DNA from: Octopus bimaculoides
Taxonomy: Eukaryota
Direction of reading: 5' to 3'
Length of the DNA: 64,000 nucleotides
Assembly (NCBI RefSeq): GCF_001194135.2
Contig: NC_068985.1
Coordinates: 16,476,275-16,540,274, forward strand
The notes beneath the pieces were generated by a model. That model searched no databases, was not told the DNA's origin, and saw only the letters and a list, made by a program, of their open reading frames with translations. Position numbers and translations under genes: made by a program. Shown here in pieces: positions 1-64,000 of this stretch. The stretch's first letter is position 1. Each line of letters begins with the position of its first letter.

Positions 1-1250
1 TAAATAAACTTAGCATACTTCTGGAATAAGGTATATGCAGTCTTCTTTTTTTTCTCTTCCACGCTTATCTTACCTCAAGGTTACTTTGAGAATATTTCTG
101 AACATTTTCCAATTGAAAGGTATTAGTACACATGAAACGAGTAAAATAAAATCAAATGAACTATGATGGTTACAAACTTTCATACACTTTCATTTCAAAC
201 TTAAACAACTTAAATTTTTTTTTCACTATGTGCGTATACACAATTGCATATTAAGATATGTGCGCAAAGTTTTGAGCATACTCAGGTGCGTTTTATTAGG
301 TTAAGACAGACAGCGTGTCTTTATCTTATGCTGTACCTATTATCCAACCTAGAAAAGGGGGTAAACGGTGAGGCAAACAAGATAACTCATCTGCTCAGAA
401 TTGTCCAGCTAAGATGGATGGCATAAATGGTTCCAATAAGATTTAAAACTGTCGTTGAAAATTTGATCTAATTTCAGGGATTATAATATATATATAATTC
501 CAGAAGTTAGACAGTGTGTGTGGGGGGGGGTCTGTGTATATATGTGTGTGTGTGCGTGTTTATATATATATATATAGTCCGGTCACCTAGAGTACTCAAA
601 GATGAGTTTGAGAACCATAGGTCGAAACAATGTATATTGTCGAACTAACGATCATGGGTTAGATACTGTGTGTGTGTGTGTGTGCGTGTGCGTGCGTGCA
701 TGTGAGTGTGTGTGCGAGCGTGTGTGCAGTTAGAAAGAGCGATAAAGTAGTTCGGTATTTGTTGGTAGTGTGTTAAATTTGTCATTTAAATATTCATTTA
801 ATCACATGATATTCTTTTAGTCAAATACTTGATTTAATGCATTCTTCAAACCAGATTATTTACTAAGCTAATTAATGCGACCAAGTTAAAAATTTACTGA
901 GAAATACCTTGCTTCAGTTAAATTTCAGTTGGGTCGAAAGAGTGTTAAATAGAAAAAAATACATAAAATTCTTTCTAAATTTAATACGTGTTTTTCCATA
1001 AAGTTTCCGTACTGCAAACATGTAAAAAGAAGTTAATCAAAATTGTAAATAGGCACTTACCTAATTGTATCCATAGTGTCAGCAGAAATATAGAGACAGG
1101 GATAATCAGAAAAGACTTCATGTTGAAAGGACTACAAGTCAAACGAAAATAAACTCGTTTTAACGAAAAGAGATATTAGCGCTCCGAAGTATAAAAAAAA
1201 ATTATTAGTAACACTAACAAGTCTAAGAAAGGCTGAGAGGCGAGGAGGGA

Positions 1251-1325
1251 GTGAGAGAAAGAAAGAGAAAAATAAAGCGAGAGTGAGAGAAAGAAAGAGA
1301 AAAATAAAGCGAGAGTGAGAGAAAG
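1251..1325. repeat. Purine-rich tandem repeat, ~32-bp unit x2.3
   Basis: gtgagagaaagaaagagaaaaataaagcgaga is repeated directly. This explains the spurious low-complexity ORF 1176..1358. Confidence 0.8.
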
Positions 1326-3989
1326 TGGGGGGATAAAAATATAATTTACTAACGTCACAACTATATATATGAAGAGGTAGGGGGATACGGTTTGCCTTTT
1401 TGGAACAGATAACTAAAGAACTTGAGAGCTTGATGTTAGGCGTGTATAAGCTTAGTAGTCCAACCCGTGTTCAAAAGATCAAGCTTCGAGTAACTGTATG
1501 CAATAAGCTCGTTATTATTCTTATTATTAAAACGAACATAGCGAGATGATAGCTGCTTTTAGTATTTATACTTGTCCACTCCTATGCCAACAAGAAACGG
1601 TTCAATTTCTACAGACATTCGCACTAGTGTATACTTAACTGACTCCTATTTGTTGATTCTAAGTATTAAAAAAAAGGAATGGTTTGAAGAAAAATTATAA
1701 AACACTTTCGAGGGCAATTAATCTAGAAGTACCTAAAATAGCCACGATAGTATTGCATGTGTAGAGTATAATACATGCGCTGATAATATATAAAAAAATA
1801 GATTTTCAAAATTATAAAATGTCCCTTTGCAGGGTGCATCGACAAACATGTTTGAAACAATTTTAGTAATAGTAGTAGTAGTTATTGTTGTTACTTAAAC
1901 TTGAGATCAGCCCTCGTCCAACAGACCTTTTTATATAAAGATGTTCTGTCTGAATCTCTCATACTCATTTTTCATTTATTTTTATTTTTTCTGGAATTGT
2001 GTATTTGATTTATCTCTTTTAAAACAGTATGCTTTAACTGATATATGGCTGTTATTTCTAACGCCTGTGTTGAGGGTGAATTGAAGAATAATGCTAACAA
2101 AGCTAACCTTAAAGGCTATGAATGTCTAACAAATTTCAACTCCTAATCTTGTGATAAATTACATTACATACTCAAAAGTTGTAGACCTGAGAAATAATAA
2201 TTACGGAAGCTGATTATCAACACGTTACTTCTATGAGCATCGTATGCGTATTTAGCATGCAGACCGCTTTCTTGATGTGCTTTACTTTGGTTATATAGTT
2301 AATACAATCAGTCTCCTTGAAATCCCTCAACGTCTTTATATATAGAGGAATAGACAAATGGTAAGAATTTGTTAAATCCGAAACCTGGTTCCTGTTTAAT
2401 AATGATTTTTTTAGGTGATTTTAAATGTCTTGCCCGCTCACGTTTTTGGTATGCTGCTATATTTCATGTTGAGAACTTTTTAGGTCTTAATAGACACAAA
2501 ATGTGATCTATTTCTAGCGCATTAATTGTCCACGTTAGTGGTCGACGTTATTTTAAATATATATATATATATATATAGGGGGAAAGTAAGAAGAAAAATA
2601 AGCGAAAATGCACATGGTAAATCAAAAAAAGTAAAGGCTTTTTATGAAAAGTAACGATAGATATATACAATTAGATGAACTGAGGTAGGAATAAAAGTAA
2701 TAAAAGTCATTATTGTGAGTTGTTAAAGAGATTCAAAAGCATTTCGTAATATTATTAATCATTGCTTTGAATGCACACAATATATATATAAATATACAGT
2801 GACGAACTGGCCAGCTTGCCCGATGGGGAGCCCATGTTAGTATCTAAGGGGCCCACCTCCTCAAGTATGAGAAATTTTTATTCACTCCTGGAATACTATT
2901 TCAGCCTGGCTGTGTTATAGCATTGTAGTAGTCTTGATAGCTAGGTAGAATATACTTCGCTGAGAAGGTTCAATAAAACTGAAATATGCCTGTTGCGTTC
3001 ACCAGTTGGTATTAAAGACGAGATCCACTCCAATCTACATCATCTTTATTTTCCAAAAGTTTAAATAAGCTCATCTTATTAATATTATCTTCTCTTTTTT
3101 TTTTTTTTTTCAAGAGACTTCTAATTCTCGAGAGAATTTTTCCTTGCTAATTACGTAACTATTTCAGTTGATTGAAGTTTTTCAGTTCCCTATATTACAT
3201 GTATAAAAAAAAAACCTATCTTATTTGAGAAAACAGTCTACTCCGAAAGTACTCAATTGACACTAACGTTCAATATCTGCAACTCTTGGAGTCATTGTTC
3301 AGCTTTTTTACTTTGTTATTTTTTAAACACAGCTATTAGCAAATATTTTTGCTTTGCTCTGTTTGAGATTTTTTTACCATTTGAAACTACGCGGATTTTT
3401 TTTTTTTTTTAAGCACACCTGTCTATGCAAAGAAGTAGAAAGTTACTTCTTGTTTCATTTTCCCAATTTTGTCTTTTTTCATGCTTTTATCAACAGTGAA
3501 CCGAAAAAAAATGTTACTTTTTAGAACTTGATCTCGAAGCATATATAAAACGCAAAGCAATTGCATGTGAATATTGGGCAGACAAAACCCTTTTGGACAG
3601 AAAAAGTCGGCAGCTGCCCGTGGGACTCGAAGCCATATCTCCTATAGACATGACAGGCGTTTGCATTGCACCAATACAAACCTTCGAATGTCTTTATCTC
3701 GCTTGTAAGAATAAAATTTCTAAAATAGATAAATTCGAAGGATTGCTTTGGTCCAATGGTAAAACGCCTGTCATGTTTACAGAAAATGAGGATTCGAGTC
3801 CTACGGATAGCTCTCGACTTTTTCTACCCAAAAGGGTTTTTTAACTCAATATTTACATGCTATTGTTAATAGCTTTATGAGTGAGCTTCGAGTTATACTA
3901 TTCAAAAAAGGAATTACCTCACGTTCTCTCGAAAGTTTATTAATTCTCGTGGCATCAAAAAAGAAAAAACTACTTTGAAAATTTTTTTA

Positions 3990-4900
3990 AAACATATTTA
4001 ATGATAACAACAACTATGCACATCTCCAGACGAAAAAGAACGAATGAGAAAACCTCCAATAAGCAAACTTTAGATATGAATTCCAAAGCAGAGAGAAATA
4101 TACTTTGCCGAGCTATGTTGCAAAAGAAGATACACCCTACCTCAGTCCCTTATCAAAGGACGAAGGAATAAAAACATTACGTAGTTTCTGTACGTCAAAA
4201 GCCAAGGAGCCTTTTTATGTCCTTGAAAATGCAATTGCAGATGTACCGGTGTACGGTACAATATATTTTTCATCGGCCGGAATACAGTCCATGGAATTGT
4301 ATGAACAATATTCATAGAGGACAAGGCGAAAAAGGCAAGCCGTACTGATGCGTGACACATCTGCCTAGAGAAGAGGCTCGTATTCTAGTACTTGGGGCAG
4401 CGTAACAAATGGATCACCGTAAAGATTATTGGCGATGACGTTCATCCTTGACTTGTCGTCACTTTTGAGGCACAGTACGGGCAAGTGGAGAGTACCGAGG
4501 TAAGCGAGGAAGGATGAATGGTCAGGTGGGATCTGCATCGACATGCATGTCTAATATCACAGAACCATCCCCGATTTGTGCTCCGTCGTGAATGCAGACA
4601 GAAAAGTGATGAAACTGATTATGCAAGGCAGAAACGGATGATACAGTGTTGCTATGCGTGTGGAAGAAAGGACTATACGAGGATTATTTGCCTGGGGGAA
4701 GTCGAAATACAGATGAAGAAAAAATAGAGACCGCAATAACAACAGGTCGCATGAGTTGCTGTCACAAAGCATCAGCGGTTGCAGCTCTGGAAATGGTGCA
4801 AGAGATCGCCTAGTAATCACTCTTAAGAGCCGATGAACTGGAAGCCGTTCATGATGCCAGCGGCCAGGGAGTCGAGGACTAAGAAATCAAAACCTTCCAT
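3990..4900 (+). mobile_element. Possible degenerate gag-like/LINE ORF1 remnant
   Basis: GC/CpG-richer stretch of broken ORFs, including a decayed zinc-knuckle-like CYACGRKDYTRIIC (4518..4727). No RT motif seen next to it. Confidence 0.3.
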
Positions 4901-5473
4901 CCGATCATTTTTTGACAATAGGGATGAACTAAACTGAAGACAGGTGACCAGTTGTCAAGGATGTCCGGAAAAAAAAACACTGACGAAAAAAATCAAGAAG
5001 ACCAATAAGGTGTGCACGATGTAAGAAAAGGAATAATTCAACTTGACAATAACTTGAAAGGAAAACACCGACCTATGTAATTTAGTGTTAAACCTTGAGA
5101 AAACAATTTAGTTAATATGTTTATTGGACACGAGATAGGTGACCAATACCACGAGAAGACAGCCTTTTAGTAAAGACCACATCGATGGTCTCCCTGCGTT
5201 TGAGCGAACATACCCCAGAAGGTGTAAGTTCCTTCACAGTACGGCTTACCCAAAGAACGCTCAGTAATACTTTTGGATGTGCCACAAGGGGTGAAAGAAG
5301 GTCAGAGCAGCGGGTGCTCTGACCATACAGGAGTGGCAGCTTTTCACCCATGTAGGGATGGGCTGCTGTTTTCTTGTTACTTTGAATCGTCCTTTCTTTA
5401 ATTATATCAATGTTTTATATAATCATCTAATTATTATGTCATTATTTGTGTAATTAATAATTTTTACATGACG

Positions 5474-5474
<1 letters not shown>

Positions 5475-5520
<46 letters not shown>
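5475..5520. repeat. (TA)n microsatellite
   Basis: Perfect TA run. Confidence 0.95.
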
Positions 5521-5524
<4 letters not shown>

Positions 5525-5663
5525 GCAATGTCTTTGACTCACCCTCGTTGATATAACATCTTGCACGTACCAACACATTTTAAGTATCCACTTTGTAAAG
5601 TGTCTTTTATGCGTAAGAATGACCCCCGAGAGCAAAATATAAACTATTATCATAATTATTATT

Positions 5664-7160
5664 CATGGTGTGCATGAATACCTTACATTCGGAATCAATG
5701 TCCTTGATGCCGGGTCACAACCACTTTCTTTAGATTTCGTGAACCCTTCTTACAATCTTTGCTATTTCAAAAAGAGCACATTTCCAAATCAACGCAATTC
5801 TTGTAGTTATACCAATCTCAATAAGGCAGTTGTTAAGTCTATTGCTGACGGTGCCCAAGGGCACCTACAGCAACTGATGATTACTTTTGTAGAAACCCTC
5901 CACAGTCGTCATATTTCCTTAGCCAAATTCTGGTCTTTTTCTATTTTTCTTGTTCTTTGATGATAGATTCATGTCTGTAGATGTAGGCATATTTATGATG
6001 GTGCATTCTTTTTTCCCTTGCCATGAACCATAATATCTGGTCCTCTGGCATTTATTTCGCGATCACACTGTGCATTAATACCCAACAAAGGACTACAGAG
6101 ACTTATTATGTGCATGACAAATTACTGTTTCTCGTTACATACTCTGCACTTCGCACTTTCCGCAGATTTGTCTATTATGGCCTTAATGATATTCGTCCAC
6201 AACGACTGGCTTTGAGCAGCCATTATGAATCTGTATGTTTCTTACGGCTCCCTTCTTCAGCCATAACCTGCGTTTGTCTAGCATGCTGGCCGTGTAGTTC
6301 TTTTCCCCAGATGTTTCTTTCTCTCTCCTGCTTTCTTTTCTTGTATTCCGTTGCTGTCTCCGCGGCTTCTGCCTCCTCTCCTCTCACAGCTGAAATCGGT
6401 CTTTTTTGATTGCTTCGAACATACTCTTGTATGTTTTGCTTTGCCATCTCTACACAGTTTTCTATTGATATCAGACCTCTCCTACCTACTTCTGGCATAA
6501 TTTATCGACCCTGCCTATGAGTTATAACGACCTATACATGGACTGTGTCTTCCTGGTTTTACAATCTATATTTCTTAATTCTTCTTTAGTCCAGTTCAGG
6601 AAATTATCAGAATATCTTATTAGAGAGACCACCCATGTGTTTACTGCAGAGATGTTTTTCTTTCCATTTAGTTTTGAGCTTAGCACTTTTTTTACTATCC
6701 TGAGATATTCGGTTATCACTTCTTTCATTTCTTGGCAGAGAGTGTTATCTGCCTCCAATACACCTAAATACTTGTAACGGTCACCCTCATTCCCTTTAAT
6801 CCCTTCTGACTTGGAATATATTTTCCCCTCTCTTTATCGCTAGCATCGCACATTTATCTATTCCAAACTCCATACCAATATCACCATTCACAGCTCGAAC
6901 AGTCTGTACCAGTGAATCTAAAGCTTTCTCACTTTTGGCAAATAATTTCAGGTCGTCCATAAACAAGAGGTGGTTTATTTTCTCCTCACTGCTAAATTCG
7001 TAGCATGGTTTAACCTTGCTCAGGGTCAATGTAAGAAGGATAGGGCAAACACGAATAGCAGTGGTGAGAGTTTATCACCTTCGAATATTCCCCTACTTAA
7101 GTTGACTCCACCGAGCTTATCTTGGCCTGATGTTAGTACAGCTCTCCATTTTGGCACACT
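5664..7160 (-). mobile_element. 5'-truncated, decayed R4/Dong-clade non-LTR retrotransposon (RT + zinc knuckle + restriction-like endonuclease)
   Basis: Minus-strand fragments in order: RGIFEGDKLSPLLF; KINHLLFMDDLKLFAKSE; GMEFGIDKCA; AVNTWVVSLIRYS..WTKEEL; GRRGLISIE; AAQSQSLWTN..KCRVC..HIISLC; RPDIMV; VAVGALGTV; C-terminal KCALFEIAKIVRRVHEI*. Both ends abut TAA/TGA-type repeats. Confidence 0.9.
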
Positions 7161-7164
7161 ATCA

Positions 7165-7207
<43 letters not shown>

Positions 7208-7217
7208 CATCATTATC
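7161..7217. repeat. (TTA/TCA)n microsatellite
   Basis: atcatcattattatta...tcatcatca tract at the LINE 5' junction. Confidence 0.9.
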
Positions 7218-7682
7218 ATCATCATCATCATCATCATTAAGGCAGCGAGCTGGCAGAATCGTTAACATGCCGGGCGAAATGCTTAGCAGGATTTCGTTTG
7301 TCTTTACGTTCTGAGTTCAAATTTCGCCGAGGTCGACTTTGTCTTTCGTCCTTTTGGGGTCGATAAATTAAGTACCAGTTGTGTAGTGGGGTCGATCTAA
7401 TCGACTAGCTCGCTCCCCAAAAATTTCAGGCCTTGTACCTATGGTGGAAAGGATTATTATTATCATTAAGGTGACGAGCTGGCAGAATCGTTAGCACGCC
7501 GGGCGAAATGCTTAGCGGTATTTCGTCCGTCTTTACGTTCTGAGTTCAAATTCCGCCGAGGTCGACTTTGCCTTTCATCCTTCCGAAGTCGATGAAATAA
7601 GTGCCAGTTGAACATTGGGGTTGATGTAATCGACTAGTCCTTTTCCCCAAAACTGCTGCCCTTGTGGCAAAATTTGAAACCA
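7217..7682 (+). mobile_element. Two tandem copies of tRNA-derived SINE family B (aaggcggcgagctggcagaatcg head)
   Basis: Copies at ~7217-7450 and ~7467-7682 have A-box-like TGGCAGAATCG, B-box-like GAGTTCAAATTCC and the conserved core gaggtcgactttgcctttcatcc..gtcgataaa..agtacc. The same family recurs many times in the window. Confidence 0.85.
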
Positions 7683-7799
7683 TTGTTATTATTACTATCA
7701 TTTTCTCGTTTTAATTTCTTCGTCTTAGTTATTTCTTACTGTTTGTTTGTTTGTTTGCTTATTACTGTCAGACAATTCTTTTGAAAGTTTTGCAAACAT

Positions 7800-8410
7800 G
7801 GCGCAGGCGTGGTTGTGTTGTAAGAAGCTGCCTTCCCAACCACATGGTTCCGGGTTCAGTCCCACTGCGTAGAACCTTGGGCAAGTGTCCTTTACTAAAG
7901 CCTCGGGCCGACCAAAGCCTTGTGAGTAGATTTGGTAGACGGAAAGCGAAAGAAGCCGGTCGTATACACACATATATAAGTATTTGTGTGTCTGTGTTTG
8001 TCCTCCCACCATCGCTTGACAACCGATATCGGTGTGTTTATGTCTCCGTGACCTAGCGGTTCGGCAAAATAGTCCAATAGAATAAGTACTAGGCTCACAA
8101 ACAAGAAGTCGACCAAAGCCTTGTGAGTGAATTTGGTAGGCGGAAACTGAAAGAAACTCGTTGTGTGTGTGTGCGTGTGTGTGTGTGTGTGCGTGCGTGC
8201 GTGTGTGTGTGTATTTGTATTCGTCCCTCACCACCGCTTGACAACCGGTGTTGATGTGTTTACGTCCCCGTAAATTAGCGGTTCGGCAAAAGAAACCAAT
8301 AGAATAAGAGGCTTTTAAAAAAATAAGTACTGGGATTGATTCATTCGACCAAAAGTTCTTCCAGGTGGTACCCTAGCATGGCTGCAGTCTAATGACTGAA
8401 ACAAGTAACA
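7800..8410 (+). mobile_element. tRNA-derived SINE family A (full copy plus partial second copy)
   Basis: Head ggcgcaggcgtgg..gtaagaagc..GGTTCAGTCCC, CORE-like ccttgggcaagtgtc, internal TG tract, tail gcggttcggcaaaa..agtact. Homologous to 26365-26745, 42068-42437 and 49645-50040. Confidence 0.85.
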
Positions 8411-8939
8411 TATTTTAAAAAGGTGGTTGTAGGAGGAAACTGCCACAAAGATATAGCAACCTCCTTGGTCAAGGATGAGACGATACGTCGAATGAGGTCT
8501 GCTACGTCGAGTGACGGAAGGGACATGGTACTAAATGCGCTGTTTTTATGAAACTGGGGACAGTGCAAATCCCACAGTATCTTGTATTATCATATAGATA
8601 AATACACGCTCATACAAACACAAAGTTTATCACACGACAGGAAAAGGAAACACGACAGAACTATGAANNNNNNNNNNNNNNNNNNNNNNNNNNNNNNNNN
8701 NNNNNNNNNNNNNNNNNNNNNNNNNNNNNNNNNNNNNNNNNNNNNNNNNNNNNNNNNNNNNNNNNNNNNNNNNNNNNNNNNNNNNNNNNNNNNNNNNNNN
8801 NNNNNNNNNNNNNNNNNNNNNNNNNNNNNNNNNNNNNNNNNNNNNNNNNNNNNNNNNNNNNNNNNNNNNNNNCAAACACAAAGTTTATCACACGACAGGA
8901 AAAGGAAACACGACAGAACTATGAATCCATGCACACTAA

Positions 8940-9330
8940 AATTACATTTTAAACGTATTATGCTTGCATCATTTTATTTCCCAGCTTTCACGCATTGTCT
9001 GCAGCAAATAGCCACGTCATGCAACCTCAATGTGTCCCGGAGACAATCGCAGCAGAACTAATAGCGCTCTGAACTTTTCCACTTGTTCTTTCTCTTGCTA
9101 TTGTTTTCGGTGGGACCTTCAAAGCTAATTAAATCATTTAGACATCAGAAGTTATCAACTACTTTCTGAAGAAACTTCCACACGTTCGGAAAATTTTCTC
9201 CATGAATTTGAGAAAGTCTGTTTCACGAGTTCTTACAGTTTGCTGCTTCTAGTCTTCTTGTACACGTACAGTTGTAGAAACTGCTGTGATTTTCCAGTTT
9301 AAATACGAGATTACCCGTTGTAAACGGTGA
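8940..9330 (-). mobile_element. Possible Tc1/mariner transposase N-terminal remnant
   Basis: Minus-strand decayed translation around LALKVPPKTIARE resembles the HTH region of Tc1-like transposases. Many stops. Confidence 0.25.
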
Positions 9331-10016
9331 GTATGTAGGTCACCGAAGTAAACGTTGTTGAATAAGGTGTCACCAATATAAACGACTGTGAATGTGGAAT
9401 GAAGTTGTCAATGTGAACAGATATATCGATAAATTGAAGAAAAATAATAAAAAGTTGTATTTCGTTATACATAAAAATGTTTATTTGCAAACGTTTATAA
9501 AATTTCATAATTAAGTCAAGTGACCCAAATCTGTATACGCATTTAACGGCATATATAAAAATGCTTGATTGTTAAAAGCATTTGTAAGCTTCTGTGACTG
9601 CATTGAAATAGCTAGTGAAAAAATATTTGTGCGTGTGACAAATTGCGGGCCTGTTGTTGTAGTAGTAGTAGTAGTAGTAGTTGCAGCAGCAGTAGTTGCT
9701 GTTTTGGTGGTGCTTAAGTGAGACGATGGTTGGTATTCTCGCATTGTAAAGGTGATGGTGGTAAGGAATTTAGCCCCCTAAACTGTGGTCTTCTCTGTTG
9801 CTGTATCAGGTGAGAAGTAGGACGCAGCTGCCTAGACAAACCTTTTCCTGCCTTGATTTTAAGTGGTCGAATTATGAGACAGAGGTCGTGAAAGGTCGAG
9901 CTGAAGTTTTTCAACTATTTGGAAGGCACACACAAAATAATCAATCTTTGCTCCCAGCGTAGATTAATGTAATTAAAACAAACATCAACGGCGAAACCAA
10001 CCAAGGTCTACTAAAC

Positions 10017-10281
10017 CAGGGGTTTTCAAACTTTTTGACTTGCGGACCCCTTTATATTTCAGACTTTACCTTAGGGACCCCCTTATAAACGCTTATGAAA
10101 TTTATACATAAATATTTGCTTAAAATAACATTTTTACATTCATTTATTTAACAAATAGGTTTATTGTCAATTAAAAGATTTCGATTAAAAAACATATATA
10201 AAATCAAATTGCCCATAAAAAGTATTTGCTGTCCACGGACCCCCTGTCTTGTCCTTGCGGACCACAGTTTGAAAACCCCTA
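10017..10281. mobile_element. hAT (Charlie-like) MITE
   Basis: TIRs caggggttttcaaact / agtttgaaaaccccta, with a perfect 8-bp TSD tactaaac at 10009-10016 and 10282-10289. Confidence 0.92.
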
Positions 10282-10589
10282 TACTAAACGATTTGAAGCA
10301 TTAGTATATCATATCTTGGCTAGGTTTCTTGATATTTAAGTCTTTTTATTTAAATCTGCCGATAATTCCATTATACCTTTTATGCGTCCGTATTTTACTT
10401 TGGATATCCTGTATGAAATTCTGGTCAGCTTCTCCTCTGTATGTTGAGCAAAGTTACTTCTCTGGTGGCAGTAGAGTTCAGACTTTTTTCTTGTTGATCA
10501 AAACTTTTGTTGTTGCTAAATTTACTTTGAGATCTTTCGATTCTAAGTTATGTTCATACATTTAGAATTTTTCTTTCAATAGTCAAAGA

Positions 10590-11420
10590 TTTAGATATGA
10601 AAACTAAGTAAGTCATCATTACACGTAAGTTCCCAGGTACACTTTGTCTCAAACTCCACCGATATTGGAAACCTAGACAGACACCTATCTTTACGCTAAA
10701 TTCCACGCTGAAAGAATTACTAGTTCTGACTTTGTTGGTGACATCTCAAAACATGGCTTGGGCGGTTCTCACAAACCATTCAATACACCCATTTTTTCTT
10801 GGCATGGTACCTGTCAAAGACCTAGAAACAGAACTACCATAGTATTTTTTGCTTTTTTTCCATGGAAATTAAGATCTGATTTTAATAGTTCAAGTTGTTT
10901 TACTAGGATGAGAATATCGGTATTCTAACCTGGTACAAACCGGCACTGCATCTCATCTAAGCAAATTCTCTTCGTAATTATTTGCGCTATAATTCTTTCT
11001 GTTACTTTCTTTAATTAATTCACCAATTTGATTCTCCTATAGTTGCTACCTTCTAAAATATATCCTTTGCTCTTGTAACAGGTGATGATAATACTGCTAT
11101 GCCAGTCATTTGATATGGAACTTCTCTATGCTACCTGGTTGACTATGTGAGTGTCCTGCATCACCAGATATTGTCATTATTTCAGTAACTATCCCTGATG
11201 TTCTGGCTATTTCCCTGTATACACATACTTAAGTATCGATCGTATAGCTGGGCCCTTACGTTAGTTCTGTTTGAAGAAGACCTTTTCACTCCCATATATT
11301 CTCCATATCTAGAACCCTCTCGTAGTAACATTTCCATGCCTCTTTTTTTCTCAGCGTCAATACTGACTATTGCAACGTTATCACTCCGTATACACATTCC
11401 TGAGCGACATTTTGAATTGA
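10590..11420 (-). mobile_element. Decayed L1/Tx1-like LINE reverse-transcriptase remnant
   Basis: Minus-strand VAIVSIDAEK (L1-type IDAEKAFD motif), followed by QLYD, and later TKSEL..KVYLG. Frameshifts and stops throughout. Confidence 0.6.
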
Positions 11421-11679
11421 ACTAACACACCGTCTTGTAATCCATATATATATATATATATATATGCGTATATATTTATAAACGCACGAATAATAAATGT
11501 TTGAGCAGTGTTCCACTTTTTCTTCAATGTCAAGTAAACCAATAATAAATGCAAGTTACTTGAGAAATGTATAAAAAAAAGAAAAACAGAAAGTTATCTC
11601 CCTTACATCTATGAGTCAGTGTGTGCTTCTGGAACTAAATATCAGAGCCACTACGTCAGACCTGGCCAACTCGAATTAC

Positions 11680-12190
11680 ATTCGTTTTTCATGCTGGCAT
11701 GGGTTGGACAGTTTGACCACAACTGACAAGCAGGAGAGCTGCACCAGGTTCCAATCTGGTTTGGCATAGTTTCTACAGTGGGATATGCCAACCACTTTAG
11801 AGTGTGCTGAGTGATTTTAACGTGGTAATAACACAGGTACTTCTTTACATGGTGCCAGCATGGGTGCTTTTTATGTGACACCAGCACAGGACTTTAGTGG
11901 GTCGATCCTCTTCATCAAGGGGGATGGCATTAACACTTCTGCTGTGGAGGATGGGTCTTCTTGAGTACAGCAAGGTGCCAGATATCTCAATCCGTTGTCA
12001 TCTTCCCCCATAAAATTCAGTGTCTTGAGATTGTCCTTCAGTTCTCCATCACATATCTTCCTGGGTCTCCCTCTTCCATGAGTTCCATCTAATTTCAGTG
12101 ATCAGCACTTCTTTATAGGAAGGTCTACATCCATCTGCATCACATAACCAAACCAGTGGTCTTCTCTCTTGCACACTGCATAAAAGCAGC
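11680..12190 (-). mobile_element. RTE-LINE 3' end / RTE-tail repeat (family C)
   Basis: catgctggcatgggttggac..ggcatagtttctacagtggg.. is shared with 13468-14000, 29675-30200, 32003-32290 and the RTE ORF remnant at 48170-49080. Confidence 0.8.
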
Positions 12191-12784
12191 AAAGTGTGAT
12201 GTGAAGGAGGTTGGTTACTATTTGTAGCAAATCAAGCCACCACATAGATCACTAATGGTAGAGTGCACTGGAGAGGTGTGAATCCAAGTTCTGAGTTGTA
12301 ACCCAATAACTCCTCATTATAATACGATATTTAATAATTAGTCTGTTCACTGGTTAACCGGTTCAGTTCACAATCATGATTCCATTCTTGTGCATTCTGC
12401 TGTAGTCTCAGGTTGACAAATGGCTGAAATTTGGTTGATGGAAACTGTACAGAAGTTTTTTTTTTATGTGTGTGTGAATATATGTATGTATGTATGTACG
12501 CACACACACACACACACAAACACTAGTATACTCATGCTGTCACATTTTAAAAGCAATAAGTTGAAACTGGTATTTAATAAATACATCAGTGCATAACATA
12601 CAGTCCATGTATTTGTTATAAACTTGTTACATCAGATATTGCCAGATTAGGTTCTGATCAAATTTCATGTACCAAAACATGGTATATTTTATCAATAATC
12701 AATGTAACATGCATTCCACACACAGTACAATGGACTTCTGCATAGTTTCAGCCTGCCAAATTCACTGGTTGGTCTAGTGAATGG

Positions 12785-12823
<39 letters not shown>

Positions 12824-13303
12824 CAAGAACATAGAGGCTCAATCAACAACATAGAAATTAAAATCTTATCTACACATATCAGTGATGCAGCACTTAGACA
12901 AATTACTGAAGCTACACACATAATAGAAGAGAAACCTAGCCTGAATAGGAAACTAGAATGGAACACTAACACACACCACTAACAAACCACAACATGTGAC
13001 AACATGTTACCCATAAACCAATAATAATATGAACAAAGTATAATACAATACATAGATAAACAAATGGAATTAAATACTACATACGTTNNNNNNNNNNNNN
13101 NNNNNNNNNNNNNNNNNNNNNNNNNNNNNNNNNNNNNNNNNNNNNNNNNNNNNNATACAGACACTCCCCATACACACATGCACTTACAAAAGACACAGAC
13201 ACATTGAAAGACACGCATGCGTAGACACATACAATAGGAATACAAAATACAAAATGGCTGATATTTAGCAAGGTGAGACACACATAAGAAGGAAGGAAAC
13301 AAA

Positions 13304-13348
13304 GGACCACTGATGAGGTCACAGAAGTGTGACGAAAGAACTCTGGCC
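13304..13348 (+). ncRNA. Minimal type I hammerhead ribozyme fold (Penelope-type, palindromic short stem III)
   Basis: gg(a)cca-CTGATGA(13310-16)-G-GTCACA/gaag/TGTGAC-GAAA(13334-37)-GAAC-T-C(13343, predicted cleavage)-tggcc. All core nucleotides are present and stem II is a perfect 6 bp. Confidence 0.7.
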
Positions 13349-13467
13349 GAAATAAGATTAAGATTAATGTAATATAAAGCTGAAGCAAATTAACACCAAA
13401 TATACAGTGCGTGTGTTTTTATTGGCTAAACTGGCAATATGACCATCCCCAAGTACAACAATATATA

Positions 13468-14000
13468 TATTATCATTATCATACAACGTCCATTGTCCAT
13501 GCTGGCATGGGTTGGACGGTTTGATTGGGCTGGCACATTGAAAGGCTGCACCAGGCTCCAGTTTGATTTGGCATGGTTTTCTATGGCTGGATACCCTTCT
13601 TAATGCCAACTACTCTGAGAGTGTAATGGGTGCTTTAATGTGCCGCCAGCATGGGTGCCATTTGCGTAACACCAGTATCTATCATGACAGCAATTTTGCT
13701 TGGCTTGACGGGTGTTCTTCAGCAGAGCACATCACCAAAGGTCTCGGTCACTAGTCATTGTCTCTGTGAGGTTCAAAGTTCGAAGATCATGCTTCATCAC
13801 CTCGTCCCATGTCTTCCTGGGTCTACCTCCACCACAGGTTCTCTCCACAGTTAGAGATCAGCACTTTTTTTACACACCTGTCCTTGTCCATACACATCAC
13901 GACCATACCAGTGCAGCTGTCTCTCTTGCACACATCTGATTATTCTTATGCCTAACTTTTCTCTCAAGATGCTTATACTCTGTTGAACATGCACACAGAT
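13468..14000 (-). mobile_element. RTE-LINE 3' end (family C)
   Basis: Tail with tatcattatcat repeat. The upstream part decodes on the minus strand to the RTE C-terminus (GRPRKTW-like, from gtcccatgtcttcctgggtctacctc). Confidence 0.85.
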
Positions 14001-15127
14001 AAGGGAAATTAAGAACAGATGTTTATTCCATTAGTTGACAGCTGTTTTATAATCTATGTTAATTAAATAAGCAAAGCTACATAATCCATCACACATATAT
14101 AAATGAACATACATCAGAATTTACACCTATAAACATAATTTGTGCTATAAAGAAAGAGATTACTCTTCAGAACATTTGATGGCAAGTTTACACCAGACTC
14201 TAAATATCAGCAAAAAACAATACTATTAATACTATTCAAAATAAGCTCACTGAGTTAGAGACATTTCTTTGTTATTCTCACCATTGGAAGTGCCATGAAC
14301 CAGTGATTAATCCAATGAAAACATGTAATCAATGATGTTATAGTTCACAATGGAAATTAATAACATGTGCATCTATGAAAGAACTGTTCTAACTATACAC
14401 AACATAAAGCTTATATTGATTACATTTCTTATACTGATTTCGAACATGTGATCAATATTAGTTTCTTACTTAAGTACAAAGTCAGTTTTATATGAAAGAT
14501 TTATAGTCAATTGAATTAAATTCAATACTTTATATGTACTTATTTGATTCACTGTGGAGAGATGAAATTTTAATTCACTTCCAGCAGGATTTCAGATCAA
14601 AATCTTAAGCTCCAAAATTATGCCTTGTAATACCTGGAATTCAAAAATTCTATCTCAGCTAACACCACTATTCAAAATATAGTCAATATATTCTGTAAAT
14701 GAAGAGAAGCTTCATGATGATAATGTGTGGAAAGAATGGAATTAAAGACAGCAGTGTGTTTGGAAGATAAATGCAAAGAGGAACAATGCAACATATTTAA
14801 ACAGTGATTGGCAATAAAGGTTTACAATAAGGTTATTTTAAGAAAGTAACAATAAAAGGAGTTCATAATATAAATAAAATTAATTACTGATCAAGTAAAA
14901 ATTTTTAAAATAAGAAAAAAATTGCAGAAACATAAACAAGAAACAAAATTGAAATATTCTTGAAAAATTCCAGATTTTATTTTCAATATTATTTTTTTTT
15001 TTGTGTAGCAAAATTTGATCCTTAAAAGAGCAAATATACTTCAAGTTCATGTCAAACAATAAAATATATCCTTAAAATTTTTTACATATGTCTACAAGGG
15101 TAATCCTGGAATGGGTCCTACATTCAT

Positions 15128-16684
15128 TCAAAAGTGTCGTGTAACTGCATTCATCAAACAATATGTGTGATCAGACATCATGTTTGCATTCCAGTTGTGT
15201 GAGCAAATAAAATCATCTTCTTCTAGGCAGTATGTATGATCTGTACCTTTTCCATCAGGTTCTTTTTGGAGCTTAGCATCAAAACAATATGTATGATCAA
15301 AGGAAGGCTGATTCTCTTTTGCAGCTTGAAGTGAAAAGCTTAGTTTCTCCCAGTCTGTTTTAACTGACCTATTCCCAAATGTTTTCAAATTATTCATATT
15401 AGAAATTATGCCTTTTTTATGAGAATATGTGTGGTCGGGTTTAGAAATATTTGAACAATGTACTGTGGTTTCAACTGGTTGATCAAGGCAATTGTTTTTA
15501 CTTGACTTTTTCAGGGGTGTACTCACTGGTTGAGAGTTTTGGTTATGCTGAGTATTCAGAGGTATGGGTCTCCCAGAATTACTGCAATTATCTGTATGAG
15601 AAAAATGATGTACAAGCTGCAAAGATGAATCCTCTTGAGTGTTTGTCTTCTTTTCACTACAATGAACTCCAATACTGTATGTATGGTCAGGTTTCAATTT
15701 TCTTGCATTTTTCTCAGGCACAAGTTCGCTATTACAAGCTGAAGGTTCTAATTGTAACGTATCACCAAGCATGTTAGTGCTACGACCTGAGCTGTACGTG
15801 TGATCAGATTCGATATTGGGCTTGTTAGAATCAGATTGAATCACTGATGGTTTTTGACTGGAATGTGAAGATTTTACTTTCCTTTTACAAAGGCGAGATT
15901 TTTTAGCATGTGACCAATATGTGTGATCTGGTTGTAACTGATTTTTCTCAATGCTATTTGAATGACACTTACTTTTGTTGCCAAATGCAAGTGGGTTCGT
16001 TTCATTCCCATCATTCAACTCCTGGCTGGCATTGAAACAATATGTATGATCAGGTTTATACTGTTGATCAAAACTACAGTTACCTTTGGGCGATACTGAC
16101 TGTTCATCAACCTGTTTTGTACCTGAGCAGCTTCTTGCACCTTCACTCGAAGGAACAGCTTTCAATGAACAGCTTGATTTTTGTTGATCAGAATTTTGTT
16201 TTGTGTGCAATTCAATATGTTTGATAAGTTCATTTGATTTTGTAAATATTTTTTTACAATATCCACATTTAAAAGGATTTTTCGTCATGTGGCTTCCTGA
16301 ATGATTTCCTAAATGTGTACCTAAATTACTCGATGATGTAAAAGACTTTTCACAAAGGTTACATTGGAACAGTTTCTCATCAGAATGTACCCTCATGTGT
16401 CTGCTTAGGTTGCTATTATGTGCAAAAAGTTTTTGACAAAAAGTGCATTCATATAAGAAGTGTATCTTTAAATTCTTTGAAAGACCTTTGGAATAAAAAA
16501 ATGGCTTCAAAAAACATTTTTTACCAGAATTTTCTGTGTTATGGTTTTTAAAATATTTATTTAAATGGCTCTGAAAGGGGAAATTTTTTTTGTGGAAATC
16601 AAACATTGTAGGTCTTCCAATATTGCTTTTAGGTAAAGTTTTCTTAGAGTTCATTACACCAGTAGATTTTCCTTCACAATTCAT
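15128..16684 (-). CDS. C2H2 zinc-finger protein (3 intact + 2 degenerate N-terminal fingers) with eight DHTY motifs; 518 aa, single coding exon
   Basis: Uninterrupted 518-codon ORF. Fingers: YECTFC..HMRVH, FQCNLC..HLGNH, FKCGYC..HIELH, with linker HSDEKLF. DHTY at 16040-51, 15917-28, 15794-805, 15677-88, 15425-36, 15287-98, 15230-41 and 15161-72. Confidence 0.9.
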   Translation of the reverse strand: MNCEGKSTGVMNSKKTLPKSNIGRPTMFDFHKKNFPFQSHLNKYFKNHNTENSGKKCFLKPFFYSKGLSKNLKIHFLYECTFCQKLFAHNSNLSRHMRVHSDEKLFQCNLCEKSFTSSSNLGTHLGNHSGSHMTKNPFKCGYCKKIFTKSNELIKHIELHTKQNSDQQKSSCSLKAVPSSEGARSCSGTKQVDEQSVSPKGNCSFDQQYKPDHTYCFNASQELNDGNETNPLAFGNKSKCHSNSIEKNQLQPDHTYWSHAKKSRLCKRKVKSSHSSQKPSVIQSDSNKPNIESDHTYSSGRSTNMLGDTLQLEPSACNSELVPEKNARKLKPDHTYSIGVHCSEKKTNTQEDSSLQLVHHFSHTDNCSNSGRPIPLNTQHNQNSQPVSTPLKKSSKNNCLDQPVETTVHCSNISKPDHTYSHKKGIISNMNNLKTFGNRSVKTDWEKLSFSLQAAKENQPSFDHTYCFDAKLQKEPDGKGTDHTYCLEEDDFICSHNWNANMMSDHTYCLMNAVTRHF

Positions 16685-18729
16685 TATGTGGGCTAAAGCT
16701 CATTTAAAACATTTGATATTCGATGAGACTTTGTTACTTTCATTTTTTAAGCATAAGGTTAATTAGAAAAATATTTCTTTCTTTATTATTCTTCAGTTAG
16801 AGACACATTCTTGAAAATTCTCAATTAAATGGCTTGAAGCTGAAATAAATACAGGAAAAAAAATGGAAATTGAAATATATTGGAACATTTTTACACACAC
16901 ACACACACTACCACCACCACCACCAACAACAACAACATCAATAACAGCAGCTGTCTGAAACCCATTTCTATGCAAAAGTAAAAGCTTGCTTTGCAGGCCC
17001 CATGGTAGCCTAATTATTTTCAGCATAGTTCTCTTTTAATGGCCTCTTAGAACACACAAACATACAGTGTACCTATTCCAAAAGTGGAATACAAATTGTA
17101 AATATGTGTATTTATATGTATATTCATTCATATTGAGTCTGGTTTTGTTGTTGCTGATGATGATGGCAGGGGTGATGCAATTAAAATTGAAAGGGAGTTG
17201 AAATGTGAAAATTTCTTCTGTGGCACACAGGTTTACAGGACTTGGATTCATCATTAATTAAACAGTGTTGCTTGCTGCTAAATATACCTGCTTAAAAGGA
17301 CTGGGTCATAGTGATATATGTCTTAGCTATGGATATAATACTGTTCCATTGACAGTTATAAGATTCAGCAGCATTTTAGCCAACAAACCAACACCAATCA
17401 GACTTCACAATTCAAAAATGTCAAACAATTTGGTGTCTGTGTTTAAGATTTTCTATTTAATTTGTAAAGATAAAATGTCAACATAAGAGTTCAAATCCCA
17501 TCCAGATTGACTTTGCTTTCCTCCCACTGAGGGTAATAAAATAAATATCAGATAAAGTATTGGGGACAATATAATCACTTAAACTCCAAGGTAGCAAACC
17601 AATGACTAAAGCCAATAAAAGAATGAAAGACATGTCATAAAACTTCAAATGAGTGATATTTACCAACTCAGCCATACAAGATATCCATTTATTCATTCGC
17701 TCACCCATCACTCTATCCACTCACAATAAATAGTCATCCATTGCTGTTTTAATAAATTTGAAATTAATTTTACATAAACTTAAGTGAAATAATTTGAAAT
17801 ATAAATAAGTTTATTTCAAATAAAATTAAATAAAATAAATTAAATAAGAGATAAAAATAAAAATTAAACTTAATATTATTTAGCATGTGATGTTAGAGGG
17901 GTGGTCAGAACTTCTCACTTGTAAAGCTTTCATATAATCTATATTAATAAAAGTGAAATTCTACCTGTCCATCTTTGAGCCTTGTATCGCAGTCTACATT
18001 TGCCCTACAGAGACATATTATACCTTTTGGAATCAGGATAATCCCGCGATTGAAAATCTGCCCTTCATTTGGTTCTTGAGCATCCAGTATTGGAATCTGA
18101 TTTAAAAGCATTTCGGTTGCTATTTCTAGCAGATAAAGCTTGGCTGATTCATACCATCTTGCTTGGTGTTTGTCAGATGACATCAGAGATCAAGGGGGAG
18201 ATAAGTGACATTCGCTTTGTTACTTATACGTTGAGATAAGAACTTTGGGACAAATTGGCAAACAGTTGGAATTCAACTTGGGACTGTAAAGATTTCATTA
18301 CAGAATTAATTCTCATCTGTCCTTAATTTCTGATGAAACACCACCAGGGCATATAGTCATGCTATTTAGCTCTCTTTAATTTTGGGCTGCAGGCCCAAAC
18401 AGCCCTCCACAGGAGCTAGCTTAAAAGTCTGCATGGAGGGCAGCTTTTAAGGTAGTATAAAACAAAACAAAAATGAAAAAAAAATAATAACCCTTGTACC
18501 ACAGGAGCCAGCCTAATGCTGAAAGAAATTATATTTATCTCTCATATTTCATTTAATCTATTTTATAAGAGAAAAAAATGGAAACAGAGATGTGTATTTT
18601 AAAATACATCATCTCTTTGAGTTCCTAAATGATAGCAATTAGATGTAGGGACACTGATCTAAGTGGGGTGGTTTAGCAAAATCAGGGTACAGTAACACAA
18701 AATTTCACGTGGGATTTAGTTATGTAGTT

Positions 18730-19640
18730 TTACAAATGCATTCAGGTTCCACCAGAGTAAACTATACTTTTCAGATGAAAATATGAAGCAGGGTGTGTCT
18801 CAGGGAGATTCACTCTCTCTGTTTCATGACTCCATTACTTTCTCTGACAAGCATGCTGAGAACATCCAGATCTACTTATAAGCTTGTTCAAACCTGGGTA
18901 AAAATAAATCATCTGTGCTATAGAAATGACCTCTAACTATGCACCAAAAGTGAAAAAAACTTGGATTCTCTTGTTCAATAAGTAATCCCATTTAGCAAGG
19001 ATACTAGTATGCAGCATAAGGTGAATAACTGTGCAGATTTAGTTATGAAGAAGTCGGACGATGAAATCTGATAGCATAAAGATACCATCTTGTGGTATCT
19101 TTATATCACAGAGAGAATGAAGAATACAATCACCTAGGCATGTTGTAGGAAGATAAAGTAATGGAAAGAGAAGTGTGAGAAAGTCTCAAAAGAATACAAG
19201 AGAAAAAGTAAGAAGGTGCTTGAAACAAAACTAAGTGGAAATAGGGAGTTGATACACGAGTCATGTCAGTGTTGAGGTACTCGTTCTTTAAAGTGAACAA
19301 AAAAGAATTGCATCAAAGAACTGAACTCATCAAAGTTGATAACAGTGATAAGAGTTGAGGATGGCCATATCTTCAATGTAAGAACAGATAGATAGCTGTT
19401 TCTGGAAAGCAGCAATCTTAGAAGAATTAGGGATAACAGAGTGGAACCAGAGCAACAAGAAGTCTTAATCATTGATGTCCTGCTGAAAGTTTTGGTTGTT
19501 TGGTTCCTGTAAGGATAGATTTCACCATTTGGAAAGATATAACCAACAAAGCAGAGATGGCTAAGGAAAGAAGAGATTTGTGTCTTGTAAAGAAATGGGA
19601 TACAAAGAATGCAAATTAAAGCTGCTATGTATGCTCAGGG
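18730..19640 (+). mobile_element. Second, more decayed R4/Dong-like LINE remnant
   Basis: GVSQGDSLS..KINHLCY..DL..KSEKNLDSLVQ..KVNNCA..; later SVLRYS..KKEL. Colinear with the 5664-7160 element. Confidence 0.7.
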
Positions 19641-19912
19641 CTGAAATGGTAGCGACAGATATTAACGTAGAAAATTTAGCATTGTTCTTGTAATTTGGTA
19701 TTTTCATATTTAGAGTTTAGTTATATGGAAGAAAAGGGGGAAAAAAACTAAGTCTTTAGAGCTAATGTTAACCCCTGTGCCAAATCTTCAGGAGGAAACA
19801 GTTGTCTCATAAATCTTTGGTCATAAGAAATTAGTCCCAGCCTTGAATTAGGACAGAAAACCTCATGAGATTATATAGAAACAAAAAGATCAGCTTATCA
19901 ATGTGTTATTAA

Positions 19913-20127
19913 CCCTTTCATTACCAACCCAGCTGAAACTGGCTCTGTAGTACAAGTGTCTTGTTTTCATCAGTTTTGAATTAAAATCTTCCACCAAACC
20001 TGAGTCATAATTTATGTTCCTAACACTAGCTGAATGATAACTAAGTTATTTTACTAAATTCTTTGTTATATTTAAAGTAATTGAAAGAAACACAGAACAT
20101 CTCAAAATAAATACAGTAACGAAAGGG
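19913..20127. mobile_element. piggyBac-like MITE
   Basis: TTAA at 19909-12 and 20128-31 flanks TIRs ccctttcattac / gtaacgaaaggg. Confidence 0.85.
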
Positions 20128-20689
20128 TTAAAAGGTACAAGCACCCATCTGTTTCTACAAAAGAATTAACAGAAGATTCATGTCTTTTGGAAAATGATGT
20201 ACATTTAGTTATTTACACTTATAACATCAACTGTATTAAGTCAGCTGACTTTTGATTAAAAGTGTTCCAGCATGATCATCCCATCTTCACCCACCAGATG
20301 CAGTATCTAAGATTACATTGTCCAATACATTTTTTCCTATTTTAAGACAGTAAGATGTCTACTTTAGAAAGCCAAATGACTATATGGAGCAGAAGTTCTA
20401 AACATGTACAGTACCACTCTCAAGGGGACAGTGAGCATGTTGAAGTGGGTGTTAGGCTTTAGGGGACAATGCGATAACATGATTAAGATACTAAATTTTA
20501 CCTTTTAGTATCAAAAAGATCAGCTTGTTAATGTGTTATTAACTCTTTCATAAACATAAACAGCCAGAAGAAATACAGCAAGGCATTTTGTCTAAAGCTC
20601 TAATAATTCTGCCAACCCATGGCTGTCATATGAAATAATAAATCTTTCTATTATAGGCACAAAGTTTACAATAGTAATAATAATTCTTT

Positions 20690-21185
20690 CTACTTTAGGC
20701 ACAAAGCTTGACATTTTGAGGGAGGGGGTATCTAATCGATTATATCGACCCCAGTGCATAACTGGTACCTATTTCATTAACTCCGTAAGGATGAAAAGCA
20801 AAGTTGACCTTGGCAGAATTTGAACTCAAAATGTAAAGATGGACAAACTGCTGCTAAGCATTTTGCCTGGCATGCTAACAATTCTACCAGCTTGCCCCAA
20901 ATCCTTTCTACTATAGGCATATGGCCGTAATTTTTTTTTTTTTTTTGTGGGGGGGGGAACTAATCGATTACATCAACCCCAGTGTTTCACTAGTACTTCA
21001 TTTATCGGCCCCACAAGGATGAAAGGCAAAGTCGATCTTGGCGGAATTTGAACTCAGGTTTCAAATTTTGACACAAACCCAGCAATTTCAGGGGTGGGGG
21101 TTTGTCGATTACATTGACCTCAGTGTTCAACTGTTATTTATTTTATTGACCCCAAAATGCAAAGTCGACCTCTGCAGCATTTGTA
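20690..21185 (-). mobile_element. Cluster of about three SINE family B copies/fragments
   Basis: Repeated atcgattatatcgacccc..actggtac..aaggatgaaaggcaaagtcgac..gaatttgaactc (reverse complement of 7217-7682). Confidence 0.8.
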
Positions 21186-21289
21186 CTTAGAACATAATAA
21201 TAATAATAAAATCCTTTAGGCGTGGAGTACAAAGCTATTTGATAGAGAGATAATTGGTTCAATTCATGCAAGCACTTTTTTCATCAGCA

Positions 21290-22531
21290 AACAAGCAAAT
21301 CGAACCTCGATATATACAGGGTCAAATAAGAGGAAAGAGTAGAGCTCGTGACCTTTGTGAACCCCTCAATGACTGATGACATTGATACGATTAAGGTTCA
21401 GTTAGAATATCTCTGCAAGTTAACGTCTGCTGGAGAAACGTTCTGGGTGTGCGGTGAAGGCCTAGGTATAATGGTAAGTGTTGGACCTGACGAACAATAC
21501 ATAGGAGATAGGTGACGCGAAATAAAATAAGGTATATTGGGTGAACTTAGATGGAGGGGTATGCAACGAACTAGTTCAGAGGAACAATACTTATAAGGTA
21601 CCGAAATAGACAATATAGAGAACTCAGCCTCTCTCTAATGTACGTTCCGAATAAATATTTGGGAAATCAAACCCTTTTTTTTTTTTTTCTTTTTTACATA
21701 TTTAGAAGGTTGTCTTCGTGAGTTACACAAAACGAAAAAACATACTTAATTCTTACGAAGATTTAGAAATAAAATGTCCCAAACCCCACTTATATCAGAT
21801 GAACTAAGTTATCGGTAAATAAAATAACACATTTTGAATGACACCAAACCGAAAGAACACAAAATATAATTTGACAAATATAAGGTAACCAAATATAGAT
21901 ATACTATATATAAAGAGATATAACACAAGATATTAGATAAATATTTGAAGTGAATATCGTTGTTAGTTCCTTTAAAAACTCGATTGTTACAAGTTATTTT
22001 TGCTTAACAACTTACAAAGTGATTCGCTTGAAAATGACGTGTTGGAGGGGAGGGGAAACATTGTCGAAAAATGCGAAGCCACACATAGTGGCGGCCACGT
22101 GTAAGTCCGGTTTAACTAGATGATGGTCACTATTAGGACATATATCACACAGAAAGACAGGGTTTAAAGAAATCTGCCCTGCTGTGGAAGCCTGTTGAAA
22201 ATTCAAGGACTTTGTACTGACTAAACAGGGTAATGTGTGGTTTTACATACCTGAACTTCGTTGAGAAAAGTAACTCATAAATTAATTAAATTAATTTTGA
22301 AATATTACAAAATTAATTAATTAAGATTTTATATTTTAGTTTCAAACTTTTTTTTAAAGAAATTAAACATTGAAATAAATCTCTAGAATTTTTTTCAATT
22401 TCTTTGCGACAACAACAAACAGAACCCCGTAAACCCAGTGGCTAAAATGAATATAAAAATGCTAACTCATCTTAGATTTCGTTAATAGAATTATATAAAT
22501 TTAGCCAGTCAAATTTATGTGATAACCTAAT

Positions 22532-22566
<35 letters not shown>

Positions 22567-23060
22567 AACAGAACAGGATTTAGTTAACTAACATCTGGAT
22601 TGTGGAAACAATAACCAATTAAGATCCATTGAGCCATTTTAGCTAATTATTAAATAAAAACTGTTTTGTAGAGCATCAGTATAAAGAAAATAACATCCCA
22701 AATTAGGAATACGATTGTTTGAGGGGTTGTGGCTTCAGAAAGATAAAGGTAGACATACAACAACCGACTATAGGTACATAGATATACGACAAAAACAGAA
22801 CACCTTACCTTTCCGTTCATAAACATAGTGTTTGGTTGAAGGGTCAAATCTACTTCTGTCTGTGTTATGCAAGATGAAACGCAAAGGGTTGAGGGGGAAA
22901 CTCTTTCATGATTACCTCCCTTGAACAGCTGAATTGGCGTTTCCGGGTCCAGGAAATGTACTTTCGTTAATACGTCGAAGGTGTGATATGGTACGTTCTT
23001 ATCATACGACAGGAGAAATACAAATGGTCATTATGAAAGTCTTCAATGAATGTGATAGTC
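21290..23060. promoter_or_regulatory. Putative promoter/5'-exon region, possibly bidirectional, upstream of the DHTY zinc-finger gene
   Basis: Non-repetitive and visibly CpG-richer than flanks. Strong minus-strand donors CAG|GTATGT (22251/22250) and AAG|GTAAGG (22810/22809); plus-strand donor ATG|GTAAGT (21473/21474). Confidence 0.3.
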
Positions 23061-23509
23061 GTATGCGCTGGAGATTATGTTATACTACAAACTTTATTTA
23101 TACACACAAAAAACATGCATACACGTCATTAGTGTGTCATCTGGAGCGTGAAAACCAGTTTCCAGTTAATAAAATTCTTTTTATTGCTCACAAAGGAAGT
23201 TTAAAAAATATATTTCGGAACGGTGATTTTAAAAAATTAGTTCAACCACAGAAAACATCATAAATTTAACAATATAAAAAAGCAACTAAGTGAGTGAGAG
23301 AAAAAGAGAGTTATTATTTTGAAGTTTCTTTGAGAGTAACAACAAAGCATTGACTGATAGAATCAATACTGAATGTTGAGTCGACCACTGGATAAATAAG
23401 CTATTATCGACATCTTTATGACTTTTAATAAATCTGTCTATTGTCACAAATGAAAAGATAGTTTTTAGCTTTGTTTACTGATACCAATTTTCTCTAGATT
23501 ATTTTTATT

Positions 23510-23860
23510 TTATACAATACTGGCACTTGTGCCGGTGGCATGTGAACAAAACATTGGACTGACTCCTGTGCAAGTGGCACGTAGAAAACACCATTCGAGC
23601 GTGACCGTTGCCAGTACNNNNNNNNNNAAGTGGCACGTAGAAAACACCATTCGAGCGTGACCGTTGCCAGTACAGCCGGACTGGCCCTCGTGCTAGTGGC
23701 ACGTAAAAAGCACCCACTACACTCTCGGAGTGGTTCAGCTGTAGGAATTCTGCCAGATCAGATTGGAGTCTGGTGTAGCCATCTGGTTCGCCAGTCCCCA
23801 GTCAAATCGTTCAACCCATGCTAGCATAGAAAGCGGACGTAAAATGATGATGATGATGAT
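23510..23860 (+). mobile_element. RTE-tail repeat (family C)
   Basis: Ends ccatgctagcatagaaagcggacgtaaaatgatgatgatg and contains internal gtggcacgtaaaaa tandem subunits. Spans a 10-N gap. Confidence 0.8.
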
Positions 23861-26364
23861 GAATTATAAATAGTTTACATAGGGAACCAGTGAAGGAGCT
23901 TCTGTTTGATCATTCAACCCACTTGAAATAGTCCCTAAATCTCACTGCCAACCCCAAAATCACATCCTTCCTTCTTACAAGAAGAATGTATTGGATAATC
24001 TGATGTTAGGTACACTATGTTTGAATAAAAGAGGGGTTGGTCAATGCTAGAATGCTTCATGTCATAGTTATGTTCAGTCAGAGTTTACTGGGAATAAACT
24101 GCAACCTTGCAGCTACCATTCAAATTATATTATGCTTTGCATTCACCAAACTAATTATTCACCTTTTCAGCTCTTTAATCTCTTTCTCTTTTTTTCTCCT
24201 TTAACGTCATGTGGAGCATATGGTACCAACAAGAAATTTCCACCTGTCTCTTTCTTTGACAAGGGACTGCATTTGTCTCAAGGTGTAACCACCTGCCAAT
24301 GCTTCAGTTTCTGTAGTTGTTTTTTATTGTCAGGCTTGTGTCTCACTGAGGTGTCAATTAGAGGACTTGCTTCGAATGTTGGAAACAGGTTTCCATGGGG
24401 TGTGCCATTTTCTCCTCTTGAGACAAATTATATGCCTATCAAATCATACTTAACTTAATCTTCTCCAACTATGATCAATATTATGATTTCACTGTTCTAC
24501 AGCCACATAGCATCACATTTTTATATGAAACATCCTCTTTTACATTTACAGAAAATGCTACTGTTAATGGCAAACTTTTTCCAGAGAGTATGCTTTCAGT
24601 TGCCACCTCGAAGTTTCCTCAAATATCTCGGTTAAAAAGTTTATTTCATAATTTATTAATTACGAAATCAATAAACAGACTTATATACTGGTTGTTTCAG
24701 TTGATGTTTGTTAAATGTCTGCCTCAAACACATTTCAAAGTAAGATAAATTCTCATAATTGAAGAAATGGTGATGCTTTGTGCTAGCAGCAGTTAGTTCA
24801 TAAGCTAAGTTATGAGCGACTTCTGTAAGCTCAGTCCCCAGAGGAGCATAGAATTTAGCATTTTGAGGTTTGTTCTTTGTCAAACACTATTTTCCTTCAC
24901 TCTTAACTGAAGGGCAACACCCTAAATGTTAGATTCTACACTGCTCACAGTAACTGGTAACAGGAAACTTAGTCAAAATTCAACCTGTTAATCTTTCAAT
25001 TTGCTGCTAATGGAACTTGGTTTATACTTGTGTATAAACTAAGTTCTATTAGCAACAAATTGAGCGTAAGTTACTGAATAGTTTGTCAATTAATATTGGT
25101 TAAACTAATGCTATTATCAAGCCTTTACTCATGATAATTTTAACTTTATCATTCTACAATCTTCTTATTACCATCTTTACTGTGCTGATCATGATCAGGA
25201 GAACCACAAGCCTCAAGTTTTCAGATTTGATTCTAGAACAGGCAGCAGCTTACATTGATCTCTTCCAGCTATTTTTAAACAGAAATTATAATTTTTGTTA
25301 TTTTGTATCAGAAATGTTGTCGCAATCAACTTTGTTGTTTAATTCCAAGTCAACCTTGATCAGGAAGACCTGAAAGTAACTTTTTACTGTTGTCTTCTTC
25401 ATTGCTGTTCATCTTACACACATTCTCTCCGGGTTTGGTGTAGCCCACCTAACATAATTGGCATTTAAATAAAATTTTAAATCAAAGATATTCCTTGTCA
25501 ACCTTTTCATTCTCTAAGCAGCATTTGAGAAAAATCTTAAATGCTTAACAAATTATAAGGTCTCTTAGTCATCATTGCTTTGTGCTCATTTTTACCATAA
25601 GGTTTTCCAGCACAGCATTTTACCAAACACCATAATCTTTCATCAGATATACACACAACAGCAGTGAGAAATGTCAATTTTTGCAGTGTGTGCCATGTTT
25701 TTTTTTATCAAGCTACCCACAGTTGAGAGTTGTCTGCAGTAGAACTAAACAGCCTCTTCTATCCTATATCAGTTTTATTCCGTTGCTGCTCTCCTAGACA
25801 GGATGCCTTTGCAGCACATTGTAGAGTTTTCTCCAGGCAATCAAAGTAAAATTATTTTCATTACCAGTGCCAACTAGTCAGCAAGAAGGCTCACAGCAGT
25901 TAAGTACGCTGGGAATGATTGTCTCCATAACTGATAGAGTAAGCTTAGTTCTAAGCTCACAGCATCACTCAGGCATAGAAGATTTCTTTGACATAAAGCA
26001 AAGGGAGCTTTCACTGTTCTGAAGCAGTTTCATCATTGAATGGATAGAAATTATTGCAATGGACTAATGGGAATAAGCTGTCAGGATAGATTGAGTCAGC
26101 TAGAGACATGTGCTTCCTGAAGCTATTATATATAATGTTAATAACTGGTTTTAATGAGACTAATTGATATATACTTGGGTTAAAACAAAACATTTTTACA
26201 AGGTTCGCTCTCTCTCATTGGCTAGTGATGGTCACTTGTTTTGGTGCTTTATCTTCACCGCCAAATTCCAGCCCAAAGAAACAAATTACATGAGAGTTCA
26301 AATGGGTCAGGCAAATGAAAATTGGTTCTTTGGTATGCCATCTGCACTTGTGTGGTAATCTCTT

Positions 26365-26745
26365 TACTCTTTTGCTTGTTTCAGTCATTTGACTGTGGCC
26401 ATGCTGGAGCACCGCCTTTAGTCGAGCAAATCGACCCCAGGACTTATTCTTTGTAAGCCTAGTACTTATTCTATCGGTCTCTTTTACCAAACCGCTAAGT
26501 TACAGGGACGTAAACACACCAGCATCAGTTGNNNNNNNNNNGGGGGGGGTACAAACACAGACACACAAATACTTACATATATGTGTATACAACAGGCTTC
26601 TTTCGGTTTCCATCTACCAAATCTACTCACAAAGCTTTGGTCGGCCCGAGGCTATAGTAGAAGACACTTGCCCAAGGTGCCAAGCAGTGGGACTGAACCC
26701 GGAGTCATGTGGTTAGTAAGCAAGCTACTTACTACACAGCCACTC
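26365..26745 (-). mobile_element. tRNA-derived SINE family A
   Basis: Reverse complement of the 42068-42437 copy (agacacttgcccaagg, gggactgaaccc). Confidence 0.85.
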
Positions 26746-26911
26746 CTGTGCTTAATCATATATCATTTTTTTAAAAATTTTAATTTAATTTAATTTAATT
26801 TAATTAAAAATTTTTTTTTAATTTTAATGCACTAATGTCTCATCTTTTTGAACCAAGATATGTTTCTAATACTTAATCAGTATTTAATTTATATAAGTTA
26901 AATTATTGATT

Positions 26912-27260
26912 ATTTTCGTTGGGCCTCACAGAAGGAAAGTGGCTGAGTTCTTTTCGAGTGTTGGGCCTCATGGAGGCAATGACTAAGACCTTTGGCATTA
27001 TGTTGTACTTGAGAAGACCCATCAAGCGAAGCAAAATCGCAGCCGTGGCTGGTACTGGTGTTACGCAAATGGCACCTGTGCCAGTGGCACATAAAAACAC
27101 CCATTACACTCTCAGAGTGGTTGGTGTCAGGAAGGCCATCCAGCCGTAAAAACCATGCCAAATCAGACTGGAGTCTGGTGCAGCTTCCCAGCTGACTAGC
27201 TCAGGTCAAACCATCCAACCCATGCCAGCATGGACAACAGACGTTAAATGATGATGATGG
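26912..27260 (+). mobile_element. RTE-tail repeat (family C)
   Basis: Ends ccatgccagcatggacaacagacgttaaatgatgatgatg. Confidence 0.8.
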
Positions 27261-28743
27261 AGAGTTTCTAATTTTACATTAAGTTGATGAAATATGGATA
27301 TCAAATGATGCTGATTAGTTAGTAATTATTATTTATGATTACATATATATATTTGTGATTTAGACACAAGTATTTTACTTGTCTATTCGAAAACAGCATT
27401 AGACTATATTTTCTAAGGTTCTTTGACACATTCAAAAGTAATGACCTTACCTTAAGGTGTTGAAGTCCCAATCATATCTGATAAGCAGCTCTTTAGTTGT
27501 GTTTTCATTCCCCCTTTGTCTTTACTCATTGATACTTAACTGTTGGATTCGTTTTACTTACCTAGGCTGGTAGAGGTTTTATGTTATTTCATTCCTTGAC
27601 AAAATAAGTTAGTGGGTTTGATATAATCTTTATTATAGCAATACACTGCTTAGTAGTTATAGTTTAATGAGGTTAGAATATTGTTATGTAGCAGATAAGG
27701 ATTATTCTCTCCTTGGAAAACCTATTTTAATCTGCCCAAGATTAAAGCTTATGAATTTATAATTATATTTAAAATCTCAATTGTTAATGTATGTAGTCAT
27801 TATCTTAAAGCTAGTTCTTATTATAATCACTGAAGAAGGATACAAGACTATGTTAAACAATGATAAAAAAATGCTTTCGACTGATAGTGAAATGATTACA
27901 AAACTATCTACAATTCATATGTAATATAAGGCGGTAATATTTTTAGTTTATATCAATAAAACATTTATATATTTTGACAGTGGACAATGACAGGGTCTCT
28001 ATGGTGTAACCAGTAATGCAGTTGCCAAAATACAATAGAGATAAGTTTTGTATCACACAGGAATACCTGCTCTTTTTTCTGTCCTAGAATAATGCTTGCT
28101 AGTGTCTTATAATTATGTTTAATATCTTAATCATTGTCACACATATGTATGTGTGTGTGTGTGTGTGTGTGTGTACAGATATATACATATGTACATGTGT
28201 TTTTATGTACCCTTGTCTAGACAGCATGTGACAGTTGAAAATAAGTATCACTGCCATACAAGCAAAGTTCTTTGTGTCCAGTCTTCAGTGGAAAACATGT
28301 CTAACTATAGGAAAATATTACTTTCAGGAAACAGGTGAGGGTTTGTGACAGGAAGGGCATCCAGTCAGAAAAATCTGCCTTAACAAATTCTATGCAAGCA
28401 TAGTAAAGTGGATGCTAATACAATGATAATAAAATTCAATTACACACTAGGATTTATAACTGATAATAAAGTATGAAATAAATAAATTTTATTAAATAGA
28501 AAAAGAAGAAACTTTACAAAAATATGGCATTTTTCAAAATCAAGAATCAATAATTTTTATAAATTGACTTTTAAACTTTAAAAAACTGAAGTTTTTTTTC
28601 TTTTTTTTTTCCTGTAATTGTTGATTTAGAAATATTTGCTACTTAATCCTTTTGACACTAAACTGCCCCTGGTTCTATGATATAAAGCCGTCTATTTTAA
28701 AAGTATTTACTATTCTATAGTTTTGAGATGACAAATTATATAC

Positions 28744-29230
28744 ATTATTTACACTGGACAGATAGGTGTCCTCACCTTGTTTGTTGTTACCACGATGTTT
28801 CGACTGGTGTACTCTCCAGCCTTCATCAGGTGTTCTGATGGAATTTCCAACCCAACCCTTCATTTGACTAATGCGGTACTGTGTTCTCATTCCTAAGATA
28901 TTCGTTTTTTGCTTATGTTATTTCCCAAGTCCCTGCCTGGGATTGAACCCAGAATCCAAGGGTTAATAGCCCCCACTGTTATCCACTATGCTAGGCATAT
29001 AGCGTCATGGATAAGAGCGAGGGCTACTAACCCTCGGATTCTGAGTTCAATCCCGGGCAGGGACTTGGGAAATAATATCCACAAAAAAAGAATACCTTAG
29101 GAATGAGAAAAGAATACTCCATTAGTCAAATTCCACCAGAACACCTGATGAAGGCTGGAGAGTACATCAGCCAAAAGGTTGTAGTAACAATAAACAAGGT
29201 GAGGACACCTATCCGTCCATTGTAAATAAT
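28744..29230. mobile_element. 487-bp imperfect palindrome of two head-to-head units, each a tRNA-like head + body + Penelope-type hammerhead
   Basis: The arms are reverse complements, e.g. gataggtgtcctcaccttgtttg / caaggtgaggacacctatc and ttcccaagtccctgcc / gcagggacttgggaa. Centre ~28996. Hammerhead cores at 28791-28832 (-) and 29142-29183 (+). Confidence 0.85.
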
Positions 29231-29674
29231 TAAAAGTATTTGTAATTAAAACTATCCTTCATATATATATATAAGGACCTTTTTGTTAAGTTATATTTTA
29301 AACAACAACAATGATGACAAAGTTATTTTACTAAATCCTTCAAAATTAATTGAAACATAGGCAGTGTATTTCACTGGAAATATGCTTCTTAGGGGCTTCG
29401 TAGTAGGCCAGATTCTTGAAGGGATATAGACCTATTTTCTACACTTGTCTATTGGAATCTTTTGTGTCAGAGATATTGACAGAATGATCATAAAATAGCA
29501 CCATTTAGTGCAACACTATGAGAAGTTATTAGATAATGTGGTGGAATGTCTTGAGTGACCCTAATGGGAAAATTCTTAAATGCCTTACTTCTGTATGGAA
29601 TTGTTTCCTTTATCTGAGAAGTACCCAGAGATCATAACTGGATCATGGAATCGATGAAACGACAGTGAATATTC

Positions 29675-30200
29675 ATCATCATCATCATTTAACGTCTGCT
29701 TTCCATGCTAGCATGGGTTGGACGATTTGACTGAGGACTGGTGAGCCAGATGACTACACCAGGCTCCAATCTGATTTGGCAGAGTTTCTATAGCTGGATG
29801 CCCTTCCTAACACCAACCACTCCGAGTGTAGTGGGTGCTTTTACGTGCCACCGGCACGAAGGCCAGTCAGGCGGTACTGGCAACGGCCACGCTCAAAATG
29901 GTGTATTTTATGTGCCACCTGCACAGGGGCCAGTCCAGCGGCACTGGCAACAATCTCGCTCGAATGTCTTTTCACACGCCACCGGCACAAGTGCCAAGAA
30001 GGCAACGCTGGTAATGATCACGCTCAAATGGTGCTATTTACGTGCCACCAGTACAGAAGCCAGACAGCTGCTCTGGCAATAATCATGCTCGAATGGTGCT
30101 CTTAGCACTCCACTGGTGCAGGTGCCATCACAATTTCGCTTTCGCTTGCCCCAACAGGTCTTCACAAGCCGAGTTTAGTGTCCAATGAAGGAGATATTGG
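29675..30200 (-). mobile_element. RTE-tail repeat (family C) with internal tandem subrepeats
   Basis: catcatcatcatttaacgtctgctttccatgctagcatggg followed by repeated acgtgccaccggcac..ggcaac..cacgctcaa units. Confidence 0.85.
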
Positions 30201-31189
30201 AATGGGGGCCAGTCGTCGAATTTAGTTCGATTTCGATCTCACTTTAAGTAAGTCATTGTTGTGTGACAATAGTTAATTGAGCTACACTCACCTGGCTGAA
30301 GAATAACTTTATGCAAACAAACTAATGAAAGTAGCATCTTCTGAAACTGATTTTTCCATCTCAGAATAATGCTATGGAAGAAAGTACACTAAGAATGTTC
30401 CATTTCAGTTAATACATATCTAAGGTTATGCCATTTTCAACTCAAGAAAATATCAGAAAATTATCTGATAAAAATAGTTAAACATGATTTTTTACAAAAT
30501 TGCTGTTGATAGTTGTTGCTAATATAAACACAAGACCTGGAATTTGGAGAGGGTTAGTTGATTAGATCAACCTATTGCCTTGACTGTAATAAAATGCAAG
30601 TTTTAGTTCTGATAACATTTACTATCTATATCAATAATAAATGATATTATAGGGTGAAGAAGCAGGTCTAATCATGAAATTTCTGTCTTAATTTCAAAAT
30701 GAAATTATTCATTAATGACATCTTATTAATAAAGCTAGAAAAATATGAAATAATCCTGAATTGTTTACACTGAAAATTCAAGGTCTTTTCTGTTTAGCTG
30801 CCAATTTTCAATCTTTTCAATTTCTGCTCAAATTGATTTCATATTCAGAATAATGAAAAGGTTTTATATGCTAATCACTGCTTTGAAATTCATTTTCACA
30901 ATAAATCAATCAATAAAAAGTAATTAGCTTTTAAAGTTTGAAAATTTTGGGTAATTTTAGCCAATCATAAGCCATAGACACACTCATGCCTGTTTCCATA
31001 GTAACAAGCTAAACATAAGAACTCTTTTGTCTGTGAGATAGTACATGTTGACAAATATATTCTACATGAAAACAAGTGTCCATCTGCTGGTTAAGAGATG
31101 TGCTAAAAATAACAGCCAAATAAGCCTTAAATCACGCACCCCCACCTTTTTTTTTTTTTTTTTTTGCTTGGTTTTTGCATAATTCTATG

Positions 31190-31480
31190 AATTCCCACTG
31201 CTTTTGATAGAGTACTCATTCCAATTGTGAGGCATTAACAGAGTCATATGGTGTTATTCTTAATACTCATTATTTTGAACCAATACTCAACCAGTCTTGA
31301 AACGTAAGTGCCACTCAAAAACATTTGTTTACCCCTAAGGAAGGATTGCCAAATTAAGCATTTCAGGGTTTCAGTAACAGATTTGCTGAGTTGCACGTAA
31401 AATTTGATGTGGGCACATTGCTTGAATTTATCAACAATCATAGAAATTGCAGAGCAACAAATTTACAAAACATTGTATAG
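31190..31480 (-). mobile_element. Mariner transposase N-terminal remnant
   Basis: KQCAHIKFYVQLSKSVTETLK resembles the mariner N-terminal QRxxIKFCVKLGKSATET motif. Confidence 0.6.
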
Positions 31481-32002
31481 TAATCAAGCTTAAACTGATC
31501 ACATGAAGGAGTTGGAGATCAACTACAAATAATTGTCAGTTGTGAACACATTTGTTGATCATTGTAGTCATAGGATATGCAGTCTGGAAACTCTCATAGC
31601 ATTTCAATATCATGTTAAGTATAAAAGTCTTTCATCATCCCTAAGTGATACAAATTATTGATTAAGTTATAATGTATGAAGGAAGACTTTAAAACTTAAT
31701 AATTTATAATACAAACTGACTATGATGGTATATGTGTAGCTAGCATAGCTACACTAGAATATAAATGACTCAGATACAACACAAGTTCAGATCAATTACT
31801 TGCCAAACGAGTACAATTGAAATTAATTACTAAAGTGATATCAATTTCTTTGAACTAGAGAGAAAGCCAGTTTTTACAAATATTATTGATTCCAGTCTAT
31901 TACTGGTACTTATGTTATAAGCTCCAGAGACAAAATAGAACTGGCAAAATTTCAGCTCAGAAAACAAGATAGAGAAACTTTATATGTAATCCCTTTAATA
32001 TA

Positions 32003-32290
32003 TCATCATCATCGTTTAACGTCCACTTTCCATGCTAGCATGGGTTGGATGATTTGACAGAGGACTAGTGAACCAGATGGCTGCACCAGGCTTCAATGTG
32101 ATCTGGCAGAGTTTCTACAGCTGGATGCCCTTCCTAACGCCAACCACTCTGAGAGTGTAGTGGGTGCTTTTACGTGCCACTAGCACGAGGGCCAGTCAGG
32201 CGGTACTGGCAACAGCCACGCTCAAGTGGTGTTTTTTACGTGCCACCTGCACAGGAGCCTGTCCAGCGGCACTAGCAACGACCTCGTCTC
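32003..32290 (-). mobile_element. RTE-tail repeat (family C)
   Basis: catcatcatcgtttaacgtccactttccatgctagcatgggttgg; nearly identical to 29675-29950. Confidence 0.85.
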
Positions 32291-32538
32291 TGTGATCTTG
32301 CAGCCTTAATTATTAAGTTAGCATTAGTTTTGTTTACCAAGTGTCTAATGAATAAATAACAATTAGCTATATAGTTTTAAAGTATAAGATTATATTTTTA
32401 ATTTTTTTTTTCCCCCTTTACTGCCTAATTATTTCTGGTTAGCTTTCTAATGCTCCAAGCTTTGAATATTAACACTAACATAAATGTTTATTATTCATAA
32501 ACTTTAGCTATCTTCATCATTTTAATAGCAAATATTCC

Positions 32539-32615
32539 AATATTGAGAAATATTTCTGCCTGAAAATATTGAAAAATATTTCTACCCGAGAATATTAAAA
32601 ATATTTCTACCTGAC
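32539..32615. repeat. 26-bp minisatellite x3
   Basis: aatattgagaaatatttctgcctgaa / aatattgaaaaatatttctacccgag / aatattaaaaatatttctacctgac. Confidence 0.7.
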
Positions 32616-32985
32616 TTTGAACTCTAGTAATTTCACAAATATACAAAAACAAGACATGGAATATATCTCATATTCCAAATAACAGTCTAAAAGAAAGAAT
32701 ACAATTCCATTTATTTTAAAGATCAAATGAGACATCAGATTTTCCTGAAAATCATTATAATTCAGTCTAAAAATAAAACAAATCTAAATGTTACAAATAC
32801 TGATTTCAAATTTTGGCACAAGGCCAGTAATTTCAGGGGTGTGGGTAAGTTGTTTACATCAACCCCCAAAGCTCAACTGGTACTTCTTTTATCAACCACA
32901 AAAAGATGAGAAGTAAAGTAGGCCTTGGAGGAATTTGAAAATGTTACAAATATTCAAGAATAGATGCTTATTTCAACTACCGAAT

Positions 32986-33865
32986 TTATTCAGCAGTAAT
33001 AATTTTATCATCTGTGGCCAAAACTACTTCTGTAGCAGTTACTGAACTTTCAGCTGGTTGAAAATTTACTCTTATATCTTCAGTAGGCAGAGTCTGTGAA
33101 TTACCATCACCATTTACAGAACACAGTTCCAATGGTTGCACCATCAATAGAGTATGTCCTGCATTTCTTTGATCGGAACTTTCATCAGAGGCAATCTGTG
33201 ATTGAGATGGTGGTAAATGCAAAGTAATTGTATGTGTTGATATTCCTTGTTTAGAAGATGTATTTATGGTTGCTTGCATCCCAGTAAGCATCTGAGAGTC
33301 TTGGGGAAGAGAATTGGTTGCAATAGCATAAATTAATTCTGCAGCAGTGAGATCTGTTGATACGAGATTATTCCCTGTTTGGGCCATTTTAATAATGTCA
33401 TCTGCACTAAGACTTGAAACACTATTCTCTACAGGTACTAACTGAGTTTGTATTTCGCCATTACTAGGGTCGTTGACTTTTTGTAATATACTTTTATTAT
33501 TACTGGAAGATAGAACTGTTGAATTAGTAGTTGTTTCAGTGGTGATGGTAGATGTTGTCGTTGATGTGGCGGTAGTTGTGGTGGTGGTGTTGTTGGTGCC
33601 TTCTTGGACATCAATCAACCCATACTTGTGATCACTGACATGATTAGTAAAACTGGTAGCATTCACAGTTCGGTAATTACAAATATCACAGTGATAAATT
33701 CCAGATGAATCTGGATGTTTATTTTTCATGTGAGTTTTTAAAGAAATAGCCTGGATGCACGAGTAAGAACAATATTGGCATTTGTATGGCCTCAATCCTG
33801 AGTGGCGCATTTTGTGACGGCGAAGTGAGTTGTGATCTCCAGTAGCATACTGACAAACATCGCAC
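32986..33865 (-). CDS. 11-finger C2H2 zinc-finger protein, coding exon 2 (fingers 9-11 plus T/S/Q-rich tail)
   Basis: Acceptor tttcttttt-atttAG at 33867-66. Phase-2 join AA|G gives EKPFK-CDVCQYATGDHNSLRRHKMRH, then YKCQYC..HMKNKH and YHCDIC..HVSDH. Stop at 32986-88. Confidence 0.92.
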
Positions 33866-34285
33866 CTAAATAAAAAGAAAATATTGAGTATCATTGTTTT
33901 ACAGTAAATGTAAAGGAAAATAAATCATTAAGGCTCACATAACTTTGAAATTATAAAAACAAAATTAAATAAACTATTCAATTTTTTTTACCAATGTCAA
34001 TATCTGCTTAAATTTACACTTTCTGTTCTTTATAACATTTGAGATTTGAACTCAGACTGATTTCCTCTCTTAAAAATATGGTACAGGTATAACCATGTTC
34101 ATTTTAATGAGTTTTATTTTTTTTTGCTGATAAAAAACATATTTATCTGTTAACTAGATATAAGAGGGTTTGGAAATAATATGAGGTTTCCGTAAGAACC
34201 AGTCCCCACTGAATACAGGCAGAGCAATACAAACGAATAACTATAAATGGCCTGAAAGTTTTTTGAGATTTAAAAGATTACTTAC

Positions 34286-35841
34286 TTGAATGGTTTTTCC
34301 CCAGTGTGGATACGTAGATGTAATTGTAGCATAGCTTTACGTGCTGTTGAATGACCACAGTATGAACATACATATGGTTTGATCTTACTGTGGACAGCTT
34401 GTACATGTTTACTTAAACACTTCTGATTAGCAAAAGTCCGTTTACAAATGTCACACTGTTTAGTAGTATACCAACGATCAGCATCATTTGATTGATGTTC
34501 TGCATGGATCATTTGGTGGTTCCTCATTTGACTGAATTGCTTAAAGCCTTTCCAGCATATATCACATGTATACGGCCTCTGGTCACTATGAATTTCTTTA
34601 TGAATCAGTAATTTGTGGGTAGTGTCTGTTTTGAACTCACAGTTCTCACATGCAAAAAGATCTGTATCAATGGAGTGACAGCGCCAAAGATGCATCCTAA
34701 GATGTTTCCAAAGAACAAATTCAACTGCACACATGTTACATTCAAAGAAAGACCTATTTGCATCTTTTTTGTGGCAAGCAATGTGAATCTTTAAACTTTG
34801 GTCTTTCTTAAACTTGGCAAAACAGCCTTGCAGATTACACTTAAGACTGTAGCCTTCTGTAAGAATATTAGTATCTTTGTTCTTTCTTTTCTTTTTACCT
34901 AAATAATAATCATCTTTCAGAGCTTTTGGTGGACGAATTTTTCTACGACTCCGTCCTTTGCGTGAATACCATTCACTATTTTCATCTTCCTCCCAGTCCT
35001 TGTCTGAAACAGGTGAAGAGGATCTCTGAGGTAATGGATTTTTCCGTTTTCTACCTGGCTTTTTTTTGGTAGACATAACTTGTGTTCCAACACTGACTCT
35101 ATTAACTGTTTCTCCAGTTAATTGATTGTCTTCATTTTGTGGCAAAATATTGTGGACTTGTACTATATGAGATTTACATTCTTCAATACTGTTAAACCCA
35201 ATTCTACATTGGCCACACAGAAACAATTCTTTCGTAAGAACATCATCCCCTTCAATATTAGGTTCAGAAAAGTCGTCAGAAGCAGCAACAGAAAACTGAC
35301 TAATTGCTTGTGAATTAATTTCAGATTCATTAACAAAAGTCAAAGAGTCTTCAACAGTTGTTGTAGCTTCCAGTGGAATGTAAGATGGTACAATATTTCC
35401 AGTTGATAAGATATCATTATGAGTTGGAATCATTTGTGGTTCATTTAAAGAACCTTGAGTGAAAATAACTTGTTGATGATTTGAGGCTAACTCTATCAAT
35501 GACCCAGCATCAGATTTTTCAATCAAAGAAACAGAGTCTACATCTGACAATGACGATGCTTCTTGAGAAACAGCTACAGACTGAGTCTTAGACAGATCAG
35601 GTATTGTCTCTTCCTCAACAGTGACATCACCTGAAGAACTTTCTGCTTGTTCAATATCATGCATATTTGAAATCGTACTTAATTTGGAAGGAGTTGTCTT
35701 GATGTGCACATTACGAACATGTATACCAATCTCTTGAGGCTGGTTGCAAGAGAAAGTACAGAAACGGCATTTGTATGTAGTAACAACATCCATATAATCA
35801 GTAAGATTAACATCAGTAAATCTGTCGACTGTTGAAGCCAT
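34286..35841 (-). CDS. 11-finger C2H2 zinc-finger protein, coding exon 1 (fingers 1-8); spliced product 811 aa
   Basis: ATG at 35841. Eight C2H2 fingers ending HLRIHTGEKPFK, plus a basic KKKPGRKRK patch. Donor AA|GTAAGT at 34286/34285; 420-bp intron. Upstream acceptor tccttcttgtttatctAG at 35894-93 implies a non-coding 5' exon. Confidence 0.92.
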
Positions 35842-36038
35842 TTTCTTTCTTTTGGAGTTTGTTTTTCAGGAAAGCTAAGTTTAATGTTGCATCTAGATAA
35901 ACAAGAAGGATAAAAAGATATGTTTATTAATTATACGATAACTTCAAAAACAAAGCAGGGTGGAATATAAATACAATTCTCTTTTCCACAAATACACATT
36001 TCTGAAAATGATAATATATAAAATAATTTAAGAAAAAT

Positions 36039-36445
36039 TACTAGGTTGAGGAAAAAGTTTTTTGCGCCATATTAAAATAATGATTTTTTAATGCAAGAAT
36101 TTATTCAAAATCAACAACAACTATTCTTCAAAATAAAGACCCTCATTTTCCACGACCTTCTGCCAATGATCTGCAAGCTTTCGGATTTGGTTGAAGTACC
36201 AATTCTTTGGCTTTGAAGCGAAAAATTCTTGACAAGCTTCTTCACCTCTATCGAATGACCCAAATCGGTGACCTTTCATAAAGAGCTGCATTGATCGGAA
36301 GAGACCGTAGTCAGATGGAGCATTATCTGGACTATAGGCAGGATGTAGCAGAACTTCCATACTGATCAATTCTTCAATCTTGTTGTTGGTCTTTCTGGCG
36401 GTATGCGGCTTTGCAGTGTCTTGTTGAAACAAAGCACATTTTCAA
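36039..36445 (-). mobile_element. Mariner transposon 3' part (transposase C-terminus + TIR)
   Basis: QQDTAKPHTA, HPAYSPDNAPSDYGLF (YSPDLAPSD motif), WQKVVENEGLYFEE*. TIR TA-ctaggttgaggaaaaagttttttgcg at 36039. Confidence 0.92.
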
Positions 36446-37291
36446 TGAACAAGTCTTGGGTACTTTTCAACAGTGAGTCACCATTGAACATGACGTGAAC
36501 TGAATGAACACACACACCACAAAAATATATAAAAAAGGATGTTAGTGGAACATGGTGGTGGTAGTAACAATATAGAAAACATAGAGAGAGAAGAGAAAAT
36601 GTATCTTGAGCCAAGTGATATATTGCTGGTGAGAATTTGCTAACAAAATTTCTACTAGACTGGACATAATTAGTTATTAATCAATGAGTCATTAAACCTA
36701 AATTTATGAGATACAGAAATTTGAGTTGTAAGGTTCATGCCTTTCCTAAAGACAGAAGTGAAGATGAATAGCTATAATGGGATTCACTAAGAGCTTCTAC
36801 AATGTCTGTTAAAAACGTGAAATTTTGGAGAAATTGGAAAGCTAAAGTTTTGCGTCTCTGATGTATTTGATTTTTATTTTTAAATCTTAAATTAGACTAG
36901 ATGGTTCACCTTAATCAGTGGTTCTTTACCTTTTTTTGTGTAGCCCCTTCCCTTCCCTTTTCATGACTAAACTAATTTAATATGGATAATTATTTAGAAA
37001 TTTTACTCTAAAATGGATTGCATAAGCTTTTAACAGTGAAATAATAGAATATTAATAAAAACAGAGTTGTGAATTTACTTTACACATTGCAAGTTAATAA
37101 CTTCCCTGTGCCTGATGAGATCTTATTTTATTTTAATAACCATTGCTAGTTTTATTATGTATAATATATTAACTACTACAGATAAAATTTAGTATGTTGT
37201 GTAACCTCACTGGGGGCAGTACAACCTACATTGAGAACTTGATCTAAGTGAAGGCTTACCAGTAGTGGTCTACTTAATAGCACCACTTTAA

Positions 37292-37509
37292 CCCTTTTGC
37301 ATCTAAACCAGCCACAACAGGCCCAAATTTTCAACCTGTTTTATGTTCAAACCAGCCAGATCTGGCCTCTCACACCTATCCTACAATGTCATTCTAAAAA
37401 AAAAATAACATCACTGAAATCTTGAAGCTAGGAGATAATGTATGATTAATACAAAACAATGTGAATAAATAAGCATTACATTTGACAGAGTAATCTGAAT
37501 GCTAAAGAG
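37292..37509. mobile_element. piggyBac-like MITE
   Basis: TTAA at 37288-91 and 37510-13; TIRs cccttttgcat / atgctaaagag. Confidence 0.75.
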
Positions 37510-38339
37510 TTAAGGGAATTTTATTAAAAATTTCGTTTCTGCTGATATAAAACTGAAATTAAGATATTCATTTGGCAATCAAGAGGTCCTTAGGTAAGTG
37601 TCATTTACAATAGCTTCAGGTCAATCAAAGCATTGTGAGTAAAACTGGCTAGACAGAAACTGTATGGAAGCCCATAAGATGGATAATATTTGTCATTCAA
37701 AACCCTAGCCCTCTCATAAGCTGGGTCATGCTGATTCTGTCCTTTTCATTAAGGGTACATGGGTCTGCAGAACACTCAAAACAATTTACATAATTTAATG
37801 ATTAGGTAAATAACTGAAAAATCATGAATTCTGCCATCTATTTGATTGTATTACATTAAATATGCTGTTTCTCCACTCAATTATGACCTTCATATAAAAG
37901 GACTCCTTGGAAAATCCCCACACAATAACTGTTCACTCAAAATCTTTATATCTCAGTGACTTCGTATTTCAGGTAAAAATTTTGCTTCTCTGAGATCTTA
38001 TACATCAAAACATGTTCAGGTATTACCATATGGACTAAGGTTATTACCACATGGCCCCACTGAATGTCACATTCAAACTAAATGTGGATTTCGAAGTTGC
38101 CTCCCTTGCTTTTCTTGATCTGAGTTCATTAGAAAAGCCCAGGTCTTTTTTCCTGTTTGGTAAGAGTGTAATTTTTAATTCATAGAAAATACATTAATCC
38201 ACATTTGACTATATATTCTTCAGGTAATAGATGTGATTTGAATAGAAGTTCATTTTTCTCAAAGATCACCTTCACTCAAATCACATTTATCTGAAGAATG
38301 CTTTATTCAGTATGTAAAAAAGGAAAGAGAAAATATTTC

Positions 38340-39156
38340 GGATCCTTTTGGTTTGACGGGCAACATTTTTCATTTATGTTTTTGGTACCGAAACACTTTC
38401 AAACTTCTATACTTGTATATTTTGTGTTATAGAACAGATAAAAATTTTTGTATTCGAAGTTATTTCATGTAAAAAGTTGTCGTATTTCGGTAATTTCAAC
38501 CAATCACTGACATCTATTGAGGTGAAAACAATTACTTCCGTAGAATGTAAACAACATATTCTAACGGTGTTATGGGATCTTTTCCCTTGAATAAAATTAG
38601 TGCCGTTGTTTGTCAACAACAACTATCGGCGGTACTGTTATTTATAACATCGTTCGTGCGTTTGTACTGGTTTTAGCTTTAGGGTTTTAGGGTTAGGGTT
38701 CCGGTTTTAGAGTTAAAGTTAGTTTTAGGGTTACGGTTAGGGTTATGATTATTTTTGCCATAACCTCACTCATAACCTAACCCTAAAACCCTAACCCTAA
38801 CTCTAAAACCCGAACCCTAACCCAAATGCACGAACGATGTTAGAAATAACTACCACCGATAGTTGTTGTTGACAAACAACGGCACAAATTTTATTCAAGG
38901 GAAAAGATCCCATAACACCGTTAGAATATACTGTTTACATTCTACTGCAGTAATTGTTTTCACCTCAATAGACGTCAGTGATTGGTTGAAATTACACGAA
39001 TACGACAACTTTAACATGAAATAACTTATTAAGAACTAATTTTTGTTAAGAAGGCTAAGAGAAAAAGATGTTTTATATGACACATTCTACCAGTATCCCA
39101 AGTTTGAAAGTGTTTCGTTAAGAAAACAAGTGTTACCCATCAAACCAAAAAGATCC
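38340..39156. mobile_element. ~817-bp foldback DNA element with 8-bp TSD and an inverted telomere-like core
   Basis: TSD aatatttc at 38332-39 and 39157-64. Termini ggatccttttggtttgacgggcaac / gttacccatcaaaccaaaaagatcc. Near-perfect inner arms ~38455-38660 / ~38826-39028. TTAGGG-like tract 38669-38746 faces a CCCTAA-like tract 38759-38823. Confidence 0.9.
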
Positions 39157-39379
39157 AATATTTCTATCTACTATATTGTAATTAATATATTCCCTCTGAA
39201 CAACATATTGAGTACTCCCACGTTTGTGAAACTACTTACAAATTATCATCCCACACACACACACAGGGTGGCTGACAATTTGATTTTGAAAACTTTCTTA
39301 TTGCAGACACATCTAATTAAGTTTGGTGCAATTTTGTCCAGAATCTCAACCACAGTGACTCTGCCCTTGTGCAATTCAA

Positions 39380-40270
39380 AAGGAATTTTCAACCCAGCAG
39401 TAGATAACACCTTTGGACATAACAAACAGCAACACTTCAGTGGTCCTGTTGGAGCAGCATACATGTAAGCCTCCTGATAAGTGACCTTTTATGGATGGCA
39501 AAACCAGCCTTTGAAGGAGTACTGCAACTACAGATAGAACAGGTGAGATTATCTCTGAACCCTCAACTATAAAGAAATTCCACAGAGTAACTTTCAGGCA
39601 TTACATTTCATTAGTTGGTGGACAATGATTTTTTCTCCAATTAATAGCAGTTCTTCTTAATACAGACTGCCATTTGCTTCTGTTCAGTGCAAGAATTTCC
39701 CATGTAATGAAGCTAATGTTCAAGGACTTAGGATAGTCTTTTGTGACATCATGAAATCTTTTATGGTTTGTGCTGGAGAAACCAAAAACTAATTCACTAT
39801 AAGTTACTGTTTCAGAAGCTTACAATCATGAAGATGGATTGTTTGACCAACACATAGCACGTACTTGAGCAGATGAGCTTCTATATAGTGATGTTTAATG
39901 TACACCTTAGACATTGCCGATGAAATCTTTTCAGTATTTTGAAGTGTTGTTGATACAGGGTTTATGTTTCAGAGAGTATAGTAAGGGTGTGATGATGAAA
40001 ATACCATAAAAGTACCATAGATGCAAAGCTTGGTGAAAAGTTTCACGTCTCTGTCTAACCCAGAATAATTTCTCCAGTATCTCAAATGCAACTGAAGCTT
40101 GTTCAATCCTCAAGTTTTCATTATTTAGAAATCCATCCCTAGAGACTGAGCTGCAAAAATACACAAAAAAGGAATCCACTCATCAAGCGTGGGCCCCTTG
40201 GATAAGTATATTTGGTTCGATGTAGGTCTCTCCTGGAACAGGAGTAAACATCACCTTGGATTATCCAGCA
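39380..40270 (-). mobile_element. Decayed RTE (BovB-like) LINE remnant
   Basis: FVYFCSSVSRDGFLNNEN-LRIEQASVAFEILEK..W..TPLLYS resembles the post-RT RTE region FxYLGS..RIxKASxAF..LLYG. Confidence 0.75.
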
Positions 40271-40516
40271 AACACACAAATATATATACATGAGGTAAAC
40301 ACAAGATGTAATTTACATCATTTGTTCCTCACATACGTTTCATAATTGTTATTTGCATCCACAGTTCTGATTGTGTTTCAAGTGCAACTGGATGCACTAA
40401 TTCTTCATCAGTTATCAACCAGAAGGTATTACTCAGTTTCGCACCATATATATATATTACGGAGATGCACTTGCATAGCAAGTGACCTGATCTGAGATCG
40501 TGTGCTGGAACGAAAA

Positions 40517-40721
40517 CAATTGCAGCGTGGAAAGTGTTTATAAGCCATTTAAAATAACACACAAAATCCGTTAGATTCACTTCAACATTTAAATTTAATT
40601 TGTCAAAATATTTTCGTCGCTTTGAGACCGCGACCTGTTCACTGACAAAATTCTGTGCTGCACAGAACGGATTTTGTGTGTTATTTTAAATGGCTTATAA
40701 ACACCTTCCACGCTGCAATTG
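40517..40721. repeat. 56-bp inverted repeat pair enclosing a hammerhead fold (Penelope-like terminal repeat)
   Basis: 40517-40572 and 40666-40721 are reverse complements with one mismatch seen (ggaaagtg vs caccttcc). Confidence 0.85.
40599..40649 (-). ncRNA. Minimal type I hammerhead fold with G3:C8 compensatory core
   Basis: Minus strand: TTTGTCA-GTGAACA-G-GTCGC/ggtctcaaa/GCGAC-GAAA-ATAT-T-T(cleavage)-TGACAAA. 7-bp stem I, 5-bp stem II, palindromic AATATT stem III. Confidence 0.7.
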
Positions 40722-40848
40722 TATATATNNNNNNNNNNNNNNNNNNNNNNNNNNNNNNNNNNNNNNNNNNNNNNNNNNNNNNNNNNNNNNNNNNNNNNNN
40801 NNNNNNNNNNNNNNNNNNNNNNNNNNNNNNNNNNNNNNNNNNNNNNNN

Positions 40849-40879
<31 letters not shown>

Positions 40880-40880
<1 letters not shown>

Positions 40881-41055
40881 TGGCACATAAAAAGCACCCA
40901 CTACACTCTGAGTGGTTGGCATTAGGAAGGGCATCCAGCTGTAGAAACTTTGCCAGATCAGATTGGAGCCTGGTGCAGTCTTCTGGCTCGCCAGCCCTCA
41001 GTCAAACCGTCTAACCCATGCCAGCATGGAAAGCGGACATTAAACGATGATGACG
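40880..41055 (+). mobile_element. RTE-tail repeat (family C)
   Basis: Ends ccatgccagcatggaaagcggacattaaacgatgatgac. Confidence 0.8.
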
Positions 41056-41252
41056 GTGACACACACACATATATATATATATATATACACATATACATAG
41101 TTGTCTTGAGAGAGTCATGATACCAATATTAATAACACATGCACAGGTTCAATTCTACTTCTTTAATAATGTCAATTGGTTAAATATCTATCCAAGTCAA
41201 CAAAATTTGTTTCAATACATGAACTCACATCAAGAATCTTGCCAAATCAAAT

Positions 41253-41291
<39 letters not shown>

Positions 41292-41569
41292 CAAGTTTCT
41301 GTACATTGCCCATTTACCAAAGACTATGGTGGAAGACTCTTGTCCAAGCGGACACGAAATGGGAGTGAACTTCTTAACTACATAGCTAATACTAATATGT
41401 ATGAGATGCTTGGACTAATATATATTAGTTTAAAGCAGTGATGCTATGAAGTATCCTTCATTAAAATTAGGCTGTGGAACTACATTCCTAATAAGCCAGT
41501 TTCAGTTTAGTGTTTAATACATTTGGTAGCACTTCATTATTAACCTGCATTTCAATGGAATTGCCAACA

Positions 41570-41880
41570 TAGCTGTGTGGTTAAGAAACTTGCTTTGCAA
41601 CTACATGGTTTCAGATTCAGTGCTACAGCACAGCACTTTGGGCAAGTGTCTTCTACTATAGTTCTGTGCCAACTATGCCTTGAGAGTGAATTTGGTAGAT
41701 GGAAACTGTGTAAAAGCTTTGACAGTGTTGGTTTGTTTACAAGTCCATAACTATTCGGTTCGATAGAAAAGACCATTTAAATAAGTACCAGACTTTAAAA
41801 ATATGCACTGGTGTTGATTTATCCAACTAAACCCTTCGTAGTGGTGCTGCAGCATCGCCACAATCAAACGTCCGAAATAA
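41570..41880 (+). mobile_element. Degraded SINE family A
   Basis: gctgtgtggttaagaaacttgc..ggtttcagattcag..ttgggcaagtgtcttctacta. Confidence 0.7.
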
Positions 41881-42067
41881 GTAAGATCAATCTTCACAAT
41901 TTTGCCTTGATTTAATCATTCTTACAAATGTATTCAATGCAAAAATAATTCCAATGCCTTCAAAACCTTTAATGTATTATCCTTATCCATAGTCTCCAAA
42001 TGAATTTTCCCGAAGTTATATGATACGGGTAAATATCCACATTTTAAAAACATGGTGAGCAGATATA

Positions 42068-42437
42068 GGCGCAGGAGTCGCTGTGTGGTAAGTAGCTTGC
42101 TTACCAACCGCATGGTTCCGGGTTCATTCCCACTGAGTGGCATCTTGGGCAAGTGCCTTCTACTATAGCCACGGGCAGACCAAAGCCTTGTGAGTGGATT
42201 TGGTAGACGGAAACTGAAAGAAGCCTGTCGTATATATGTATGTGTGTCTGTGTTCGTCCCCCAACATCGCTTGACAACCGATGGTGGTGTGTTTACGTCC
42301 CCGTAACTTAGCGGTTCGGCAAAAGAGACTGATAGGATAAGTACTAGGCTTACAAAGAATAAGTCCTGGGGTCGATTAGCTCGACTAAAAGGCGGTGCTC
42401 CAGCATGGCCACAGTCAAATGACTGAAACAAGAGATA
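42068..42437 (+). mobile_element. Well-preserved tRNA-derived SINE family A
   Basis: ggcgcaggagtcgctgtgtggtaagtagc..GGTTCATTCCC..cttgggcaagtgcc..cagtcaaatgactgaaacaag. It accounts for the spurious ORF 41934..42446. Confidence 0.9.
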
Positions 42438-44275
42438 TAACACCAATTTAGCAATTGTACTCGCAGAATACTTGAAAGTATTTTATGACAGATCCCTAGT
42501 TTCTTACCATAGTTCAGACCTTCAAGTTTTATAGACTTGGAGAACCAAATTATAACATTGAATATACCGATTCGGCAATCTTTCGTTTTGACTCGTCAGA
42601 TGTTTACATTTCTGCGAGTCATATCGAAACATCGAAACATTTCATATCGAAAATTCTAGGCGATTCTGGAGTTTAACATTTCGCTTTATTACAATTCCAA
42701 GTACGTAAATAATGTCCTTCACTAACAACTTCACAGAAACATCAACCCAGAAGAACTTTAGAACCTTCGGAAGGATGAAACGCGAAGTCGATCTCGGCGA
42801 GATCCAGCGCTGGACATGGAAGAAATAACAGCAAATTCTCACAAATAACACTTTACCACCTTAAATACATAAGGACAAATCGAACAATGGGCAATACTTT
42901 ATGAACCCAAAAGAAAATACTAACAGAAACCAGAATACCATACACTAACATCGATCATTGCATTTTCTAAAAATAAATAAATAAATAAGGCCCGTTTCAA
43001 ATGATATTTAATCATGTTTTAAGTATAAAACGTAATTGTATTCAGCAAGGGTGGTATTGATTCAATGACAGTTATATGCAGATCTTTTTGTTAGTTACCT
43101 ATACAAGATTTAAAAATGTGTTTATTATGGAAGGCTAGTGTGTGGCATTATTCTGTAGTAATGCCCTTATATAAATATAAATGAATAAATATACAAGATT
43201 TATCTGGAATCACTGCTATACTGAATTAAATAGTTCTATCCTTAATAAGCATATCTTAATAAACACGATTAAAATTTATTTGAAATATGCTTCTTTAGAA
43301 AATTTAATGACGTTCATATTGGTATTTTTACCCTATTATTCCTGGCTTTGTTTGTATTTACTTTTGGCCAAAATGCAAAGGATCACCGGACGATGTAATC
43401 TGAGATATGCAAAAAGACGAGATGGTCACAGATGGAACGCTTTTAATTATAGACTTGCTTAATCTAAAAAATTAGTTTGCTTTTTTTAAAAAAAAAAAGA
43501 TGTTTTTAAAGGCGACACAAGTCAAATAAATCTGAAAGCGTTACTTCGTTGGTTTTAGTTTAAAATATATTTAAAATCCTGAAAGCCATCTATTGTGTTA
43601 AATTCTTCATTTGCAGAGCGCTTTATCAGTAATCATATTTAAAAGAATACTCTTAGAATTCAGATTCTTTGGTGAATTACATTCATGTTGTGGTCAGTGG
43701 AACAAATTTAAAATCTCTATAGATTGCTGAACAATTCTATACACGCATGGTTTTCCTTAGAATGGATTGACATGTGCTTAGTAAATAGGATTTCAGTTAT
43801 TCTTGAGGTAAAAGAATGTTGTTGCCATATTAAGAAAATCGATGTACAAATTATTATTCATTCATTTATGAGCATTTCAGGAATACCTGTTAAAAAGTTT
43901 TCATTATACATATGCAATTAATTCATGAAATTTAAATAATTTTCATGAGTATTTTGAATAAATTAATGTTACATCCAAGCACACGTTCAATAATATACTT
44001 TCTTCTTTTGCTTTTAAGAATAAGATATTGTTAGAATAATGCTATAAATGAAAATTTTAAACGATATATTAAAACATCTGGTAAGAATTAAGAGATAGTT
44101 TAAAGAGATAAATACAAAAATTGAGACAAAATGAAAAACATAAGAAATTTCGAGCGGACAAGGATATCCTCTACGCCATATGTAATATCTGTGAACCGAC
44201 GTGCAAGTCATTGTGTTTTCATAAATAATAATAATCATTGCAAAAAACAAGATGAAATATCATAAATATACTAAC

Positions 44276-44505
44276 CTTGGAGATTAATGTAATGTAAATT
44301 TTAAGAAACTGTGCTGTTTAATTCATCAAAATATTACGATTTAAACATATTTTAGTGAGAAAAAGCGCTAGAGGCTAAGCTTCAATGTAGCAGTAAATAC
44401 AACAGAGGGAAACAATAGGTTTATAATTGAAGTGACCAAGGGAAGTAACTTGTGTGTGTCAGAGAAGTAGCGTTTGTCGTAGCAGACGATTTATTTCTGA
44501 GAAAT
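44276..44505. promoter_or_regulatory. Putative bidirectional promoter between a minus-strand 5' exon (donor AAG|GTTAGT at 44276/44275) and the TOP6BL-like ATG
   Basis: Short unique segment with several CpGs and an ETS-like GGAAGT (44441-46). The donor is 230 bp from the divergent ATG. Inference only. Confidence 0.3.
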
Positions 44506-45879
44506 ATGACTGAGACATGGGCAGCAGTTGGAATTGGCCAAATGGAAGATTTACCTGTTCATGTAGCAGTAGAAGAATTAATACGTATGGTATTTCTAGA
44601 ACAAAAGCAACAATTTGTAAGAGATAAATCTTCAATTACCCTTGATATAAAATCATGCAAAACTGGAAATGATAGCACTCAACAAGAATTATTTAAAATT
44701 AAATTATATTGTATCAGCGGTGTTTCAGACATTTCTATGTATCTTAAGGACGGATTAATCAAAACATTGCAATTCTTAGTAGAAAGAATGCAATCCTTTA
44801 TTAAAAATGAAAGTCACTTATGTCAAATTGAAAAGTGTCATTTGAGTGACAACCATGCTTTGCAAAGGAATTATTTTTTTATTAAAAATCCTCAAAATAA
44901 AACCACTGACTTAAGTGAAATTACTCAAAGTATCAACAAAGTCCTTCAAAGTCAAGCTACATGGTATTTGAGAATCTACCAAAATCATGTACATATGCTG
45001 AGTGAATGTAGCAAAATTCTTGATTATCTGAAAAAATTAAGAATTCTAAACCCATCAGATGAATTCAAGTATAAATTAAAAGTATCAGGTATTAAATGCA
45101 ATCCTGATTTATCTGCTAATAACTATATTGAACTGTGTAATAAAAGAATACTCACTGGTTTCCATCAAAATACTAAAACTGGTAAGATAGATGATATTTC
45201 AGGAAAGACTTTCATAGGTACTACAACATCTTTAACTATTTCTACCAAGGAAAATATTTATCGGAATATCTTTACTTTGACTTGTCTTGGTTTTCTTTTC
45301 CCACTTGCAGAAGAAGATGCTGGAGAAAAACAGCATTTAATTGAATTTTTCTCCTTTGGTCCCTATGGCGAACCCTTAAAACTTCCACATACAATTTTAA
45401 ATTTTATTTCATGGGAGAAATACAATCTAAAAGCTTTGCTAAATAATCCCTTTGAAAATACAAGCAGTTCTTTACGGCCAGAAGTATGTCTTATTACACA
45501 ACTAACAAATGGAAATACTTTGAAATGTCAAAAGTTTTGTGTTGTTATTTATATAATATTTGACAATACTGATAAAAGAGATGCGATGAGCTTACATGTT
45601 CTTGGATATCTACATAACAACTTGAAGTCTATTTTTGACACCAATGAAAGAAATGTAAGAATAGCAATAGAAAGTTTCACAAATCTTGTCTTTCATACAA
45701 ATACTTCAAATCATGAAAATACAAATGAAGACAGTTTTTCAAGTGTTAGTGAATCGATTGCAAACATCGTTCGAAGATCTACAAATGATGAATTTCGAGA
45801 AAGCTGTTTTCATACCATGAAATCTAGTTCAGTGCAAGAAATGAAAACTACAATAACAAAAAGGTTGAAAAAGCTTTGA
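44506..45879 (+). CDS. TOP6BL: Type 2 DNA topoisomerase 6 subunit B-like (TOPOVIBL) meiotic SPO11 partner; 457 aa, intronless ORF
   Basis: Colinear matches to human TOP6BL/C11orf80 as recalled: YLKKLRILNP..FKYKLKVSG ~ FLRKIIMVHP..FHFSVKVNG; FFSFGPYGEPL ~ IFLYGPLGLPL; ISWEKYNL ~ VDWKKYHL; SVSESIANIVRRSTNDEFRESCFHTMKSSSVQEM ~ [34 protein letters not shown]. First ATG at 44506 (track ORF starts at TTG 44452). Confidence 0.8.
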   Translation: MTETWAAVGIGQMEDLPVHVAVEELIRMVFLEQKQQFVRDKSSITLDIKSCKTGNDSTQQELFKIKLYCISGVSDISMYLKDGLIKTLQFLVERMQSFIKNESHLCQIEKCHLSDNHALQRNYFFIKNPQNKTTDLSEITQSINKVLQSQATWYLRIYQNHVHMLSECSKILDYLKKLRILNPSDEFKYKLKVSGIKCNPDLSANNYIELCNKRILTGFHQNTKTGKIDDISGKTFIGTTTSLTISTKENIYRNIFTLTCLGFLFPLAEEDAGEKQHLIEFFSFGPYGEPLKLPHTILNFISWEKYNLKALLNNPFENTSSSLRPEVCLITQLTNGNTLKCQKFCVVIYIIFDNTDKRDAMSLHVLGYLHNNLKSIFDTNERNVRIAIESFTNLVFHTNTSNHENTNEDSFSSVSESIANIVRRSTNDEFRESCFHTMKSSSVQEMKTTITKRLKKL

Positions 45880-48169
45880 ATATTCTTAATTAAAACTTAT
45901 TAAAAAAATTGAGTTTCTCCAATTTTATTTATCAAACAAATATTTCAGCATTAAAATATTCCTATAGAATTAAATTGTGCTCTCATTAAAAAAATTTTCT
46001 TGAATATAACTATTTGGGATGCATCCTGTGACTTGTATAATTTGGGAGTGTCAGCTTAGACTATCTGGTCATGTTGCTTAATTTTTCAAGTTGTATCTTG
46101 CATACTGTGTTCTCTTCTCTGAGGATCCAGCTGGGAAAACAACTTGTGTTGGTCAACTATAAGCCTCGTGGCCACAACTGATGCTGAAATGTTTCATTAA
46201 GATGGAGACTGGGACACTGCTCAGGATGACCCGAGCAGATACCAATAAATGCTGGATACAGTGATGTATGGCCTCTATACCTGACCTGATAACTACTTGA
46301 TACAGTTTACATCAACAATTCTATTGTAATTACTAAAAGACAATAAGTAATATTAAATATTTCAGCTTTGTGTCACAGTGCCATTGCAGACTATTGACTT
46401 TCAAAAACTGTTACACAAGCCCACGAAGAAGCTTCCATGTGGTCCCTCATCTCACTAGAAATAGCAACCAAATTTCTTTCATATTATACTTTCCAAGAGA
46501 AAAGACACAGGCTAGTATTTTAATCATATGTCTTGAATTCTATAATTCCAACAATTAATTGCTTATTTGGTAATTTGGATAATAATGTAACTGAAATAGC
46601 TATTATATCTTCATTAACATATTATACAGAAACTCAACAGTCCAGCACTACACGCTAACAAAATACTCATCAGCTAATAGCATTGATGTTTCATTGAGGT
46701 GCCTATCTATAGCGAGATGAAATAAGTTTGTAATAGATGTCTTTGTCAATTACAGAACACAGTTAGAATTTTCTAAATGTCATGTTTGGAGACTCCGTTA
46801 GCTTCAATTTACAATGTATTTATCAAAAGATACAATTACTAGCATTTAAAAAGTAATTTTAAAAGCAATAAAAGAGATACTTACAAATATACATACATTT
46901 AGAACATCTCTTTTCAATACTAAAGAATGTTTGTGTTACCATATTGTTTCTGTCTTCCCGTTTCTTCATAACACTATACTGAATCAATTATCTATGCTGT
47001 TAATAATAGTGTGTTTATTGTATATATACAATATGTGTATGTATCAGATTGGGATATATAAACACTTAAGAATAAATAAAACCATTCAACTTGCTTTATT
47101 TCATGGCATCATCCAACACACTTATCTGTATACAATTTCAAATTTTATATAAATATTGATTTACTATTTTAAACAAGGCCATAAACTTGGTGAGAATAGA
47201 TGATTATATCGACCACCCTAGTACTTGACTGATACTTATTTTATCAACCTAAGAAGGAACCCAGCAGGATTTTAATTCAGAATGTAAAAAGCTGTAACTG
47301 AATACCTCAAGCTATTTTGTCAGAGGAGTGCCATAGAACAATGTTATGACTCAGCAGGATTACCTTACAATGTAATCTGGGATCATGGTAGAAGCCATTT
47401 TATTTATGTCACCAATGCTTTTAGCAAAGAGTTGACTATTCCATCATACCTTTAGAAAGTAGGGTCTTTCTATGCAGAACTTGTCCAGGCAAGAACTTCT
47501 AATCTATCTAAAATATGGCAATCATTGTAGAAGGAAAGAGGTAATTCTTTCCTTTTTCTGGCTAGTATACATTAATCTAGTATTTAACATTTCCTTTTCA
47601 GAATAACTGTTTTCACAATAGATCCTATTCGCAAGTGAGAGACTGCTTTTTAAGATGACATTTTAAAACAGCTAATTTTGTCAGCTATTGAAAATGTTAT
47701 GATAATGCATAAGCACTTTTATTACTGATCCTGAAAAAGAAATTGTTTAATGTCCATTATGCTCAAAACTCACATATAAAGTACATTAAACATCACAGTT
47801 AGCTAAAAATAGTTTAATTTTGAAGTTATAATGGTTATAATAGGAGTAAAAATTGCATTTCAAAAACTGACCTTCCTCTTCAAAGCCAGCTCCTGACAGT
47901 TGCTAACTCTCTACAAGTCTGAAGTGAGATCCCCAAAAGAATACTGTTCATTTGATTCACTGCTACTGTTGCCATTGAACACAAACATCCTAGACTGGTT
48001 TGCACAGAGTCACTCACCTACTCACTCCAAACTTTGATCCACAGACATGCTCTTTGCTTTTATCTTTTTTATTGTTACCAATGGCCTCTTCTCTTTGGAG
48101 CAAGCTGATCTCAAGCTCCCTCCCTTTACATTCACGACTCAACATGTTAGGCCCAACATGACTCAACCT

Positions 48170-49080
48170 GTTAGACCCAACACTTGAAAGGTACTTTTTA
48201 TGTGCCAGTTATGTGACACCAGCATCAGCCACAAATATTTCACTTGGCTTGATAGGCCTTCTTAAGCACAGCATATCACCAAAAGTCTCAGTCACTAGTT
48301 ATTGTCTCTGAGGTCCAAATTTCGAAGATTATGCTTCACCACTTTATCTCATGTCTTCCTGGGTCTACCTCTTCCACAGTTAGAGATCAGCACTTCATTA
48401 TACAGCTTTCCTCGCCCATACACATCAGATGACCATATCAGCATAGTCGTCTCTTTTGCACACCATATGCCTCTTATGCCCAACTTTTCTCTCAAGATGC
48501 TTACACTGTTGTACATGCACACTAATATTGCACATCCTGCAAAGCATACTAGCTTCGTTCTTTCAAGCCTATGCATGTCCTCAGCTATCAAAGCCCATGT
48601 TCCACTGCCATGTAGCATAGCTATTTGCACACAGACATTATACAATCTGCCTTTCACTCTGAGGGAGAGGCCCTTTGTTGCCAGCAGAGGTAGGAGCTCT
48701 CTGAACTTTGCCCAGCCGATTCTTATTCTCACAGCCAAGCTCTCAGAGCATCCACTTCTGCTACTAACTTGGTCACCTCTAACTTACCCCACTAGCAGCT
48801 GATGGAGTCTATTTTCTGTGCTTATTGTACCCGTGTATCTTCCACACACAAAAACTATTTTCCCTGTTAACCTTCCTGATATTGCTGCACCGCTTATGTT
48901 CATAGCTTAGTGGGCACATCTTATGGATTTTCTACCTACATCTTTTCTCCAGATCAAGTAGGGCCATCTACCTGAAGGGATTTGTCTGCCTTCCTACCTA
49001 CTTACTAAGACTTTGGTTTTTGCTAGGTTAACTCTAAGGCCCTTCAATTCTAGACCTTGCTTCCATACCTGAAACTTCTT
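48170..49080 (-). mobile_element. 5'-truncated RTE LINE (RT end, C-terminal domain and 3' UTR)
   Basis: KFQVWKQGLELKGLRVNLAKTKVLV; RIRIGWAKFRELLPLL..RVKGRLY..MLHGSGTW; GRGRPRKT. The 3' UTR is family C. Confidence 0.9.
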
Positions 49081-49095
49081 TAGTTCTGGTAGTGA

Positions 49096-49126
<31 letters not shown>

Positions 49127-49644
49127 GACTGGAGTCTGGTGCACCTTCCAGTGTGCCAGCCCAGTCAAATAGTCCAACCCATGAACCCATGCCAACATGC
49201 ACAATGGACATTAAATGATGATGATGGGCTTCTTTCAGTGTCTGTCCACCATATCCACTCACAAGGCTTTGGGCTACAGCAGAAGACACTTGGCCAAGAT
49301 GCCACACAGTGGGACTGACCACATGGTTGGGAAGTAACCACAGAGTTACACTTACTCCTAATAGATGGAATACCCTTGATCACAAGTCTGCTCAATCTGG
49401 AACTAAACAACATTAATAAAACAAACAGGGAAATATATGACACATGTCTATAAAGAATAATAGTAACATGAAAGTGTCCTATTTCAGATTCTAAGTGATT
49501 CACCAAATTCACTTGTACAAAGGAATATCAAGCTGCACAAAGTTTTAAGTAATATGTAATATTTTTCAGCTGACTATAAACAAAATGCTTTTGCTTTATT
49601 CAATATTAAAAGTATTTTTTTTCTACTTGGTTTTTATTTTATCT

Positions 49645-49830
49645 GTTACTTATTTCAGTCATTAGTCTGCAGCCATGCTGGGGCACTGCCTTGAAGAATT
49701 TTAGTCAAACAAATTGACCCCAGTACTTTTTTATTTCTTTTAGACCGGATACTTATTTTATCAGTCTCTTCACTGAACCACTAAGTTACAGGGATGTAAA
49801 CAAACACTGGTTGATAAGTGGTGGCGGAGG

Positions 49831-49880
<50 letters not shown>

Positions 49881-50040
49881 GGCAGGCTTCAGTTTCCATC
49901 TACCAAATCCATTCACAAGATTTTGGTTGGTTTGAGCCCATAGTAAAAGGCACGTGCCCAAGGTGTGACACAGTGGGACTGAACCCAGAACCACATGGCT
50001 GGGAAGCAAACTTCTTACCACACAGCCATGCCTGCACCTA
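49645..50040 (-). mobile_element. tRNA-derived SINE family A
   Basis: Reverse complement of family A with CA/TA tract; head at ~50035 (cacacagccatgcctgcacc). Confidence 0.85.
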
Positions 50041-50362
50041 TGATGTTAAAATATTTAATCTTGCTCAGCCAATATTTGAATGTTTGGAATTATTTATTAT
50101 CAATACTATGTTATGTTTCTCATAATGTTGACAGATTCATTAAAATAAATGTATCAAACTTACTTAATAATGTTATATGTTAATATAATATAAAATAATA
50201 TATTTAATATTTTAAACATTATTTAATTTAATAATATTTAATACATTAATTTATAGATTAAAAATCAATTGGAATAAAAACAGCAAAAAAAAAAAAATAG
50301 AAACAAAGTTTTATTTAATTTCGAAATAATTAAAAATCGTAAAATTTCCAAATATTTTTTGC

Positions 50363-50902
50363 TCAGTCATATTTTCCTTGTAGCCAATCAAAGCGAGAAT
50401 ATTTATTATTGCCAAACTTATACCAAGCTTCTTTAGACCATTTCCAAAATGCTGCCGTTTTTACACCTCCTTTTGAATAATCTTCCTTCCATAACTCTCC
50501 TTTAGTTTTAAATTCCATCTGTTTATGACGAGGTTTTAAGTTACACTCAACAAACAGACGACGATGCCTATAAACAAAATAACATCCTTTGCACCTGAGT
50601 TTTGGATACAGCTTCATTTTGTAAGTACGTTTTTGCTGCCAAGGGAATCCAGTAGTTGGCAGAATGGAAAACAAACTTGAATTATTAGACAAAAGACAGG
50701 ATGGTGATTTTGAAATTAAAGGTCCACTACCAACATTAAAATTCTTTGTAGAAAAAGACTGGCTGCATGTTGACTTGGTACTTAAGGCTCGAAGAATTGT
50801 TTGGTTAGAATTTCCTGATATAATAGTCTTTTGAGTGATTCCATTGAATATAGATGAAAAGTTTCTATGAAAGTTCAATGAAGCTCTTAGTACGCAATTC
50901 AT
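50363..50902 (-). CDS. MRPL36: Mitochondrial ribosomal protein bL36m (39S L36), 179 aa, single coding exon
   Basis: L36 zinc-ribbon YKMKLYPKLRCKGCYFVYRHRRLFVECNLKPRHKQ (C,C,C,H intact) after a long S/R/K-rich, acid-free presequence. Acceptor ttttgcttttgttttgcAG at 50914-13, ATG at 50902. Confidence 0.93.
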   Translation of the reverse strand: MNCVLRASLNFHRNFSSIFNGITQKTIISGNSNQTILRALSTKSTCSQSFSTKNFNVGSGPLISKSPSCLLSNNSSLFSILPTTGFPWQQKRTYKMKLYPKLRCKGCYFVYRHRRLFVECNLKPRHKQMEFKTKGELWKEDYSKGGVKTAAFWKWSKEAWYKFGNNKYSRFDWLQGKYD

Positions 50903-51319
50903 CTTGACATACCTGCAAAACAAAAGCAAAAAAAATAAATTTTTTTTTTGATATTGAACTGTATTTGTGACATGGAACACAATCACATCGCTTCACATCT
51001 ATTTTTCCACACTTGCATGAATCAGACAAAATTTTGCTGAGATAGGTTTTCTACACTTTGATACTCTTCCTTTCACCAATCCTCATCTGTTTGCAGGCAA
51101 GACAATATTTTTCATGACCAAACATGTTCTTAATGGAAGACCAGAAACAAATAACATCACTTATATAATGGTAATGTTTGTATACAATCATCACATGCTG
51201 TCAAGACAAGAGTACACAAACATGCTTTAATCAACCTGGGGTAATAGGACACTTGCCAAGAGCCATGTAAAGGCACTAAATCCAAGCTTAAATACTGGTT
51301 GGAAAGCAAGCTTCTGTAC

Positions 51320-51510
51320 TACACCCATGCTGGTCCACATAAAAAGCACCCAGTATACTCTGTAAAGTGGCTGATGTTAAGAAGGGCATCCAGCCATATA
51401 AACCAAACCAAATCAGACTAGAACCTGGTGCAGTACTCCAGTTTGCCAGCTCTGGTCAAACCATCAAATCCATGCCAGCATGGAAAACAGACATTAAATG
51501 ATGATGATTT
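51320..51510 (+). mobile_element. RTE-tail repeat (family C)
   Basis: Ends catgccagcatggaaaacagacattaaatgatgatga. Confidence 0.8.
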
Positions 51511-54109
51511 TAAAAAAAGAGGTTAAGTGGAAATCACAAGGAATCTGAATTAATGGACCAAATGTATTATATTATACTACAAAGTACAGGATTTAAAAAC
51601 ATCTTGGATTAACTTCCTCTGTCATTCCTAGACAGTTAACATACTTCCTACAAGAATAATCTGTATCTTTTTACAATAAAAAATGTTTCAAACAAAGAAA
51701 TATAGAGCAGGGTGTTGCTCAGTAATAGATATTTTTTTGAATGAGAATTTGAGTTTGTATCCTTTTAAATCCCGAAGATTGATTGAGCCAATGGGGAAAC
51801 TTCTGTGTGGTGTGCAAACCTGAAAAAATACCAGTCAAATTTCCCTCTAATTTCTTCTGTCTTGCAAAAAGGGAAGAACATTATTTGATGTGTCTTAAAT
51901 ACTGCAAAAAATACTGGATGCTCAAGGTTGGAAAATCTTAGATCACAGGTCTGCTGACCTGTGAATACACTAAGACAACACACCACCAAGGTTTATTTAT
52001 TTGCATGCAACAATAAATTCTGGAAGAATCACTGATGGCAAATTTCTTCTCACACTAGAGACCAATATGTAAATTTTTTTGTTTTTCCGATGTTACAATT
52101 TTTTTTTTTTTGCTAAATGGATGGCTATTTAACAGTTGTTAACTATTTAACAGTTGTTGCTTAACCTCCAGTTAACCTGTGATCAAAATTAGTCAAGATA
52201 TAACCATCTTGTGTTGTTAAATGTATCTACTATCCAATGTGTCCTTTCTTTTTAATGATGATGGGGTTTGATTTGAGGGAGACTTGGCTGCTATTTATAG
52301 CAGGTCTGTTGACTTGAGTTTTCACAACCGTTGAATGTAGAAATGTACCCCTTACTTATCCTGTTGCAGTGTGATTGAGGTCTTTATCTGGAAATTCTCC
52401 TTTGACTGGATTACACAAACCCATTAACTACATAATGAATTTGAGGATACATTTTTACCAATTTGAGTATCTATACTTATCTACGAAAGTTTTTCCAACA
52501 CCCGATATCAATGCCAATTTCAATTCTTTTAATTTTACTAATACTTTCTCACTCATGAGGTGTGTCAAACACAATAGAGAATATTTATCAATCAAATGGG
52601 GAAGCTGAAAGAAGGAAACGACACATGCAAAAACATTTAAAATTTTATGAGTGCATAAGAAAAAATACTAAGACTATTGCATAATTGGTTAATGCTTACA
52701 AATATTAACCGTATAATTTAATTCTTTGTGAAGATGATGAAATGAGGAAAGAAATTAGTGCGATGGTCGCATAAATCGGTCAAACCGGGTCAAACGCTTT
52801 AGTTTGACCCATACATTTAGATTCTGCATATTGGTACACTCGGCACAACTATATGCCGGTTTATTAATCCTATTAAGTTATATCAAAAGAAAAAGTCTGG
52901 AATTATTTTCAGCTTAAGTAGAATCGTAATTAGGTGGGAGAAGGTTTAAACTGTGTAATTTATCAGGAATACTGTACCATTTTCTTTTTCAACAAATCAA
53001 TTAAATAAAAACACTTGGAATTAATTTTTAAAAATTCAACTTCCTAAAAGAATAATACTCCATAATATACAGCGAATTTGTATGTGTCAAATATTTATAT
53101 GTGTTATAATAATTAGAAATGAATATCTCATAAAATGTATTAAACAATAGTATTATAAATTAAATTAAATTATATAGAGATACAGTTTTATAAACATGAA
53201 AGGGACATTTGACTTCAAAGAAACATGAAAAACGGTGTAGGTCATATATTAGTGTAATATGAAGACGATAACGTGAGACAAAACAAAGCAATTTAAACAC
53301 AGAAATTATTTGAAGAAGAAAAAGAATACTTTATACCATATGTGTTAATAAATGTAGGCTGTTAATTTTCTACAATATATACTTTTCTCAATACGAACTG
53401 AAGTGCGTAAGTCACATTTTAAAAAGAAACATGGTCTCACCAAGGGAGATAATCGTGTATGCACAGTAACTAACAAGGTCATAACAATAGGTCTTCAAAG
53501 ATAACTGGAAAATACTCTTGTCAAGGAAAGATTTTCTATGTGGGCCCTCGATTTATTACAAAAAGCTATCAATATCCCAAATCACATACTGCTGTCTTAA
53601 AAAAAAATTGAGTATGTTAGATGATGTAATCTATTTGCAAAAAGAGAAATAATGACTTCCAACCTTGTACTGGGGATGAACAATCATTCTACAATAAAAT
53701 GGGGCTGGGAAGAGGCGTGTTGTTAGTAACCTCCAGTCGATTTTCTTATTAAAAAGAATATAAATACCTTGTTTATTGTGTCAAGAAAACATGGAAAACA
53801 TTATTTTCTTTTTCGTCGGAACTAAATGCTCTTTTGTAACAGTTAGGACATATTTGTTCAGATATTTATTATCTTGGAAGCTGATTTGATTAAGATTTGG
53901 ATTTAGTTTGCTTCAATCACAAAATCTGCATTTTTTAAATGGAAGTAAAAAATCTGAAAATCGGTTTTATTTATGAAACAAACTTGATCCCAACATGTTG
54001 ATTCAGAAGCCTTAAACCCCAACCAAATAAACTGAAGTATGTAAGTGTACCCTCCTTCGTATTGATTTATAGCCGACAGAATGGCTTATATTGAGTGGGC
54101 GGGGCGAGG

Positions 54110-55370
54110 GACGATAATATTGACCCCACCCCCAGTCCTTCATAAGTGTTTTATCGACCCTGGAAGGATAAAAAGCAATTTTAACTTGGACGGTATTCGA
54201 AATCAAAATGTAGAAGCGTAATTCTAATGATGAATGAGGCACAAAGCGAAGACTTTTGAGGGAAGAGAATAATCGCTTCATCCTCAGAAGGATAAAAGGC
54301 AAAATTGACCTCGATGGGAGTCGAATTGAGAACGTAAAGGGCCATAACACACTACCACAAGGCTTTCTGTCTGTCACTCGACCGATTTCCCCAAACAAGC
54401 ATTATTCAATGAGAAAAGAAGCATGGTCATTCTTTACACAAGTGACCTTATCTTATCGCCCACCACTTGATATGAGAAAATAAACTGGTTTGATAGTTGA
54501 GCTCTGATAGGCTGTATGCAAATGAGTTCGTAACTGGGGTCCGGAACTCTCGTGGGAATAAAGACGAAGATGTTTTTTTAATTTTTTTTCCCACCTGGAT
54601 GATTCAGTTAATTGCTGGTACCGAACTATATTATCCAAAACTTATCGACCCTTATCTCAGTTATCTATATTTTGATATCTGTGAACAAATGAATTTGGAA
54701 CTCAGCCTCAAAACATTTGATAAATGCAGTGAAACGGCTCAGCTGTTCCTAATATTGGTTTCAAATTTTGGTGCATGTCCAGCAATTTCGGGGAGGAAGT
54801 AAATCAATTATGTCGACTCCAATGTTCAACTGGTAGTTATTTATTTTATCAACTCCGAAAGGATGGAAGGTAAAGTCGACCCCGGCGGCATTTGAACTCA
54901 GAACGTAAACTCGGAAGAAGTGCCGCTCAAGCATTTTTTTCCCGGTTCTGCCAGCTCGCTGCCTTAAAAATCTTCTTAATATTAATGGTTTCAAATTAGA
55001 AGTGGTGAGCTGGCAGAATCGTTAGCACGCCAAGCAAAATGTTTAGCGTCATTTCGTTCGTCTTTACGCTCTGAGTTCAAGTTCCGCCAAGGTCGACTTT
55101 GCCTTTAATCCTTTCGCGGTCGATAAAATAACTATCAGTTGAGCACTGGATCGATTTAATCGACTTAGCCCATTCCCCAAAATTGCTGGCCTTGTGCCAA
55201 AAATTGAAACTAATATTGGTTTCAAATTTTGGCACAATTTCGGAGGAGTGGGGCTAAGTCGATTAAATCGACTCCAGTGCTCAACTGGTACTTATTTTAT
55301 CGACCTCGAAAGGATGAAAGGCACTATGCTTTTGCCGGTCGTGCTAACGATTCTGCCAGCTCGCCGCTTA
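54110..55370. mobile_element. Cluster of SINE family B copies in alternating orientation
   Basis: ~54110-54330 (-), ~54740-54965 (-), ~55004-55205 (+), ~55213-55370 (-). Confidence 0.85.
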
Positions 55371-56896
55371 GAGTCTCTTTGTTTTGGGGCGCTGTGCACT
55401 GAACTCATAGGGCGCCACTTCATAGCTAACATTTGCATTGTTCTCTTTGCTGGCAAGCCTTTACCCAGAAATTGACTTAAAAATTTCATGCATTTGCTGA
55501 ACAGAACCCGTTCTCACCTCCTCTTCCACAGTCTTCACTCTACGCTATTGAGTACGTTATCTTGCACAAAAGGATAGAGATGCTCACTCAATGCAATTTT
55601 ACAATCAACCAATGTGGCGACTACTGCACCATCTTTGTTCAGCAGTGACAAATGGTCGAAATAACGCAATGACACTTGCAAACGAAAGGCTGGGTGCTTT
55701 TTCATGTGTGTAAATTTATTTCTGCATTTACACTATATTACGGAACCTGGACTAATTTTTCGCTCGCCATGGAAATAAACTCTGAGTTTAGATGTAACTG
55801 GAAACATTACACCTAAAATGACCACTTCACGAAGACAAGCTGTAAGCAGTGAAGCCAGTCCGCACTGCTGACATTCTTTTAATTTGATGAAACCGAGAAG
55901 GTAATCTGATTATCAATTTGTTATGGTAACTACAGTTTTATAGTGAATAGCCTTCCTCGATTTCGAACATAGAATCTTTAAGCTTGACTGTCAAAACCGT
56001 TATATTTGGCAATGATGATCAGAGATAATTACCACTAGCGATTAATAATATATTTGGTAATGTTGGCTAGAGTTAATTTGGGATATATCCCTGAATTCTA
56101 TTATAAATCTACTAACACTTTCCCAACCAATCATGTTTGATGCCACTTTTGGATAGGTGTTGATAGACAAAAAGAAAAGTTTGATTTTTATACTCAAAGT
56201 TCTCAGGGAATATTATAGAACTTTTTAGTGAGATTATAAAATCCCCGGAGTTCAACTCATTTATGCTGTAACCAGAAGCTATGACCTTCATTTATATGAA
56301 ATCTTTCAGCTCATCTTTCAGCACATCTTTCAACAATTTCATTATTTCCTAATTTACACACAACAAATTGTATGTTTTCTGTTGTGTCTGGAGAGAGTCA
56401 TTTTCTTATCGTGCCTATGTTATGTTTATTAAAATGATTAGTGTTATTAATAAATATTATTGAAGAAAATTCTGTCCTCTCAGCCTGCTTTTACTATTGA
56501 TCATTCAACATATTAATTATAACACAGCAATAGTTTCTTTGAATGGGAAAGAAATTTCGTTAATTTTCTCCCTACCTGCCCAATCAAATATTTTTTCTCA
56601 TATTTTAGATCGCATGCCTACATTGTTCGTATTCGTAGTATATTGCTTTATGCTAGTAAATTGTGAACTTGAACGCATTTTATTTTATTTATTTATTTAT
56701 TTATTTTCGCATCTCATGAAGTTTATTATAAATTTACTTCTCTTTGGTTTACTGTCAAAATAAATTCAATCAATTGAATCGAAATTTAAACTGAACCTAC
56801 CGTTTCGTTCATAATGGCAATACCAAGATAAGATAGTTGTGTTCAGAAAATTTTGACAGAAAGCTTATACGTGATTGATCCGTTCGATTATGATTT

Positions 56897-57115
56897 TACG
56901 AGGGAATGCTGAAAAGCTCCTGGCTTTAATTGTCACGAAAGGCCTGGTTGGAGGCTCAACCTTCCGAGTTCTTTTACAGGGCTTAGAAAAAATGAAGGAC
57001 CGCTGCAATAAATGTGTGAATCTGAGAGAGGAATATGTTGTATTAAATCATAATTAACTAATCCTCCTGTATTTTCTTTTATTCAAAGCCAGGAACTTTT
57101 CAGCACCCCCTCGTA
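56897..57115 (+). mobile_element. Mariner-derived MITE (internal deletion derivative)
   Basis: TA termini; TIRs tacgagggaatgctgaaaagctcctggcttt / aaagccaggaacttttcagcaccccctcgta. The interior encodes the mariner C-terminus GLEKMKDRCNKCVNLREEYV. Confidence 0.9.
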
Positions 57116-57621
57116 GTTTGGGATCACGAGTAAGCCACAACAGTTTCACGTAGTTGATTTATAAATCGACTAATCAGCATGAAGTTGTGATGTGATATGG
57201 CTTCTCGGATGATCTAAAATTCGCTCTCATTTTTTTTAATTACTTAAACAGTTTGGCGCCTAACTCGCAGGCAGACCACCTTGGTACTCAAGCAGACGAC
57301 ACCTCAGGCACGTGGGCAGACCACCTCGAGCAAGAGACGACTTCGGAACTCACGATGTATCACAGTTAGCCTTCAACAAGACATAGTGCCAGCAAAATAA
57401 ATCATGTCCATCAATAAATATGTCAAAAGTTCGGAGTTTCTTCCTTTATAATGCACACCGCCAGCTAGACCATGCGACGACAAAACAGCACCAGCAAGCA
57501 ACCACCACGTTGTTAGTAACCAAGCAACTGCGCGACAAGATTATCACCAATCGCAATAGAGAGCAGCGCAATATATTTGCTACTTAAGTCTTATAGATCT
57601 GAATAAAACTACATTAAAATA

Positions 57622-57835
57622 ATGGTTTCAAATTTTGATTCAAAGCCAGTAATTTCAGGGGCAGGGTTTAGGCAATATCATCGACTCCAGTTCACGACTG
57701 GTACGTATTTTATTAACCCTGAAAGGTTGAAACACAAAGTCGATCTCGGCGACATTTGAATTCAGAGTTTAAAGCCAGAAATACTGCTTGGCATTTTGTC
57801 CGGTGCGGAACGGTTCTGCCTACACGCCACCTTCA
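57622..57835 (-). mobile_element. SINE family B
   Basis: ggtttcaaattttg..aaagtcgatctcggcgacatttgaattcag..tctgcctacacgccacctt. Confidence 0.8.
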
Positions 57836-58101
57836 AGCTATATTAAAATAATAATAACAATGTATTATAAACCTGTCTGACATACTTTAAAATAACATTG
57901 CACATTAGTGACATACACCAGTTGTCATTTGCAACAGCTGACGTACTGTAAACAATCAGCCCGGATCTCATGGTCCGCTCTGTTTAGTTTCACCAGGGTG
58001 CTCTTCCACACGGCTTTGTCAAAACGCAAGAATTTGCAAATTATTGAAGATACCCGTTGTGTATTTAACATCAACATTTCAGATACATTGCAGTTATAAT
58101 A

Positions 58102-58145
<44 letters not shown>

Positions 58146-58641
58146 GTGTGTGTGTGTGTGGTTCAACTTTACAGGAAACAAAAGACGAAGACTGGTGAAG
58201 GAATAACAAGCAGGTGTATTAGTTTAATACTCGGGAAGAATGGAAAAGTATTTGACCTTTCGAGCCTACTCTCTTCGATAGAAAAAATTAAGAGGAAAAA
58301 ACGGAGAGAGAAAAAAATGTGTAGGGATTAAAGGTTCAACATGATGACATGGCTAGAAGTATATATATATATATATACCTCGTAGAATCTTTAATTTGAT
58401 ATATTTACATAAAAGTTCATCGGTACTCCGCAATCTGTCCATATTGTGCCAGGATTCATTAGAATCTAGGTACATCAACACGTAGGATGCCAGGACTGGC
58501 GAGGTACCATAACATTGAATTCACAGTGAAGTATCATGTGTTGGTAGTATACTGCAGGTATGTATATATGTAGGTACCAAATCCAATATAAACCATAGAT
58601 CCGACTCAGAGTTGGTTCCAGATGTTGCATACGTATAAAAA

Positions 58642-58911
58642 GAACACAAATGAGATTTAAAATTTACTACAGCTGTTTGGGTAAAATTTTATTGATGCAT
58701 TCATAGATTACATCATAACATAAATCCACCATCTTCAGGTGAAATTTTAAACAGGTATAAACAGGCAAGGTGAGCCCTTTTACCTTGCCTGTTTATACCT
58801 GCCTAAAATTTTACTTGAAGATGGTGGATTTATGCTTTAATGTAATCTATGAATACATCAATAAAATTCCGCCGAAACAATTGTAGTAAATTTTAATCCC
58901 CATTTGTGTTC
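58642..58911. repeat. 270-bp palindrome carrying two inverted Penelope-type hammerhead-like folds
   Basis: Arms 58642-58773 / 58780-58911 with a ~6-nt loop. Right arm (+): tttac-TTGAAGA-T-GGTGG..CCGCC-GAAA-CAATTGT-A-gtaaa. Left arm (-): CTGAAGA-T-GGTGG..ACC-CAAA-CAGCTGT-A-gtaaa. Confidence 0.85.
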
Positions 58912-58923
58912 CTATGGTGAATA

Positions 58924-58925
<2 letters not shown>

Positions 58926-58998
<73 letters not shown>
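58926..58998. repeat. (TA)n microsatellite
   Basis: Perfect TA run directly after the palindrome. Confidence 0.95.
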
Positions 58999-59001
<3 letters not shown>

Positions 59002-61914
59002 AACGGCTGTGTGACTACTGGAATATCGTCATTATTATCACAAAGTAAAACCCTTTAATACTTTTATAATTGTAGGTTACGAGTGATGGATTTTGTCCAA
59101 TACATACTAAAATATGTCAAAACACGTGGACAAAATTTCAATTCGCTGAACCAGAACCGGCACTTATACAGCCTATCATTATGAAATATGATAGGGTAGT
59201 CTTATTCAACGAATATAGTTAAAAAACTAAACTTTCAATAGGAATTCTAGGGAGTCATCTTATACACCGACTTTACAATATATCAGTTCTTTTGTAGTAG
59301 TAGTAGTAGTGGTGGTGTTGGTGTTAGTGGTGGTGGTGTTGGTGGTGGTGGTGATGATGATGTGGTGGTGGTGGTGGTAATGGTAGCGGCAGCCGTAAAC
59401 CTTATTGAGTAGATATGTGATCAAATGTGATTTTAAGCACAATTTCACCAAAACACGATCCAATATGATTTGACCAAACGGTTACAAAGTTCGCTTTTTC
59501 AATCAAAAGGTCCCAGATTCGTTTACGTTGTGTGACATCTTGAGAAAGTGCCTTTCACTACAACCTCGAGCAGACGTAAAATTGGGGAGACGAGTGGATA
59601 GTGCATGTAAAGCTAAGGTTCGGTTTTGTCCATCTCTGTGTCACGCTGACTTGGCATGTGTATAACGTTAAAGGTAAGCTCTATCTGTGGAATATCCAGC
59701 CACATATACGGTAGTTCAACGAGTAGATAGTTTCAGCTGACCGAACAACGGAAAACTCATGATCGGATATTCCGGCAAAAATCCATTCATTCATAATGTG
59801 ATTCGAAGGAGATTTAGTTAGTCCTAGAATGTTGAACGATTACATAGAGCTGTTGTTTAGCCCCATAAACTCCGATCGAACAGATCAACAATCAAAGTCA
59901 TTCCAGCCATGACCATCTTATCTTTAGTGTAATGTCTCGAAATATCTTATCCAATGAGTCCTTTCCTTTTAAGACAATATGCTGTGATTTGAGGAAGATA
60001 GACTGACATTTCTAGTAGGTCGAGTGAACACGTTGAGATTCTGTCAATAGTAGTTATTGTTGTTTAGCCCTAGGTCACCCGTGATTGTGCAAGCCTATGA
60101 TCAAAGGCGTTCCAGCAGTTGATTACCCGTTTTTTTTAAAGTATCTAAAACTACGTTACCAAATGTATGTTTTTTTAAAGATATTAGAGTGTAATTTGGG
60201 TTAATTTGGCTGCTAACTCTAACAGGCCGAATGAACGCGTGGAGGTAAGTCTCTTTGTAGTAGTATTAGTATTAGATGTCGATTAAATACTTATGTAAGG
60301 AAAATGAACAACCGACTTCTGATGAAACAGTAAAAGCGCTAAAGCTAATTGGATCACTACATTTTTTTTTTTTTTTGGCCACTGGAAAACGAATAAATAG
60401 TTTAACCACAGTATCTACATTTTGCAGCTAGGCTAAAATGTTTCCTAAAAAAACACCTCCTATGTCAATATTATAACTCATTTTATAAATTGAATAAAAT
60501 AAACGCTGTGGAGTGCTTTTCTTAATTAATTATGTAAGTTGTCTCCCTTCTAACATGTAACTCTCCAGCTTTGTTAAACTTTAGTTGCCACGTTGGTTAT
60601 TGACGACGTGTTCTATATTTCCGTCATTGCAGTATTTTATCACTTACACGTTGGCTTCCTTTGTCATTGGACTTATTTCAGTTTTTATACTTATTTAATA
60701 TAGGATCAAGTTTTACAGTTCATAAGTTGAACACAACTGTAAGTATTTGTCTTCTGTAAGAATAATTTTATGCCAAAGAAAACAAAAACTAACCGGCTTG
60801 TCAAAAGTAGAGCTATCAATATGGCCGTTAAGATCACTTAATCCACTGATGTTTATTTCATCCTTTCGTCAATGATTGCTTTTATTATACACCCCTGCAT
60901 CTTTACTATATTACATATATACTCTCTGTGAAATTTATTATGAAATTCTTACTTGTACTTTCAAGTTTGAGGAAGAAATCAGTTTATATAGATTAAAAAT
61001 TATTATAATGGGCGTGGGTGTTTTGAATAAACAACTCGGCAATTTCAGATTATTATTTTAATTTAATAAGTATTTATCTGATAAATCGTGATTCTTTCAT
61101 CTTCGTTTGTAACAGGTTCCGATATAAATTAATCTGAAAACATTGCATTTAAAAAACAGAGAGCCGAACTTGAATACTTTATAATATAATATAATATAAT
61201 ATAATATAATATAATATATATATATATATATATATATTTCTTCGAAAATGTCAGTGGAGAGATCTTTATCACCTTTCCCCTGTTATCTAATTAGTATTTT
61301 ATTCATTTTTCTGGAATTATTTTTAATGGCTTCTTCTAATATTGTCCTTTTAGATTTGAACTCTTAAAAAAAAAATCTGAAGAACTTTTGGTATTTCCTT
61401 TCGAAACAAGTTAGGGAAAAGATCTCCCCCCCCCACCACCATAATTCCTTTCCGATCAGTTTGTTAAAATTTAATTTGAGTTTTACTGTATGAATGGTGT
61501 CTAAGAACTTAATTCTGTATACATATCATTATGCAGACCTTTCATATTTTTGGATCTAGTTCGTATTCATCATGACATTCTACGATATTGCAGATATAGT
61601 CACAAGTTACATCAGCTGTATCGAATTAACGCTTGAGATTTCAGTTTGTAAACCAATTTAATTCCAAATACTACACTTCAGTTTTCTGTCAGTTTTTATA
61701 TCATATTCAATCATCAACGCCTGTAAAGGTTATAAAAGATTCTCTTCGGTACGGACAGATTCAATTAGTAATGCATTGGACACCACCTACTCTATCTCAT
61801 TACTTAGCATACCCTATTAATTATTATTCTTGTTGTTACTATTCTTGTAATGCCCCATTACCTGTTGCTTTCGTGGCATATGATCACGATTATTATTACT
61901 GTAAGTAGTAGTGG

Positions 61915-62060
61915 TCGTTTTAGCTCTTTACGTTCAGAGTTCAAATGCCACCGAGGTCGACTTTATCTTTCGCCCTTTCGGGATCGATTGAATAAGTACC
62001 AGGTGTCGATGTAATCGACTTCTATTCCCCCTCGAAATTGCTGGCCTTGTGCCTAAATTA
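61915..62060 (+). mobile_element. 5'-truncated SINE family B
   Basis: tttacgttcagagttcaaatgccaccgaggtcgactttatctttcgccctttcgggatcg..gctggccttgtgcctaaa. Confidence 0.8.
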
Positions 62061-63429
62061 TAATAATTATTAGTAGTAGTCACAGTGTTGTCGCCTCGCC
62101 GAAGATTGGGTCTTTGAATTCGCTTATTTCGTGTTAGCTAATAATTCACACCATCACCTTTCCTAATTATAATCTGAAATTCATAGGCTAACTCCCCCAC
62201 CCATCCCCCCNNNNNNNNNNNNNNNNNNNNNNNNNNNNNNNNNNNNNNNNNNNNNNNNNNNNNNNNNNNNNNNNNNNNNNNNNNNNNNNNNNNNNNNNNN
62301 NNNNNNNNNNNNNNNNNNNNNNNNNNNNNNNNNNNNNNNNNNNNNNNNNNNNNNNNNNNNNTATATATATATATATATATATATTGCGTACGTGTTTGCT
62401 ATATTTTATCTCACACTTGTATTAATAGCAAGTTCTTGGCGAACTATGTTAACAGGTGTCAATTTATCTAGTTGGAATTTCCTTACTTAAGCCGTTAGTT
62501 CCTTTCAGAAAGGGCCTAAGCCTCGCAAATTCTCATTTAACCTTTTATGATCTAGACTATATAAACCATTCTAACAAACCATTTGACATTTAACAGAAAA
62601 TACCAATTTGGTTCATTTTTTTTCTTTTACAATTTATCTGCAACAATTAATGCTTCGTTGAATTTTTTTTTTCCCACTCGACAAAAGAGTTTACTAAACA
62701 CGTTTCTAATATGATCTGTGAGACTTACCATACCTCTGTGTCTGATTTAACTGTCTCATCTTTGTCTCCCTTTACTACGTGTATTCATTACTAACCACCA
62801 CAAGATATTCATTTGTCAAATGTCTTATCTTTTTTACAACCTGATAAATGTGTGGCTATAGCTGCCATAAATAAAATATAAAAGATAATCAGTATGAAAT
62901 ATGTGTCATGCATACAAAAGAAGCTGGATGTCAACAGCTGAGTCCAGTCACACCATTATTAAATGTTGATAGAATCTAAGAGATCTAAGAAATGTAGATA
63001 GATCGGGAAAATCGGTAGAGCATCGAAGATGTCTTGCGGTGTTTAGTTGCGTCCCTTTATGTGTTGAGCTCAAATCCATCCAAGATAAACATTACTTTTC
63101 TTCTAGAATCCATAAAATGGATAATAATCGTTTATTGGTGTTGATATAACTAGCTATTCCATCGTTCGTAAGTTTGTCATTTTGGTCTTACGTAACAGCA
63201 AGTACCCCGTCATGTGGCCTTGTTATTGAATGTTTTGAGTTTATGGATGTCTTAGTCACTTGAAGTGACACTTTTATATCGTTGGGAATTATCATTCCTT
63301 AGACTAGAAAAACGAGGTTCCTTATAATATTGAACCTTTTCTTTTTTTATTGGATTGGTTTAACGGAAGGAGTAGTATCCAAAGTCCTTGTAGACCTAAT
63401 GCATCTGGAGTGATCGATACAATTAATAT

Positions 63430-64000
63430 TACTCTTGACCATTCACAAGTTGGCAGCTGCAGGAAAGACATGTGCAGAGTGAATTACTGAAAGTTGATGT
63501 TCTGGAGTGAGGTAGGTAGCTAGTGCAGGGCTCGGGGTTGTAGATATAATATGGATGAAGAGACACAATCTGGTTGAGAGTGCTTAGATGACAGGAGACT
63601 AACCAGACCTGAAGAGCTGAGACCACTGTAGTAGCTATAGAAAGACAGACGGAGGGAGGGAGGGAAAAGAGACAGCTCACCTATGGGCCAGAGGTTAGTG
63701 AGTGACATCATCCCAATTTGATCTTTCTTTGGGTGCAATCTAAGATATCTGTGTAGCAGCAGTTCAGTTCCAGTCTGGGGCAGCACACCATTATGGGCCT
63801 TTGTAGAGAGTGAATAATATTTGAAGTCTGTAGTATTTTATTGCGCTGAAGAAGTCAGTCTTTGAGATGCTGTGTATTTACTAAGAAAGATCCTCAATGA
63901 TACTGAAATCTAGTATTTGTAGCAACCTTGAAGGATCCAGCTGTGTGCTGTTCATGTTTAGGGGTTCATTAGACTATGAATGGTTATATAGCAATAAAGT
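63430..64000 (-). mobile_element. Possible decayed Gypsy integrase remnant
   Basis: Minus strand AHNGV..ELLLHRYLR..Q/NWDDV..LAHR resembles the integrase NGxVERxNRTL..W..AYR region. Multiple frameshifts. Confidence 0.35.

What the first reader, a model, noticed from the sequence alone, without database searches (positions are those of the whole stretch)
15128..16684. Zinc-finger protein with eight tandem-dispersed HCF-1-binding-type DHTY motifs
Seen: after three C2H2 fingers, the low-complexity C-terminal two-thirds contains exactly DHTY eight times (mostly PDHTY or SDHTY, followed by C/S/W), while the spacers do not repeat. Established: (D/E)HxY is the HCF-1 Kelch-binding motif of VP16 (EHAY), LZIP/CREB3 (DHTY), THAP proteins and E2F1, usually in one or a few copies. 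Inference: selection keeps the tetrapeptide while spacers drift, so this may be a multivalent DNA-tethered HCF-1 (Set1/MLL/OGT) recruiting scaffold or titrator among the cephalopod C2H2 genes.
Basis: partly seen in the sequence, partly recalled or inferred. Interest (0 to 1): 0.75.

Follow-up and report, generated by a model that had tools for sequence, protein, structure and literature searches.

The report
Zinc-finger protein with eight HCF-1-type motifs
An expressed cephalopod gene encodes a three-finger DNA-binding protein whose long disordered tail carries eight perfectly conserved copies of DHTY, the short peptide that other transcription factors use once to dock the co-regulator HCF-1, so it is probably a multi-site HCF-1 recruiter, though binding has not been tested.

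Summary
The minus-strand ORF 16684..15128 encodes a 518-aa protein with three intact C2H2 fingers. Its C-terminal 353 residues are predicted to be disordered and contain DHTY exactly eight times; composition predicts 0.002 copies.

The gene is real and expressed. It has a spliced 5'UTR exon and a single coding exon.

Five homologue clusters exist: one at 91% identity, Argonauta hians at 67%, and three unnamed at 35-40%. All keep all eight motifs at aligned positions. Spacer identity falls to 24-27% with indels. Motif codons show saturated synonymous change and no amino-acid change. There is no DNA-level tandem repeat. Selection therefore acts on the peptide.

An exhaustive profile search found the family nowhere else.

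The motifs fit the HCF-1-binding motif [DE]HxY and most of the extended rules published in 2026: small x, uncharged Y+1, no Pro at Y+2, and location in a disordered region. Human CREB3's DHTYS is a validated binder. A cockroach THAP-zinc-finger protein has three tandem DH[AT]Y[CS]L motifs.

No cephalopod HCF-1 was seen directly.

Verdict: a lineage-restricted, unusually multivalent variant of a known kind, a transcription factor carrying HCF-1-binding motifs. Confidence in HCF-1 binding is about 0.6.

The parts
22809..22880 (-). Exon 1 (5'UTR only; at least these 72 nt), ending in a canonical GT donor (AAAG|GTAAGG)
   Evidence: An RNA contig of run X9 (1969 nt) joins 22809 to 16839. Loose read ends at 16841 match 22811 onward. 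The donor sequence was read.
16840..22808 (-). Intron within the 5'UTR (GT...AG), about 6 kb, holding high-copy repeats
   Evidence: The acceptor is TTTATTTCAG|CTTCAAG.
14970..16839 (-). Exon 2: 155 nt of 5'UTR, the whole CDS and about 160 nt of 3'UTR. AATAAA lies at 14976-14981.
   Evidence: RNA contigs of X9 and X5 cover 14970/15098-16839 with 0 mismatches. Read depth stops at 16842. The poly(A) signal was located.
15128..16684 (-). Complete CDS, 518 aa plus stop. An in-frame stop lies 5 codons upstream of the ATG.
16541..16606 (-). Degenerate N-terminal finger (aa 27-48, MFDFHKKNFPFQSHLNKYFKNH). Both cysteines are lost. The distant homologues have an intact finger here (FKCDYCKKIFSSSASLAKHHKMH).
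   Evidence: Alignment A1. Pfam finds 4 fingers in P0004/P0006 against 3 in the window protein.
16385..16453 (-). C2H2 finger 1 (aa 78-100). Recognition positions -1,2,3,6 = H,S,N,R, identical in the distant homologues.
   Evidence: Pfam, alignment, AF2 pLDDT 59-68.
16301..16369 (-). C2H2 finger 2 (aa 106-128). Recognition positions are S,S,N,T (S,S,N,Q in the distant homologues).
16205..16273 (-). C2H2 finger 3 (aa 138-160). Recognition positions K,N,E,K are essentially conserved.
   Evidence: pLDDT 80-81.
15131..16189 (-). Predicted intrinsically disordered tail (aa 166-518), 21% Ser+Thr, carrying all eight motifs
   Evidence: AF2 on a 6-sequence alignment gives every residue 166-518 a pLDDT below 50 and essentially no secondary structure. 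Composition.
16040..16051 (-). Motif 1, DHTY aa 212-215 (context QQYKP-DHTY-CF)
15917..15928 (-). Motif 2, DHTY aa 253-256 (NQLQP-DHTY-WS). P-DHTY-W-S is invariant in all six sequences.
15869..15904 (-). Conserved basic cluster aa 261-272 (KKSRLCKRKVKS), a likely nuclear localisation signal
   Evidence: K261, K262 and K271 are invariant. The NLS reading is an inference from the resemblance to the KRKV type.
15794..15805 (-). Motif 3, DHTY aa 294-297 (PNIES-DHTY-SS)
15677..15688 (-). Motif 4, DHTY aa 333-336 (RKLKP-DHTY-SI)
15425..15436 (-). Motif 5, DHTY aa 417-420 (NISKP-DHTY-SH)
15287..15298 (-). Motif 6, DHTY aa 463-466 (NQPSF-DHTY-CF)
15230..15241 (-). Motif 7, DHTY aa 482-485 (DGKGT-DHTY-CL)
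15161..15172 (-). Motif 8, DHTY aa 505-508 (ANMMS-DHTY-CL), followed by the conserved C-terminal tail ..V.R.F-COOH
22910..22968 (-). 59-nt element just upstream of exon 1, 80% identical to a site 3.4 kb upstream of the Argonauta orthologue's CDS. Candidate promoter or first-exon sequence.
   Evidence: blastn of L002 against the window.

Best explanation
This is a lineage-restricted, so far cephalopod-only, sequence-specific zinc-finger transcription factor. Its disordered C-terminal tail is an array of eight short linear motifs (nine in the distant homologues) of the HCF-1-binding type.

Proposed mechanism:
- The three conserved C2H2 fingers bind a conserved DNA site of about 9-10 bp. This is inferred.
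- A basic cluster takes the protein to the nucleus. This is inferred.
- Each [KQ]P-DHTY-[CS] motif can dock into the HBM pocket on top of the Kelch beta-propeller of host cell factor (HCF). This is inferred from motif match.
- One DNA-bound molecule therefore either captures HCF with high avidity or holds several HCF molecules at once.
- HCF in turn brings its known partners: SET1/MLL, NSL, Sin3-HDAC, OGT and TFIID. This is established for mammalian HCF-1.
- The Ser/Thr-rich tail would itself be a likely OGT substrate.

Shown here: the motif array, its purifying selection at the amino-acid level, the predicted disorder, the expression and the gene model.

Not shown here: DNA binding, HCF binding, stoichiometry, and whether the outcome is activation, repression or titration.
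For: (1) There are eight exact DHTY copies in a 353-aa tail against 0.002 expected.

(2) All eight are invariant at aligned positions in six sequences. Spacer identity falls to 24-27% with many indels. The 32 motif codons carry 12-18 synonymous and 0 nonsynonymous differences in distant pairs. Spacer dN reaches 0.9-1.0.

(3) There is no DNA-level repeat beyond the motif codons.

(4) The tail is predicted to be disordered (pLDDT below 50 for residues 166-518), while the fingers fold. Known HBMs lie in disordered regions (10.64898/2026.03.19.712392).

(5) The core matches D/E-H-x-Y (PMC13631171).

(6) The conserved non-anchor residues match the extended determinants from deep mutational scanning:
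- x is small (T, 49 of 50 copies).
- Y+1 is never charged (C or S, and W once).
- Y+2 is never Pro.
- H-4 is hydrophobic in 5 of 8 motifs (p about 0.01) (against sections read).

(7) Human CREB3's CLVHHDHTYSLPRE is a scored binder of the HCF1 Kelch domain (Table S1).

(8) A cockroach protein (P0029) has a THAP domain (E=5.9e-19) followed by three tandem DH[AT]Y[CS]L motifs and then C2H2 fingers. That is the classic THAP-plus-HBM context with the same motif flavour.

(9) The HCF Kelch domain is 62-77% identical from Trichoplax to human, including a lophotrochozoan (leech, 74%). Pocket residues S202 and P134 are invariant in 17 animal sequences.

(10) The finger region is under strong constraint (dN/dS 0.04-0.08), with nearly identical recognition residues.

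(11) The gene is transcribed and spliced, and was held by all 18 indexed runs listed.
Against: No binding data or complex model exists.

In human, only 66 of 347 disordered D/EHxY peptides bound the Kelch domain, so a core match alone is weak evidence.

Trp at Y+1 (motif 2, invariant) is reported as disfavoured in some peptide backgrounds. Cys at Y+1 was not looked up in the DMS data, and no human DHTYC peptide occurs in the supplementary tables.

The invariance of D (never E) and of T (never S, A or N) is stricter than human HBM rules require. That could point to a different or additional reader.

No named cephalopod HCF was among the 120 hits listed, so its presence is inferred from conservation across animals.

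No known HCF partner has more than a few HBMs, so eight or nine copies has no precedent to lean on.
Confidence: 0.6

Rival explanations
1. The DHTY[C/S/W] array is a multivalent docking platform for a different, unidentified reader, for example another beta-propeller or a cephalopod-specific factor. On this reading the resemblance to the HCF-1-binding motif is coincidental or only partial.
For: The constraint is stricter than the HBM consensus. D is never E, and T is never another small residue, in 49 of 50 copies. W at Y+1 of motif 2 is invariant. Only about 19% of human disordered D/EHxY peptides bind HCF1. The family is restricted to one lineage.
Against: No other reader of D-H-x-Y is known to me. 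The conserved flanks agree with the HCF1 determinants. The identical DHTYS of CREB3 binds HCF1. The same flavour sits next to a THAP domain in P0029.
Confidence: 0.2
2. The motifs are binding-competent HBMs, but the protein acts mainly as a soluble sponge that titrates HCF away from other transcription factors. It would not be a DNA-tethered recruiter.
For: High valency suits sequestration. Octopods have lost one of four fingers. RNA level is modest.
Against: The three remaining fingers are under the strongest purifying selection in the protein (dN/dS 0.04-0.08), and their recognition residues are conserved across the deepest split. A pure sponge would not need this. The low expression seen here argues against stoichiometric titration of an abundant factor.
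Confidence: 0.12
3. The repeated D-H-x-Y-C units are chemical rather than docking elements. They could be metal-coordinating or redox-sensitive His/Cys/Asp/Tyr sites, or repeated Tyr/Thr modification sites. Alternatively they could be relics of decayed zinc fingers (H-T-GEKP-Y-x-C linkers).
For: All four core residues and the frequent Cys at Y+1 are potential metal ligands or modification sites. Eight of the nine Tyr residues in the tail are in motifs.
Against: Cys is replaced by Ser in 3 of 8 octopod motifs and by Trp in one. Spacing is 19-84 aa, not the 28-aa finger period. AF2 predicts no fold. The motif lacks the x between Y and C that a finger linker has.
Confidence: 0.05
4. The pattern is a chance or compositional artefact, or a recent DNA tandem duplication in a non-functional ORF.
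For: None found.
Against: None of 100,000 shuffles reproduced it and 0.002 copies are expected. There are no tandem repeats. The mRNA is spliced and expressed. Orthologues keep an intact ORF, and their motif codons differ synonymously.
Confidence: 0.01

Closest known systems
CREB3 / Luman / LZIP (and CREBZF, CREB3L1): bZIP factors with one HCF-1-binding motif
   Same: The core and Y+1 are identical (DHTY-S in CREB3, aa 78-81). The motif lies in a disordered region of a DNA-binding transcription factor. The CREB3 peptide is a measured HCF1 Kelch binder.
   Different: CREB3 has one motif against eight or nine here. It has a bZIP rather than a C2H2 DNA-binding domain. There is no sequence homology outside the motif.
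THAP-family zinc-finger proteins with an HBM (THAP1/3/7/11). The nearest case is the Periplaneta americana 'ZNF480-like X2' (P0029): THAP + 3x DH[AT]Y[CS]L + 8 C2H2 fingers.
   Same: The arrangement is a zinc-coordinating DNA-binding domain plus a D-H-x-Y motif in a disordered linker. P0029 shows that the motif can be multiplied and combined with C2H2 fingers, with the same DHTY-C/S flavour (PMC13631171).
   Different: The window protein has no THAP domain and no coiled coil. P0029's three copies sit in an obviously repeated ~24-aa unit, whereas here the spacers are unrelated. Eight or nine copies against one to three.
Multivalent short-linear-motif scaffolds in general: RIP140/NRIP1 with about 9 LxxLL motifs, ZEB1/2 with several PxDLS CtBP motifs, GW182 GW repeats, Eps15 DPF repeats (from my own knowledge, not tested here)
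   Same: Many copies of one short docking peptide sit in a disordered region with unconserved spacers, giving avidity or multi-partner recruitment. ZEB and RIP140 are also transcription regulators.
   Different: The motifs and readers differ. None of these is known to use the HCF-1 Kelch pocket.
Generic poly-C2H2 zinc-finger proteins (annotated 'ZNF429-like' in Argonauta hians)
   Same: There are three canonical C2H2 fingers. The best non-family hits are vertebrate and insect poly-ZNFs at 40-44% identity over the fingers only.
   Different: There is no KRAB, SCAN, BTB or ZAD domain and only 3-4 fingers. The tail has no relative outside the family. The ZNF429-like name reflects finger similarity only.

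Membership tests
HCF-1-binding motif (HBM; ELM LIG_HCF-1_HBM_1) | Core sequence [DE]-H-x-Y | tested here: met
   Eight exact DHTY copies. The distant homologues have nine.
HCF-1-binding motif (HBM; ELM LIG_HCF-1_HBM_1) | Lies in an accessible, intrinsically disordered region | tested here: met
   AF2 pLDDT is below 50 with no secondary structure for residues 166-518.
HCF-1-binding motif (HBM; ELM LIG_HCF-1_HBM_1) | Extended determinants: small residue at x, uncharged Y+1, no Pro at Y+2 (bioRxiv 10.64898/2026.03.19.712392) | tested here: met
   x = T in 8 of 8. Y+1 = C,W,S,S,S,C,C,C. Y+2 = F,S,S,I,H,F,L,L. Caveat: W at Y+1 of motif 2 is disfavoured in some human peptide backgrounds.
HCF-1-binding motif (HBM; ELM LIG_HCF-1_HBM_1) | Preference for a hydrophobic residue at H-4 | tested here: inconclusive
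   In the window protein, 5 of 8 are hydrophobic (Y,L,I,L,M) against a 20% background (p about 0.01). In the distant homologues only 3-4 of 9 are (p 0.1-0.24).
HCF-1-binding motif (HBM; ELM LIG_HCF-1_HBM_1) | Motif conserved among orthologues against diverging flanks | tested here: met
   Motif identity is 32 of 32 residues in all pairs against 24-27% in the spacers. There are 0 nonsynonymous changes and synonymous sites are saturated.
HCF-1-binding motif (HBM; ELM LIG_HCF-1_HBM_1) | Nuclear or transcriptional protein context | tested here: met
   Three C2H2 fingers and a conserved KRKVK-type basic cluster. Localisation itself is inferred.
HCF-1-binding motif (HBM; ELM LIG_HCF-1_HBM_1) | The partner (HCF with an intact Kelch HBM pocket) is present in the same organism | tested here: inconclusive
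   The Kelch domain is 62-77% identical across animals, including a leech. S202 and P134 are invariant in 17 sequences. No cephalopod HCF was identified among the 120 hits shown.
HCF-1-binding motif (HBM; ELM LIG_HCF-1_HBM_1) | Physical, Tyr-dependent binding to the HCF Kelch domain | not testable with these tools
The PDB copy holds no solved Kelch structure. A wet-lab assay is needed.
C2H2 zinc-finger transcription factors | Tandem C-x2-C-x12-H-x3-H fingers recognised by Pfam PF00096 | tested here: met
   zf-C2H2 E=1.2e-14 with three stretches. The fingers fold in AF2 with pLDDT 59-81.
THAP-domain proteins (the usual zinc-finger carriers of HBMs) | N-terminal THAP domain (PF05485) | tested here: not met
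   There is no THAP hit at E up to 1. The upstream exon is non-coding and an in-frame stop precedes the ATG. Caveat: a whole-protein Pfam scan also failed to list the real THAP domain of P0029, and the N-terminus of the window protein was not scanned on its own.

The most novel reading that the evidence does not exclude
A coleoid-cephalopod invention: a DNA-bound hub whose eight or nine high-affinity-type HBMs hold several HCF molecules at once, together with their SET1/MLL, NSL, OGT and TFIID partners, at specific loci. It would be a natural multivalent HCF nucleator, possibly condensate-forming. It would show that HBM valency, and not only affinity, is an evolvable parameter of HCF-dependent transcription.
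Probability: 0.3. Interest if true: 0.75.

Novelty: new variant of a known kind. Interest (0 to 1): 0.6.

Why it matters
HCF-1 is recruited to promoters by transcription factors that carry one D/E-H-x-Y motif. Recent work shows that motif affinity tunes transcriptional output and O-GlcNAcylation.

This protein carries eight or nine perfectly conserved, optimally flanked copies on one DNA-binding molecule. That makes it a natural experiment in valency. It would allow a direct test of several questions:
- Do several HCF molecules load onto one factor?
- Does avidity substitute for affinity?
- What does such a hub do to chromatin?

The protein is also a clean, lineage-restricted regulatory gene in cephalopods, whose zinc-finger repertoire is greatly expanded but functionally almost unexplored.

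If the motifs turn out not to bind HCF, an equally conserved array would point to an unknown reader of DHTY.

Tried and rejected
(1) AF2 docking. I built a leech HCF Kelch + (GGGGS)6 + tail fusion with a paired alignment. A first alignment (A3) was discarded because MAFFT laid four tail-only rows over the Kelch domain.

(2) Finding a cephalopod HCF. It returned 487 hits but listed only the best 120, none named as a mollusc.

(3) Naming the organisms of the 35-40% homologues. A full-text search for their SRR accessions found nothing. 'Decapodiform' therefore remains a guess.

(4) Looking for relatives outside the family. Two searches with a tail-only profile, one through the word index and one exhaustive, found only family members.

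(5) RNA editing of the motif codons. No differences at 5% or more were seen in three deep RNA runs, but depth was only about 5-15x.

(6) Literature. No paper in the library links DHTY arrays, cephalopods and HCF.

(7) DMS values for Cys, Ser and Trp at Y+1 in the KANSL3 background could not be retrieved. I guessed the peptide strings wrongly and the file is cut.

(8) Rejected readings: decayed finger linkers (the spacing and pattern do not fit), a DNA-level repeat, and chance.
Full report
**1. What is there**

The finding's coordinates are exactly one minus-strand ORF, 16684 down to 15128, encoding 518 aa. The translation contains three canonical C2H2 fingers at aa 78-100, 106-128 and 138-160 (Pfam zf-C2H2 E=1.2e-14). 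It contains DHTY eight times, at aa 212, 253, 294, 333, 417, 463, 482 and 505, and no other [DE]HxY.

In 100,000 shuffles of the tail, none had even two copies. Composition predicts 0.002 copies. No other DHTY occurs in any of the six frames of the 64-kb window. Eight of the nine tyrosines in the tail belong to the motifs.

Tandem Repeats Finder finds nothing in the tail. The only direct-repeat family covering all eight sites is the 19 nt over the motif codons themselves, at 72-95% identity.

**2. It is a real, expressed gene**

All 18 indexed runs listed for 'organism A' hold 96-100% of the ORF's sampled words; most are labelled RNA. An RNA contig of 1969 nt joins 22809-22880 to 14970-16839.

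The junction has a canonical donor (AAAG|GTAAGG) and acceptor (TTTCAG|CTTC). Soft-clipped read ends at 16841 match 22811 onward.

The upstream exon is non-coding. Within exon 2 a stop codon lies five codons upstream of the ATG, so the 518-aa CDS is complete and sits in one exon. AATAAA at 14976-14981 fits the contig end at 14970.

Read depth is modest, about 5-15x from 6% of each run. No RNA editing at 5% or more was seen.

**3. Relatives and selection**

A search of 5.8 billion proteins gave only five full-length relatives:
- P0001, 91% identity, transcript contigs.
- P0002, 67%, 'zinc finger protein 429-like', Argonauta hians.
- P0004, P0005 and P0006, 35-40% identity, 565-631 aa, unnamed.

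Two searches with a tail-only profile, one through the word index and one exhaustive against 1.84 billion representatives, found nothing else.

In the six-way alignment every one of the eight motifs is invariant at an aligned position. Spacer identity to the distant group is only 24-27% with many indels, and the fingers are 69-70% identical. The distant group has a ninth motif, between octopod motifs 4 and 5; it is DHIY in one sequence. That group also has a fourth, N-terminal finger that has lost both cysteines in the octopod sequences.

Codon analysis gave these results:
- In the 32 motif codons there are no nonsynonymous differences in any pair. Synonymous differences are 4 in the closest pair and 12-18 in the others, at 16 synonymous sites, which is saturation.
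- Spacer dN is 0.27 against Argonauta and 0.9-1.0 against the distant group.
- Finger dN/dS is 0.04-0.08.

Selection therefore acts on the amino-acid motif, not on DNA.

The Argonauta locus also shares a 59-nt element with window 22910-22968, just upstream of exon 1, which supports orthology.

**4. Anatomy of the motif**

Pooled over copies and species, the motif is [KQ]-P-D-H-T-Y-[C/S/W]-[S/L/F/H]. P-DHTY-W-S of motif 2 is invariant in all six sequences.

AF2 on the six-sequence alignment folds the fingers (pLDDT 59-81). It gives every residue from 166 to 518 a pLDDT below 50, with essentially no secondary structure. The motifs are therefore conservation islands in a disordered region, which is the signature of short linear motifs.

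Other conserved islands are a basic cluster, KKSRLCKRKVKS at aa 261-272, which is a likely NLS, and the C-terminal ..V.R.F.

**5. What the motif most likely does**

D/E-H-x-Y is the HCF-1-binding motif (HBM). It docks on top of the HCF-1 Kelch propeller (review PMC13631171; bioRxiv 10.64898/2025.12.28.696747). [quoted passage not shown]

A 2026 preprint (10.64898/2026.03.19.712392) reports the following:
- Only 66 of 347 human disordered D/EHxY peptides bind.
- Binding also needs a small residue at x and an uncharged Y+1. W, L and Q at Y+1 are disfavoured in some backgrounds.
- Pro is not tolerated at Y+2.
- A hydrophobic residue at H-4 is preferred.

The octopus motifs compare as follows:
- x is T in 8 of 8 motifs.
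- Y+1 is C,W,S,S,S,C,C,C.
- Y+2 is F,S,S,I,H,F,L,L.
- H-4 is Y,L,I,L,S,P,K,M, so 5 of 8 are hydrophobic (p about 0.01). This signal is weaker in the distant homologues.

That fit explains why T and the Y+1 residue are conserved as well as the anchor residues. In the preprint's Table S1, CREB3's CLVHHDHTYSLPRE, with the same DHTY-S, is a scored binder.

One of the weak finger hits gave independent support. The Periplaneta protein P0029 has a THAP domain (E=5.9e-19 when its N-terminus is scanned alone). Three tandem DDHAYCLP / DDHTYCLP / TDHTYSLA motifs follow, and then eight C2H2 fingers. The same motif flavour, multiplied, thus sits in the classic THAP-HBM position.

The HCF Kelch domain is 62-77% identical between human and Trichoplax, Nematostella, a leech, a tick and Drosophila.

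**6. What could not be shown**

- No cephalopod HCF was identified among the 120 hits listed.
- The PDB copy holds no HCF Kelch structure, only the Fn3 fragment 4GO6.

HCF binding therefore rests on motif match, context and conservation.

Three points go beyond human HBM rules: the invariance of D (never E), the invariance of T, and the invariant Trp of motif 2. They leave room for a different or additional reader.

**7. Mechanism proposed**

The fingers bind a conserved DNA site. Their recognition residues are H,S,N,R / S,S,N,T(Q) / K,N(S),E,K and are nearly identical across the deepest split.

The disordered tail presents eight HBMs. One bound molecule therefore captures HCF with high avidity or holds several HCF molecules at once. 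HCF brings its partners: SET1/MLL, NSL, Sin3, OGT and TFIID.

The tail is 21% Ser+Thr and would be a likely OGT substrate, since HCF1 promotes O-GlcNAcylation of its binders.

I put 0.6 on HCF binding by at least some motifs. The rivals are:
- an unknown reader (0.2);
- an HCF sponge rather than a recruiter (0.12), which is a sub-case of HCF binding; the strongly constrained fingers argue against it;
- a metal, redox or modification role, or finger relics (0.05);
- an artefact (0.01).

**8. Comparison and novelty**

The protein works like an HBM-bearing transcription factor such as CREB3/Luman, THAP11 or the cockroach THAP-ZNF. It is a member of the C2H2 class and not of the THAP family, since no THAP domain was found.

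I know of no HCF partner with more than a few HBMs. The literature searches found no description of such an array, or of this family.

General analogues are multivalent motif scaffolds such as RIP140 (LxxLL), ZEB (PxDLS) and GW182. These come from my own knowledge.

I rate it a new variant of a known kind: lineage-restricted, with unprecedented motif valency. Interest is 0.6.

Noticed in passing
window 16583 (codons 32-34, A8 run on the coding strand): In RNA run X20, 8 of 10 reads (3 start positions) carry one extra base in the homopolymer, which would frameshift the CDS after aa 33. It is absent from X22 reads and from the X9 and X5 contigs. It could be a null allele in one animal, PCR duplicates or slippage.
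   Followed up: partly
window 32986-35841, minus strand: Two long ORFs (519 aa and 302 aa) look like exons of another C2H2 zinc-finger gene, with ZNF462- and ZNF142-type finger hits. It is unrelated to the DHTY family. Its single DHKY lies inside a finger (H-x4-H).
   Followed up: partly
window 44452-45879 (+) and 50363-50986 (-): A 475-aa ORF hits DUF4554 (E=4e-8). A 207-aa ORF has a C-terminal Ribosomal_L36 domain (E=8e-11), probably mitochondrial bL36.
   Followed up: partly
window 12400-13600, 16812-17212, 19620-21220, 22430-22830, 23630-24000: These blocks have very high RNA and contig depth, hundreds of chimeric joints and many loose ends. This is high-copy interspersed repeat sequence around and inside the gene's intron. 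A (CA)n/(CCA)n/(CAA)n microsatellite lies at about 16885-16940.
   Followed up: no
L003 34-2263 against window 17261-15002: The transcript contig of the 91% orthologue is collinear with the window about 420 nt past the exon-2 acceptor (16839). In that species the contig is either unspliced or starts at an alternative upstream site.
   Followed up: no
window 16541-16606 (aa 27-48): The octopod sequences carry a decayed finger, with both Cys lost, where the distant homologues have an intact fourth finger. This is a lineage-specific loss of one DNA-binding module.
   Followed up: partly
P0029 (Periplaneta americana ZNF480-like isoform X2): The whole-protein Pfam scan listed only C2H2 families. 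The isolated N-terminal 100 aa scores 69 bits for THAP. The THAP domain was missed in the full-length scan, which is a caution for other 'no THAP' calls.
   Followed up: yes
window 15917-15928 and flanks (motif 2): P-DHTY-W-S is invariant in all six sequences. Trp at Y+1 is reported as disfavoured for HCF1 binding in some human peptide backgrounds, so this copy may have a distinct affinity or a distinct partner.
   Followed up: no
alignment A1 columns ~497-510 (between window aa 385 and 392): The distant homologues carry a ninth motif (PDHTYSV, or PDHIYCI in P0006) that is absent from all three octopod sequences. It is the only copy that varies in presence or sequence.
   Followed up: partly
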